Assembly: GCA_012455605.1 (NCBI GenBank)
Contig: GCA_012455605.1_3618.2
Length of the DNA: 46,310 nucleotides
Direction: 5' to 3' (one strand)
Source of the DNA: a phage
Below the pieces are notes generated by a model. That model did no database searches. It was not told the DNA's origin and was given only the letters and a program-made list of their open reading frames with translations. The position numbers were made by a program, and so were the translations under genes. Below are positions 1 through 46,310 of the stretch, one piece after another; positions within the stretch are counted from its first letter, which is position 1; each line of letters opens with the position of its first letter.

Positions 1-1
1 G

Positions 2-514
2 CCAAAAGGTAGGGTTGTTGGTTTTGGAAACCAGACTTTGCAATACTCTATGGCTTTCTCTGGAAACACTGCAGAGAACCTCCGCAGGTTTGCAAGGCTG
101 ACCAACTCCACATTTAGCGTTCAGGATGGGGCTTTGTATTGGACCAAGGTTGGAAAAAGGTTCAAAGACTCTGTGTTTGAAATAAGTGCAGAGTCTGGGA
201 TGCACGGATCTCCTACCCCTAAAAACCCAGAACCTGCTAAAAAACGAAAAGCTAAAGCTGCTGCCAAAGGTGGTTCGACATCTAAAAAGAAAAAGAAAAA
301 CCCGAGAGAGGATGTTGGCCTTACTGTAACCACATGCCTTAACGGAGCTATCCTCCCAGAGTCCACTATTTATCTTAAAAGCAAGCAATATACAGGCTTC
401 TATAAGGTGATCACGGTGCATCATAAGGGTACCATAGAAGGTGGTGATTACACTACAGAGCTTGGCCTTGGGGAAACAGTGGGTGGAGTTGTTGACAAAA
501 CTGAGGAGGTATAA
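2..514 (+). CDS. Baseplate hub/tail protein, C-terminal fragment (gpD / Mu gp44-like); 5' end lies outside the window
   Basis: Frame is open from base 2 to stop at 512-514 with no upstream stop. C-terminal motif YTGFYKVITVHHKGTIEGGDYTTELGLGE resembles the conserved end of late-control-D-type hub proteins. Lys-rich low-complexity stretch KKRKAKAAAKGGSTSKKKKK. Stop overlaps next start (TAATG). Confidence 0.45.
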   Translation, partial: PKGRVVGFGNQTLQYSMAFSGNTAENLRRFARLTNSTFSVQDGALYWTKVGKRFKDSVFEISAESGMHGSPTPKNPEPAKKRKAKAAAKGGSTSKKKKKNPREDVGLTVTTCLNGAILPESTIYLKSKQYTGFYKVITVHHKGTIEGGDYTTELGLGETVGGVVDKTEEV

Positions 515-1191
515 TGGCAATAAATAGGAAAGATGCTGCTGTAAGATCCTTCATAGAAAAAATAATGAGGGACTACCACACCAGTATCAGGGCCAGAGTT
601 GTCAGTGTAGACTACAGTATCCCTTCTGCAGCCGTGCAGCCAATTGCTGAAACCACGTTTGATGACGGGGATGTGGAGAGATACCCTCTTATCTATGACG
701 TTCCAATTCAGGTGATGTCTGCAAACAGCGGAAAGGCAAGGCTAACACTTCCTATTAAGGCTGGGGATGTTGTAGGATTGCAGTTTTCAGAGAGAAATGA
801 AAACAATAACGACGATCAACAAACTCACGGCCTGTTTCCGGGGTGGGCAATCACCTCTGTTCATTCAGACTCAAACGCCTTACAGATCGATCCTGATAAC
901 GTAGAGTTATGGAATGATAGGGTTTATTTTAAACTGACACCTTCTGGCGATTTTGAGCTTCAAACACCTGGTGGGACATTACGGTGCGACAGCAGCGGGG
1001 AGTTTTCTTTCACTAACGGGGCTGCCAATTTGCGAGCTGCTGTGGATGGGAATATCAGAATGAATGGTGCTACAATAGACCCATCTGGTAGAATTATAAC
1101 TGCTGCTGGCGTGGATTTGGATTCATTCTATGCAGAATATAAAGGTCATACCCACTCTTGCCCTGATGGCGAGACAAGTGGACCGCACTAA
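514..1191 (+). CDS. Baseplate central spike protein (gpV / gp5 OB-fold-like)
   Basis: ATG at 514 preceded by GAGGAGG. N-terminal pattern RVVSVDY...SANSGKARLTLPIKAGDVVGLQF resembles gpV/gp45 spike N-domain; C-terminal His/Cys cluster KGHTHSCPDGETSGPH. Sits between hub-like and gp25-like genes. Confidence 0.5.
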   Translation: MAINRKDAAVRSFIEKIMRDYHTSIRARVVSVDYSIPSAAVQPIAETTFDDGDVERYPLIYDVPIQVMSANSGKARLTLPIKAGDVVGLQFSERNENNNDDQQTHGLFPGWAITSVHSDSNALQIDPDNVELWNDRVYFKLTPSGDFELQTPGGTLRCDSSGEFSFTNGAANLRAAVDGNIRMNGATIDPSGRIITAAGVDLDSFYAEYKGHTHSCPDGETSGPH

Positions 1192-1203
1192 TAGAGGGCT
1201 TTC

Positions 1204-1920
1204 ATGGCTACGCTTTATAGTGATATATTGATGGACCCACAGACAGGCGATTTGGCGATAGACAAAGGTCTTGAGTTGATAGATTCAAACCAAGTAAGTC
1301 TGCGCCAGCGCTTGTGGATGAGGTTTAATACGTGGAAGGGGAGCTGGTACTTTGACGAGTTGTTTGGCTTCCCTTATATGGACTTTCTCAGTAAGAAGGT
1401 CATGAAGACTGTTCTTGATAACAAGATTATGGAAGTGGCAAGACAAGAGCCGGATGTGCTAAACATCGTAAACTTCCAGTCTACCATGGATCGAAGATCG
1501 AGAACATACCAAGCGTTCTTTGAGGTTGTTACCAAAGAGAACGAGATTGTAAGGCTGGCTTTTGTAGGTCTTGATCAGTTTACCTACCCACAGCCTGATT
1601 CTGGGACAACCTCTCTCTGTGATGATGAAGGTTGGATTAAGTGGGCTAATAAACTGTACTACCTGATCAACTTCAGATTGCCTAGAACCGGAGATGCCAC
1701 ATGGTGGAACCAGTATGCTGGTCCTGAGATGGAAAACCCGATCCCTGTAGGCTCTCTGTTGACTCAGGATAAAGATCTGCTGATGACTGAGGCAGAACAA
1801 ACCATTAACCGCAATACCTGGACGCTTGCTCCAGATGAGCGCGAATACTCTGGTGTTATTGCTACCTCCAATGATGAGGCTATTGCCAACCAGTCTGGTC
1901 GTGCTATTGATGTTAACTAA
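1204..1920 (+). CDS. Baseplate wedge protein, gp25/GPW-like, with C-terminal extension
   Basis: N-terminal LYSDI...SLRQRLWMRFNTWKGSWYFDELFGFPYMDFL...VARQEPDV matches the T4 gp25 / P2 gpW pattern (LYSDI, KGSxxFDPEFG, EPRI). 238 aa, longer than typical W proteins. Confidence 0.65.
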   Translation: MATLYSDILMDPQTGDLAIDKGLELIDSNQVSLRQRLWMRFNTWKGSWYFDELFGFPYMDFLSKKVMKTVLDNKIMEVARQEPDVLNIVNFQSTMDRRSRTYQAFFEVVTKENEIVRLAFVGLDQFTYPQPDSGTTSLCDDEGWIKWANKLYYLINFRLPRTGDATWWNQYAGPEMENPIPVGSLLTQDKDLLMTEAEQTINRNTWTLAPDEREYSGVIATSNDEAIANQSGRAIDVN

Positions 1921-1929
1921 GGAGAAATC

Positions 1930-2598
1930 ATGGCTGTAGCTTATCCTACAATACCAATTCCAGATCTTGAAGATGCAGAAACAGTCCTGAGTGATGACTT
2001 CTTGGTTGTCAACCAGACTGATGGGACAAGAAAGGCTAAGATTGATGATGTTGTCAACGATCTCAGCATTACTAAAATAGTCTATTTCACAGAGGGTGGT
2101 TATCTTAAGAGCAAGAAGGACTTTGCTTATGATCCAGAAACTAAGCGCTACTACACGTGGAACGGGGATTATCCTAAAATAATCCTCCCAGACTCCACTG
2201 TAGAGGGTGCTGGGGGTGTGTCTGCAAATGCCTGGTCTGTTTTTGGTGAGCTTGCTGCAACTTCTTCTGGCAGAATAGTTGATTACGGATCTATAGGTGG
2301 TCAGCTTGATATGGATCTTGAAGTTGCAGATACCTTTAAGGTTCGACTAACTTCAAATACCACAATCTCTTTTGAAAATCAAACAGAAGGTCTTGAAGGG
2401 GTGGCGAGAACTATAACCGTATGCATTACTCAGACCTCTGGCGGCAACAAAGTCTATTGGCCGGGTAATGTTAAATGGTCCTACGGAAGAGATCCTATCC
2501 TAACATTTACAGCTGGTGCAACAGACATTTTCAAGTTGGAAACCTACGACAACGGGTTAACTTGGTACGGGGCACTGATTATCGCAGGAGCTATCTAA
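1930..2598 (+). CDS. Tail fibre/adaptor protein with conserved N-terminal anchor domain
   Basis: RBS taaggagaaatc then ATG. First ~100 aa (LEDAETVLSDDFLVVNQTDGTRKAKIDDVV...FTEGGYL...DFAY) are homologous to the N-terminus of the 5233 fibre. Short (222 aa), immediately followed by gene 2600. Confidence 0.55.
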   Translation: MAVAYPTIPIPDLEDAETVLSDDFLVVNQTDGTRKAKIDDVVNDLSITKIVYFTEGGYLKSKKDFAYDPETKRYYTWNGDYPKIILPDSTVEGAGGVSANAWSVFGELAATSSGRIVDYGSIGGQLDMDLEVADTFKVRLTSNTTISFENQTEGLEGVARTITVCITQTSGGNKVYWPGNVKWSYGRDPILTFTAGATDIFKLETYDNGLTWYGALIIAGAI

Positions 2599-2599
2599 G

Positions 2600-5197
2600 A
2601 TGCGTATTCAACATAACATTGATAACGTATTTCAGATGATTGAGGGGCACAGGAAGTGCCTCGATAACAACACAGGTATTACCAACACCCCTACACAAAA
2701 TAAGCTAGTAAACCCTGATGGTCTTATAGCTGCAGGGTGGGCAGGTAATAAGATAAATAATGATTGGGCAATGCATGAGTCCCAAGCTGTGTTGATTCTG
2801 GGATACATTGAAGCATACAGGGCATCGAAAAGCGATTTCTATCTGGATAGGGCAAAAGATGCTTGGGAAGCTTATAATAGTCATCTTCTGGGTGCATATG
2901 CAGTAGAAAGTAAAATGCAAAGATTGTCCCACTACCCTCTATCCACAGATGGGGTTCCATCACATGGTGGGTTTAAAGATGTGGTGGTGTCTTTTACCAA
3001 TGGTAGAGGAAAAATTCCAGCTGGATCTCCGACATGGGGAGAATACCTGGACAAGGCATTCCAAGCGTATAACGGTGTGTTAGGAAGAAACACTGTAGAC
3101 TCTGATGTTTACGGTGGCACAGATGCTAACCCAGATTGGACAACATCCGGATTAAGTTGGTGGGTCGAGTGGTACATAGCATGGGATGGTAACCGCTATT
3201 GGGCTAACGGTAGCATAGCCGACAGTGGTCATACGTCTGTAGAGTTCGGCACAATCCAATTACAAGATAAGGGTGTTACAGGCAGCCACAAGGTGACCTA
3301 TTGTGTAAGATTACCTCAAGAGCAGGGTGGATCGGTGATACCTGCAGGATCCCCTGTAATTGTAAATCCTATAAACGTGGTTGCAGATAATCAGGCCCCA
3401 GAGTTGGACGGGGAAGAAATGTGGTGTGACGCTTGTTATCAACTCTACACCTTGACAGGTGAGGAAAAGTATTACACCGCGTTTGAACAGTCTTACAACA
3501 AGTTGCTTAATTTCAGTGATATAAACGCCTACGACAAACTGTTTAGGAAGACCACGTTGATTAAGGCACCGTTTACAGATGGTACTTGTCTTGTTGCAGG
3601 AACAGTTCCTGTCATGAGCAGGGACAGTGACGGGTATATCAATTTTAGAATGAACGCACGCCAGCCTTGCGAAATAATTCAAAAAGGGACTACATACAAA
3701 ATAGGCAGAGATGCTGAAATTGTTATGAATTTCGGAGGAGAAGGGGTTCTGTTCCAGCCACATTTCATCCTTAATGATGGCAACAATAACAAAAAACAGT
3801 ACAGGATAGGGGTTCCTTTTGGAGGGGCAGAGGTAACAGAAATAGTCGCCAAGGTTACTGATTTCGTAGAGGTAGTTGGTAAAGACGGTAATCCGTATCT
3901 CTTACCTAAAGAGGAAAACATTGTCGTAAGCGGTGGCGCTAGTGTTAGTATGCAGTATGATACCGACATTTACAACCACTCTGACAACTTCACCCGTTGT
4001 AATATAGCAAGAGGTAAAGTAACTTTCAATTTTGGAAGAGAGATTTCTTTAAACTCAGTAACTTATCGATCAGATGATGAGATGGTAAGGGTCAAATTTC
4101 TTGACAAAGACAGGTGGTTATGGTATGCTGATCTATATGCCACTAATGGACAATGGGTAACAGAAACTCTTACTCTAGGAGATTTCAAACTAGATCCGAC
4201 ACAACCTCATCACACCGAAGAAGAGATTAAACCTTTCTTTGCTAATCCTAAGGGGCTCACCTCTGTAGATTTCAGCCTAAGCGACAGACAGATAGGTAAT
4301 GGCTTGTTTGATCTGTACTGCGTAAACACGCTGCCGCAGTTCTATATTGCAGATAGGGATGCTTATCTAATATGGTTTAGCGTATGGATGGCAAGCAAGA
4401 CAGAATCAACCGCTAAGGTTGGTGATTGCTATGTCAGAAACTACAAGCAAGGTGCATACAGGCACACACCGGGTGTGTTCCCTGCCGGAAAGGTGATAGA
4501 TAAGGAAAACTATCTCTTAGAGGAAAAGCCAAATTGGCCCTACCCTGGCATGCAATACCCAGCAGTATACTGCATGGGTGCAGAAAACATAGATCGCCAT
4601 AGATTGTCAAATACAATAGGCTTTCTGTATGACGCTCAAGTCTGGTATAATAATACATTTAAGACAGAGGGTCCAGTTGCCTCGCGTTATGTATGGCAGA
4701 GAGGTAATGAAGGGCTGACTGGTTGGTGGGAGATGGTAGATAACTCTAAGCTCCAGTCAAGATCTTTTGTTGCTGCGTGCCGCACAATCTATGAGCTCAA
4801 GAAACATAAAGAACCTGTTGATGAAAGATTATTCCTGTTCTGCCAGAAATGGGCATGGTTTCTCAACAGATTCCAGTCATCTCATTCAGGAAATCTGCCT
4901 ACAGACTTTAACACCTCTGGGGGATATTCTTATCAAGACAGAGGGGACAGGATGTGGGTGGTAGGTGAATGGCTTGCAGGTTGCTGCTGGCTAGGTCTGT
5001 GCGGGTATTCAGAGACAATACCTCAAATAGATATTGTTGTAGAAGCCTGTATGAAGCTACTGCAAAAGCACCACTTCATCAATGGGGATAATGTTTTAAA
5101 CGGCTGCTGGGCAGTTTCTGATCCGGTGGGCTATCACTCTGGCGAAATCCTTCGCGGTCTGGGCCTCTATGCTCAATACCGTGGATTGTACCTTTAA
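2600..5197 (+). CDS. Tail-associated large protein, possible polysaccharide-degrading enzyme (depolymerase-like)
   Basis: ATG 2 nt after stop of 1930 gene. 865 aa. N-terminal region (GWAGNKINNDWAMHESQAVLILGYIEAYRASKSDFYLDRAKDAWEAY) is reminiscent of alpha/alpha-barrel glycoside hydrolase/epimerase folds. Function is inference only. Confidence 0.4.
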   Translation: MRIQHNIDNVFQMIEGHRKCLDNNTGITNTPTQNKLVNPDGLIAAGWAGNKINNDWAMHESQAVLILGYIEAYRASKSDFYLDRAKDAWEAYNSHLLGAYAVESKMQRLSHYPLSTDGVPSHGGFKDVVVSFTNGRGKIPAGSPTWGEYLDKAFQAYNGVLGRNTVDSDVYGGTDANPDWTTSGLSWWVEWYIAWDGNRYWANGSIADSGHTSVEFGTIQLQDKGVTGSHKVTYCVRLPQEQGGSVIPAGSPVIVNPINVVADNQAPELDGEEMWCDACYQLYTLTGEEKYYTAFEQSYNKLLNFSDINAYDKLFRKTTLIKAPFTDGTCLVAGTVPVMSRDSDGYINFRMNARQPCEIIQKGTTYKIGRDAEIVMNFGGEGVLFQPHFILNDGNNNKKQYRIGVPFGGAEVTEIVAKVTDFVEVVGKDGNPYLLPKEENIVVSGGASVSMQYDTDIYNHSDNFTRCNIARGKVTFNFGREISLNSVTYRSDDEMVRVKFLDKDRWLWYADLYATNGQWVTETLTLGDFKLDPTQPHHTEEEIKPFFANPKGLTSVDFSLSDRQIGNGLFDLYCVNTLPQFYIADRDAYLIWFSVWMASKTESTAKVGDCYVRNYKQGAYRHTPGVFPAGKVIDKENYLLEEKPNWPYPGMQYPAVYCMGAENIDRHRLSNTIGFLYDAQVWYNNTFKTEGPVASRYVWQRGNEGLTGWWEMVDNSKLQSRSFVAACRTIYELKKHKEPVDERLFLFCQKWAWFLNRFQSSHSGNLPTDFNTSGGYSYQDRGDRMWVVGEWLAGCCWLGLCGYSETIPQIDIVVEACMKLLQKHHFINGDNVLNGCWAVSDPVGYHSGEILRGLGLYAQYRGLYL

Positions 5198-5202
5198 CAT
5201 AG

Positions 5203-5222
5203 GGGGCTGTTTGCCCCCTTTC
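5203..5222 (+). terminator. Putative intrinsic terminator/attenuator after gene 2600
   Basis: Hairpin GGGGGC-tgttt-GCCCCC followed by short TTT; overlaps RBS of next gene, so may be partial. Confidence 0.4.
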
Positions 5223-5232
5223 AGGAGAAAGA

Positions 5233-8200
5233 ATGGCTGATATTAAAGTTGTCAGAATTGAATCTCTTCCTGCCACTACCGCAGTGACAGAGGATGATTA
5301 CCTGGTTGTTCAACAACCAGACCTGACCCGTCGTGTAAAAATTGGCGATGTTGTCCATGTGGATGGGACTGTTTCTCATGTAATCTCCTTTAAGGAAGGT
5401 GGTAAGTTAAACGGCCCAATGGATTTTGCCTACTTCGAAGAGGAAGACCTCTACCTGCGTTGGAAAGGCGAATTTCCACACACTGTTCCTGCACTATCTT
5501 CACCGTACGCTGATGGTGGGATTACTGACGCTGCATGGATGGTATATACTGACCCGTCCTTAAGGGAGGAGTTGGAATCTACCATTGGCGCATCTATGAT
5601 CATGACAGCCGAAGGGCAGTCTGTCCAGGATGTAATGGATGTTACTGTTCAGACAGCTAACGATGCTAAAGCCCTTGCACAGCGTGTAGATTTTGGTACA
5701 GTGCACACTGTAGGTGATGTTATCCACCTTGATAACTTTGTTGGCCCTGCAGTTATTGAAGAGGGAAGAACCACCAACTATCCCTCCGTAGCAGCTGGTG
5801 AAAAATTTCTGAACGGTGTGGTATCTCGTCGTGATACTACAACTGTTGATGGTATTTTCCGTGGAGCTACCTCCGGAGCTATGTATACCATCGCAGTAAC
5901 CAACGGTGTAGCGACAACAAAAAGAATAGCACTTCGTGATGAATTTAAACGCCTGGAGGCAAACAACCCAACAAGAACAGTTATCCGTGCTGGAGATGAT
6001 TTAAACACGGCAGGGTACTTGCAGCTTGATGCAACAGGCCGTTGGGGTATGTGGAACCAACAAACAGCCTCGTGGCAACCTCTTGCTATAGAGCAAGGCG
6101 GTACAGGGGCCAGAGATGCCGCTGGAGTCCGTATCAATATCGGGGCTTTCTATAAGCAACGTGCAGCCCTTGAGCCAAATTTCAATATCAATAACTTGAC
6201 TGGTAATCAGGATGGTGTATACTACCAGCCGATGACTGCTTATGCAACTGAGGCAAATGGTTACCCTGCAGGTTCTGGTGCTGGTCACTTGATTGTTTGG
6301 CAGAACAATGCTAACGGCGGTACAGGTTGTCGTCAGGAATACTACCCATTCTCTAACGTAGATGTTTGGTATTTGAGAACCTATCAGGCCAACACAAACC
6401 AGTGGACTGCATGGCAGCCGATGGTCAGACCTCGTAACGATGATACCTTTAGAGCGCACATCGGTCTTGGTCCTAGAAATACCCCTACCTTCGGGCACAT
6501 TTACCTGTCTCAAAGTTCTGCTGATGTTAAGTCAGCCTCGGGTATTGTTAACGGGGACAAATACAGCGCTGACGGTGTCCTTGAGCATGGATATAGGATC
6601 TATTCTGAGGTAAGAAACGACAATAAGGCTTGGTTGACAATCCACCTGCATAAAGGTGCAAAAGGATCTGAAACTCACAGATATTTAGGTTTCCGCGAAG
6701 ACGGAGTATTAGACTGCCCTAAATACATGCAGGTTGGGGATCTCACTGGTCAGCTGACAAACTGGGGACTTGGAGAGTGGATCCGTAGTTCAGGGGCAGA
6801 AAGAGGCTTCTGGGGGTCCAAGAAAGCCGCCAAGATGGTTGTCTGGGATGGTGGGATGGACGAATCCGGTAACGGCACTCTGGAATGGGGTGTTTATAAC
6901 AACCGGAAGGCCAAGTGGGAACCTTTACCTCAAGCCGCAGGTGGCACTGGAGCTACAACTTTAGCAGATGCTCAGAATCTGTTCAAAGTTCCTATAGCAG
7001 CAGGTGTGAAAGACTTCTTAACACTGCCAAGAACCGCAGGGATGGAAGATGGGAAATACTACCCGATCATCGTTAGAACAGATCCGTACTATGCTCCAGC
7101 AACTGGTACTGATATTACCATAGTTACCAGATCGTCATCTGGAAATGACCCTATGAACTGTGCTACCTTACAGTGTCACTATAGAACTGGTGGTTGGACA
7201 GACAGAGGAGACTCTTTCTACGGGGTAGTAAATTTCTACCAGAATGAAAAAGCACTTCTTGGGATGGTTGCTCCAACAAGGGGTAAACAAGAATATGTTG
7301 CTTTCTATGCAGAGGCGCGTGCTTTCCCTGTCAGCATATACGCAAGTAGAAATGTTGTCGAGGTGTTTACCAGGGAGCAAGATTACCAGGTTGGCTCTGT
7401 AACAGACAATCAGGACGGTGTTAAGTTCGTTGCACCTCTCCAGTCAGCAGATTTAAATCTGGCTGTTCTCGGAGATAACAATACCAACACCAGACCTATT
7501 GTTGACTTCAAAGGTACCTCTGGGTTCTACACTGGCGGCGGCACACAGTGGCACTATATAGGCACTGCTGAACGCTATGCGATAATGAGCAAAATGAACA
7601 TGCCTAAAGTAGAGCTATGGGCTGACGGTTTTGACTATTTGTGCTACAGTGGTCCTAGAAAGGCGCTATTCTCTAACGCAGGATTCCAGTGTGCATCAGA
7701 TGGAACAGAGGATCTAACTAACGGCACGTTTACCTCTAAATGCGGTAATGGTGCTGGCCTTAAAGGTCAAGCAGAGTTCAGGTCTACTCCAGAGGCTGGT
7801 CAAGTTATTGTTCGAGATGTTGTGGGCACAGCTCATAGATTCTACAACTTCAATAAGGATGGTACTTTTTCAGCCCCAGGTGGTTTTGTATGTCATACTG
7901 GTGGAGACTGGAACAACCAGTTCGGGCCTAATAACCCGTCAAAAATAATGGCTGGTAATGTTAACGGTCCACAAGACACCATGGTTGTAGGAGGTTTATC
8001 TGTAGGATTCTCGGGAAACTACGCTTTCCAGATTGCTGGCAGACAAAGTAACTTATACACCAGGTCTATAGAAGGCGGTAATCACCACCCTTGGAATAAG
8101 GCTATGCAGCACAGGGGTCAGGGTCTCGGTACCTCAGACCTTGACACCTATAATGGGTTGTGGGAAGGCATTTACCATCAATCGGCAAATAATGATGCAA

Positions 8201-9045
8201 CATATGATCGTCATTATCCGGTAAATGAAGCTGGAACACTTATTGTGTTGCAGAATAACGCCAATAACGGTAATGGGTGTGTTCAAGAGTATATTACCTA
8301 TCACGGCGATAGATTTATACGTTATGGTAATATGGTGAGACAAACCTTCACTTGGGGCCCGTGGACCCAAACAGGTGGCAATGGTGTTAGCTTCAGATAT
8401 GGAGGAACAACTCCCGAAGGGGAAATACCGACCTCAGAGTTAAAGGTATATATTTCTGGAAGCCATGTTACTAATAACGGTGGCAACATGCCTGCGAATA
8501 GCGCTCATATGCACTATTGGGGCAACGGCAGCACAGGGGATCGCCCAAACGTGTTAGAGTTTAAGGTTCTTGACGAGTCTCAAGCAAATTGGGTATGGCA
8601 TTGCGGTACCTTGCCGGATAAATCAAGATATCTTTCTGTAAACGGTGCTGTGAATTGCACATCTGTCAATCAGAGTTCTGACAGAGACCTGAAAGACAAC
8701 ATATCTGTTATTCCTGATGCGTTAGAAGCTATCCGGAAGATGAAGGGTTATACCTACACTTTAAAAGAGAATGGTATGCCTTATGCAGGTGTTATAGCAC
8801 AAGAAGTGCTTGAAGCACTGCCGGAAGCAGTTAGCTCTTTCGTGCAAAGAAAGGAAATCCCAAACCCTGATCAAGATGGAACTCCTTTGATAACAGAGGA
8901 AAGATTCTACAGCGTGGATTACGCAGCCGTAACAGGCTTGCTTGTCCAGGTTTGCAGAGAACAGGACGATAAAATAACCGCCCTTGAGGAGCAGGTTAAA
9001 AAATTGACAGAGGTTGTTACTGGGTTGCAAGAGAAACTGAAGTAA
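5233..9045 (+). CDS. Long tail fibre protein with C-terminal intramolecular chaperone (peptidase S74-like) domain
   Basis: 1270 aa. N-terminal anchor homologous to gene 1930. Internal fibre-repeat motifs (WxPLxxxxGGTGA...A..N). C-terminus SDRDLKDNISVIPDALEAIRKMKGYTYTLKENG...AQEVLEALPE...coiled coil matches the Ser-Lys autoproteolytic chaperone pattern of endosialidase/T5 L-shaped fibres. Confidence 0.7.
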   Translation: MADIKVVRIESLPATTAVTEDDYLVVQQPDLTRRVKIGDVVHVDGTVSHVISFKEGGKLNGPMDFAYFEEEDLYLRWKGEFPHTVPALSSPYADGGITDAAWMVYTDPSLREELESTIGASMIMTAEGQSVQDVMDVTVQTANDAKALAQRVDFGTVHTVGDVIHLDNFVGPAVIEEGRTTNYPSVAAGEKFLNGVVSRRDTTTVDGIFRGATSGAMYTIAVTNGVATTKRIALRDEFKRLEANNPTRTVIRAGDDLNTAGYLQLDATGRWGMWNQQTASWQPLAIEQGGTGARDAAGVRINIGAFYKQRAALEPNFNINNLTGNQDGVYYQPMTAYATEANGYPAGSGAGHLIVWQNNANGGTGCRQEYYPFSNVDVWYLRTYQANTNQWTAWQPMVRPRNDDTFRAHIGLGPRNTPTFGHIYLSQSSADVKSASGIVNGDKYSADGVLEHGYRIYSEVRNDNKAWLTIHLHKGAKGSETHRYLGFREDGVLDCPKYMQVGDLTGQLTNWGLGEWIRSSGAERGFWGSKKAAKMVVWDGGMDESGNGTLEWGVYNNRKAKWEPLPQAAGGTGATTLADAQNLFKVPIAAGVKDFLTLPRTAGMEDGKYYPIIVRTDPYYAPATGTDITIVTRSSSGNDPMNCATLQCHYRTGGWTDRGDSFYGVVNFYQNEKALLGMVAPTRGKQEYVAFYAEARAFPVSIYASRNVVEVFTREQDYQVGSVTDNQDGVKFVAPLQSADLNLAVLGDNNTNTRPIVDFKGTSGFYTGGGTQWHYIGTAERYAIMSKMNMPKVELWADGFDYLCYSGPRKALFSNAGFQCASDGTEDLTNGTFTSKCGNGAGLKGQAEFRSTPEAGQVIVRDVVGTAHRFYNFNKDGTFSAPGGFVCHTGGDWNNQFGPNNPSKIMAGNVNGPQDTMVVGGLSVGFSGNYAFQIAGRQSNLYTRSIEGGNHHPWNKAMQHRGQGLGTSDLDTYNGLWEGIYHQSANNDATYDRHYPVNEAGTLIVLQNNANNGNGCVQEYITYHGDRFIRYGNMVRQTFTWGPWTQTGGNGVSFRYGGTTPEGEIPTSELKVYISGSHVTNNGGNMPANSAHMHYWGNGSTGDRPNVLEFKVLDESQANWVWHCGTLPDKSRYLSVNGAVNCTSVNQSSDRDLKDNISVIPDALEAIRKMKGYTYTLKENGMPYAGVIAQEVLEALPEAVSSFVQRKEIPNPDQDGTPLITEERFYSVDYAAVTGLLVQVCREQDDKITALEEQVKKLTEVVTGLQEKLK

Positions 9046-9052
9046 CTGTTTT

Positions 9053-9084
9053 GCCCTCGCTGCTTCGGCGGGGGCTTTTTGTTT
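9053..9084 (+). terminator. Intrinsic terminator
   Basis: GC-rich hairpin gccctcgc-tgcttcg-gcgggggc followed by TTTTTGTTTG. Confidence 0.7.
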
Positions 9085-9087
9085 GTA

Positions 9088-9116
9088 TTGCGTATTAACT
9101 TAAAATCTGGTAAAAT
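9088..9116 (+). promoter_or_regulatory. sigma70-like promoter with extended -10 (TTGCGT-17-TGg-TAAAAT)
   Basis: TGGTAAAAT extended -10 at 9108-9116, weak -35 TTGCGT 17 nt upstream; lies between terminator and RBS of gene 9148; motif recurs at 14599 and 20930. Confidence 0.5.
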
Positions 9117-9147
9117 AACTATCATGATTGTTTAACCAGGAGGCACA

Positions 9148-9738
9148 ATGTTTTTATGGGAAAGGCCTAGATACCTTCCAGATATTAGATTGGAGCTGCT
9201 GGCAGATATTGTTACGTTTAAAAGTCCGTTTACAGGTAAAGCGCAAAAAGTAACCTATGCCACGCCCAACTGGAAAGGCACTTTAACGGTTTCCAATATC
9301 AGCGAGTCACAGTTGTTAGAGCTTAAAAGCTTTGTTGATCAGGTGTATAAAGATGGAAACATCTTTCTTATTAAAACTTACGGTCACTCAGTTACAGCTA
9401 ATGAGCCAATCGCCCTTGGGCCTACTGGTAACGACGATTTTTTGAAGACGGTTGGGTGGGAGCCAAACAGAGACATAGCCAGAGCCGGAGATAAAATATC
9501 TGTCAATGATGAATTGAAAGTGGTAACAGCTCCAGTGCGTAGCGATGGTGTTGGGTCTGCTGTTATAAGCATATCTCCAAGACTTAGAAAACCTATTGCC
9601 GCAGGGGACACTATGAAGATAATAACTCAATCTCCGAAGGGCAGGTTTCATATTAGAGATATTTATAAAATTAAGCAAAAAGTCGATGCTATGCAAAAAG
9701 GTGATAATATAGTTATCAACTTCTTTGAGGATTTCTAA
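9148..9738 (+). CDS. Tail tip/baseplate-associated protein, unassigned
   Basis: ATG with AGGAGG RBS; first gene of a four-gene translationally coupled unit ending in the J-like fibre. No family recognised by eye. Confidence 0.4.
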   Translation: MFLWERPRYLPDIRLELLADIVTFKSPFTGKAQKVTYATPNWKGTLTVSNISESQLLELKSFVDQVYKDGNIFLIKTYGHSVTANEPIALGPTGNDDFLKTVGWEPNRDIARAGDKISVNDELKVVTAPVRSDGVGSAVISISPRLRKPIAAGDTMKIITQSPKGRFHIRDIYKIKQKVDAMQKGDNIVINFFEDF

Positions 9739-9739
9739 G

Positions 9740-10291
9740 ATGATTAGAGCGCCATTAGATAATTTATTTCTTGAAAAACTGGAGCTTGATGGTGTTGAGA
9801 TCTTGATTGCTGCAAAACTGGAGCTCCCGACAGGAACTGTCAGGGTGTGCTCAGGTACTGGTGTTGTAGTAATTGAGGGACAACATTTTATAGGGATAGG
9901 TGGATCAGCAACATTAACTGCTGTGTCTGAGAAAGATGCCACCAACTTCGGATCTGTGGTAGCAACATTAAACGGGTTTGATCCTAAGTATGTGGGTGAT
10001 CTGCTGAAGACGGAGTATTCTGGTTGTCGTGCCACGTTGTACATTACCGCTATGGAGAATGGTCTGCCTGTTACAACTAATGGCTTGTTTGACGGACTTA
10101 TAACAGATATGGCTATTCAGACGGGTGAGAATAGTGCTTTGTCCATATCCATCTCTTCCATCTTCAACAGTTGGTTAAGAGGTTTTCCTTATCGGTACAC
10201 GGAGGAAAGCCACAGCTCAAGAAACGATAATGACAGATTTTTTAAATATGTGGATCAGGTGGCGAGCCGCCCGATCATTTGGGAGGTTTAA
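9740..10291 (+). CDS. Tail tip assembly protein, unassigned
   Basis: Track start 9725 is TTG; ATG at 9740 with GAGGA upstream chosen. Stop overlaps next start (TAATG at 10289-10293). Confidence 0.4.
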   Translation: MIRAPLDNLFLEKLELDGVEILIAAKLELPTGTVRVCSGTGVVVIEGQHFIGIGGSATLTAVSEKDATNFGSVVATLNGFDPKYVGDLLKTEYSGCRATLYITAMENGLPVTTNGLFDGLITDMAIQTGENSALSISISSIFNSWLRGFPYRYTEESHSSRNDNDRFFKYVDQVASRPIIWEV

Positions 10292-10716
10292 TGAGCACGC
10301 ATCCTCGTCTAGTGGACTGGCAAGAAAGGTTGTGGAAAGTATTTGACGAAGAGGCAACCATACCTTTTGAATGGGGATTCCACGATTGTTGCACTTTTGC
10401 GGCTAAGTGTGTTGATGCCCAATACGGAACAGATTTTCTTTCTAACTTCGAAGGAACGTATAAAACAGAGTTGGAAAGCAAGAGATGGTGCATGCTCCGT
10501 TTCAAAACCACACACCTGCCTACTATTTTTGATCTCTTTATGACTCGGCTGGATACTCCTAAACAGGTTCAGCGTGGAGATATTGTCATTTTCGAAGGTC
10601 TGAACGGCCTCACCGCTGGTGTGTTCTGGAACAACCAGATTTGGGCGAAAGGTGATAAAGGGGTCTTTATGTTCGACATGAAAGATTCTATCGTTGTTGA
10701 TGTCTGGAGGTATTAA
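10291..10716 (+). CDS. Tail assembly protein, lambda gpK-like NlpC/P60-type cysteine peptidase domain
   Basis: ATG at 10291 (track TTG start at 10279 rejected), RBS GGGAGG. Motifs GFHDCCTF and GDIVIFEG...LTAGVFWNNQIWAKG resemble the C-terminal domain of lambda K. Immediately upstream of the J-like gene with TAATG overlap. Confidence 0.5.
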   Translation: MSTHPRLVDWQERLWKVFDEEATIPFEWGFHDCCTFAAKCVDAQYGTDFLSNFEGTYKTELESKRWCMLRFKTTHLPTIFDLFMTRLDTPKQVQRGDIVIFEGLNGLTAGVFWNNQIWAKGDKGVFMFDMKDSIVVDVWRY

Positions 10717-13700
10717 TGCCAATTGCAATGATTGATAACATCGTTGCTTCTGCAAGATCTTCAAGTTATGACTGGAACGCATCCAAGGCAGCTCTGGCTG
10801 ACAGCCTGAACACTGTGACCACCAGAACTTTGGATAAGATTTTTGAGGGCAACAAATCTTACAGAAGTCAGCAAGATAGACAAAAGCTTCTCAGATCTTC
10901 TGCTGCACCTTGCTCTGTAGTGTATGGAAAGACACGCACATCTGGATTGCTTGCGTTTTTGGAGCAGGATAGCGACAGAACCCTCCATTGTGCTATTGTT
11001 CTTGCCAATCACCCTCTGGAAGGTATAGAAGATATACTTATCGACGGTAATCCTATTTCCTCGTATGGAGATCTGGTATCGTGGGAGCTACATAACGACA
11101 GAAAAACATCTGATCCTTTCATGGGTACACACTGCCCATCATGGTCACCTGACATGATAGGTAGAGGGATCAGTTGGCTACGTGCCAGCTTCAGGTTTGA
11201 CCCTAACAAGTTTCCTTTTGGGTTGCCAAACGTTACACTCGTCAAGATTGGTAAAAAATGCTATGATCCTCGTATCAGTAAAGAGGTGTACACCAATAAC
11301 GCTGCCTTGGTGATCCTAGACTATTTAAGAACGTACCTTAAATGTCCTGACGAAACCATCAACTGGGAGTCCTTCAAGGAGGCTGCCAACATATGCGACG
11401 AGGCGGTAAAAAACGCAGACGGAACCAGTGAGCGCCGTTACACCATTAACGGTGAGTTTGACATGGATGAGGCCCCAGCAAGTATTATGGCAGAAATGCT
11501 GAAAGCTTGCGGTGCAGATCTTAGTTATGTTGCTGGTAAGTATGGTTTGCTGGTTGGTGCATACTATGGCCCAGCAACAATGACACTTAGTGAGGACTGT
11601 GTCTGTGGTGAGGTTAAGATCTATCCGGAAGCCTCATTTGACAAAAGATCCAACACAATAACTGGCAGATTCACTAGCCCGACCAAAGGGTATTCTGAAA
11701 CAGATTTTCCATCAGTGTTTGTCCCAGAGTGGATAGAGAAGGATGGAGAAAGAAAGATAATCGATATAGATTATCGCTTTGTTACCAGTCCTTATCAAGC
11801 TCAGCGTGTTTCTGCAATCTTCCTAAGACGTGCTAGAGCTGGCAGGATTATTGAAGTCACCTGCAATATGCGAGGTTTTAAATTTAAGCCTGGCCGTTAT
11901 GTTACAATGGACCTCCCAAGTATTGGTATCGTGGGCCAAGAAATGAGGGTTCTTGAATGGGAGTTCACCAAAAAGGGCGGTGTCAAGGTAAAACTTCGTC
12001 AAGATGCTAAAGAGTGGAATGATGCCACAGGGCAACTTCCGGATTCCGGCGATGTAGATATTCCGATATCCCCGTCCGGTGTAGCTCAGCCGCAAAACTT
12101 CAGATACTCCGTTCTCCAAGCTGGGGAAGTAACTCACGGTGTTTTGGCCTGGGACAACGTTGGGACTTACGCTCAAAATATTGTGCAGGTAAGAAAGAAC
12201 GGAGAGATTGTTTGGACAGCACAGACAGTTGAGCAGTTTGTCCGTGTTGAAGGTCTGACTAAAGGTTCCTACACAGCCACTGTTGTTGCAACATCTTATA
12301 AAGGTGGTGTATCTCCAGAAGCGTATTGTGAGTTTAACATTCAGGCACCTGAAGCTCCGGTTTCTGTAGAGGTTAAGCAAGGATACTTTGCTATCACCTT
12401 GATTCCGCATAGTAGGGATTTAGCAAGTGTTAGCACCCAGTATGACTTTTGGACATCCGGTATGACAAGGTTGCCCGACACCAGTGATGCAACCGTTACT
12501 TCAAACGCCACCCGTATGGGTGTTGGTTCAACTTGGACATCTGAAGGTCTGCAGAACGATAAGGTTTATTATTGGTATATTCGAACCACAAACGCTTTTG
12601 GTAGTTCTCAGTTTGTAGAATGCGCTGCACGCTGCTACACCTCTATTGAGGATTTGATGCCTCAGATAGATGCTGAATTCAAAAAGACAGAAACTTATAA
12701 AGAGTTGATGAGCACTTTGGATTCCTCTATTGAAGAGGTTGAAAATCGTGTCACAGAACTTAACAGGTACATGGATGGTAGGGTAGATGAGGCATTCCAG
12801 CAACTTGGAGACAGAATAGGTGCGGTAGTTACAGAGACAACTCAGAAGTTCGAGGATGTCAATGGCAATATCACAGCGCTGGATAGGAAACTTGTTGCTG
12901 CACAGAACAAGTTCACCAACGATCTGAACACTGAAAGTGGAAGATTGGCATCCCTGATTGAGACAACCAATAAAGCAACTACTGATCTTCTGAACAAAAA
13001 GACAGAGGCTTTAGATGAGAAATTGGTTGCCGCCAAAGGTGAGCTGGTAGAGCAGATAGAAGGAGTTGAGAGCGGGTATTTAGCCGGAGATAAAACTCTA
13101 GATGGTAAGATTAATACTCAGAGAACAGAACTTGACGCAAGCATCTTGAGCACTAACCAGGCCACTGTGGATCTTTTGAACAGGACATCTGAAACTCTGG
13201 ATCAAAAGATTAGTCAGACAAACGCGACGGTATCTAAAAACTATACCACCCTTGACGGCAAGATAACTACCGCAAAAACTGACCTCAACACCTTGATTGC
13301 CAATACCAACAAGGCCACCACTGACTTGTTGAATCAGAAAACATCTGCACTGTCAGAGCAGATAACTTCTGCACGTGGGGAGATTTCTACCAACAAGCAA
13401 GCGATTGATGCTTTGGATGGAAAACTGACCTCCACAAAAACAGCGCTGGATGCTACAATTTCCGATACCAATAAAGCCACTGTGGACCTTATCAACGGCA
13501 CAGCGTCAGCTATTCGTCAAGAACTTGCTGTTGCTAAGCAGGAGATCATTGATGATGTTGGGGATGTGTCTGAGATCAGGGCTGCAGTAGCTACAACATC
13601 TAAGGCTGTAACCGACTTAGAGGGTAAAGTAAATGCTCAATGGGGCACAAAAATACAGGTAGACTCCGCAGGGAATAAATATGTTGCAGGTATTCAGTTG

Positions 13701-14555
13701 GGGATGGAAGGGTCTGGAGGCCAAGTTCAATCCTACTTCATGGTTAGCGCAAACAATTTTGCGGTATACAACCCTGGCAATGGAACAGCAACCCTTGCTT
13801 TCGCAATCAAGAACAACCAAGCGTTCTTGAAAGACGCTTTTATAGAGAATGGCACGATCTCCTCTGCCAAGATTGCACAAGAAATTTCGTCAAACAACTA
13901 CGATGGCAACGGGTACCATAAATACGGTTGGTATATTAACAAGAACGGGCACGCCCAATTTATGGATGTGTGGGTGAAAGGCAACATCAACGCCAGTTCT
14001 GGTAACTTCACAGGGGCAGTTAACGCCACTAGTGGTACCTTCCGTGGGGATGTTTATGCCAATAATGGTAGCTTTAGAGGCACCATAGATGCAACCGGAG
14101 GTACCTTCCGTGGTCGTGTAGAAGCTTCTGTTATCCGCGCTAACCAGTTCGAAGGTGCAATTGTTGCACACAGGACTTACGGAGATTGTGCTCCAGTATA
14201 TAACTCCCAGCAAAGGGTTTGCCGTTGGAGGTGGAGATACGTAGATAACGTTTCAGGTCAGGGTAAGAACGTAACATTCTTCTTTAAACTGAATGGTACT
14301 CTTGCCAGCTCCCAGCTTAACGTTTGGATAGCCGGACATCAAATCCTTGCAGGTAAGAAGTACGGAAACGACAACAACGGCATGTGTGCGGTAGGGATAA
14401 CGGGTCTTGGTGAACAAACCATAGATATTGTTGTTGAAATCTACACACCATGGTCAACGTCTTCTGTAACAGGGGTCGCAATATCCTGTCCTACTGTTGT
14501 GGTAAGCCGTTCTAACTCTAGTTTCCAAGGACCTTGGAACGAGTCTCACGACTAA
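10716..14555 (+). CDS. Tip attachment / central tail fibre protein, lambda gpJ-like
   Basis: 1279 aa. Multiple segments co-linear with lambda J as recalled: NNAALVILDYL (vs NNMAWCLWDML), FN3-like region, GYFAITLIPH / YDFWTS / YYWYIRTTNAFGSSQFVE, KYVAGIQLGMEG...QSYFMVSANNFAVYNPGNG, C-terminal GxFxG repeats (SGNFTGAVNATSGTFRGDVYANNGSFRGTIDATGGTFRG). Confidence 0.8.
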   Translation: MPIAMIDNIVASARSSSYDWNASKAALADSLNTVTTRTLDKIFEGNKSYRSQQDRQKLLRSSAAPCSVVYGKTRTSGLLAFLEQDSDRTLHCAIVLANHPLEGIEDILIDGNPISSYGDLVSWELHNDRKTSDPFMGTHCPSWSPDMIGRGISWLRASFRFDPNKFPFGLPNVTLVKIGKKCYDPRISKEVYTNNAALVILDYLRTYLKCPDETINWESFKEAANICDEAVKNADGTSERRYTINGEFDMDEAPASIMAEMLKACGADLSYVAGKYGLLVGAYYGPATMTLSEDCVCGEVKIYPEASFDKRSNTITGRFTSPTKGYSETDFPSVFVPEWIEKDGERKIIDIDYRFVTSPYQAQRVSAIFLRRARAGRIIEVTCNMRGFKFKPGRYVTMDLPSIGIVGQEMRVLEWEFTKKGGVKVKLRQDAKEWNDATGQLPDSGDVDIPISPSGVAQPQNFRYSVLQAGEVTHGVLAWDNVGTYAQNIVQVRKNGEIVWTAQTVEQFVRVEGLTKGSYTATVVATSYKGGVSPEAYCEFNIQAPEAPVSVEVKQGYFAITLIPHSRDLASVSTQYDFWTSGMTRLPDTSDATVTSNATRMGVGSTWTSEGLQNDKVYYWYIRTTNAFGSSQFVECAARCYTSIEDLMPQIDAEFKKTETYKELMSTLDSSIEEVENRVTELNRYMDGRVDEAFQQLGDRIGAVVTETTQKFEDVNGNITALDRKLVAAQNKFTNDLNTESGRLASLIETTNKATTDLLNKKTEALDEKLVAAKGELVEQIEGVESGYLAGDKTLDGKINTQRTELDASILSTNQATVDLLNRTSETLDQKISQTNATVSKNYTTLDGKITTAKTDLNTLIANTNKATTDLLNQKTSALSEQITSARGEISTNKQAIDALDGKLTSTKTALDATISDTNKATVDLINGTASAIRQELAVAKQEIIDDVGDVSEIRAAVATTSKAVTDLEGKVNAQWGTKIQVDSAGNKYVAGIQLGMEGSGGQVQSYFMVSANNFAVYNPGNGTATLAFAIKNNQAFLKDAFIENGTISSAKIAQEISSNNYDGNGYHKYGWYINKNGHAQFMDVWVKGNINASSGNFTGAVNATSGTFRGDVYANNGSFRGTIDATGGTFRGRVEASVIRANQFEGAIVAHRTYGDCAPVYNSQQRVCRWRWRYVDNVSGQGKNVTFFFKLNGTLASSQLNVWIAGHQILAGKKYGNDNNGMCAVGITGLGEQTIDIVVEIYTPWSTSSVTGVAISCPTVVVSRSNSSFQGPWNESHD
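12948..13640 (+). repeat. In-frame tandem repeats (~55-60 aa unit, 4-5 copies) encoding a coiled-coil stalk inside the J-like gene
   Basis: Repeating peptide pattern xTNKATTDLLNxKTxALxExIxxAxxEIxxxxxxLDGKIxxxKTxLD (ETTNKATTDLLNKKTEAL / STNQATVDLLNRTSETL / NTNKATTDLLNQKTSAL / DTNKATVDLINGTASAI). Confidence 0.6.
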
Positions 14556-14564
14556 CCTTTAAAG

Positions 14565-14589
14565 CCCCGCTTCGGCGGGGTTTATTTTT
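14565..14589 (+). terminator. Intrinsic terminator (UUCG tetraloop hairpin)
   Basis: CCCCGC-TTCG-GCGGGG followed by TTTATTTTTA; identical 16-mer hairpin recurs at 40803. Confidence 0.8.
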
Positions 14590-14598
14590 ATGCTCAGA

Positions 14599-14627
14599 TT
14601 GACTATTGTTACAAAATTTGGTAAAAT
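14599..14627 (+). promoter_or_regulatory. sigma70-like promoter TTGACT-17-TGg-TAAAAT
   Basis: -35 TTGACT at 14599-14604, 17-nt spacer, extended -10 TGGTAAAAT at 14619-14627; about 35 nt upstream of GTG start of gene 14661. Confidence 0.65.
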
Positions 14628-14660
14628 ACCTTGTAGAGATTTTCATACCGGAGGAGTGAC

Positions 14661-16151
14661 GTGGCTAAGTATGGATTGACAGAGGCTGGTTTCGTTATAC
14701 CAACCCTAAATGACCTAATCGTTGAAACTAAGCAAAGCCTGATCCGTGCTTTTGGCGAAAACTTCAACGTACAGAGTAACTCCGTTGCAGATAAGCTGAC
14801 CACTATCTTCAACGAGCGAGAGTATCAACTTATTCTTATGGCAGCATCTGTATACGCATCACAGACGCTGTATGGGGCAGAAGGTATTTACCTGGATGAG
14901 CTTCTTGGAAGACAGGGTATTTACCGAAGAGGCCGTTCTAAATCATCAGGTACCTGCCAGTTGACAATCAACACAACTGTGCCGTACAATATGATTTATG
15001 ATTCCAAAACTTATACGCTGGACAGTGGCAACTTTGTTCTTAGCAACGATGTGCAAGTAGCAGGGAATCTTATTGCTCACAGAATAAATGCTCCAGACCT
15101 AAGGATTGGTAAATACAACTTTCAAATTACCAACCAGACAGATGGAAGTATCAAAACAAAAAGTCTGGTTTTAACAGATAAGTCTCTGGACTCTTCTGAT
15201 TTGCCAAGCTTTTACGGAGAGATTAAGCGATTCATTGTCGATAATACAACCCTGTTGAACGACGATTTGATTCAGGTCGATATGTTGACAGGAACGTTGT
15301 GGATAGGGTACAATTCGAATCTTGATCAAGTTGGACTTAATAGTAGAGTAGATTTCAGAGTATCCCCGATTGTAGGGGAAAGAACTATCACCCTGGATGT
15401 TATCGCTAACGAGGCTGGTGAGCTGTCAAGAGAGGCAGAAACCGTGACAACAATGTCACCTACCCCCAGTGGATTTATCAAGCTTACCAACCGAGAAAGA
15501 TTCAATGAGGGCAGGGATGTTGAGAAAGACTCAGAGTATCGCTTAAGAGCTTCCAGCACAAAACAGTTAACATCTAAGGCTACCCGTCCTGCAATCCTTA
15601 GCGCTGTAAGCGAGGTGAAAGGTGTTGAGAAAGTGAGGGTGTTCTCCAACAACACCGATAAAACTGATGCTAAAGGTATACCTCCTTACAAGTTCCAAGT
15701 GGTTGTGTTTGGTGGTGCAACGGAGGACATTTGCCAAGCACTTTACCAAACTATAGCCTGTACTAACAGGACTTATGGTAATATTTTCTACGATGTCACT
15801 ACATCTGATGGTCAAACTGAAAGAATTTATTACTCCAAGGCAAATACCTACCGCCTAGATGTAAGAATTACCTACTCCGGTGCCGCACTTTCCACAACCG
15901 AAAAAGATGCCATTGTAGAGGCTCTTTTGCAGGTTGTTAACGGACTGGATGTTGCAGATACGTTGTATAATATCCAATTGGTCGGCGCTGCATCTGCTGC
16001 TGTATCAATAGGCAGATTTAATAGACTGGTAATTCAAGTTAAACCAGTAGGAGCTTCTGATGAAGCTTACACTACAAACGATATTGTTGCGAACATGACC
16101 GAGGTGTTTGACCTCGACGAAAGTAATATAACTTTCCAACAAACTATTTAA
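14661..16151 (+). CDS. Baseplate wedge protein, Baseplate_J-like
   Basis: GTG start 5 nt after GGAGG. Position after W/tip genes and before I-like gene; segments such as YLDELLGRQGIYRRG and C-terminal ...TEKDAIVEALLQVVNGLDV are reminiscent of P2 gpJ-family proteins (recalled, not aligned). Confidence 0.5.
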   Translation: MAKYGLTEAGFVIPTLNDLIVETKQSLIRAFGENFNVQSNSVADKLTTIFNEREYQLILMAASVYASQTLYGAEGIYLDELLGRQGIYRRGRSKSSGTCQLTINTTVPYNMIYDSKTYTLDSGNFVLSNDVQVAGNLIAHRINAPDLRIGKYNFQITNQTDGSIKTKSLVLTDKSLDSSDLPSFYGEIKRFIVDNTTLLNDDLIQVDMLTGTLWIGYNSNLDQVGLNSRVDFRVSPIVGERTITLDVIANEAGELSREAETVTTMSPTPSGFIKLTNRERFNEGRDVEKDSEYRLRASSTKQLTSKATRPAILSAVSEVKGVEKVRVFSNNTDKTDAKGIPPYKFQVVVFGGATEDICQALYQTIACTNRTYGNIFYDVTTSDGQTERIYYSKANTYRLDVRITYSGAALSTTEKDAIVEALLQVVNGLDVADTLYNIQLVGAASAAVSIGRFNRLVIQVKPVGASDEAYTTNDIVANMTEVFDLDESNITFQQTI

Positions 16152-16162
16152 GGCGGCGAGAT

Positions 16163-16849
16163 ATGGCAGAGATTAAGTCGGATGTTAACCACATCCACAC
16201 TCTGCCAGATTTTGTTCAGGGAGGTCTTGACTACCTGCCTGGAGATTTTCTGGCTGAGAAGGTTAATTTGGTCACATTCTTAACCGTGTACCTTAAAAGG
16301 TTGGAGGATGTTGATAAGATGCTGGTAGGTTTGGCTGAAGGAAGATTGCTTAACAATGCCAGCGGAAGATACCTTGACGAAGTTGGTAATCAACTTGGTA
16401 TTCTTAGGAATGGACTTTCAGATGCTGATTTTCGTGCCACACTAATTATTCAGCAGGCCGCAGCATCAAGGGGCGGGACTCGCGAAGATGTCATCTCCAC
16501 CTTGCGACAATTGTTCGGAAGAGACAATTTCGATACGTGGAAAGGAGACAACTTCAGGTTTGACATAAATATTAGAAAAACTTGCTTTGACATATTGCAG
16601 TCTATCGATCAGATCTTAGATATGCTACCATTGCCTTGTCATTTGCGTCTTACAGAATCGCAAGGGCAAGCTTTTGGTTTTGAAGGGGACTCTACAGCTC
16701 TTGGCTTCGGATCAGTGTGGGAAGAAAACCAATTCGGAGTTGGTGGGCTGGCTACTTTGCTATATGTTCCTGACGTAAGACCTGATTGGGACACCACAAC
16801 CATTTATTGTGAAAGTATTACAGTAAACGCAACTAGACAGGAGGGTTAA
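16163..16849 (+). CDS. Baseplate protein, possibly gpI-like
   Basis: 228 aa, immediately downstream of J-like gene, stop overlaps next start (TAATG). Assignment is positional. Confidence 0.35.
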   Translation: MAEIKSDVNHIHTLPDFVQGGLDYLPGDFLAEKVNLVTFLTVYLKRLEDVDKMLVGLAEGRLLNNASGRYLDEVGNQLGILRNGLSDADFRATLIIQQAAASRGGTREDVISTLRQLFGRDNFDTWKGDNFRFDINIRKTCFDILQSIDQILDMLPLPCHLRLTESQGQAFGFEGDSTALGFGSVWEENQFGVGGLATLLYVPDVRPDWDTTTIYCESITVNATRQEG

Positions 16850-18921
16850 TGGCAACAGCTGTTTTTAAACCTTACCGTGATTACTCTACAATGGCTGCAC
16901 AGTTTCATTACCGAACAGTTCAGGATACTGCCGTTCCTGGTAGGGATTATAATCATGTTGAGGGCGATGTAACTATCCCAATTGGGGCAACCAGTATTGA
17001 GATCCCCGTGGAAATTGTTGACAAATTACCCAACAGGTTGCCAAGAAGCTTCTTTATGGAGTTTTCATCAAAATCTCAAGGGGTGATGATTGGAACACAA
17101 AGGGCGAAATGTACAATAGTTTCAGATGAGAATCTTGACAGGATATCTTGGGATACTGTTGAGGAGAGAATGTTTCACCCAAGGTATTGGGTTACAACTA
17201 CTCAGCAGACTGAAAGTACCTGTATTGTTGCAGATAACAACTGTTGTATTAACCGTTTAGTGTCAAGAACATATGGAGGTATGGCTGGGTGCATTTGGGA
17301 AACAGTTGACAAGTATGACCATTTCGGTATTGGGTTTGATGATCATTATGAGATGAGAAATACCAAGCTTTGGTTCAGAATGTCAATAACCAACGCCAGC
17401 AACTTCTCCACTCCTGAAAAGATGATTATGACTGTAGACCTTGTTGATGGCACAATCATCTATGTTCCTTTAGCTCAATATGCTGTCAGCATCTCAGAGG
17501 ATAAGAATGTTGCAGAAATTCATATTGATTTCGAGGACTGCGTCGGGATGGACCAGAACAACAATATGATGGGTGTTGATCCTCGACAGGTGAGAAGGAT
17601 TTTAATACCGCTTATGCCTAAAGATTGGGTAAGCAATAGCACAAACCCAAGAACGGAAAATGTAGAGTGTGAGTTACGCCTAGATCTGCTTCAGCCAGAC
17701 ACAGGCTGGAAAATGATGCAACTTAACAATATTCAGGTGAAAGAACACGACGTTGGGATCTGCACAGCATATGACGATATGTGGAACGTGTCTCCTTTAA
17801 GGGTGTTGAACAATATCAAGCGTCTGGGCTATACCGGAACCATAAACCATTATGTTGGTATGAGTCATTATTATGACTACACATGGTCAGGAACTCAATG
17901 GTCTATAAACAGAACAGGAGCGCTAAACGCTGCAGCTTATAAATGGCATGATGATTTTATGTACAATGCCAAACGACATAACTTCGACGTTATGCAATCT
18001 GTAAGTTTTGAGCTTTTCAGCGATGCCTGCCCGTTGGAATGGACCCAAAGAGACTGGAACGATAACTACGCTAAAACAGGGTATACACCTTGTAGCTACC
18101 TCCTGTCTCCAACCATTGAAGAGGGTATGAATTTCCTTACTGCAGTATTTAAGAATTTTGCATCAGCCGCTATGAGAAACAACCTGCCAGTGATTATGCA
18201 GGTTGGTGAACCGTGGTGGTGGTACAATACCGATACTCGTAGACCTTGTATTTATGATTACCCTACAAAGCAGGCGTTTTATGATGAGACAGGTGAGTAT
18301 GCATTAGATATTGGGACTATTGACGATCCTAAAACTGGCGGTGTTTACGACAAGTATGTAGCATTTTGTCGTGGTAAGCTTGGCGCTCGTATTGCGGCTA
18401 TTTCAAAGGCAATAAAGGCACACGCTGCATCAGCTCAGATGACAGCTTTGCTGTTTTTCCCAACCATCATGGAAACCGAGCTTACGCAAAAGCTGAACCT
18501 TGCTGACCAATATAAAAAGGAAGCAGGTGCTCTTGATTTCTTCTGCACCGAGTGCTACGATTGGGTGATGCAGGGAGGTATTGAAAAGGCAAAAGAGTCT
18601 GTAAACATACCTATCGTTAAGTTAGGTTGGCAACCGTCTGAAATACAATACCTTGCAGGGTTCGTTCCTAGTAAAGAGCTTGCTCCGGTATATGGCTACG
18701 ACCCAACCAGGAATTACCAAGAATTTTTATGGAGATGTATCTGCGGAAACATGGCAACCATAGAGTATAGATACCCTGAGGTAAAACAGTATGTGTGGGC
18801 ATACCCGCAAGTAATGTCTGACAGCATCACTGTTACAGCCAGAGATTCTACCGTGCTTCATATGGGGCAGGTTGCTCTGAAAGGGTATGTAGAAGATGTT
18901 GTCCCGCCAGACTTCTCATAA
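16849..18921 (+). CDS. Tail-associated protein with N-terminal Calx-beta-like domain
   Basis: 690 aa. N-terminal FHYRTVQDTAVPGRDYNHVEGDVTIPIGATSIEIPVEIVDK fits the Calx-beta pattern; remainder Trp/Tyr-rich, possibly carbohydrate-binding or hydrolase. Occupies the fibre (H) position after the I-like gene. Confidence 0.4.
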   Translation: MATAVFKPYRDYSTMAAQFHYRTVQDTAVPGRDYNHVEGDVTIPIGATSIEIPVEIVDKLPNRLPRSFFMEFSSKSQGVMIGTQRAKCTIVSDENLDRISWDTVEERMFHPRYWVTTTQQTESTCIVADNNCCINRLVSRTYGGMAGCIWETVDKYDHFGIGFDDHYEMRNTKLWFRMSITNASNFSTPEKMIMTVDLVDGTIIYVPLAQYAVSISEDKNVAEIHIDFEDCVGMDQNNNMMGVDPRQVRRILIPLMPKDWVSNSTNPRTENVECELRLDLLQPDTGWKMMQLNNIQVKEHDVGICTAYDDMWNVSPLRVLNNIKRLGYTGTINHYVGMSHYYDYTWSGTQWSINRTGALNAAAYKWHDDFMYNAKRHNFDVMQSVSFELFSDACPLEWTQRDWNDNYAKTGYTPCSYLLSPTIEEGMNFLTAVFKNFASAAMRNNLPVIMQVGEPWWWYNTDTRRPCIYDYPTKQAFYDETGEYALDIGTIDDPKTGGVYDKYVAFCRGKLGARIAAISKAIKAHAASAQMTALLFFPTIMETELTQKLNLADQYKKEAGALDFFCTECYDWVMQGGIEKAKESVNIPIVKLGWQPSEIQYLAGFVPSKELAPVYGYDPTRNYQEFLWRCICGNMATIEYRYPEVKQYVWAYPQVMSDSITVTARDSTVLHMGQVALKGYVEDVVPPDFS

Positions 18922-18933
18922 TCAGGAGATAAA

Positions 18934-19974
18934 ATGTCAAAACCTAGTTTTCCATTAGAGATTTGGGCAGAGGAGGATCAGGTTCTGCCTAACACCCACA
19001 GACAGAACAGGCTACGCCCGATTGATGATTTGTGGAGAAAAGGTTGGGATCTTGGTCAAAAGCCCTCATGTGAAGAACTTAACTATATTTTCAATATGCT
19101 CGGAACTTGGGCAAAATACATTGCTGACGAGCAGATCCCCGCTCAAGAAGGCCGTTATCTGGTACGTGATAATAACTTGAGTGATCTTTTGAACATTCCT
19201 GTTGCCCGTAGAAACCTTGGGATTATTACTAAGGAAGAGGCAGACGCCAGGTATGTAAAAGTTACAGGTGATACAATGACAGGCCCATTGGGTTTGCAAC
19301 GTATCAACTTTAAAGCTGCCGAGACAGATAAGGCTTGGATAGAGACAACTATTGGCCCAGATAAGACAACTCTCGACTTTGGGTTAAGTGATAATACTGG
19401 GGCGTTTGATGATGGTGGCACATCTACGGTAGATGCGTTTCGTTGGAGATTCCAGCCAACTCAGCCGGATATTAATCCAGAGTTCACTTTGATGTACCTT
19501 AACGCGATCACGGCTAACCGTGCGCTGTTGAAAGTGGTAGGCAATGTTGAAGTTGTCGATAACATGAGGTGCAATAACCTTACTATCAGCAATACAGCAA
19601 CATTCACCAACTGTAATGTGGCTAGTCAGTTGACGGCTGGGTCGGTATATGTTAATGGTGGTGCAAGTTGTGACAGTATGGTTGTAAGAAGCCAGCACTG
19701 TGTTGTCGGTAACAGAAATGTGGTTCGCTCTGTGAACGGAGTGACGGCTAACGGTAACGGTGATGTAACGATCACTATCCCGCAGACAGGTGTGCAAGAC
19801 ATCAGAATCGGTGCAAGACTTGTGGACGGAGTTTCTGAATCTCCAATCCGCAACGGCTACGTTGTCACAGGCTGGCATTTCGGTGACAAAAAAGAGATGC
19901 GTGGTTCAACCTACTGGGCAGGACCTTTACAAAAACTTGTAAATGGTCAATGGATCACTGTTAATTATGCATAG
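18934..19974 (+). CDS. Tail fibre protein (paralog A)
   Basis: 346 aa. N-terminus MSKPSFPLEIWAEEDQVLPN...KGWDLGQKP and C-terminus YWAGPLQKLVNGQWITVNYA conserved with gene 20989; fibre motif VARRNLGI; followed by a Tfa gene. Confidence 0.65.
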   Translation: MSKPSFPLEIWAEEDQVLPNTHRQNRLRPIDDLWRKGWDLGQKPSCEELNYIFNMLGTWAKYIADEQIPAQEGRYLVRDNNLSDLLNIPVARRNLGIITKEEADARYVKVTGDTMTGPLGLQRINFKAAETDKAWIETTIGPDKTTLDFGLSDNTGAFDDGGTSTVDAFRWRFQPTQPDINPEFTLMYLNAITANRALLKVVGNVEVVDNMRCNNLTISNTATFTNCNVASQLTAGSVYVNGGASCDSMVVRSQHCVVGNRNVVRSVNGVTANGNGDVTITIPQTGVQDIRIGARLVDGVSESPIRNGYVVTGWHFGDKKEMRGSTYWAGPLQKLVNGQWITVNYA

Positions 19975-19988
19975 ATCGGAGGACTAGC

Positions 19989-20573
19989 ATGAAAATACTT
20001 CAAGAGTTTAAACTTTACCAACCGGGATCTGGCGAATACCACGCCAACAAGGAAACCAAGGAGCTGACCCCTCAAGAGGTTGAGGATTACACCGCATACA
20101 CTGGGTATTTTTTACGTAATGATGATGGCGATTGGTATGTGCAGTCACGAACATTACGACAAGAAAATCCGGGTTGTATCTTCCTACTTGTTGACGAGAA
20201 GGGAATTCTTAAGACATCTACAGAAGAACCTGATGCCTTATGGCCTGCTCCAGGTCTTCGTGTGGTTATCGCCAAAAAAGAAGAGGTACCAGAAAACATT
20301 ATGCTTCACCACGACGCTTTGCGTTTAGTTGGTGATGAATTTGTCACAGATAATGAATTCTTTGTTCAACAGGCAGAGGGTGTCATAGAGACAGAACTTG
20401 CTTGGGCTACTGCTAGAATTGGTGCCTATCAAGACATGATTGACCTTGAATATGATCTTACTGATGACCAGAAACGTAACATCAGAGATTTGAAAATGTA
20501 CAGGGTAAAACTTCTTGAAATAGATACATCTAAAGCCCCTGACATTTTCTTCCCGGAGCGACCTACCCTCTAA
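19989..20573 (+). CDS. Tail fibre assembly chaperone (Tfa / gpG-like)
   Basis: 194 aa directly after a fibre gene; C-terminal signature KMYRVKLLEIDTSKAPDIFFPERP matches the conserved Tfa motif (YR..L...D...AP.I.WP..P). Confidence 0.75.
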   Translation: MKILQEFKLYQPGSGEYHANKETKELTPQEVEDYTAYTGYFLRNDDGDWYVQSRTLRQENPGCIFLLVDEKGILKTSTEEPDALWPAPGLRVVIAKKEEVPENIMLHHDALRLVGDEFVTDNEFFVQQAEGVIETELAWATARIGAYQDMIDLEYDLTDDQKRNIRDLKMYRVKLLEIDTSKAPDIFFPERPTL

Positions 20574-20584
20574 GAGGAGGTGTT

Positions 20585-20899
20585 GTGGAGTTGGATTTGG
20601 CGGCATTGTACGGTATCTGCATGGGTACCGTTGTCCCGATCTGTGTATGGGCTTTCAACCAGTGGCACACCAAATGGAAAGGCATTTCCAAGAGGTTGGA
20701 TGAACTGGAGAAAGACCTCATCTTAGTGAAAAACAGTATGGTTACAAAAGATAAACTTGATTCCGTTATCGAGACCCGGTTAAGCAAGCTAGAGGCCGAT
20801 ATTAACGACCTTAAGCAGGATGTCAGGACAGATGTCTCCGGTATCCGAGCTGATGTACAAAAGATTTTGCACATGCTCGTAGAGCATAGTAAAAGGTAA
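20585..20899 (+). CDS. Small membrane protein with N-terminal TM helix and coiled-coil tail (holin/i-spanin-like or fibre accessory)
   Basis: GTG start 4 nt after AGGAGG. Hydrophobic LAALYGICMGTVVPICVWAF followed by charged heptad-like sequence (LDELEKDLILVKNS...LSKLEADINDLKQDV). Confidence 0.35.
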   Translation: MELDLAALYGICMGTVVPICVWAFNQWHTKWKGISKRLDELEKDLILVKNSMVTKDKLDSVIETRLSKLEADINDLKQDVRTDVSGIRADVQKILHMLVEHSKR

Positions 20900-20908
20900 A
20901 CAAAGGTC

Positions 20909-20940
20909 AGAACGGAAAGGACTCCGTTCTTGCATTTTGT
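20909..20940 (+). terminator. Intrinsic terminator
   Basis: 8-bp stem AGAACGGA-aaggac-TCCGTTCT followed by TGCATTTTGTTCT. Confidence 0.55.
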
Positions 20941-20958
20941 TCTCTAAAGTGTTAAAAT
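20930..20958 (+). promoter_or_regulatory. sigma70-like promoter with extended -10 (TTGCAT-17-TGt-TAAAAT)
   Basis: TGTTAAAAT at 20950-20958, -35-like TTGCAT 17 nt upstream, overlapping the terminator tail; about 30 nt before gene 20989. Confidence 0.45.
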
Positions 20959-20988
20959 AGTCCTAAGGAATTTTCTCAGGAGAACGCG

Positions 20989-22032
20989 ATGACTAAACCA
21001 GTTATCCCTCTTGATATTTGGGCCAATCAGGATGTTGTGCTTGAAAATACGGGAGAGTTGAATAAGTCTCAACCAAAAAAAGAAGAGAGATTGAAAGGTT
21101 GGGATATGACCCAAAGAATGGCATGTGAAGTTGTTAACTTTGAACTTCACATGCTTTCTGCGTGGTTAAAGCATTTAACAGAAGATGTTGTCCCAGGATG
21201 GGATAATAGATTCTTAAGGGTCACTAATAATCTAGCAGACGTTCCAGACAAAGCTGCTGCACGTCAAGTTCTCAATGTATACTCACCTGAAGAAATGGAC
21301 GATCTATATGTTGACAAGTCTGGAGACATAATGACTCAGACTCAAACTTTAGGTCTTCAAAGAATCGAGTTTGCATCTGCGTCAACAGACAATGCGGCAA
21401 TATATACCACCATAACCTCAGACAAGACGATGATGGATTTCTGGATTATGGACAACATTGGTGGTGCTGACGGCACAGATCTTGATGATCCTTCTCACCA
21501 AATAGACGGGTTCCGTTGGAGATTTCAGCCTTCTGGTGGGCAGCCTGTGTTTTCGGCTATGAAGCTCAATGCTATAACTGCCAACCGTGCAAGACTGGCT
21601 ATCCAAGGAAATCTTGAATGCAACGATGCAAAAAGTTCCTCTGCAAATGCCAATGCGGTCACGATCCCGAGAGCCACTGTTAATGGACAACAATCTTGTG
21701 GAAGCGCTCAAATAGGTGGAAGAGTTGATTGTAACGATGAAACCGTCAGGGGACAATATGCAACAGTTGGTGGAAGAAACGTGGTCCGCAGGGTAAATGG
21801 TAACAGCGCAGACGGTAGTGGTAACCTTACTATCCCGATGCCTAGCAGAGGGGTTGATGATGTAAGGATAGCAAACCGTTTCAAAACCACCTACAGAGAG
21901 TCAAGAGTCTACCCTGGACATGTGATGTGCTCTGGTAACTACGCTTATAAACACCCTTATCAAGGTGATTACTGGACAGGTGCTATCCAAAAACTTGTAA
22001 ATGGTCAATGGATCACTATATCTTATGCTTAA
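20989..22032 (+). CDS. Tail fibre protein (paralog B)
   Basis: 347 aa. N-terminus MTKPVIPLDIWANQDVVLEN and C-terminus YWTGAIQKLVNGQWITISYA conserved with gene 18934; central region divergent; fibre motif DKAAARQVLNV. Confidence 0.65.
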   Translation: MTKPVIPLDIWANQDVVLENTGELNKSQPKKEERLKGWDMTQRMACEVVNFELHMLSAWLKHLTEDVVPGWDNRFLRVTNNLADVPDKAAARQVLNVYSPEEMDDLYVDKSGDIMTQTQTLGLQRIEFASASTDNAAIYTTITSDKTMMDFWIMDNIGGADGTDLDDPSHQIDGFRWRFQPSGGQPVFSAMKLNAITANRARLAIQGNLECNDAKSSSANANAVTIPRATVNGQQSCGSAQIGGRVDCNDETVRGQYATVGGRNVVRRVNGNSADGSGNLTIPMPSRGVDDVRIANRFKTTYRESRVYPGHVMCSGNYAYKHPYQGDYWTGAIQKLVNGQWITISYA

Positions 22033-22043
22033 AAAGAGGGTAA

Positions 22044-22310
22044 ATGAAACTAACTCAGTTTTTATGGGGACTGGTTGCGGCATCTGATGACCCTACGAAA
22101 GTATCCCAATCTAAGCTATGGTCGAACATAGGTATGGCGGTGATGACTGGGGTGTTTATTCATATGGGGTACAATGATACGCTCCCTGAATGGTATGCGT
22201 GGATATACGCGCCTTCAGTAGCTTGCCCCCAGCTTATTAGCAAATTCATCTCGCTCAGGTGGGGTTGCCAGCACCCTGACCACGTTAAAAACGAAGAGCA
22301 AAAAGCTTAA
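22044..22310 (+). CDS. Small hydrophobic protein, unknown
   Basis: 88 aa, RBS AGAGGG; one hydrophobic segment LWSNIGMAVMTGVFIHM; between two fibre genes. Confidence 0.4.
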   Translation: MKLTQFLWGLVAASDDPTKVSQSKLWSNIGMAVMTGVFIHMGYNDTLPEWYAWIYAPSVACPQLISKFISLRWGCQHPDHVKNEEQKA

Positions 22311-22319
22311 GGAGAAATC

Positions 22320-24065
22320 ATGGCGCAAGACATGACAAGCTTTGAGCAGGCGGTAGATCAAGTAATTGTTGATTCTGAACGTTTGCACCTGATTGTCAAC
22401 GGTAACGCTGTGGATGAAGTTGTCGTAGAGGATGGGACCACCATCCCTACGGTACGAAAAGCCATGCTTGACACCCTTTATTTTAAAACGCCACCGATCC
22501 CTTGGGCGTATGGTGCATCCACAACAGTTTTTAACCAGCTGTATGAGTTTAAAGGGGATACAGGCCCTCAGTGGTGGTACGCTCCCGCAGCATCAAAATC
22601 TAACCCGGTTAGAATGCCAGCAGATCCTTCACAATCTCCAAACTGGAGATTATACACCGACTCTGCAGTAATGGCAAAATACTACGCAAAACTTAACAGC
22701 CCAAGGTTCGAAGGTGACCCGCGAGTACCTACACCTCCAATGGACGATAAGTCAGAGTCCATAGCAAACACAGAGTTTGTTGTTGACTATGTTGATAGCA
22801 TATTTGAAGCCATGGAGGGGATGAAAGTTACTGTAGGGTCTTTGGTGGTAAAAGGTCTTACAGAACTCGCCAACACCATAGTTGGGGGCACCCTTACCTT
22901 ACATGGACCTGTTAATGGAGCGGATTCTACTGCACGCTTCAGGAACCTAATCCTCACGGCAAATACTTCTACACTTACTTTTGCGTGGAGCGATCCTAAG
23001 CATGCAGACTGGAGAAGTACAGAGCTGCAACCTCATGAAGTGTCCACCCACAGGGTTATAGCTGACACTATAACTTCTGGGAAACCAGTGGCTAATAATA
23101 ACGATGTACATTTTGATGGTCTGGGTAATAACTTTTTTGACTACGTGTACATTCGTGGTAATGCCATGAAGGCAGCAACCGAACCGACATTGCAGGTAGA
23201 TGGGACCACCAGGGTTAAGAACCTTGAGGTGACAGGTACCGTTACAGGGATAACCTACTCTGTCGATGGCACCATGATCTACCCTAGCTATATTGAAAGC
23301 ACGGGCGATGCATTGATAAACGGCGATTTGGAGGTTGGCGGGTCTGTAGTTATCCGAGGTACAGCCTCTATCCAAAATATAGCTCTGAATACTCTAAGAG
23401 TCAATGAGCGTGCAACTTTTGAAGGAGAAGGGCTTACAGCCAATAAAGGCACAATTACTGAGCTGACCACCACCACTTTAACTGCAACAACTGCAAACTC
23501 TGAAAACTGCAACATTACCAGAAACTTGCAGGTAAATGGAGATGTTAGTTTAAACGCCGCAGGGACTGGCACCACCTACCTTCACAATCTTGAAATATCC
23601 GGCACAGTGACCGGATGGCTGCCAGACTTCTCTAATGTCAACTTTGTCTGTAATGGCATTAACTCCAGTGGTAAGATAACCACCTCTCAAGAAATTGAGG
23701 CTGGTAAAACCATCACTGCCCCTACTTTCCACGCAGGGAAGGTAGATTTCGATTTAGAGGAGGTTGACGCGTCCAGTGGGACATGGACACCTAACGGGCA
23801 GGCCAGTATGTATGTTGTCCACGCTAAAGGGGATTTTACAATAGGGCAGTGGCCTGGGACATCAGCGGAAGATAAACCTTATCCATTTACTGCGGTTATC
23901 TATGTAATTCAGGATGCTGTAGGTCACAACGTGACTTTGCACGATAAGTATGCTATCCTGTCGGCAACACCTGTTATTAACAACAAGGCTAACAGTGTTA
24001 CCTTGCTGCAATTAACGTATTGTGGTGTTGGTGATATCGTAGATGTAGTAATTGCACAACGTTAA
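22320..24065 (+). CDS. Tail fibre/tailspike protein
   Basis: 581 aa. RBS identical to that of gene 1930 (taaggagaaatcATG). Gly/Thr/Asn-rich repetitive beta-strand-like sequence (TGTVTGITYSVDG, LTANKGTITELTTTTLTATTANSENCNIT). Confidence 0.55.
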   Translation: MAQDMTSFEQAVDQVIVDSERLHLIVNGNAVDEVVVEDGTTIPTVRKAMLDTLYFKTPPIPWAYGASTTVFNQLYEFKGDTGPQWWYAPAASKSNPVRMPADPSQSPNWRLYTDSAVMAKYYAKLNSPRFEGDPRVPTPPMDDKSESIANTEFVVDYVDSIFEAMEGMKVTVGSLVVKGLTELANTIVGGTLTLHGPVNGADSTARFRNLILTANTSTLTFAWSDPKHADWRSTELQPHEVSTHRVIADTITSGKPVANNNDVHFDGLGNNFFDYVYIRGNAMKAATEPTLQVDGTTRVKNLEVTGTVTGITYSVDGTMIYPSYIESTGDALINGDLEVGGSVVIRGTASIQNIALNTLRVNERATFEGEGLTANKGTITELTTTTLTATTANSENCNITRNLQVNGDVSLNAAGTGTTYLHNLEISGTVTGWLPDFSNVNFVCNGINSSGKITTSQEIEAGKTITAPTFHAGKVDFDLEEVDASSGTWTPNGQASMYVVHAKGDFTIGQWPGTSAEDKPYPFTAVIYVIQDAVGHNVTLHDKYAILSATPVINNKANSVTLLQLTYCGVGDIVDVVIAQR

Positions 24066-24074
24066 TATATCTAA

Positions 24075-24099
24075 CCGCTCCTGACGGGGCGGTTTTCTT
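24075..24099 (+). terminator. Intrinsic terminator
   Basis: Hairpin CCGCTCC-tgac-GGGGCGG (one G-U pair) followed by TTTTCTTA. Confidence 0.6.
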
Positions 24100-24113
24100 A
24101 TCTGGAGAACACA

Positions 24114-27100
24114 ATGCTTCCAATCCCTTTGCTAAAACTTGGTCGTCATTTCCTCGATAAGAGGGGTGGAATTAAGGAACTTGCTGTTCTGTCATACCCA
24201 ATAGACAACAGTGATGGTACAAGCAATACAGTATCCTATGTAAATAGCTTAGCTATACTTTTTGATGATGGTCAGCTTAATATTACTGGCTATAATAGGT
24301 TCGGAGAGTGTCGGACTGGAGATCTTGATACAATAAACTATCCTAATGAGGCAGCTTGGAACGTAGACCATGTTTGGAGAGCTGACCGTGCATTTGTAAT
24401 CCGCACATTCGATAATAAATTTTTCTATATTGGTTGCACAGCTGGTCTTATCGGATCGGAGGCAGCAGGTGGAAACGATGTTTGTGTCAGAGAGTGGACA
24501 CCTTTGCCGGAACAGATCGTAACAGGGTTGCATTTGGACACCCATCCTGAGAGACTTGTTGAAGTAATGGGTGGGGTAAACAATACAGTGTGGGTAATTG
24601 CTGCACCAGAGGCTGATGGTATGCTTCACCTGTACGGCTCTGGCAATAATACTTACGGCTCTCTTCATGTTGACAAAAATCAGCATGCAACCCCTGTAAA
24701 GATTGGTGAGACATCGGAAAATCCTGAAACAGGTCCTTGGAAAAACCCAAGCATCAACTGCGAGGTGCATGACAACTCTGTTATTTTCGGTGGTCCTAGA
24801 GGTTTCTGGATTGCTGGATATGACTTTCTGAGAAATAACAGTAGAAACGACCTTGTTTGGCCTCCTGTGCAGATTACTCGTAACGATTTGAGGGGCATTC
24901 CTGCAGATGAGGAGTGGAAAGGGTTTATGTGCGGTCCTAACGGGGCAATAATTGCCACACAGAGGATGCATAGACCCGATGACCAGCAGCTTGTTAACGT
25001 ATTTTATGGTCAAAACATTTGGGGGGATGATACATGGCGGGAACTGAATATCACCTACACCCATGAGGTAATAATGGCTCGTGGGTACGGAACAAGTGGC
25101 ATTTTCTTCAATAATGGCACCAAGCAGTATCGTGGATTCTCTCGCAACTTGTGTAATGATATTGGTGCACAATCTGCAAACAATAGTCCTAGGTCCGATT
25201 TTATCCACTATCAAGCTCTTGCTACAGCTAAATATGTTGAGCAACGCCTGCCAGTTAGCTGGACAGAGAGTGTTTATTTCCAAGGCATCCATAGAGAAGG
25301 TTTCTTAGGGACCTTTACTGTTGTTAATGGTAAACTTTGGTGGTCAGGCATCCCAAGGGGAAGTTTTGCAGGCTCTAACAACCTGTTTGGAGGCAGACTT
25401 AATAGCCAGGGGTTCACAGAGGTTCCTGAGAATTGGTATAAAAATGTCCCAGTAGATAGTTGGGGTGTTGATGATATTTTTGACGTTAACGGTGTTAGCA
25501 GCGTTAGCAATATCTACATTGGTGACACGGTCAAGATGAAATTGAAGCCTCAGCCAGAGGGAGCTACGTTCATTATTGACAAGATTGAACTGGTAAATGC
25601 TGCAGGTACGGTTGTTACAGATGCAAATTACCAATTCTCCACCAACTGGAACCACGGCGGGGCCAACGAAGTTGTTGTTACTCAGTATAACAGGAATGTG
25701 AACAGACGTGGCCTGTACTCTGTAAAAATAACCTATCATGACAAGCATGGCACAGGAAGAACGCACACGACAAGGACCTTGAACTGGAACACCATAGTTC
25801 CTGCGTATCCTTCTGACGGTAAGTGGCATACTGTCGGTAGAAACAAACAGTTCCATGTTAATGACACTGTATACTTCGGGCTGAATGGGACTCAGCCTGC
25901 GGTAGAAGGGGATACATCGTATATGGTCCGACTCCACAGAATGGATGCTGGATCAGTCACTTATGATGTTACCCAAGAGATTTATGATCAGAGACGAAAT
26001 ACCTACAACAACTTAGTGCAGACACAGGCCGTATGGGAGTTCAACCCTAACGGCAGAGGTGGTAAAATGTTGCAGGTTAACGAGCAAAACGGAACGTCGT
26101 TGACTGTCCACGAACACCCAGACCCTTGGCCTGATCCTGGAAAACCTCACCCAGGTGCTCGTACACTGAAAATTGTCAGCCATGATGCAGGATATTTCGG
26201 AATACGCTGGGAAGCCACAGTAAGATATGCCGACGGGACAACAAACAACATAGGGATTACACTTGGGGGCACCAGTGAGGATAACTCGCTGAAAATTGCC
26301 TACACTCCTAGAGGTATTTCTATTGATAATATGGATGTTGTTCGCAACGGTTACGGGGATGTGAACATCAAAGTTACTCTTGGTGAACATCTTGGCGGGG
26401 AAAGGATCATCATGTACGCCTTTGATCACGACCCCCGCACTGACGGAACCTATGCAGACCAAGCGTGGAGCTACCTGATAAGCGCACCTGAGCCAAATAC
26501 CAAAGAATTCTACTACGGTATGAAACGGGATGTGTGCAAGAAAACAGGGACACATGACTGGATTGCAATCTGCGTTAAAGATGAACGTACCGCTTGGGAC
26601 GAGCCTGTTAACAGATGGTTCATAGGAATTCCCACTCGAAGTGATAAATACGTTGAAGAATATATTGTATGCATGGGCGGCACCAACCTCAACATGTGTT
26701 GGAACGAGGATGCAAACAAATACTCTGATTACGATTATATGAGGGATTACTCTTGCAATCAATGGTTTAACCAAACCGGGTATGCTAATCGACAGTCAAG
26801 AGTAAACCCTGCAATCTTTACAGATACGCAGGTTTTCTTGACAAAACAGGCCAACGAGGTTCAGACCTTCAAGAACAAATACGACCCTAACAAGTGGTTT
26901 TATAACTGTTATGGCGCATTTTTCTGGGGGCCAGGGGAACTGCCTAACGGGGGATCTTGCTTCGAGGCTTCAACTTACGCCAGTGATTACATCATGGGGC
27001 AGGTTAAGAAGTATAAGATAATTCCAGGGCCTGAAACTCTTGGTAATGCCGTTGATCCTTATATCATCATGACTGCGCTGAGATCAAACATGGACGGGAC

Positions 27101-29747
27101 ATCTATGTCTATGCAGATCCCAGTAACAAATGGGTACAAACGTGTTGTGATGATTATTAAGTGTGACTTAATAGGTAAACAAGTCCTTGCAGAAAACGGG
27201 ACCTCCACACATCCTTTTGAAATTGCTCTGCACTATCAGTTTGCTGACTCACCTTTTTCAGGAGATAAGAGAATATCTGATACAGATGCGCAGCGTTGTA
27301 AGAAGGTATTGTTGGGTGCAGGTTGGTGGTGGTATGAATTTGATTTAACAGACAAATTCACCGACACGTCAAAAGTTGTAACAGGACTTCGTCTAGACCT
27401 TGGCGAGAACATGCACAAAGCTGTTTGTGATGGCACCTATGGTGACCCTACAGTATATCTGAAGTATGTCTCTTTTGAGCATCCGGAAGATGTTGTTTAC
27501 GGTCCAAAACTGAGATTGTTTGGCAGTTGGATTGCAAAAGACAGGGTAGGCATGGGTAAAAAGGTAAGAGGGTTCTTGGTTGATGCAGGAACAGAAGACA
27601 TGCTGGTTAATGCAGTGTGGCCTGAATTACCTGGGACTCAGTGGGATAACTCAGCCAAGTCTATAAACTGGTTCAACATTCACAGAGCTATGTGGACCAC
27701 TAACTGCTATTTGTGGAGAGAGCTTAACGATCAGGCTTTTGGCTTCAGTAACGGCAGAAGGATGGCGATCATTTGCTGGACAACGCTGCAAAGATGTTAT
27801 GACCATGACTACGAGATTGGGGGCAGGGCATGGAAAAACATCAGGGATAGAATCATAACCAATTTTGCAGACGACAACGGCGGTGGAGCATATAACTTCG
27901 GCACAAGTAGACTTATTCACTTGAATGGGTCATCCGCGTATAAGAAAGAGGGTTACTCCGGATCCATGATCGAGTGGGGTCTGGTGAAAGATGCTCGCGT
28001 GCTGATGGGTCAACAACTTGCTGCTGCAATAGGTCCTAATGCAGTGCAATCTGTTAAACCTGCGTGGTTTGATATCCCATTGTGGTCATCCGGTACACCA
28101 GGAACTGCTGCAATCAACCCTACCACGGGGGATCTGGAAATCTCTTGGGAGGACTTGAAGCAGGTTGGAGGCTGGGATAAAACAGGGTATCAGGTCCAGT
28201 GGTGGAGGGCTGATGGATCTTTAGCCGCTGATGAGTTTGTTAAGGACAATTTCTACACCATGTCCTCTGCAAAAGCACAGCAATTATTTGGTCAGGCCAC
28301 TCCGTCAACGATCACCATGTCTATGTGCTGTAAAGACAACAGGACTGGAGCTTTGGGGCCAAGGGTTGCTAAGGTTTTCTCAGGTATTAAATGGAATCTC
28401 CCTGTTCAAAGTGTTTCATGGAAGCAAATAGGTGATAACAAGCTGCTGGTTACCCCTGCCTGTCAGTTCAACGCAACTCTTAACGTTGATCCTGCTGTTG
28501 CGGCAAACTCAGCTAAAGCTTCTGACTTCTCTGTGTCTAACACTGCTATGGCAGATGTGAGGAAGATTGACACACTGAACGCCAGAATTACCTGTAAAAA
28601 CACTTATGGCACATTCCAAATCATCAACAACTTCACAGATGCTGATTCTAAGGTAGTAAGGACAGCAAGCCAGACTCTGAGTTTAGGGACTCTGGCCTAT
28701 GCGGCCCTGATCACCGAACAGTCGGCAACACTCCAAGGAGGCGGTGCAGGCAAGTCCATTGCAACACCTGTGTGGAAGCCGAATGAGTGGGTTGTGTTTG
28801 ATTTGACTGTGGACTTCTCCAGTGATAATAACTGGACATGGGTAAGGAATTGTTTGTCACAGTTGATGGGCGGTCCAAGCTCCATTAGCGATAGTCACGA
28901 CTCTACTGACCCGAGCGTGTTCCAGGTGGGTAAAACTCACCCAGAGACTGGAGAAACGTTGCCTGACAGGAAGTATGCTTTGGTTTGCATCTCTTACGGG
29001 AAGGCAGATGTCACCTTCTCAGGGACACACACTTATAACGGAACCTACAACTTCTCAAGGAAGTATAGTCTCAAAGCAGGGAACATTGTAGACGAGGTTG
29101 GTGTGCTGTATAATCCAGGTAACGGCATAGGGATTGTGGGTGGTAAACTGCAGATGCAGGAACCTTCTATTACCCCTTCCAACGTATCCGGTATTAGAAA
29201 GACTTGGGAAAGTAGTAATACCAACATTGCAACAGTGGATGCTGCCACAGGGCTGGTAACATTTAAAGCTACTGGGAATGTCACCATAAAGTTTGTAGTT
29301 ACTGATGATGCAGGGCGCAAAACGTCTTCAACATCTTTTACTGTCAAACAGATGGCACCACAGTGGAGAATGTGGATAGGTACAGCAACAAACGGGGCAT
29401 ACCCTAATCCGGCAGGTACTTCTGGTATGAAGACTTTCTCTACAAGCAAACCGATGGAGTACGGCAGCGGTCCTAAGGTAGGGCAGATGGTGTACTTTGG
29501 TGCGTATATTCCTGAAATTATAGGGCTTCCTAGAAGTCAGCTTCAGTTGCTGTTTGGGGCTGGTGTTGACGATCTTGCCACTTTCGGGTATAGCGACAAC
29601 ATCGAGGCTGCAAGGAGTTCAGGATGGGTAGGGTTCAGAATGGAGTCTGGAAAGGAAGGCAGGATTCTAGGGACAGCCTCTATAGGTGTTATGTTCCCTG
29701 GTGACCAGCAGTATCGTCTAGAAGCCTACGCAACCTTTTCTCGTTAA
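24114..29747 (+). CDS. Giant virion/tail-associated protein (1877 aa) with C-terminal bacterial Ig-like (Big_2) domain
   Basis: Longest ORF in the window. Big_2-like segment ITPSNVSGIRKTWESSNTNIATVDAATGLVTFKATGNVTIKFVVTDDAGRKTSSTSFTV near the C-terminus. Last gene of the plus-strand structural block. Confidence 0.5.
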   Translation: MLPIPLLKLGRHFLDKRGGIKELAVLSYPIDNSDGTSNTVSYVNSLAILFDDGQLNITGYNRFGECRTGDLDTINYPNEAAWNVDHVWRADRAFVIRTFDNKFFYIGCTAGLIGSEAAGGNDVCVREWTPLPEQIVTGLHLDTHPERLVEVMGGVNNTVWVIAAPEADGMLHLYGSGNNTYGSLHVDKNQHATPVKIGETSENPETGPWKNPSINCEVHDNSVIFGGPRGFWIAGYDFLRNNSRNDLVWPPVQITRNDLRGIPADEEWKGFMCGPNGAIIATQRMHRPDDQQLVNVFYGQNIWGDDTWRELNITYTHEVIMARGYGTSGIFFNNGTKQYRGFSRNLCNDIGAQSANNSPRSDFIHYQALATAKYVEQRLPVSWTESVYFQGIHREGFLGTFTVVNGKLWWSGIPRGSFAGSNNLFGGRLNSQGFTEVPENWYKNVPVDSWGVDDIFDVNGVSSVSNIYIGDTVKMKLKPQPEGATFIIDKIELVNAAGTVVTDANYQFSTNWNHGGANEVVVTQYNRNVNRRGLYSVKITYHDKHGTGRTHTTRTLNWNTIVPAYPSDGKWHTVGRNKQFHVNDTVYFGLNGTQPAVEGDTSYMVRLHRMDAGSVTYDVTQEIYDQRRNTYNNLVQTQAVWEFNPNGRGGKMLQVNEQNGTSLTVHEHPDPWPDPGKPHPGARTLKIVSHDAGYFGIRWEATVRYADGTTNNIGITLGGTSEDNSLKIAYTPRGISIDNMDVVRNGYGDVNIKVTLGEHLGGERIIMYAFDHDPRTDGTYADQAWSYLISAPEPNTKEFYYGMKRDVCKKTGTHDWIAICVKDERTAWDEPVNRWFIGIPTRSDKYVEEYIVCMGGTNLNMCWNEDANKYSDYDYMRDYSCNQWFNQTGYANRQSRVNPAIFTDTQVFLTKQANEVQTFKNKYDPNKWFYNCYGAFFWGPGELPNGGSCFEASTYASDYIMGQVKKYKIIPGPETLGNAVDPYIIMTALRSNMDGTSMSMQIPVTNGYKRVVMIIKCDLIGKQVLAENGTSTHPFEIALHYQFADSPFSGDKRISDTDAQRCKKVLLGAGWWWYEFDLTDKFTDTSKVVTGLRLDLGENMHKAVCDGTYGDPTVYLKYVSFEHPEDVVYGPKLRLFGSWIAKDRVGMGKKVRGFLVDAGTEDMLVNAVWPELPGTQWDNSAKSINWFNIHRAMWTTNCYLWRELNDQAFGFSNGRRMAIICWTTLQRCYDHDYEIGGRAWKNIRDRIITNFADDNGGGAYNFGTSRLIHLNGSSAYKKEGYSGSMIEWGLVKDARVLMGQQLAAAIGPNAVQSVKPAWFDIPLWSSGTPGTAAINPTTGDLEISWEDLKQVGGWDKTGYQVQWWRADGSLAADEFVKDNFYTMSSAKAQQLFGQATPSTITMSMCCKDNRTGALGPRVAKVFSGIKWNLPVQSVSWKQIGDNKLLVTPACQFNATLNVDPAVAANSAKASDFSVSNTAMADVRKIDTLNARITCKNTYGTFQIINNFTDADSKVVRTASQTLSLGTLAYAALITEQSATLQGGGAGKSIATPVWKPNEWVVFDLTVDFSSDNNWTWVRNCLSQLMGGPSSISDSHDSTDPSVFQVGKTHPETGETLPDRKYALVCISYGKADVTFSGTHTYNGTYNFSRKYSLKAGNIVDEVGVLYNPGNGIGIVGGKLQMQEPSITPSNVSGIRKTWESSNTNIATVDAATGLVTFKATGNVTIKFVVTDDAGRKTSSTSFTVKQMAPQWRMWIGTATNGAYPNPAGTSGMKTFSTSKPMEYGSGPKVGQMVYFGAYIPEIIGLPRSQLQLLFGAGVDDLATFGYSDNIEAARSSGWVGFRMESGKEGRILGTASIGVMFPGDQQYRLEAYATFSR

Positions 29748-29760
29748 CAAGGGGGTAAAT

Positions 29761-29793
29761 AAAAAAAGGGGCCGTTTGGCCCCTTTCTTTTTA
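29761..29793. terminator. Bidirectional intrinsic terminator between convergent blocks
   Basis: A7-GGGGCC-gttt-GGCCCC-TTTCTTTTTA: perfect 6-bp GC stem flanked by A-run upstream and T-run downstream, between plus gene ending 29747 and minus gene ending 29797. Confidence 0.85.
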
Positions 29794-29796
29794 TAG

Positions 29797-29997
29797 TTAG
29801 TAATACTCCCAACATGCCCCATCTTCAGACGGCTTGACGCGCTTACCTTTATGGTCAACATAGGTATAGCCACAACCTTCACAAATAACAGGTGCTGCAT
29901 AGCCTTCCTTCCACTGATCCTCAGTGATCAGACCTTCCAAATCTTTGCAGTCAAAGCCAAACAACTCTTCAGAGCAATCTTTACAAAAATCAGCCAT
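29797..29997 (-). CDS. Small zinc-ribbon protein
   Basis: 66 aa with CxxC...CxxC (CKDC ... CEGC) spacing; ATG with GAGGA RBS; last gene of the minus-strand cassette. Confidence 0.5.
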   Translation of the reverse strand: MADFCKDCSEELFGFDCKDLEGLITEDQWKEGYAAPVICEGCGYTYVDHKGKRVKPSEDGACWEYY

Positions 29998-30000
29998 TTA

Positions 30001-30447
30001 TCAGTCCTCGCATTTAACAAATTTTTCTACAGATCCACCAAGCACAGCTTGTTGTTTGATGGCACTTTCTTCATCATAGTGGATAGACTTATGTTCCGTA
30101 CCTCCAAACTTACCTGTGTGGAAGGTGTGCACCCAAATCTCTTTAGGAAGGGATTTATTCTCTTCTTCCACCAACTCCCACATTCCCCATAAGTGATCTG
30201 TGATATCTCTGATGAAATATCCCTCGCCGAGGTTTGTATTCACACTATAAGCTGATTCGTGATCTCCACAAATATAACGGAAGGCGGTGTACTCTTTCCC
30301 TGGCGTGAAGTGGGTATCCATTAGTATAGCTGTTAAAGAATTAGGGTCTCGAAATCCCAAAAACTTTAGTTTAACAATTTCGACGTTCACATTTGCAAGA
30401 TTATCCATGACGATCTCCCCTGTTTGGTTGGTGAGATAATCATACAT
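30001..30447 (-). CDS. Hypothetical protein
   Basis: 148 aa ORF; its stop is adjacent to the start of the Zn-ribbon gene; no family recognised. Confidence 0.5.
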   Translation of the reverse strand: MYDYLTNQTGEIVMDNLANVNVEIVKLKFLGFRDPNSLTAILMDTHFTPGKEYTAFRYICGDHESAYSVNTNLGEGYFIRDITDHLWGMWELVEEENKSLPKEIWVHTFHTGKFGGTEHKSIHYDEESAIKQQAVLGGSVEKFVKCED

Positions 30448-30545
30448 AGATCTGATGTTGGGGTCAAGCTTAATTTTAAACGATTTTGGGGAGGTATTTT
30501 GTTCAGGAGGGTAATCACATAAGGTAGGGCAATTTATGAAGGCAC

Positions 30546-30563
30546 AGGCCTCGTTTGAGGCCT
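30546..30563 (-). other. Intergenic stem-loop without U-tract
   Basis: AGGCCTC-gttt-GAGGCCT perfect 7-bp stem, 10 nt downstream of the stop of gene 30573-30953 on the minus strand. Confidence 0.4.
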
Positions 30564-30572
30564 TAAAACAGA

Positions 30573-30953
30573 TTATGACGCTTTGACGTAGCGCTCTGAC
30601 AAAGCTGGGAAGCCAAAAGCAGCACCTACACTACCGTACGCTATCCACCATTGAAGTTCATCGTGACACCATTTTCCGATCAGAAAGGTGCTTGGGTAGC
30701 GGGTCAGTATTTTGGCATAAGCTTTAGGGTCTGCATCTTCTGGGATAATGATGCTTGGAACATCTTTGTTGTGACCACAGCAGCAGTTTAGAGTTTTCAA
30801 TCCTGCTGCCCATAGACTCATAATAGGCTTAACCATGCACTTATCAAGGCACACACGTTTTTTGCCGTCACGGAGCTTTTTAGGCACATCAACGATAACA
30901 TTTGGATGCTTGGCACCTTTCACTTTCCAATTATAGGATTTACACTTGCACAT
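30573..30953 (-). CDS. Cys-rich putative zinc-binding protein
   Basis: 126 aa; MCKCKSY...CLDKC...NCCCGHN cysteine clusters; GGAG RBS 9 nt upstream of ATG. Confidence 0.5.
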   Translation of the reverse strand: MCKCKSYNWKVKGAKHPNVIVDVPKKLRDGKKRVCLDKCMVKPIMSLWAAGLKTLNCCCGHNKDVPSIIIPEDADPKAYAKILTRYPSTFLIGKWCHDELQWWIAYGSVGAAFGFPALSERYVKAS

Positions 30954-31080
30954 TTAATCAGTCTCCGTCTAGAAAGCTATGTAACTAAAAATGACGCACA
31001 AAACTACCTAGCAATGCAATCTTATACCTGCGGTGAGTTAAGTGCGCTGCAGGGGCTCCTGTTGCGTTTTAAGTCATATC

Positions 31081-31251
31081 TTACTTAAAGTCTTTATCAC
31101 CTGCCACGATTGCATGAATCCACTCATTGTGATGCTCAATAGCGGTGAGATGTAGCATGATGTAGTGATCGTCATTGCCAAACATGGTATGATAGGCTTT
31201 GGCAGCATTTTGATATAACTTCCACATCAGGTAATGATATCTTCGCCTCAT
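31081..31251 (-). CDS. Small His-rich protein (56 aa), absent from the ORF track
   Basis: Hand translation of the minus strand gives MRRRYHYLMWKLYQNAAKAYHTMFGNDDHYIMLHLTAIEHHNEWIHAIVAGDKDFK. ATG lies 5 nt after the stop of the HAD-like gene, GGAG 8 nt upstream; fills an otherwise ~300-bp gap. Confidence 0.35.
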   Translation of the reverse strand: MRRRYHYLMWKLYQNAAKAYHTMFGNDDHYIMLHLTAIEHHNEWIHAIVAGDKDFK

Positions 31252-31256
31252 GGCTC

Positions 31257-31721
31257 TTACTCCGGTTCAGGATCTGGGTAATCTTCAATAATAAAGGGCC
31301 ATCCGTTCCGCTTAGCCTCAGACTTATACTCGATCTCCTTCATTGCAAACTCTAACTGATTCTTAGCCGGAATACATGCCGGAGAATCATCAATCCAGAT
31401 ATCTGGGTAGATATCAAACTGCGCCAGATAGGCTGCCTTCTGAACACCACCAGTATAAAACACACCAACATTGAGCTCCTTGCGCCAATACTCGATGTCT
31501 ACATTGTCTTGAGTAATGAATCGGAAAGTCACAAGGTAGACTGTCCACCCCTCTTTCTTCAGATCCCTGATCAGGCGGGAGAAGATGAAAGGGCTCGCAT
31601 TAAACGTTCCATCAAAGTCAATGGCAATGATGTGCGTGCCGTGGCGAGTCTCATATGGATTGCTTGTGGTAAGATTGCTGTAGTTAAAAGGGACCTCTTC
31701 CCCGCAGTAGCTGTAGTCCAT
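31257..31721 (-). CDS. HAD-superfamily hydrolase (phosphatase/nucleotidase-like)
   Basis: Motif I IIAIDFDGT, Thr in VYLVTF, Lys in GGVQKAAY, motif IV IWIDDSP. Start set at ATG 31721 (track GTG at 31727 overlaps upstream stop). Confidence 0.6.
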   Translation of the reverse strand: MDYSYCGEEVPFNYSNLTTSNPYETRHGTHIIAIDFDGTFNASPFIFSRLIRDLKKEGWTVYLVTFRFITQDNVDIEYWRKELNVGVFYTGGVQKAAYLAQFDIYPDIWIDDSPACIPAKNQLEFAMKEIEYKSEAKRNGWPFIIEDYPDPEPE

Positions 31722-31723
31722 AT

Positions 31724-31999
31724 TCACACCTTCTCGTTGATAAATTTACGGGCGGTTTGGTGAGTTGTTTCTGCTGTCTTCAGAATAATATTAATTTTAT
31801 CGTCAAGATCATTCATCTCAGCAGTTAATTCAGGAATCTCTCCGGCATGCATAGTGAAATCATACATAGACATGCCCAGAATCTCATTGATGCGACGGTT
31901 GCATTCTGCAGCACGCTGGTTCATTTTCCAAGCTAACACCAAAGCCTCCTGCGTAGCCTCTAGTGCAAAATCTAATACGTCGGCCTCTTCTTTCGTCAT
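31724..31999 (-). CDS. Hypothetical protein
   Basis: 91 aa, AGGAG RBS 8 nt upstream of ATG; coupled to the HAD-like gene. Confidence 0.5.
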   Translation of the reverse strand: MTKEEADVLDFALEATQEALVLAWKMNQRAAECNRRINEILGMSMYDFTMHAGEIPELTAEMNDLDDKINIILKTAETTHQTARKFINEKV

Positions 32000-32054
32000 C
32001 TCAGTTTCTCCTGTTGTATTGTTGGTAGGTGTATGAATACCTTATATCTCACTT

Positions 32055-32621
32055 TTATTCAAACTGCAATAGCAAGTCCACCACCGCACTAGGCCTGTCA
32101 ACAAATTCCCCAGGCCCACATGCCCATAGAGGGTATCCATCAACATACCGCCATATCCAACCTGCAGTGTGAAGCTCAAGCAGGGCAGTGCCGTCCTTAC
32201 TGTCAACCACCCTTTCCCACAGTGTTGGGCAGCGAAGCTTGAGAATCGGGTCCCCGCCCTTATACCCATCCATGTAGATACCCATTGCAAAGTTCAGCAT
32301 CATCTTTTTGTGCACTGATCTCTTACTGAGGGTGCTCATCACTTCCTCTTTGTGAATGTTTGTAAGCTTCTCTTTGGCTACCCGCAGATCATTGCAACCA
32401 TTGTTCAGCAGATCTTCCAGACACTTGATCCGAAGGTCGTGAATGTCTTTGTCGTGTACAGTTGGCACGGGGTCGTAGCGGTATAGCACCGTTGATACAA
32501 GGTTGCTCGGGTGTGGGTCTGACAGCAACCCATAGCCCCAATACTCTTCTGTATCTGAAAGGACAAGACACCCAATGTCTCTGTCAAGCTTTCCTGTGTT
32601 GTAAGCCACATTGACCGCCAT
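32055..32621 (-). CDS. Hypothetical protein
   Basis: 188 aa ORF with GGAG RBS; no family recognised. Confidence 0.5.
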   Translation of the reverse strand: MAVNVAYNTGKLDRDIGCLVLSDTEEYWGYGLLSDPHPSNLVSTVLYRYDPVPTVHDKDIHDLRIKCLEDLLNNGCNDLRVAKEKLTNIHKEEVMSTLSKRSVHKKMMLNFAMGIYMDGYKGGDPILKLRCPTLWERVVDSKDGTALLELHTAGWIWRYVDGYPLWACGPGEFVDRPSAVVDLLLQFE

Positions 32622-32623
32622 GA

Positions 32624-32869
32624 CTATAGCTCCACTAGCAAAGTGCTTTCAAAGTGCCGTTCATGCAAACCGTTGTAAGGGACCACTTCCACAACGCCAT
32701 CACGGACATATGGGGCCATCATGGTGGTATAATCTCCAAACGGGTTGGTATTGTCACTAACCACAACCACCTTCTGCCCTTCCTTGGCAGAGTGCCAAAT
32801 AGATCTGCACTTCATCAGGTGTTCGAGAGCCCCAGGTAAAATTTTGTTACGTTCTTTACGGGTCTTCAT
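32624..32869 (-). CDS. Hypothetical protein
   Basis: 81 aa; start overlaps upstream stop (ATGA). Confidence 0.45.
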   Translation of the reverse strand: MKTRKERNKILPGALEHLMKCRSIWHSAKEGQKVVVVSDNTNPFGDYTTMMAPYVRDGVVEVVPYNGLHERHFESTLLVEL

Positions 32870-33315
32870 AACAGGTATAGCTCCTTATGAAAGTAGTCTT
32901 TTAATTTCTCACTGAGAAACTTCTTGATACCTTCCTCTAAAGTGTTTTCGATGTAGTCCAGCTTAACTGCTTCGATGGACATATCATAGATCGCCAGCTC
33001 TAAGCTGTCAAGTCCCATCATAGCATGAACCATAAGATTTTCATCTTCAGATACATTCAGGGGACTTCCTATAACATCCGTAGGGAGGATAGTTTCCCAA
33101 TTATTCTGGGGGGTAGTTCTCCCGCCATCCACTTTACGGCGCAGTTCGAAGGTGTTCTTAGTGTAGAACACTTCATAAGAAACGATACGACTATCGCTCT
33201 CATAATAAACGAAGTTCAGGTAGGAGCCTAGCCGCAGTCGGCAAACTTCTACCCCAAACCATTGTTTCTTATAAGAATTCAGGCTAATGCTGTCACATTC
33301 ACGTTTGCTCAACAC
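32866..33315 (-). CDS. Hypothetical protein
   Basis: 149 aa; GTG start 6 nt after AAGGAG. Confidence 0.45.
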   Translation of the reverse strand: MLSKRECDSISLNSYKKQWFGVEVCRLRLGSYLNFVYYESDSRIVSYEVFYTKNTFELRRKVDGGRTTPQNNWETILPTDVIGSPLNVSEDENLMVHAMMGLDSLELAIYDMSIEAVKLDYIENTLEEGIKKFLSEKLKDYFHKELYLL

Positions 33316-33330
33316 GGCTCTCTCCTTTTG

Positions 33331-33564
33331 TTAATCTTCGTAAATCAGGATTTCTGCTTTAGGTTTTCGTGCTTTCAGGTCCAGCTCTATCCAGTGCACC
33401 ATAGCTGTTTCAAGAAAAACAGCTTGGATGCATCCGTCCTCAGCGTGCCCCACCAACATAACAAGATCTTCACCTTCGTCATCTGCATCACGAATATACA
33501 GAATCTCTCCAGATTCAAAGTCTTTCACAACCTGATTGCTGGATAATTTACGAATTTTTGCCAT
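33331..33564 (-). CDS. Hypothetical protein
   Basis: 77 aa; ATG 1 nt after upstream stop; acidic. Confidence 0.45.
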   Translation of the reverse strand: MAKIRKLSSNQVVKDFESGEILYIRDADDEGEDLVMLVGHAEDGCIQAVFLETAMVHWIELDLKARKPKAEILIYED

Positions 33565-33565
33565 A

Positions 33566-33829
33566 TCAGAAACCCTCTAAAAAGCTCTTGTAGAAAATAA
33601 TTTCAGTGTCCACACCTGTCACGATCTTATCGTTTCGGATCTCATCTGTGAGGTAGGTGTCAAAACGCAGAACCTGTGTGGTGTTGTCACACATCCACTC
33701 AGCTGTGACCATTGCGAAAATCTTAGCATCTTCATTATCTGGTGTGAATGTTACCACCTCACCACACTTAAACTTTTCGATAGGTTGAGTGTTGGCTTTC
33801 GGTTCTGCGATAGTGATTTTTGTGGTCAT
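33566..33829 (-). CDS. Hypothetical protein
   Basis: 87 aa; TAATG overlap with upstream gene. Confidence 0.45.
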   Translation of the reverse strand: MTTKITIAEPKANTQPIEKFKCGEVVTFTPDNEDAKIFAMVTAEWMCDNTTQVLRFDTYLTDEIRNDKIVTGVDTEIIFYKSFLEGF

Positions 33830-34095
33830 TACTCTTCCTCCATAGTTTCACCAAATACTTCGATACGAGCATCGAGCTCGGTTGCTTTCAGCTCCCCAAC
33901 AAAATCTTTTAGTTCTTTCTCGTCCAGATCGTAAGCCCACACACAAGAAGAACATGCAGATTTCACAATCAGCAGCGTAGATATACGGCCTGACTCCGTG
34001 ATCATGCTCACAATGGTTCCTACAGGGAACGTGTTGATAGCTTTTTTAACTGGGCGTTCAGCTTTGATTACTACCTCTGTTGTCATAAATAACAT
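33829..34095 (-). CDS. Hypothetical protein
   Basis: 88 aa; alternative in-frame ATG at 34086 has better RBS spacing. Confidence 0.4.
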   Translation of the reverse strand: MLFMTTEVVIKAERPVKKAINTFPVGTIVSMITESGRISTLLIVKSACSSCVWAYDLDEKELKDFVGELKATELDARIEVFGETMEEE

Positions 34096-34101
34096 CCTCT
34101 C

Positions 34102-35562
34102 TTACTTAGCGTACTCGATTAATTCCACAGTTTTCCCAAAGCTCGGAATATAATTTTTATTATACCCTTCGGTGAGAACCCATAGAGTATCGTACTTTTT
34201 CCACTTGTTGTCAACAGCCTTTTGTTCAAAGTTATGCTCAAAGTATAGGTCGGTCAGGACGATGACATCTTTTGCATTCGGTATGTTAGCATCCAGATAC
34301 TCGAACACGCAAGCAGCTGTTGTGCCCCATGTTGAGTGGACCTCATAGTTAATCATCTTGTCTATGTTGCCGCGAGTGTATACTTTAACCTCTCCAACCT
34401 CAGTTGACCAACAGAACATTGTAACCTTAAACTCTTTATACAGATTGCACAATCCGGTGATTTCATTGAACATTTTCTTTAAAGTTCTTTGAGAGATCGA
34501 GCCAGAAACGTCTAAAGCCACCACAATATCTATAGTGTTTTCCGGATTACGACCAGGAACAATAACGTGCTGGTTCTTGTTTATAGCCCCAACTTTTCGC
34601 ATTGTGCTGGTCAAAGACCCAGATCGGCGACCAGGTTTTCTGTAGGTCAGTTCAGCCTTTCGTTTAGACAACATGCGTTGCTTAATGATGTCTATATAGT
34701 TGATTACAGGCTTACCTCTGTTCTTGACAAACTCACGCACCGCCTCAGGGCAACGGCCTCCGGACGCTTGCATTGCTGCCTCCAGCATATCACCAGAGTC
34801 CTGCATGGCCTGATCTTTATCAGATTGGCTGATTACAGGTTGTGGCTGATCATACCCCATAGCTTTTCCAAGATCATCACTAGTGCCACCGTTACCACTC
34901 ATGTGATCGTCGGTTTGTCGTTTATCTCCTTGAGAGTTCTTGCCTTTACCGTTCTTACTTTTACCGCTATTCTGATCTCTTTGCTTATCAAGAACCGCAT
35001 AGACGTTCTCAGCAATCCATCCATGGAACCTCATGTCACAGTAGCAACTAGCTAAGAATCCAAAAGGCTTACCTTTCACGAACGTAGTGCTTTTCCCCTT
35101 CGGGAAGAAAACACAAGGAGGCTTGCTAAAGTCAACCACAAGACCTGTGTTGATAACGTGATCACAAGCAATATTGAACAGTTCCGGCTCAAAGCTTTTA
35201 CCACGGACCAGGTGATCACAGATAATATGCCCCACCTCATGTGACAGAAGGAAGGCCACCTCTTTCACAGATTTTGGGGAATAGAAAACTTCAGCCATCT
35301 CAAACTGCTCGTCAGTTAGAGAAGCCTTAAGAATAGTCTTGCGTTCATCAGCCAATCCCATAATGAACTCAGGACTGTAATAAATGCGTTTATGGTCGGT
35401 TGCCATGGTGGAGCACCATGTGTGGTTTTCTACGAACTGCAACCCTGACAGTAGTGTGCCATAAAACGGCAGCTTTTCAAGGAGATACATACGTGCAGCC
35501 TGTAACATTCTCAGGGCATCATCTTTCTGTGAGGCAATGATTTCTGAACTTCTGCTATCCAT
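34102..35562 (-). CDS. VWA-domain protein with N-terminal HExxH metallopeptidase-like domain (DUF2201-type)
   Basis: HEVGH at 35227-35241 (minus); VWA MIDAS motif ALDVSGSIS at ~34501-34530, downstream Thr and VIVLTDLYFE. Central Gly/Ser/Lys/Asp-rich linker. Start set at ATG 35562 (GGAG 5 nt upstream); track TTG start at 35583 sits in a hairpin. Confidence 0.7.
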   Translation of the reverse strand: MDSRSSEIIASQKDDALRMLQAARMYLLEKLPFYGTLLSGLQFVENHTWCSTMATDHKRIYYSPEFIMGLADERKTILKASLTDEQFEMAEVFYSPKSVKEVAFLLSHEVGHIICDHLVRGKSFEPELFNIACDHVINTGLVVDFSKPPCVFFPKGKSTTFVKGKPFGFLASCYCDMRFHGWIAENVYAVLDKQRDQNSGKSKNGKGKNSQGDKRQTDDHMSGNGGTSDDLGKAMGYDQPQPVISQSDKDQAMQDSGDMLEAAMQASGGRCPEAVREFVKNRGKPVINYIDIIKQRMLSKRKAELTYRKPGRRSGSLTSTMRKVGAINKNQHVIVPGRNPENTIDIVVALDVSGSISQRTLKKMFNEITGLCNLYKEFKVTMFCWSTEVGEVKVYTRGNIDKMINYEVHSTWGTTAACVFEYLDANIPNAKDVIVLTDLYFEHNFEQKAVDNKWKKYDTLWVLTEGYNKNYIPSFGKTVELIEYAK

Positions 35563-35595
35563 TAAAACTCCAGAAGGGGCCAATGGCCCCTGTCA

Positions 35596-36636
35596 TTATT
35601 TAACGTGTTTGAAAATACCTGCCAACTCGGTCATTGTCATGCGGGTGGTCTTCATAAGATCTGTCATAGCTTTCTCCATAATTGGAGATACTACCATAAA
35701 GTTTCCTTTAGTGAAACCTTTATTCCAGTCGGTCACCAACAGTGGTTTAAGTCCAGATCCGAGACGTTCACCAGTTAAAGCACAGCATTTGCGAATATAC
35801 GAACTCTTAAATTGGCTGAACGACAGATCAACTTTCATACCTGCATCGTAGAACGTTTGACAATAGAAAGTGTAAGCCTTAGCAATCTCAACATCATCAG
35901 GCAGTGCAGGAACTTCTTCTGCAATCTCCTCTTCGACCTCCTGAGGCTCTTTTTCCTCTTCAGAGTTCTGTTCTTCAATTTCTTCTGTCACAGTCTCGTT
36001 TACGATGTCTGAAATGTGTTTGTTGGCTGCACGATCAGCCATGAAATTTTTAAAGTCCTGCATTGGTGACATATCTTCCTCCTCTTCGTCAAATAGTGCT
36101 AGTTTATCTTCCTCTGTCCCGTATTGCAAGATGAAGTCTTCAAAAGTATAATCACCTTTCAATTTCTCCATACGCTCTTCGCTCAGGTGGAGCATCATCT
36201 GCTGGACAATTTTTCTATCAGTTTTGTCTTTTATCAAGATTGCAGTCTTTTTATCTACCAGACAGTCCTTCAGAGCGTTGCACCTCAATCCCACCACACA
36301 ACAATTATCAATTGAGTAAGGACCTTCATCATCTATCCGCTCTAGGGAGGGGTAGAAAGGATTTCCCAATCCGTTTTCATCTGTGTGCATGTCAAAAGGT
36401 ATAAGGGTATAGTCGCATACTCCATCTCCTAAAAGTTTTTTACCAAATAGGAGGTATTCTTCCCATGACAGGTCGAACTCTATATCCCGTTTCCGTGCAT
36501 TATTCTGTTTGCGTCTATATTTTTTGAGCAGGCGCTCTAACTCTTCTGGTGTATAATATTTTTCAAGATTCATGAGTTGTCTCTCGTGCTCTGTAAGTGA
36601 AGAAATCGTATCAATTGTCTTAACAGATGTCAACAT
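35596..36636 (-). CDS. HNH-like domain protein with tandem duplicated domain and acidic linker
   Basis: First copy DIEFDLSWEEYLLFGKKLLGDGVCDYTLIPF...PSLERIDDEGPYSIDNCCVVGLRCNALK matches the phage HNH pattern (..F.L..EE...CxYxG...PSLDRIDN.KGY...N...CC..CN..K). Second, degenerate copy VDLSFSQF...KCCALTGERL...PLLVTDWNKGFTKGNFMVV. Glu-rich low-complexity segment between. First gene of the minus block. Confidence 0.5.
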   Translation of the reverse strand: MLTSVKTIDTISSLTEHERQLMNLEKYYTPEELERLLKKYRRKQNNARKRDIEFDLSWEEYLLFGKKLLGDGVCDYTLIPFDMHTDENGLGNPFYPSLERIDDEGPYSIDNCCVVGLRCNALKDCLVDKKTAILIKDKTDRKIVQQMMLHLSEERMEKLKGDYTFEDFILQYGTEEDKLALFDEEEEDMSPMQDFKNFMADRAANKHISDIVNETVTEEIEEQNSEEEKEPQEVEEEIAEEVPALPDDVEIAKAYTFYCQTFYDAGMKVDLSFSQFKSSYIRKCCALTGERLGSGLKPLLVTDWNKGFTKGNFMVVSPIMEKAMTDLMKTTRMTMTELAGIFKHVK

Positions 36637-36651
36637 CAAAAACGTGTTGAC
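36629..36651. promoter_or_regulatory. Inverted repeat in divergent control region
   Basis: GTCAACA-tcaaaaacg-TGTTGAC (7-bp arms, 9-nt spacer) covering the start codon of minus gene 35596-36636 and overlapping the -35 of the plus-strand promoter. Confidence 0.4.
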
Positions 36652-36675
36652 TTTACTCTAAATCTCCGATATAGT
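36647..36675 (+). promoter_or_regulatory. sigma70-like promoter TTGACT-17-TATAGT for the plus-strand operon
   Basis: -35 TTGACT 36647-36652, 17-nt spacer, -10 TATAGT 36670-36675; about 40 nt upstream of RBS/ATG of gene 36716. Confidence 0.6.
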
Positions 36676-36715
36676 GCACCCATTCGAAAGAAAACTAACA
36701 TAGGAGCACCCACTC

Positions 36716-37615
36716 ATGGCAAATCTTAACAGTTTTAGTACTCGGTGGAAACAGGACATAACAACCAATCTTTCAGCTGGGGACATCCTTTCTGCAATTT
36801 ACGAGGCTTTAGATGATAAAGCTACTTCAAAATCGGTTTGTACCAACCCGTTAATTCCTATGGTAATGAAGGTGATTGAGCGTAGGTTGGTATCTGGGTC
36901 TGATAAGTGGACATATTTAGATAATGAAGGACACACCTATTCCAATGGGTATGTCGATATAAAAGTAGAATACGCGGTATCATACCGCCGAAGCGGTTCT
37001 GTGACTTTCAACTTTTCTGGAGGTTTCAGATCTCTGGCAACTTCACCTTTTGTTTCCTCAGAAGAGAAGTTTGAACTTCCGTTCCTTTGGATGATGGCTA
37101 ACGCGACAGGAAAAACCCCAGTGAGCATTCGCGTAAAATACAACTACAACGGATCTAGTAAGATCTATGCCGAAAGTGTCTCAGCAAGTTTTTATTTTGT
37201 GATGGGCGATGGAATCCTCAAACATATAAAGATGTGCGATATGCATGATGTTATAAATGAAGTGACTGATAAGAATGTTCTAGTGAAAGACCTCAACAAT
37301 TTTTATACACCCGGAGACTATTACGTCAACCGTCCACTGTGCATCTTTAATGCTGCACACCCTCTAGGTGAGTATTTGATTGCCAATAGTGATATTGCCA
37401 ATAACCGCTTCGAGGTAGCAAGAGTACAGAATGAGGTGTTGACATCTTGCAAGAGCGGTGATAAGTTTACCGAAGAAGAGATGGGTGTTTTAGAGATGAT
37501 GGGATATAAGTGTAGCCTTTGGGTAGATGAGGTGTTTAATGACGGCATCTATGGACAGGATATTTACCCGTTAAAGAAGTATACTGATTCCAGTTTAATT
37601 TACGCGGAGATTTGA
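36716..37615 (+). CDS. Hypothetical protein
   Basis: 299 aa, AGGAG RBS 8 nt upstream; first gene of plus operon. Confidence 0.55.
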   Translation: MANLNSFSTRWKQDITTNLSAGDILSAIYEALDDKATSKSVCTNPLIPMVMKVIERRLVSGSDKWTYLDNEGHTYSNGYVDIKVEYAVSYRRSGSVTFNFSGGFRSLATSPFVSSEEKFELPFLWMMANATGKTPVSIRVKYNYNGSSKIYAESVSASFYFVMGDGILKHIKMCDMHDVINEVTDKNVLVKDLNNFYTPGDYYVNRPLCIFNAAHPLGEYLIANSDIANNRFEVARVQNEVLTSCKSGDKFTEEEMGVLEMMGYKCSLWVDEVFNDGIYGQDIYPLKKYTDSSLIYAEI

Positions 37616-37617
37616 CT

Positions 37618-37890
37618 ATGATGAAGTCATGTGGTAGTGTATACTATGTTGGTGAGAATGTTCAGGCAGATAGTGTGTGGAAATCCATTAAGTCCACCAC
37701 CGATGATGCCTTCTTGAGCGGGTTATGTTTCCCCAATCCCGGAGACATTCTCCCTCACCCTGGGGATTTTGTTGTCAACAAGACGGACGGTTATACCGTG
37801 TGCCTGATGGTTGAAAAAATCTTTTTAGACACTAGACACAATCACCGTCTTGTGTTAAAATTTCAAGAATGTAAAATGACAATTGCCTAA
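37618..37890 (+). CDS. Hypothetical protein
   Basis: Start moved from track TTG (37612) to ATG 37618 with GGAG 8 nt upstream. Confidence 0.45.
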   Translation: MMKSCGSVYYVGENVQADSVWKSIKSTTDDAFLSGLCFPNPGDILPHPGDFVVNKTDGYTVCLMVEKIFLDTRHNHRLVLKFQECKMTIA

Positions 37891-37903
37891 GGAGGCCTTA
37901 CCT

Positions 37904-38260
37904 ATGTCTAAAGTTGCTTATCGTGCAGCTATTTACTGCAATGAACACCCAATCAATAATGATGGTCACTGCCTTTTTAAAGAAAATCAGTTGGGCTGTA
38001 TTGTCCTACCTGATGAAGGGGAAGGTTATCTGATTGCATTGACAGGGTTTGAGCCTGAAGCTCTGGAAGCCAATCTGGACTACCTGGTAGAAGAGGGTGC
38101 TGCAGACCTGGTTGCTAATGGCCTCTCCGTAAGCCTTGACGAAGTGGAGCGCTTCATGGGCAATTACCGTGTAGTGCGGGAGTTTACTATCGAGGTGGAA
38201 ACTCCAGAGTGGGGTAGCACTGAAACTAATGCCGAAGAAAAAGAAGAGGAGGTAGAATAA
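37904..38260 (+). CDS. Hypothetical acidic protein
   Basis: Start moved from track TTG (37883) to ATG 37904 preceded by TAAGGAGG; Glu-rich C-terminus (EEKEEEVE). Confidence 0.5.
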   Translation: MSKVAYRAAIYCNEHPINNDGHCLFKENQLGCIVLPDEGEGYLIALTGFEPEALEANLDYLVEEGAADLVANGLSVSLDEVERFMGNYRVVREFTIEVETPEWGSTETNAEEKEEEVE

Positions 38261-38517
38261 TGAAAGTACAGATCTTGACTAATGCCGAGAAGATGTTTAT
38301 TGAAGATACACCTTTTGAAGCTGGTGAGCTACAGTTTGTTTATTTTGTTGACTTAGATAAGGTGTTTCCTGCACTGAATCTGGGTCTGGATGAAGTTCCT
38401 CATAAGGTTTTGTGCCAAGTTGTTCGTGCCTTAGCGGCAGAGGGGGAGTTCCACACCCTTCAAGATGTCCAGACCTACGGGTATCTTGAACTACAACGAG
38501 AAGAAGAGGTGGACTGA
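38260..38517 (+). CDS. Hypothetical protein
   Basis: 85 aa; TAATG overlap with upstream gene; GAGGAGG RBS. Confidence 0.5.
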   Translation: MKVQILTNAEKMFIEDTPFEAGELQFVYFVDLDKVFPALNLGLDEVPHKVLCQVVRALAAEGEFHTLQDVQTYGYLELQREEEVD

Positions 38518-38519
38518 TA

Positions 38520-38900
38520 ATGGCACGGTGGAAGACAACAGTTGACCTTCATGATCAGTGGCTAGGACGCATCGATGAAGATGGGAAACTGGTAGATTGG
38601 GACAACAAGCATGTTAGCGAGTTGGCAAGTATTGTGGCTGGCAAGTTACGCTCCAAGTTCCCTGAACAACTGAATCCTGATAGTTCAAAGTTCGATCCTG
38701 AGTTGGAGGATGTTGTATACTACTTCGACACGGTGGATGACTACGACGCGTGGCTTGCAGCACGGGAGCTTTACCCACAAGGCTCTGCTATGCGCCAGAT
38801 GGAAGAAGATTATCCTCCGTGTGAGCAATTCAATAGTGCAATGACTTGCCTCTATGATTGGGCAGATAAGAACCTTGTCTGGATTCGGACTGCATTTTAG
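38520..38900 (+). CDS. Hypothetical protein
   Basis: 126 aa; start 3 nt after upstream stop. Confidence 0.5.
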   Translation: MARWKTTVDLHDQWLGRIDEDGKLVDWDNKHVSELASIVAGKLRSKFPEQLNPDSSKFDPELEDVVYYFDTVDDYDAWLAARELYPQGSAMRQMEEDYPPCEQFNSAMTCLYDWADKNLVWIRTAF

Positions 38901-38944
38901 TGGGTAGGGATGGCGGCAAGGATGCTGCTTAAGGAGTAGTAGAG

Positions 38945-39214
38945 ATGTTATACCAGCAGTACGAACTTCGTGCAGAAAAAGAATTAAATTTTGACAAAGA
39001 TATCCACAGATATTATTATGGGAAAGTTAGAGGGCAATCAAGAAAGTGTACTCCAACACTCTTTTATGCCAGCAGACGACTAGCTCCAGAAGAGGCAACA
39101 GCAGAAAGGGTTGCATATGGCTGGAGAGTTGCGTATGATATTGACAGATCCGATGTGATGTCTGTTTTGGAAAACTTTGAAAACACTTACACACAAGTAG
39201 AGGACTTTTACTAA
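38945..39214 (+). CDS. Hypothetical protein
   Basis: 89 aa; AAGGAG RBS; stop overlaps start of ATPase gene (TAATG). Confidence 0.5.
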   Translation: MLYQQYELRAEKELNFDKDIHRYYYGKVRGQSRKCTPTLFYASRRLAPEEATAERVAYGWRVAYDIDRSDVMSVLENFENTYTQVEDFY

Positions 39215-40398
39215 TGTCAAGAAACGTATTCGAAAGTGGTCAAATCACTGTCCGCGAGTTGCCAGCTATTATTCAATTTGCCCAGCGTCATAACCGATCT
39301 GTCCTGATTTTAGGACCGATGGGTGTGGGGAAGAGTCAGGTGATGAAGCAGATTGCTGATAATATGTTCGGTGAGCGAGATGACAACCTGGTTGACGTGC
39401 GGCTGTCAGATAAAGATCCTGCTGACCTATCTGGACTACCTATCCCTGTAGAGGCAGATGGAACTACACGCACAGTGTTTGCAATTCCAGAATTTTGGCC
39501 TGCAGACTCGGACTGGAGCGGAATTATCTTTCTGGATGAGCTTACTCATGCAGATAACTACCTGCAGAAGGTTGCAATGCAAATTATGCTCGACCACAAG
39601 TGCGGCACCTATGCATTTCCTAAGGGCTCTGTTTTTGTAGCTGCAGGTAACCGTGCTACAGATGGTGCTGTTCTTTCAGCGCTCGAAGCTCCTCTGGCTA
39701 ACCGCTTTATCATTGTAGAAGTTACAAGCAATGCAGAGGTATTTATTGAGGACTACGCATTCCTTAATGGTGTGCATTCCTCTGTAATTGGATATCTGAA
39801 AAGAGTTCCATCAGCTATCGATAATTATGAGGCTATGGCTGAGATTAATTGTCCGTCTTTTGCCACACCGCGATCTTGGGTTGCTGCATCTGACATCCTG
39901 CACGATTTTGACAGCGGTATTATTTCTGACGCTATGGCTCGTGTTCTTCTGCAAGGTGCTATTGGTCACACTGCAGCGGTAGAAATCTGGACCTACCACA
40001 CCAAGAAACGAAACTTGCCAGAAATCGGTCGGATTATGGCAGGGGGTTGCAAAGAATATGTAGGTCCTAAGCAGCCAGATATCTTGTGGATTCTTGGGTC
40101 TGAAGGTTGTATTGCTATTCGGAATATGATGGAAAATGCAAGTGTCTCAGACGAAGATCTTGTTAGCTGCGTGGCAAACTTCCTCGATTTCCTTTGGGAA
40201 AATTTCAAAGATGAAAACCGAGACTTTGTATTCTCAGTCTTTATGGCGATGATGAAGCCCAACGCCCTGGGAAATGCCTTACTTATTGGTAAAGGCCGGG
40301 ACAAGATCGTTGCTCAGCTGATCAAAGCATATCCAAACCTGATGAAGATTGTAAAAGAGTTTGGTGAAGAGTTTAGCGCCATTTTAGCTAAAGCTTGA
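39214..40398 (+). CDS. AAA+ ATPase, MoxR/AAA_5-like
   Basis: Walker A LILGPMGVGKS (39313-39336), Walker B IIFLDELTHA, sensor region VFVAAGNRATDG, and ALEAPLANRF matching the AAA_5 C-terminal signature. Confidence 0.7.
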   Translation: MSRNVFESGQITVRELPAIIQFAQRHNRSVLILGPMGVGKSQVMKQIADNMFGERDDNLVDVRLSDKDPADLSGLPIPVEADGTTRTVFAIPEFWPADSDWSGIIFLDELTHADNYLQKVAMQIMLDHKCGTYAFPKGSVFVAAGNRATDGAVLSALEAPLANRFIIVEVTSNAEVFIEDYAFLNGVHSSVIGYLKRVPSAIDNYEAMAEINCPSFATPRSWVAASDILHDFDSGIISDAMARVLLQGAIGHTAAVEIWTYHTKKRNLPEIGRIMAGGCKEYVGPKQPDILWILGSEGCIAIRNMMENASVSDEDLVSCVANFLDFLWENFKDENRDFVFSVFMAMMKPNALGNALLIGKGRDKIVAQLIKAYPNLMKIVKEFGEEFSAILAKA

Positions 40399-40407
40399 GG
40401 AGGTTGT

Positions 40408-40788
40408 ATGGCTAAAGTAGGTAAGCGGGGAAACTACCTGGTGGTATTGACCGAGGAGCCGGAGAAAGAGTACGAATGCAGCTCCACTTGCGTGATCGAT
40501 ATCCGAGAAAAAGATGTAGATGAAATCTGGTTTAAAATATTGGACGCTTGCGACAGCAGTGACTATTTCTTCATCTATGTCAACGATAAAGCGGGGTTCT
40601 TCCATGATGATGGGGAGTTACCGTATGAAATCTATGAACTTGTAGAGGCTTGCCATCGTGGAGATGCGGAGTTGTTTGGTCTACGGCTGAAAAGTGGTAA
40701 ATTCTTCTATCAAGATGAATGCATAAATCTTCACAACTTCGTAGAGGGGACTTGCAACGATGGAGAGATTTTGGCACACTACGATTAA
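40408..40788 (+). CDS. Hypothetical acidic protein
   Basis: 126 aa, GAGGAGG RBS; followed by a terminator. Confidence 0.5.
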   Translation: MAKVGKRGNYLVVLTEEPEKEYECSSTCVIDIREKDVDEIWFKILDACDSSDYFFIYVNDKAGFFHDDGELPYEIYELVEACHRGDAELFGLRLKSGKFFYQDECINLHNFVEGTCNDGEILAHYD

Positions 40789-40802
40789 TTTCTAAGACAC
40801 AC

Positions 40803-40828
40803 CCCGCTTCGGCGGGGATTTTCTATTT
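40803..40828 (+). terminator. Intrinsic terminator (UUCG tetraloop hairpin)
   Basis: CCCCGC-TTCG-GCGGGG followed by ATTTTCTATTT; same 16-mer as at 14565. Confidence 0.75.
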
Positions 40829-40837
40829 GGAGCTATT

Positions 40838-41338
40838 GTGAAAATTAAGATCTTTGCTATTATTTTGAGCGCATTTTTATCGCTGCCTGTTGTTGCAGCA
40901 CCAAAACAAAAAGTATATCACACCTGCAAGCCGTCGGATACTAAGGAAAACATTCTAGCATGCAATATCTACAGGGAGGCTAGAGGGGATGGCACGATGG
41001 GTATGCTGGCATCAGGGTTTGCCACACTAAACAGGAAATCTCACCCCAAATACCCGGACACCATAAGAAAGATTGTCTACCAACCTAACCAGTTTTCGTG
41101 GACAAACCACGGCAAAACTTTTAAGGTGACAGAAAAAGATTCATGGGATCACGCTAAAAGTCTTGCAAAGATGCTTCTAAAGGTCTATAATAATAACCAT
41201 GTTGCATACATGGCTATGGATATAACAGGTGGAGCAACACACTACCATACAACAAAAGTACGACCGAAATGGGCAAAAAAGATGCAGAGGACAGCTCAAT
41301 TCGGGAGTCATATCTACTACAAGGAGCGCAATAAATGA
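40838..41338 (+). CDS. Secreted cell-wall hydrolase, SleB/CwlJ (Hydrolase_2) family; candidate endolysin
   Basis: GTG start 5 nt after GGAG. N-terminal signal-peptide-like MKIKIFAIILSAFLSLPVVAAP. Core NIYREARGDG...ATLNRKSHPKYPDTIRKIVYQPNQFSW...GGATHYHT...FGSHIYY matches the SleB-type pattern. Confidence 0.7.
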   Translation: MKIKIFAIILSAFLSLPVVAAPKQKVYHTCKPSDTKENILACNIYREARGDGTMGMLASGFATLNRKSHPKYPDTIRKIVYQPNQFSWTNHGKTFKVTEKDSWDHAKSLAKMLLKVYNNNHVAYMAMDITGGATHYHTTKVRPKWAKKMQRTAQFGSHIYYKERNK

Positions 41339-43317
41339 TTGTAAACAGCAATGAAACTAAAGCGGTGCTAACTGGGAATATGGAGGTAACCAGGGGATCA
41401 ATTTCCCTGAACAAAGAGACTTTTGGACTAATCATTAAAGGGATTTATGAAGATAAGGTGCTGGCAAGCTGCCGTGAACCAATCTTCAATGCTGTGGACT
41501 CTCATGTTGAGTCTGGACGGGGTGATGTACCGATCATCATTCACTCTCCTACAGATCTTGAGCCCTATTTCTTTGTGCAGGATGTTGGCCTCGGTATGTC
41601 AGAAGAGATGGTCCGCAACACTTTCATGAACTTGGGTGAATCCACCAAGCGCAACAGTAATGCCTTGGTAGGCAACAAAGGTGTTGGTTCAAAGGCCCCG
41701 TTCAGCATGGTAGACACTTTCGATGTAATCAGTGTGCACAACGGTGTGGAAAGCACATACCTATTGTTCTTGGACCAGGGTATCCCAAATGTCACCAAGA
41801 TCCGTGAGCGGAAGACTGAAGAGCACAATGGGGTAAAAGTTCAGTTTCATGTTAAGAAAGAGCATGTTCTGAAATATCGCACCGCCATTGCATCATGTTT
41901 GCGCTATGCAAAATTTCCGTTCACTGTCACCGATCCGATGACGAGCAAGATGCTGGAGGGAGACAAAGTAGAGGCGCAGTATTATTATGAAAAAGATGGT
42001 TGGAAGATGACCATCCTGAAGGGCTATACTAGCTCTGACGAGAGTCGTGTGGTAATGGGTCACCAACCTTACCGTTCTAAGTTCCTGGAAACACTAACAG
42101 ATTATCCTGCAATTTGTGTAGAGATCCCTATCGGAGATTGCAATATTAACCCAGGGCGTGAATGGACCATAGAAGGTCACGACGATGGTGGATTCCAAGA
42201 GCGTTTGGAAGCTTTTGTCAAAGAAGGCATTCGCCTTCGTGGAGCAGAAGTTGTTGCAGAACTGGAGACAGCAAAAACATCCTCAGAAGCACGCGAGATG
42301 ATGAAGAACAGTGGAGTGTTCGGGCACATTTTCGGTAAGAATTTTATGTATGACCGCTGGGAAGAAACAGGGCTAGGGAATTTGGGGGACTGCGAGATCT
42401 TCGCTGGCGGCTTAAATAAAGGCCGCATAGGTTACGCCTGCTACGGAAAGGTAGAATTCTTACGGGGAGTTTATTTAGTATTTAACGACGGAGACGGCAA
42501 ATATAACCGGAATAAGTGTAACTACTTAAGCGAGATCACCGGACGCAACGTTTTCTATTGCCGTAACACGGATCTGGTGGAAGAGTTTAAAGAAGCGGCA
42601 CACCACCCGTTCTTTGCAGATACGGTCAAATTGTTATCAGAGCTCCCTCGCCGACCTGCGAAGAAAGGTGAAACAAAAACTCATTACGAGCCAGGTTATT
42701 GGGTTAAAAAGCTTGAGAAGGATGGTTACTTCCGTCGTGAACGTATTACTAAGGCAGAGTTCAAGAAGATTAAGCACTGCATTCCTTATGAGGGTGATAT
42801 CCAACGTGGAAGTTGTTGGCTGGGACAGCTGAGTAACATCTACCAGCAAAATTATGACCGTGTGCGTGCGGCACTCCAGATTCCTGAAGGGGAAGACCTG
42901 TACCTGGTATCAGAATCCCGTCTGCTTTGGACTAATCCGGATTGCCAGTATGTTACAGAGAAAAATGTGGAACATTTGTTGAAAGAGGACGCCTGGAAAT
43001 TCTTACTGACTCGCGCAGCAAATGAAACTTCATATGACAGCCTGTATAGACAATTAGGGAAAATTATCCCCATGCAGGATTTTGGAAATTATCGGCCACA
43101 TTTCCACAAGTGGGAAGGTAACACCGCGTGGAAGCACAGTGAGCTAAATCATCGTGCCAAAATCTTAATCGCCAACCGGGTTAAGTGCGGAAAGGCCTAT
43201 ATTGCAAGATTGGAAAAGAAATATCCACTTTTGAAGCATGTGGGCTTGAAATATTGGGACACTCCTGCTATGATTGAATACCGTGAACTGATCGATACAA
43301 AGAATAACATCAAATAA
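41335..43317 (+). CDS. GHKL-family (Bergerat fold) ATPase, function unknown
   Basis: N-box EPIFNAVD (41476-41499), G1 box DVGLG (41581-41595), G2 box GNKGVG (41671-41688) in correct order and spacing within the first ~120 aa; 660 aa with unassigned C-terminal ~500 aa. No TOPRIM-like motif recognised. Confidence 0.65.
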   Translation: MIVNSNETKAVLTGNMEVTRGSISLNKETFGLIIKGIYEDKVLASCREPIFNAVDSHVESGRGDVPIIIHSPTDLEPYFFVQDVGLGMSEEMVRNTFMNLGESTKRNSNALVGNKGVGSKAPFSMVDTFDVISVHNGVESTYLLFLDQGIPNVTKIRERKTEEHNGVKVQFHVKKEHVLKYRTAIASCLRYAKFPFTVTDPMTSKMLEGDKVEAQYYYEKDGWKMTILKGYTSSDESRVVMGHQPYRSKFLETLTDYPAICVEIPIGDCNINPGREWTIEGHDDGGFQERLEAFVKEGIRLRGAEVVAELETAKTSSEAREMMKNSGVFGHIFGKNFMYDRWEETGLGNLGDCEIFAGGLNKGRIGYACYGKVEFLRGVYLVFNDGDGKYNRNKCNYLSEITGRNVFYCRNTDLVEEFKEAAHHPFFADTVKLLSELPRRPAKKGETKTHYEPGYWVKKLEKDGYFRRERITKAEFKKIKHCIPYEGDIQRGSCWLGQLSNIYQQNYDRVRAALQIPEGEDLYLVSESRLLWTNPDCQYVTEKNVEHLLKEDAWKFLLTRAANETSYDSLYRQLGKIIPMQDFGNYRPHFHKWEGNTAWKHSELNHRAKILIANRVKCGKAYIARLEKKYPLLKHVGLKYWDTPAMIEYRELIDTKNNIK

Positions 43318-43327
43318 GGAGACCAAG

Positions 43328-44533
43328 ATGATTTTCATCTACGAACATTTCAAAACCCGTAAAGAAGCACGAGACCGCCGTGCAGAACTTGAGAAGAAGG
43401 GTTTCACATGTGCCATTGAGAAAGGCGACACAACCTGGACACTGGCAGTGGGTGCCCCAGAGTTGTTCGATCCTGACCGTGACAGCGTCTGCTACACCCG
43501 TGAGGATTTTGAAACCCGCGAAGAGGCCCGTTTATTCCGCTATGGATTGGAAGATAATGGTAAGTACGCCATGATCTTAGACTTAGGCGAAGGTTCCGTT
43601 AAACGTTGGGGCGTGGTATACCCACTGTGTGTTGTTCACGGTGTGGGGTTCACTGGGGTGGCAATCAAGTCAGAAGAACCTTTAGTAGAAGTCAAAGATC
43701 CGGTGCTGGAGGTGGTTAGCAGTGTGTCTCAGCAACAAACTCGAAGCATCGAGCCTTTGGTAGTTATTTGTGGGGAACTCCTCCAGATCACCTGCAACGA
43801 AGGCATTTTTGAAATTCGCCGCAGCGAAAGTGAGGAAGTTTACCAGAAAGTCTTCGACCATATCTCTGTTCAGGAATATGACGAGGCAATTGGTGAAATC
43901 CTTGTCTGGCTGGAACGCAAGAATGAGTTCACCACACTTGCAGACAACCTGATCATGAAAGATGGTAAGCTCTACTACTACGGTGTAGAGATGCGATCCA
44001 CCATTGCAAAGAAAATTGAGAAAGATTATGCAGACGGAACGCTGGATGACCGCTATGTGAAATTCCTCGTTCGCCTGCTACGCAATCCTTCTGCAAAATC
44101 TGTAAACATGCTCTACGATTTTATGCAGGCCAATGATATTCAGATTGCAGAAGATGGTCGAATCATTTGCTACAAAGGGGTTCAGTTTAACGGCAGCAAG
44201 TGGGTAGATTGGCACAGTGGTAAAGTCCCACAATACCAAGGTGCTTTTGTATCCATGCCTCGTAACTTTGTAGAGGATGATCCTGAAGCTGCGTGCTCCT
44301 ATGGCTTACACTGCGCCAGCAAAGAGTATGCAAAGAGCTACGGCACTGTAATGACTGTCATGGTTGACCCTGCAGATGTAGTTAGTGTGCCATACCAACA
44401 CAATAGCGCTAAGTGCCGTGCATGCCGCTATGAGATTGTGGTAGCTCCGGAAGCACGCAAAGATGGAGACCCTATTGAATATGTAGTTGATCGTGACGGT
44501 AACACTATCGACATTCTTTACGAGGAGGCGTAA
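43328..44533 (+). CDS. Hypothetical protein with tandem N-terminal small domains and Cys/His-rich C-terminal domain
   Basis: N-terminal repeat HFKTRKEARDRRAELEKKGF / DFETREEARLFRYGLEDNGK; C-terminal SYGLHCASKEY...HNSAKCRACRYEIV. Stop overlaps start of helicase (TAATG). Confidence 0.5.
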   Translation: MIFIYEHFKTRKEARDRRAELEKKGFTCAIEKGDTTWTLAVGAPELFDPDRDSVCYTREDFETREEARLFRYGLEDNGKYAMILDLGEGSVKRWGVVYPLCVVHGVGFTGVAIKSEEPLVEVKDPVLEVVSSVSQQQTRSIEPLVVICGELLQITCNEGIFEIRRSESEEVYQKVFDHISVQEYDEAIGEILVWLERKNEFTTLADNLIMKDGKLYYYGVEMRSTIAKKIEKDYADGTLDDRYVKFLVRLLRNPSAKSVNMLYDFMQANDIQIAEDGRIICYKGVQFNGSKWVDWHSGKVPQYQGAFVSMPRNFVEDDPEAACSYGLHCASKEYAKSYGTVMTVMVDPADVVSVPYQHNSAKCRACRYEIVVAPEARKDGDPIEYVVDRDGNTIDILYEEA

Positions 44534-45903
44534 TGGAAAAAGGGCAGTATGATGTAGGCACAGATGCTGCCCTCGTTGCAATCATGAGCGGTGAGAATGT
44601 CTTCGTTTCAGGACCTGCAGGTTGTGGGAAGACGTATCTCATCAACATGATCCAGTCAATGTATGGAGACTCTTGCATAACGGTTGCCCCGACAGGGGTA
44701 GCCGCCTTAAACGTTAATGGAGCAACAGCACACCGAACCTTCGATCTTGCAGCAGGTGTGAGCATGGAGTCGGACTGGACTGCAATAAGGGCAAAAACAG
44801 CAAAGCCTTTGAAAAGTAAGGCATTTACCATCCTGATTATCGATGAAATCTCTATGATCCGTGCTGATAAGTTTATAGAGATGGATAGGAAACTCCGCTT
44901 CCTTCGAAAAAATGACAAACCTTTCGGAGGCATACAGGTCATATTGTTTGGCGACTTTTACCAGGCACCTCCTGTTGTCTCTTCTATGGAGAAGGAGGCC
45001 TACTTCAACTTCTACCATACGGACCTGTGTTGCTATACCGAATCTTGGAAAGAGCTTGACCTCCACAACATAGCCCTAGTAGATCAGTTCCGACAGGAGT
45101 CTATTCGATTTGCCACAATGCTCAACTGTGTTCGTGAGGGTCGTCGCATAAAAGAGGTTGTAGCAGAACTTAATGCTCGCTGTTACAAAGGCGGTGTACC
45201 AACAGATGCTCTCACAATTTGCGCCACTAACAAACAAGCAGAGGAAGTGAATAGAAGGTTCTATGATGCCATTAACGCCCCAGAGAAGGTATACACTGGG
45301 GAAATGAAAGGTAAGTTTCCCTCCACCCTGCCAGTTGAGCAGGAGATGAAGTTGAAAATTGGCATGAAGGTTATGATAACCGCCAACGATGTTGACCCGA
45401 CGCACAAAGTACCTTATTATGTTAACGGAACACGTGCCACGATTGTTAAATTTAAGAACAAGGCGGTGGTGGTGGAGCTTGAAGATGGAACACAGGTTGA
45501 CATAGAGCAAAGGTTGTGGGAGAATAACGAATATAAGCCATCTCAGAGATACAACATTGCAGAAAGGAAGATGGAGAAGTTTATAGAGAGGGTAGTGATC
45601 GGGTCATACAAGCAACTCCCTCTGAAATCTGGGTACGCTGTAACATCTCATAAAAGTCAAGGACTTACGTTAGATTGCTACAACCTAGACCTTGGAAAGA
45701 ACGGAGCTTTCTCTCCTGGAATGACGTATGTCGCTTTGAGTCGGGTTAAGACAATACAAGGAATAAACTTGTTGCGTCCACTAAGAGAAGTTGACATTAT
45801 TGTTGACCCGCGAGTCGTAGAGTTTTACAATACAACATTCCCTGACTTAGACAAAATTGTCAGGAAAGATTTTGAAACCAGAGCCGAAGAGGGGGACGTA
45901 TGA
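44533..45903 (+). CDS. SF1B DNA helicase, Dda/Pif1/RecD-like
   Basis: Walker A VSGPAGCGKTYL (44611-44634), motif Ia VAPTGVAALNV, Walker B ILIIDEISMI, C-terminal YAVTSHKSQGLTLD and TYVALSRVK; 456 aa, similar in size to T4 Dda. Confidence 0.8.
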   Translation: MEKGQYDVGTDAALVAIMSGENVFVSGPAGCGKTYLINMIQSMYGDSCITVAPTGVAALNVNGATAHRTFDLAAGVSMESDWTAIRAKTAKPLKSKAFTILIIDEISMIRADKFIEMDRKLRFLRKNDKPFGGIQVILFGDFYQAPPVVSSMEKEAYFNFYHTDLCCYTESWKELDLHNIALVDQFRQESIRFATMLNCVREGRRIKEVVAELNARCYKGGVPTDALTICATNKQAEEVNRRFYDAINAPEKVYTGEMKGKFPSTLPVEQEMKLKIGMKVMITANDVDPTHKVPYYVNGTRATIVKFKNKAVVVELEDGTQVDIEQRLWENNEYKPSQRYNIAERKMEKFIERVVIGSYKQLPLKSGYAVTSHKSQGLTLDCYNLDLGKNGAFSPGMTYVALSRVKTIQGINLLRPLREVDIIVDPRVVEFYNTTFPDLDKIVRKDFETRAEEGDV

Positions 45904-46241
45904 GTTTGTGGAGAAATATAGTTAACTACGTGTGTGGCAATCCAACTCCTGAAGGGAAGGATGTTGTGATTCACGATTTTACTAAAAGATCTCGTGAAAA
46001 AGATCTACTGCTAACAAAGGTGACTGATAAAGATCCTGTAGTAGGGGACTGGGCAGGTTTTGCGTTTACATCGGACAAATACACCTTTAACAAAGGTGAC
46101 TACCTTGTTGTGGATTTTAACGAAGACATTGAGGGTGCTGAACCTTACTATCAAACCCTTATTGTTGCAGGGTGTGTTAATCTCTCTGCAGGCATGCACA
46201 GTTTGATTCTTTTTGAGCTTGACTCTGAAGACCTTGAGTAG
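45900..46241 (+). CDS. Hypothetical protein
   Basis: 113 aa, ATGA overlap with helicase stop; followed by a GC hairpin. Confidence 0.5.
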   Translation: MSLWRNIVNYVCGNPTPEGKDVVIHDFTKRSREKDLLLTKVTDKDPVVGDWAGFAFTSDKYTFNKGDYLVVDFNEDIEGAEPYYQTLIVAGCVNLSAGMHSLILFELDSEDLE

Positions 46242-46258
46242 TAAGATGTGAGTATAAA

Positions 46259-46276
46259 GGGGAGGCACTCCTCCCC
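46259..46276 (+). other. GC-rich stem-loop after the last complete gene
   Basis: GGGGAGG-cact-CCTCCCC perfect 7-bp stem; no T-tract after it on the plus strand; followed by AAGGAG RBS and an ATG at 46303 of a gene truncated by the window end. Confidence 0.35.
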
Positions 46277-46310
46277 ACAAAAACTAAGGAGAGCACCAAA
46301 CGATGAGTAA

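Follow-up and report, generated by a model that had tools for sequence, protein, structure and literature searches.

The inverted repeat GTCAACA/TGTTGAC, which lies between two divergently oriented gene groups of this phage, is a real feature, but it belongs to an ordinary and already known pair of back-to-back early promoters, both of which were predicted in the 2013 paper on phage rV5. It is highly likely that the 142-bp spacer at positions 36574-36715 of the window (the whole analysed stretch of 46,310 nucleotides) contains two separate promoters of the host type (sigma-70), arranged back to back, and that the repeat is a by-product of this geometry.

The original prediction had placed a divergent control region with a promoter close to the consensus at this position. 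This part was borne out, the promoter being of the sigma-70 type, and agrees with the published rV5 prediction P010. The tempting idea of an operator, or of a hairpin over a start codon, is better read as two ordinary promoters together with a mis-called start. The significance of the locus is small beyond annotation. In practical terms, the Srd-like gene, for which three different start codons are in use in GenBank records, receives its correct start (ATG 36573, 325 aa). Moreover, the comparative evidence indicates that the published predictions P010 and P011 are under selection across the genus.

Phage identity and gene layout

The 3 kb around the repeat are 95-97% identical to approximately 120 rV5-like phage genomes of the genus Vequintavirus, and the gene order in the window agrees with that of rV5. 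Judged by these similarities, the window is from an rV5-like Vequintavirus, i.e. a myophage of E. coli. Among the matching records, sixteen (MG0656xx) bear the name 'Campylobacter phage' and list C. jejuni as host. They show about 96% identity to the E. coli rV5-like phages over the region, and their host assignment looks doubtful.

The position of the repeat is the divergent junction of the homologues of rV5 gene 11 and gene 10 (Table 1). Over the junction stretch, rV5 and the window are 98% identical. The gp010 protein encoded on the right side gave tblastn matches confined to the genus Vequintavirus (118 records) and no Pfam match. It carries the old label 'putative alpha 1-3 fucosyltransferase', and the similarity behind this label is very weak: the PDB sequence search returned human FUT9 with E = 0.0015 over residues 65-201. 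For the Srd-like protein on the left side, neither Pfam nor the PDB sequence search gave a match. Its PHROG matches are phrog_3118 and, more weakly, Srd / sigma-70 decoy families. The product names given to this protein in the records clash with each other ('HNH endonuclease', 'anti-sigma factor' and 'anti-termination').

The gene following the Srd-like gene in the minus-strand cassette (ATG 35562) encodes a DUF2201 metallopeptidase/VWA protein. The minus strand carries a G+C-rich hairpin, AGGGGCC-ATT-GGCCCCT (35575-35591), which follows the Srd-like stop codon (35598-35596) and precedes the Shine-Dalgarno sequence and ATG of this next gene. It has no clean U-run; a role in RNA stability or as an intercistronic attenuator is possible. 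In the part of the window from 30000 to 46310, promoter-like consensus sites (43, compared to 27.8 +/- 5.7 in shuffles) and terminator-like ones (21, compared to 12.8 +/- 3.9) are both in excess, many of them inside genes.

Table 1. Features at and around the junction of the gene 10 and gene 11 homologues (window coordinates)
Feature	Position	Strand	Remarks
Tail-gene block	up to ~30.2 kb	+	rV5-like layout
Minus-strand cassette	~30.0-36.6 kb	-	rV5 genes 11-26
Srd-like gene, rV5 gp011 homologue	35596..36573	-	phrog_3118; 325 aa; start ATG 36573
Non-coding 'extension' of the longest ORF	36574..36639	-	contains P11 and the false ATG 36636-36634; based on codon-position counts and alignment
Purine-rich Shine-Dalgarno-like GAGAGA	36580..36585	-	6 nt before ATG 36573; AAGAGA/AAGGGA in relatives; RBS annotated in phage LL12
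Predicted P11 start	36597..36598	-	7-8 nt past the -10 box; placed from the hexamer position
P11 -10 hexamer TACGAT	36605..36610	-	often TAAGAT in relatives; position 3 is C or A; positions 1, 2, 5, 6 invariant
P11 extended -10 TG (TGnTACGAT)	36612..36613	-	invariant
P11 -35 hexamer TTGACA	36628..36633	-	invariant in all 16 relatives; NC_011041 'Sigma70-type promoter; P11'; rV5 Table S4
Left repeat arm GTCAACA	36629..36635		minus strand reads TGTTGAC: the P11 -35 box without its last base (36628) plus the preceding TG
Right repeat arm TGTTGAC	36645..36651		TG plus the P10 -35 box without its last base
P10 -35 hexamer TTGACT	36647..36652	+	5/6 consensus; invariant in all 16 relatives; P010 in rV5 Table S4
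P10 -10 hexamer TATAGT	36670..36675	+	5/6 consensus; 17-nt spacer; 1/6 columns varies (TACAGT, phage Aya)
Predicted P10 start (A)	36682	+	7 nt past the -10 box; placed from the usual -10 to +1 distance
Shine-Dalgarno AGGAG of the gene 10 homologue	36702..36706	+	9 nt before ATG 36716; LL12 RBS annotated at equivalent position
rV5 gp010 homologue	36716..37615	+	phrog_12338; 299 aa; first gene of the plus operon
Plus-strand operon	from 36716	+	gene 10 homologue, then MoxR-like ATPase and cell-wall hydrolase, then rIIA/rIIB

Two predicted promoters with mirror-image -35 boxes

The plus-strand promoter TTGACT-17-TATAGT is present at 36647-36675, as had been stated, and matches the consensus at 10 of 12 positions; it is called P10 here. 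The right arm of the repeat overlaps its -35 box, also in agreement with the original prediction. What had been overlooked is a promoter on the minus strand (P11, corresponding to P011 of rV5). The promoter scan found it as TTGACA (36633-36628), a 17-nt spacer ending with TGA, and TACGAT (36610-36605), again with 10 of 12 consensus positions. Since P11 has its -35 box in the left repeat arm, the repeat is explained by two mirror-image -35 boxes. They are located on opposite strands with 13 bp between them and share no hexamers. Read on one strand, two facing TGTTGAC-type -35 regions appear as GTCAACA...TGTTGAC.

Both elements look as expected for their type. P10 possesses the two sigma-70 hexamers with a 17-nt spacer in all relatives, and the hexamers are conserved while the spacer drifts. 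P11 has the features of an extended -10 sigma-70 promoter, namely TTGACA, a 17-nt spacer, the TGn and the bases A2 and T6 of the -10 box, and it is located upstream of a start codon with a ribosome-binding site. As a pair they constitute two complete promoters, predicted to fire outward, at a point where the gene layout switches strands, which is the arrangement of a back-to-back divergent pair.

This pair is not new. In the rV5 paper (Kropinski et al. 2013, Virol J 10:76, PMC3606486), bidirectional promoters are reported for the junction of genes 10 and 11. Table S4 of that paper gives P010 as CAAAAACGTG-TTGACTTTACTCTAAATCTCCGATATAGT-GCACCCA, which is identical to positions 36637-36682 of the window, and P011 as TTGACATCTGTTGAGACAAT-TGATACGAT, from which the window differs by one spacer base. 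The RefSeq record of rV5, NC_011041, has the P11 promoter annotated at exactly equivalent coordinates. P010 and P011 of rV5 are the same locus, and the accessible part of the paper (PMC3606486) does not mention the inverted repeat that is formed by the -35 boxes.

A perfect 7-bp repeat with 9 nt separating its arms is indeed present, but by itself it is within chance expectation. A perfect 7-bp inverted repeat with a loop of 3-20 nt occurred in 11% of the dinucleotide shuffles of the 142-bp spacer, and the whole window contains 74 such repeats, compared to 58 +/- 8 in shuffles. It is the promoter pair, not the repeat, that exceeds chance: TTGACW-N17-TAYRRT was found three times in the window against an expectation of 0.16, and two of these three matches are located here, on opposite strands. 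The part of the repeat outside the TTGAC cores can be attributed to a common local form of the -35 region, since TG precedes TTGAC in 11 of the 33 rV5 promoters predicted in Table S4 (PMC3606486) and since TGTTGAC is over-represented in the window (22 observed, 9.2 expected). The scan also proposed an intrinsic terminator at the repeat (8 pairs, 3 of them G-C, tail TTTACTCT). With its weak tail, and in a position that does not follow the end of any plus-strand gene, this candidate was rejected.

Directly after entry of the DNA, both promoters would be recognised by the RNA polymerase holoenzyme of E. coli (sigma-70), and transcription would proceed outward. P10, pointing to the right, would drive the plus operon from the gene 10 homologue through the genes for the MoxR-like ATPase and the cell-wall hydrolase up to rIIA/rIIB; P11, pointing to the left, would drive the minus cassette beginning with the Srd-like gene. 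About 84 bp separate the two predicted starts (plus strand, near 36682; minus strand, near 36598), which would result in leaders of about 34 and 24 nt, respectively. Relative to these starts, the repeat would occupy -31 to -53 of P10 and -31 to -54 of P11. The two promoters might also influence each other via the shared upstream DNA or via supercoiling. A literature search for transcription-start mapping or RNA-seq of any Vequintavirus returned none; the sole RNA-seq paper that names the Vequintavirus group deals with a T5-like phage.

Translation start of the Srd-like gene

The repeat had been described as overlapping the ATG of the first minus-strand gene. However, the ATG at 36636-36634 is merely the start of the longest mechanical ORF (347 aa from TTG 36639 or ATG 36636), while the real start is ATG 36573. 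In the long ORF, the match to the PHROG profile of phrog_3118 starts with M23. Most records have the start annotated at the equivalent of 36573; two others (slur16 and rV5_ev147) use the long form with the equivalent of 36636, and rV5 itself uses the equivalent of 36531. The upstream ATG is replaced by AGG or AGA in 8 of the 16 relatives. The 66-nt extension has 28 variable columns out of 66 (10/11/7 by codon position) and thus no third-position bias, i.e. it evolves like non-coding DNA. The corresponding figures are 27 of 76 columns (9/9/9) for the remaining spacer and 72 of 374 columns (16/5/51) for the coding sequence below 36573. Finally, in homologues with approximately 40% identity from the genera Seunavirus, Mydovirus and Avunavirus, the alignment to the short form starts at its residue 1-2. 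The extension is free of stop codons in 16 of 16 relatives, which is weak evidence for coding, as it comprises 22 codons in closely related genomes. Profile, annotations, loss of the upstream ATG, codon-position pattern and distant homologues therefore all place the start at ATG 36573. In consequence, the intergenic spacer measures 142 bp (36574-36715) and not 80 bp as previously stated, and P11 lies inside the false extension.

The corrected start also affects the idea of translational control by an RNA hairpin that forms in the minus-strand leader and occludes a start codon at 36636. If transcribed, a 41-nt stretch would fold with -8.6 kcal/mol on either strand (z = -2.7 for the plus and -1.5 for the minus strand), which would fit such a hairpin. 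However, the ATG that is supposed to be occluded is not a functional start, and the repeat constitutes the -35 region of P11. Since it lies upstream of both predicted transcription starts, it would be contained in neither mRNA. The longer minus-strand leader, the folding of which had been suggested as a check, folds no better than shuffles (z = -0.07), and an Rfam scan of 36300-37000 at E <= 1 gave no matching family. We regard translational control by this hairpin as barely credible, and with the geometry of the predicted starts a hairpin in the leader is very unlikely.

Conservation of the promoters and of the repeat

For the comparison within the genus, positions 36540-36730 were aligned with 15 relatives of 83-99% identity, and the column counts are given over 16 sequences in total. 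The promoter core was taken as the 26 positions of the four hexamers and the TG. Only 2 of the 26 core columns are variable, compared to 23 of 32 columns in the two 17-nt spacers (Fisher p = 5e-7), and the lengths of the spacers are constant. Taken separately, P10 has 1 variable column among its 12 hexamer columns and 13 among its 17 spacer columns. In P11, 10 of the 17 spacer columns vary, while the -35 box, the extended -10 TG and positions 1, 2, 5 and 6 of the -10 box are invariant. Conserved hexamers next to drifting spacers are the signature of two working promoters.

One could nevertheless assume that the repeat arose by chance, that P10 alone is functional and that the minus cassette is transcribed from elsewhere. 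The frequency of 7-bp repeats in shuffled spacers would be in line with this, as would the -10 box of P11, which agrees with the consensus in only 4 of 6 positions. However, the pattern of invariant and variable columns in P11 just described argues against it, and so does the presence of a promoter at a similar distance before the Srd-like start in three other genera (see below). In addition, the scan revealed no other candidate promoter ahead of the cassette's first gene. We consider this reading highly improbable.

The pairing of the repeat arms was scored over 14 distinct sequences. Pairs 1-5, which are the TTGAC cores, are invariant. At pair 6, 12 sequences have C-G and phage Aya has T-A, and the pair is broken in L006; 8 of the 14 sequences have a broken pair 7. 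One relative (L005/L025) contains one extra A between the arms. Outside the promoter cores, these sequences show no selection for dyad symmetry. More divergent relatives were sought for an analysis of covariation. By tblastn, the gene 10 protein was found only within the genus, and IMG/VR and a metagenome scan yielded the same few sequences.

These data also bear on the proposed operator. In this case, a dimeric protein of the phage or the host would bind GTCAACA-N9-TGTTGAC, block both -35 boxes and thus shut off both early units. The repeat does cover both -35 boxes, so that binding of a single dimer might in principle be sufficient to repress the two promoters. Moreover, pair 6 is altered on both sides in Aya (GTCAAT/ATTGAC), so that a 6-bp repeat is kept, as selection for pairing would give, and the authors of the rV5 paper speculated about a switch from early to late transcription involving gp11 (PMC3606486). 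However, the double change in Aya is a single event, and the observed pairing score was equalled by 61 of 500 shuffles. The invariant part of the repeat consists of the TTGAC cores only, which the promoters need anyway. Changes in spacing are rarely tolerated by dimer operators, and the spacing of the arms is not fixed here. The arms are 16 bp apart from centre to centre. With this distance of about 1.5 helical turns, the half-sites lie on opposite faces of the DNA.

With respect to recurrence, no second copy of GTCAAC-N5-15-GTTGAC was found in the whole 138-kb genome of rV5 (1 occurrence), and GTCAA-N7-19-TTGAC occurs a single time in the window, which is the number expected by chance, so that the dyad has no further copy in either sequence; recurrence is not required of an operator with a single site, though. 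Other genera of the Vequintavirinae retain the promoter of the Srd-like gene but lack the repeat. An informal check by eye for FNR- or CRP-like half-sites in 36620-36660 revealed none. Symmetry beyond the promoter elements, a fixed distance between half-sites and recurrence of the motif, by which the operator of a dimeric repressor might be recognised, were all not found. With conservation of TTGAC only, a variable arm spacing and a single genomic copy, the operator has no positive support from these comparisons, and we consider it very unlikely.

A related possibility is that the mirror-image -35 boxes as such are a selected device, which might act through a single dimeric factor that shuts off both early units, or through mutually exclusive or cooperative binding of polymerase at P10 and P11. 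If this were true, expression of the Srd-like cassette would be coupled to that of the operon on the rIIA/rIIB side by polymerase binding at the two promoters, and the double change in Aya would be a true compensatory event. We hold this to be very doubtful.

Next to the promoter cores, there is a further conserved segment. In the discriminator and 5' leader of P10 (36676-36701, plus strand; GCACCCATTCGAAAGAAAACTAACAT), 4 of 26 columns are variable, compared to about half of the other non-core spacer columns, and GTGCACCCATTC in this leader is invariant even in the relative with 83% identity. The segment could act as a signal in initial transcription or in translation, or it could bind a factor just past the start.

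Corresponding junctions in other genera

A divergent unit headed by the Srd-like gene is also present in Seunavirus, Mydovirus and Avunavirus, where the gene on the opposite side is a different one (annotated as thymidylate kinase). A strong promoter, TTGACA-17(16)-GATAAT/GATACT, is located 60-70 nt before the Srd-like start codon, while no comparable inverted repeat was found at the junctions of these three genera. Since the promoter of the Srd-like gene is kept and the repeat is absent, the conserved element is the promoter, and the repeat is a genus-specific consequence of the position of P10.

The sequences from these genera (L019-L024) share the block AATCAAG(T/G)(G/A)TTGACA ... GATAAT ... 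AAGAACGGG-N-CCCA(A)GGAG upstream of the Srd-like genes, which comprises the strong promoter and a leader with a small GGG/CCC hairpin beside the Shine-Dalgarno sequence. The neighbouring DUF2201/VWA genes of these genera carry the RefSeq name 'HNH endonuclease'.

Within rV5 itself, the other divergent junction, between genes 81 and 82 (L017, 16730-16744; 66730-66744 in the rV5 record), also displays two -35-like hexamers that are back to back, with only 3 bp between them (TTTCAA-GTG-TTGACA). The rightward hexamer has no convincing -10 box, and the candidate CAGGAT resembles the ribosome-binding site of gene 82.

Comparison with known systems

Strong promoters with -35 regions of the TGTTGAC type are well known from lambda PL and PR as well as from trp and tac. 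P10 and P11 have the TGTTGAC before the last -35 base in common with them, which is a resemblance in sequence only.

Symmetric bidirectional promoters are another arrangement in which symmetry and divergent transcription go together. Their -10 elements are said to coincide on opposite strands, with starts about 18 bp apart and one polymerase bound at a time. At the locus presented here, the -10 boxes (36605-36610 and 36670-36675) are about 60 bp apart and do not coincide, and a promoter of this kind was therefore rejected. As far as their accessible text goes, the papers on these promoters attribute divergent transcription to sequence symmetry in promoter elements (bioRxiv 10.1101/2020.01.31.928960; PMC12825309). 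In P10 and P11, the symmetry resides in the -35 boxes instead, and the promoters are separate.

The pair rather resembles the back-to-back divergent promoters that are common in E. coli. Such bacterial pairs are treated in PMC4469952. As in these pairs, two complete and non-overlapping sigma-70 promoters share their upstream DNA, with predicted starts about 84 bp apart, and a coupling of P10 and P11 by negative supercoiling or by shared upstream contacts is possible in the same way. Unlike in the bacterial pairs, no regulator site is evident between P10 and P11, and the context is that of early transcription of a phage.

Follow-up and report, generated by a model that had tools for sequence, protein, structure and literature searches.

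The window analyzed here is a stretch of 46,310 nucleotides of phage DNA (contig GCA_012455605.1_3618.2 of assembly GCA_012455605.1). It is about 96% identical to vB_EcoM-ECP26 and belongs to Vequintavirus, the rV5-like myoviruses of E. coli, whose genomes measure some 136 kb; the window represents approximately a third of such a genome. An open reading frame at positions 40838–41338, which reproduces exactly the coordinates of the original prediction, has an ortholog in Escherichia phage V5 (NC_011041) with 99.4% identity over 166 aa. That ortholog is listed in rV5 Table S3 as gp2, "cell wall hydrolase", and the same name is used below. The rV5 and window genes share the GTG start, the upstream terminator t003, and the overlap with rIIA, and have no substantive difference. 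The features of the locus are as follows.

36647..36675, + strand: sigma-70-type promoter TTGACT-N17-TATAGT, rV5 "P010" (consensus scan, 10/12; rV5 Table S4)
39214..40398, + strand: MoxR-like AAA ATPase (rV5 gp4), the upstream "ATPase module" (PHROG 1297, ATPase, E = 2e-110)
40408..40788, + strand: acidic soluble protein of 126 aa (rV5 gp3), immediately upstream of gp2 (PHROG 12370, unknown function)
40802..40827, + strand: intrinsic terminator CCCCGC-UUCG-GCGGGG followed by AUUUUCUAUU, rV5 "t003" (terminator scan)
40829..40832, + strand: Shine-Dalgarno sequence GGAG, 5 nt before the GTG (read from the sequence)
40838..41338, + strand: gp2, predicted secreted SleB-type (Hydrolase_2) peptidoglycan hydrolase, GTG start, 166 aa
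40838..40897, + strand: predicted signal peptide, residues 1–20 (MKIKIFAIILSAFLSLPVVA), with a predicted signal peptidase I site at A20/A21 (hydropathy and rules)
40925..40927, + strand: Cys30 codon (TGC), one half of a conserved pair (alignment A2)
40961..40963, + strand: Cys42 codon (TGC), the other half of the pair (alignment A2)
40976..40978, + strand: Glu47 codon (GAG), predicted catalytic glutamate in the motif N-I-Y-x-E-x-R-G (conservation and SleB alignment)
41335..43317, + strand: rIIA with a GHKL ATPase domain (PHROG 612, RIIA, E = 2.9e-124; Pfam HATPase_c_3)
43328..44533, + strand: rIIB (PHROG 609, RIIB, E = 1.3e-61; so annotated in relatives)

Orthologs of gp2 are found in more than 110 Vequintavirus records, labeled as SleB, cell wall hydrolase, or endolysin, and the last label is used in many of them. 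In the rV5 paper, gp2 appears in the supplementary table only, and its export and role are not discussed. The gene, its domain, the signal peptide of an ortholog, and the separate lysin are already in databases or the literature, such that little of this is new. For signal-peptide Hydrolase_2 lysins of Gram-negative phages, a literature search for experimental work gave annotation-level statements only. Judging from its sequence, gp2 very probably cuts the cell wall and reaches it by passing the inner membrane through the general secretion (Sec) system of the host.

The original prediction described a hydrolase of the SleB type at this position, bearing a signal peptide that looks cleavable, and the Pfam, fold, and N-terminal features all agree with this description. 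The match to Pfam Hydrolase_2 (PF07486) spans residues 51–161 and profile positions 2–100 of 100 (E = 2.1e-19), and its score of 70.4 bits clears the gathering cutoff of 27 bits. A match to PHROG 938 ("endolysin") was also found (E = 1.7e-27), and sequence comparison with SleB catalytic domains gave E-values of 2.5e-6 (4F55) and 1.8e-5 (4FET). The AlphaFold (AF2) model has a pLDDT of 92.6, and the same two structures are its only significant PDB fold matches by Foldseek (prob 1.00; target-normalized TM 0.72–0.79, rmsd 2.7–4.1 Å). Glu47 is invariant among the aligned homologs (57/57), and its motif aligns with Y-G-E-S-R-G of 4F55 and 4FET, in which the glutamate (Y-x-E-x-R-G) is presumably the catalytic residue of SleB. 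By Pfam, gp2 consists of a single catalytic domain, with no second domain matched. These sequence features suggest that gp2 is most likely a single-domain murein hydrolase of the SleB/CwlJ type, likely a lytic transglycosylase that works through Glu47, and action on ordinary E. coli murein is assumed. Orthology to Bacillus SleB was considered and rejected, given the lack of the N-terminal binding domain and the E. coli host; only the domain is shared.

The N-terminus of gp2 reads MKIK-IFAIILSAFLSLPVVA up to the predicted cleavage site and AP after it. The n-region (M1-K-I-K) has a charge of +2, and the uncharged h-region of 15 aa (I5 to V19) has a mean KD of 2.6 and a composition of 59% I/L/V/F and 35% G/A/S/T. 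The cleavage region (V18-V19-A20/A21-P22) has a Pro at -4 and V/A at -3/-1. Signal peptides were called by hydropathy plus a rule-based filter over the 191 ORFs of at least 50 aa in the window; three passed, among which gp2 is the sole real gene and the other two are shadow ORFs. In the AF2 model, residues 1–20 form a detached helix of low pLDDT (59–72), with a linker between this helix and the globular domain. The orthologs in Mydovirus, Seunavirus, Certrevirus, Justusliebigvirus, Phapecoctavirus, T5-like phages, and Menderavirus have divergent signal peptides, all of which end with small-x-small residues (mostly A-x-A), and the signal-peptide rule is also passed by 33 of 37 metagenomic phage-type homologs. 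Moreover, both a signal peptide and toxicity upon expression in E. coli have been reported for the Certrevirus ortholog CB7_83 (PMC7344957). A lipobox ([LVI][ASTG][GAS]C) was sought in gp2 and none was found, with no Cys before residue 30, such that a lipoprotein was rejected. A sister clade of 80 sequences (about 155 aa) carries a lipobox (STASC) in place of the cleavage site, which indicates that this clade is exported too. Because the signal peptide of gp2 is tripartite and apparently cleavable, Sec export is the best reading. The suggestion of Sec-dependent export in the original prediction is thereby borne out as a reading, on the strength of the predicted type I signal peptide and its conservation; both export and cleavage are inferred from sequence.

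The two cysteines of gp2 offer a further hint on its location. In alignment A2 (57 homologs), Cys30 and Cys42 co-vary, with both present in 33 sequences, neither in 22, and a single one in two, and they are the sole cysteines of most mature sequences. This covariation, which is the basis for the pairing, is consistent with a disulfide in the periplasm.

The surroundings of gp2 are as originally described, between an ATPase module and a GHKL/helicase operon. The MoxR-like ATPase (annotated as MoxR ATPase in relatives of rV5 gp4) and gp3 lie upstream, and the operon downstream corresponds to rIIA-rIIB-helicase. The statements that gp2 has neither a membrane protein nor a holin or spanin as a neighbor also stand: neither flanking gene encodes a hydrophobic segment, and both adjoining proteins are soluble. 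For gp3, the best 19-residue KD is 0.77, and it is therefore not a membrane protein. The rIIA start codon overlaps the gp2 stop codon (ATGA), an arrangement consistent with translational coupling. gp2 lies in this rII/replication block, with some 11 kb between it and the structural module.

The neighborhood of gp2 varies among related phages. The order of SleB-like gene, (small transmembrane ORF), rIIA, rIIB, and helicase is kept in Vequintavirus, Mydovirus, and Seunavirus. Directly after the ortholog, a small holin-like ORF with two transmembrane domains (2-TMD) is present in 4MG, KB57, F5M2A, and two metagenomic relatives. This arrangement, found in Certrevirus, Seunavirus, and Mydovirus, resembles a lysis cassette. 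Homologs of these 2-TMD ORFs are absent from the window and from ECP26. Stephanstirmvirinae also carry a gp2 ortholog, with different neighbors. In T5-like phages, a signal-peptide Hydrolase_2 gene (falkor_96) lies outside any recognizable lysis cassette, and T5 has a separate endolysin of its own. A link between rV5 gp3 (T5.083-like) and the T5-like hydrolase was sought, and no match was found in the falkor locus.

Expression signals around gp2 point to limited output. The nearest predicted promoter upstream on the + strand is P010. No promoter was found between t003 and the gp2 start by the consensus scan, and none is listed there in rV5 Table S4. A search of the rV5-type sequence for gp2's own promoter gave nothing better than weak matches, such as AAGACA-N17-GATTTT, which was picked by eye. 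The t003 hairpin ends 11 nt before the start codon and has an MFE of -13.1 kcal/mol (z = -3.4 versus shuffles); rV5 Table S4 gives -16.0 kcal/mol. A hairpin with a U-run also precedes the ortholog in KB57, 4MG, F5M2A, alia, anhysbys, K8, IME-SM1, and two metagenomic contigs. Sigma-70-type promoters are located immediately upstream of the ortholog in alia, anhysbys, IME-SM1, and Certrevirus-like genomes. The spacing from Shine-Dalgarno sequence to start is 5–8 nt among orthologs. The start codon is GTG in the window and TTG in KB57, 4MG, alia, anhysbys, and contig L018 (four other genera), although these non-ATG starts are partly common by descent and represent about 3–4 independent lineages. 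The structural genes show enrichment of TGGTAAAATA, a motif resembling a late promoter, which is absent from the + (coding) strand at 36.7–46.3 kb. With a terminator directly upstream and a weak start codon, these signals suggest that gp2 expression is deliberately low and outside the late gene class.

The original prediction took gp2 as the only recognizable cell-wall hydrolase. This holds within the window, where Pfam found no other peptidoglycan-hydrolase domain in 20 structural-region proteins and tblastn with LysECP26, the gp129-like putative holin, and the 2-TMD ORFs of 4MG and F5M2A gave no match (best E 0.14 to 8.5). For the phage as a whole it is not supported. Outside the window, and about 70 kb from gp2, vB_EcoM-ECP26 encodes a cytoplasmic lambda-R-like lysozyme, LysECP26 (rV5 gp89), the locus of which is present in 121 phage records versus about 123 for the gp2/rII locus. 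LysECP26 has been purified and is lytic in vitro on permeabilized cells (PMC9728275), and rV5 gp89 has been termed the "obvious lysin", with gp129 as a putative holin with two transmembrane domains (PMC3606486). The N-terminus of LysECP26 is not hydrophobic, and without a signal peptide this enzyme needs a holin. In addition, an i-/o-spanin pair adjoins the terminase in ECP26 (likewise PMC7344957). The approximate positions in ECP26 are 17.5 kb for gp2, 77 kb for the spanins, 88 kb for the lysin, and 110 kb for the putative holin. As to whether gp129 could be the relocated counterpart of the 2-TMD ORFs behind the gp2 orthologs in sister genera, pairwise blastp of six small membrane proteins found similarity only between those of 4MG and KB57. 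A canonical set of holin, endolysin, and spanins, which the original prediction had named as grounds for its refutation, is thus present elsewhere in the genome, in a dispersed, T4-like form and not as one contiguous cassette. With the cytoplasmic lysin, spanins, and putative holin outside the window, the idea of gp2 as the only or principal endolysin, with holin-less Sec export as the lysis route, is not supported.

Two membrane proteins had been proposed to control lysis timing. ORF 22044 (rV5 gp29) has no convincing transmembrane domain: the best 19-residue KD is 1.05, and rV5 Table S3 lists none. ORF 20585 (rV5 gp31) has one N-terminal transmembrane domain and a coiled coil. As lysis-timing candidates, both ORFs are weak. 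The ECP26 copy of ORF 22044 is frameshifted.

Based on these patterns, gp2 is somewhat likely to be an accessory, Sec-exported second hydrolase, with the holin-dependent gp89/LysECP26 as the main lysis enzyme. Its role, timing, and level of expression are read from sequence features, and the mechanism would be as follows. gp2 would be synthesized as a precursor bearing a classical type I signal peptide, pass through SecYEG, and be cut by signal peptidase I after Ala20, and a Cys30-Cys42 disulfide would probably stabilize it in the periplasm. Main lysis would be carried out by the cytoplasmic gp89 (LysECP26) together with the separately encoded spanins and putative holin. gp2 would be a second, holin-independent periplasmic hydrolase; its gene comes first in the rIIA-rIIB-helicase block, which is of the early/middle, non-late kind, and its output seems to be kept low by the intrinsic terminator and GTG start. 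Its role would most likely be accessory: it may bring a small glycan-cleaving activity into the periplasm in advance, which would loosen the sacculus during infection and then aid wall destruction after the holin fires.

Alternatively, gp2 may be an early periplasmic murein remodeler that enlarges or loosens the sacculus during infection or changes the wall with consequences for superinfection, perhaps together with the membrane-associated rIIA/rIIB proteins, with which it would be co-translated, and with no part in lysis. The conserved SleB-like-rIIA-rIIB-helicase order, the ATGA overlap in the window, the early-type sigma-70 promoters before orthologs, the signals for low expression, and the placement of falkor_96 are all compatible with such a role. 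However, the rII synteny may be mere inheritance, as Certrevirus retains a gp2 ortholog without rII (PMC7344957) and the Stephanstirmvirinae ortholog has another gene neighborhood, and toxicity upon expression fits a bulk-lytic enzyme equally well. We consider this explanation unlikely.

We also regard as improbable that gp2 is the principal, secretory endolysin, restrained by the energized membrane and freed upon depolarization by a holin or pinholin in the manner of Lys44, with the lambda-R-like lysin as a redundant or auxiliary enzyme. A gp2 ortholog is common to all Vequintavirinae genera, whereas the type of cytoplasmic lysin differs by genus (PMC7344957). Given this contrast, and with orthologs in Stephanstirmvirinae too, gp2 could be the more fundamental lysis enzyme. 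The toxicity of CB7_83, the statement that CR3_087 is implicated in lysis (PMC7344957), the 2-TMD holin-like ORFs of the five relatives named above, and the numerous "endolysin" records point in the same direction. Nevertheless, this lineage lacks the 2-TMD partner, and rIIA overlaps the gp2 stop codon. Moreover, a protein required in large amounts late in infection would not usually have a weak start, an upstream terminator, and no late-promoter motif, and essentially every genome of the genus has a conventional cytoplasmic lysin, spanins, and a putative holin.

The remaining two explanations concern the N-terminus and the site of action. SAR (signal-anchor-release) endolysins are the usual exported lysins in Gram-negative phages, and SAR domains are uncleaved, Gly/Ala-rich, and leave the membrane on depolarization. 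The N-terminal helix of distant Hydrolase_2 homologs from Pseudomonas Pakpunavirus and Nankokuvirus is hydrophobic and lacks A-x-A, which would suit a SAR domain or permanent anchor that tethers an inactive enzyme until depolarization, as for P1 Lyz and phage 21 R. For gp2 this is very unlikely: the h-region of about 15 residues is strongly hydrophobic and not Gly/Ala-rich, Pro at -4 is followed by V-x-A at -3/-1, conservation extends to the cleavage motif but not to the sequence of the h-region, AF2 gives a detached low-confidence helix and linker, and the window has no pinholin-like neighbor. Finally, phage tails often hold a second peptidoglycan hydrolase, but gp2 is almost certainly not a virion-associated enzyme for wall penetration at infection, given that rV5 Table S3 labels structural proteins with MS evidence and has no such label for gp2, that the gene lies in the rII/replication block far from the structural module, and that a cleaved Sec signal peptide would direct the protein to the periplasm, away from virion assembly in the cytoplasm.

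The accessory role raises a broader puzzle, namely that large virulent coliphages of several families keep a Sec-exported murein hydrolase beside a holin-dependent lysin and also seem to throttle its expression. A tentative generalization, which we think is rather unlikely to hold, is that signal-peptide Hydrolase_2 proteins of Vequintavirinae, Stephanstirmvirinae, and T5-like phages are either conserved lytic transglycosylases of the periplasm or remnants of an ancestral cassette of secretory lysin and 2-TMD pinholin. In the first case, they would be non-late and deliberately under-expressed through the upstream terminator and GTG/TTG start, and would condition the sacculus during infection with no task in terminal lysis. 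If the remnant reading is true, the membrane partner would have disappeared from Vequintavirus and gp2 translation would have become coupled to rIIA, and wall weakening would be tied to the rII membrane-integrity system. Explaining gp2 would refine lysis models for rV5-like phages in therapy and biocontrol, and could point to gp2 as a muralytic enzyme that naturally exports itself and might be engineered as an enzybiotic.

Comparison with known systems helps to place gp2. Within the same genomes, LysECP26/rV5 gp89 is likewise a small, basic, single-domain muralytic enzyme, but it belongs to an unrelated fold family (PHROG 90), is encoded at a distant locus, and has been tested experimentally. 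Parallels in a sister genus are CB7_83 and CR3_087 of Certrevirus (Vequintavirinae), SleB-like orthologs with the Hydrolase_2 domain; the Certrevirus F5M2A copy is about 45% identical to gp2. In Certrevirus, a 65-aa holin-like ORF with two transmembrane domains overlaps the 3' end of the ortholog and rIIA/rIIB are absent, whereas the window has no such ORF and rIIA directly follows. Bacillus SleB (4FET, 4F55), a germination-specific lytic transglycosylase, shares the catalytic fold and the Y-x-E-x-R-G glutamate with gp2 at only 20–24% identity. SleB has an N-terminal peptidoglycan-binding domain that gp2 lacks, and gp2 additionally carries a Cys pair and a helix insertion (residues ~100–127). 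SleB proper targets the muramic-lactam-containing spore cortex of a sporulating host, whereas the substrate of phage-encoded gp2, with E. coli as the host, would have to be ordinary Gram-negative murein. The SAR endolysins of P1 (Lyz) and phage 21 (R), which work with pinholins, have in common with gp2 a Sec-dependent, holin-independent delivery to the periplasm of a Gram-negative host (predicted for gp2), and differ from it in that gp2 has a short, strongly hydrophobic h-region and a conserved A-x-A-type cleavage site. Lys44 of the Oenococcus phage fOg44 is reportedly Sec-exported with a cleavable signal peptide, and is said to be the sole endolysin and to adjoin a holin in a Gram-positive system. 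Like gp2, it is a murein hydrolase with a type I signal peptide and holin-independent export (predicted for gp2), although gp2 occurs alongside a conventional cytoplasmic lysin and lacks a membrane protein as a neighbor. By this analogy, export of the Lys44 type would best account for the route of gp2 to the wall.

The 6-kb region around the hydrolase gene shares 94–96% identity with more than 110 Vequintavirus (rV5-like) myoviruses of Escherichia coli, with vB_EcoM-ECP26 (ECP26) as the best annotated match. The gene, numbered gp2 in Table S3 of the rV5 paper (PMC3606486), encodes a protein that is 99.4% identical to the ortholog in Escherichia phage V5 (NC_011041) and about 70 other records, which are variously labeled as "cell wall hydrolase," "SleB," or "endolysin." The feature is real; databases already annotate it, and publications have discussed it in part. 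What makes it of interest is the possible role of a second, secreted hydrolase that is conserved and apparently throttled. The main features of the locus are as follows.

40838–41338, plus strand: gp2 coding sequence, 166 aa, GTG start, read from the sequence
40802–40827, plus strand: terminator t003 in the rV5 annotation, a GC-rich stem closed by a UUCG loop and followed by a U-run, whose end is 11 nt upstream of the gp2 start codon
36647–36675, in the window: P010, the nearest upstream promoter in the rV5 paper

The reading frame of the original prediction proved exact in coordinates and length, and its GTG is preceded at 5 nt by a Shine-Dalgarno sequence (GGAG). In profile searches, the product falls into Pfam family PF07486 (Hydrolase_2 or "Cell Wall Hydrolase," which covers the catalytic domain of SleB/CwlJ; E = 2.1e-19, far over the curated cutoff) and PHROG 938 "endolysin" (E = 1.7e-27); by sequence it also hits two SleB catalytic domains of known structure, 4F55 and 4FET. 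These two lytic transglycosylase domains are also the sole significant PDB fold matches (probability 1.00, TM 0.72–0.79) of an AlphaFold2 model made from 57 homologs (mean pLDDT 92.6, pTM 0.83). Glu47 of the motif N-I-Y-x-E-x-R-G is present in all 57 homologs and aligns with the SleB motif Y-G-E-S-R-G. We consider it fairly probable that gp2 is a periplasmic lytic transglycosylase, which would be exported via Sec, cleaved by signal peptidase, stabilized by a disulfide, produced sparingly as a non-late protein, and accessory to a lysis system of gp89 (the cytoplasmic lysin), holin, and spanins.

Neither flanking protein of gp2 is hydrophobic, in agreement with the claim that its neighbors are not membrane proteins. 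The MoxR-like gp4 accounts for the "ATPase module," and the "GHKL/helicase operon" consists of rIIA (PHROG 612, E = 2.9e-124; its HATPase_c_3 domain is the source of the GHKL match), rIIB (PHROG 609), and a RecD/PIF1-type helicase. The rIIA start overlaps the gp2 stop codon (ATGA), consistent with translational coupling, and no small ORF with two transmembrane domains (TMDs) intervenes in this Vequintavirus window. In KB57 (Mydovirus) and 4MG (Seunavirus), the SleB-like gene is followed by a 51- or 57-aa two-TMD ORF, rIIA, rIIB, and the helicase gene. In Certrevirus and two metagenomic relatives, all without rII, the order is SleB-like gene, 65–76-aa two-TMD ORF, and helicase gene. That gp2 is a non-lytic wall-remodeling enzyme functionally tied to rII appears rather unlikely. 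The holin-like two-TMD ORFs lie 3' of the SleB-like gene at the following positions.

L004 (KB57) 3536–3688: unannotated
L005 (4MG) 3536–3709: 4MG_271
L006 (F5M2A, Certrevirus) 3528–3725
L018 (metagenomic contig) 5531–5761
L019 (metagenomic contig) 6126–6341

The Certrevirus ORF was proposed as a class II holin by the CB7 authors (PMC7344957). Except between the KB57 and 4MG copies, these small proteins have no detected similarity across genera or to gp129, the putative holin of rV5, and the ORFs downstream of the SleB-like gene in Stephanstirmvirinae are soluble.

The hairpin upstream of gp2 has an MFE of −13.1 kcal/mol (z = −3.4), and no promoter between t003 and gp2 was predicted in the rV5 paper (PMC3606486). 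A comparable hairpin with a U-run is found 5' of the ortholog in every lineage examined except the T5-like falkor; the Ab03 hairpin has no U-run, and the region upstream in Vibrio phage helene has no clear terminator but does show a promoter. In Vequintavirinae/Stephanstirmvirinae lineages, the terminator-like hairpin and U-run abut the Shine-Dalgarno sequence of the SleB-like gene. In Stephanstirmvirinae, the hairpin is followed by a sigma-70-type promoter (TTGCAA-N17-TACAAT or TATACT). In Certrevirus-like genomes, it is overlapped by a promoter (TTGACT-N16-TAAACT, preceded by an A-rich element) that matches the early-promoter consensus given for Certrevirus (PMC7344957). The hairpin, promoter, and start regions compared are listed below.

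Window: 40789–40845
L004 and L005: 2940–3010 in each
L006: 2935–3010
L007: 2895–3010
L008: 2870–2992
L018 and L019: approximately 4930–5012

Most Vequintavirinae and Stephanstirmvirinae lineages start the SleB-like gene with a codon other than ATG: GTG in this window and TTG, with a well-spaced Shine-Dalgarno sequence, in KB57, 4MG, alia, anhysbys, and L018. Among the Vequintavirinae/Stephanstirmvirinae-type genomes examined, ATG occurs only in F5M2A and L019. The more distant orthologs in falkor, IME-SM1, K8, Ab03, and helene start with ATG. A motif resembling T4 late promoters, TGGTAAAATA (up to one mismatch), occurs 11 times in the window versus 4.3 expected. All nine plus-strand copies are in structural genes below 26.1 kb, none is on the plus strand of the rII/replication block (36.7–46.3 kb), and one minus-strand copy is at 36436–36445. 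The hairpin and non-ATG start look like a conserved expression-throttling layout, and together these sequence signals suggest that gp2 heads an early/middle unit with the rII and replication genes at low expression, a sensible arrangement for a wall hydrolase that exports itself.

The window covers about one third of the genome, and the lysis-gene map was taken from the full ECP26 genome. There, LysECP26 (rV5 gp89), a 156-aa lambda-R-like lysozyme (PHROG 90 "endolysin") whose N-terminus lacks a hydrophobic stretch, is encoded about 70 kb from gp2, and an i-/o-spanin pair adjoins the terminase gene. The rV5 paper termed gp89 the "obvious lysin" and proposed gp129 (two TMDs, basic C-terminus) as a holin apart from gp89 "as in phage T4" (PMC3606486). 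Purified LysECP26 lyses Gram-negative cells (PMC9728275). No LysECP26-, spanin-, or gp129-type gene lies inside the window. Among phage records, 121 contain the lysin locus and 123 the gp2/rII locus, indicating that the two co-occur throughout the genus, and we infer that this phage has both. Two muralytic genes were also remarked on in Phapecoctavirus (PMC10793346). According to the CB7 paper, a SleB-like protein is kept in all Vequintavirinae genera, and that of CB7 has a signal peptide and is toxic on expression in E. coli (PMC7344957). That gp2 is the principal "secretory endolysin" in the manner of fOg44 Lys44 is improbable. The original prediction is upheld in part: its narrower core, a Sec-exported hydrolase without a membrane-protein neighbor, stands, but lysis genes do exist elsewhere; putative holin, endolysin, and spanins are dispersed rather than in one cassette. 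With the rest of the genome taken into account, the puzzle of a sole hydrolase without a holin disappears.

About 16–23 GenBank records (MG0656xx) named "Campylobacter phage" are 93–99% identical to E. coli rV5-like phages at the gp2/rII and lysin loci, probably a naming or host-attribution oddity. The canonical lysin gene is followed by rV5 gp90 (68 aa; L002 38483–38689 in ECP26, outside the window), which carries a membrane-protein annotation. At the N-terminus, MKDFLLAILFMAACLACGVVFA↓GE resembles a signal peptide or lipobox and precedes a mature part of about 46 aa with two Cys. Rather than a holin, gp90 is probably a small protein that is secreted; a role as an RI-like antiholin is pure speculation.

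The cleavable-looking signal peptide of gp2 is upheld by both rule-based analysis and cross-genus conservation. The N-terminus consists of MKIK, IFAIILSAFLSLPVV, and A↓AP (arrow, putative cleavage site), with two lysines in the n-region, 15 uncharged residues in the h-region (mean Kyte-Doolittle hydropathy 2.6), and a c-region with Pro at −4 and Val/Ala at −3/−1. Cleavage after A21 is excluded because of Pro22, and this N-terminus contains no lipobox. Three of the 191 window ORFs of at least 50 aa pass a simple signal-peptide rule set; the two besides gp2 are shadow ORFs within real genes. Conservation is the stronger line of evidence. Across Mydovirus, Seunavirus, Certrevirus, Justusliebigvirus, Phapecoctavirus, a T5-like Epseptimavirus, and Menderavirus, the N-termini are divergent in sequence, and every ortholog has the n-h-c arrangement and, directly before a charged K-E/K-D stretch, a small-x-small site (mostly A-x-A). 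The same rule is passed by 33 of 37 metagenomic phage-type homologs. A sister clade (about 155 aa) has a lipobox (STASC) in place of the signal-peptidase site, indicating that it is also exported. The STASC-type gene (L016 6001–6468 and L017 143–610, ~57.8-kb contigs of GCA_050655815.1) sits in a different phage-like element of about 58 kb with integrase, Thy1, NinX, and DUF932 genes, so exported Hydrolase_2 enzymes occur in unrelated types of phage. That gp2 is a SAR or anchored enzyme is very unlikely, since its short h-region is dominated by I/L/V/F, not by Gly/Ala, the cleavage site is conserved, and AlphaFold2 leaves the h-region as a detached, low-confidence helix, all arguing for a cleaved signal peptide. 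Export by Sec is a good prediction on these grounds. With few exceptions, mature phage-type homologs have exactly two Cys, aligned with Cys30 and Cys42, and the pair is all-or-none in the alignment (both, n = 33; neither, n = 22; one, n = 2), the pattern of a structural disulfide. In E. coli, structural disulfides form in the periplasm only. For this predicted periplasmic protein, a role as a virion enzyme is extremely improbable.

Two ORFs had been put forward as membrane proteins controlling lysis timing. ORF 22044 (22044–22310; 88 aa, rV5 gp29) is not a convincing candidate: it matches PHROG 1322 "membrane protein," but has no segment of normal TMD hydropathy, and rV5 Table S3 lists no TMD. 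Its ECP26 copy is unannotated and split by a 1-nt frameshift (L001 36592–36854), reflecting either a sequencing error or a dispensable gene. ORF 20585 (rV5 gp31, 104 aa) has a single TMD at its N-terminus together with a coiled coil, and the order at 18934–20899 is tail fiber, Caudo_TAP tail-fiber assembly protein, and gp31. In T4, gene t follows gene 38. The gene order here is similar to the T4 37-38-t arrangement; gp31 is a weak candidate for a holin-like lysis protein.
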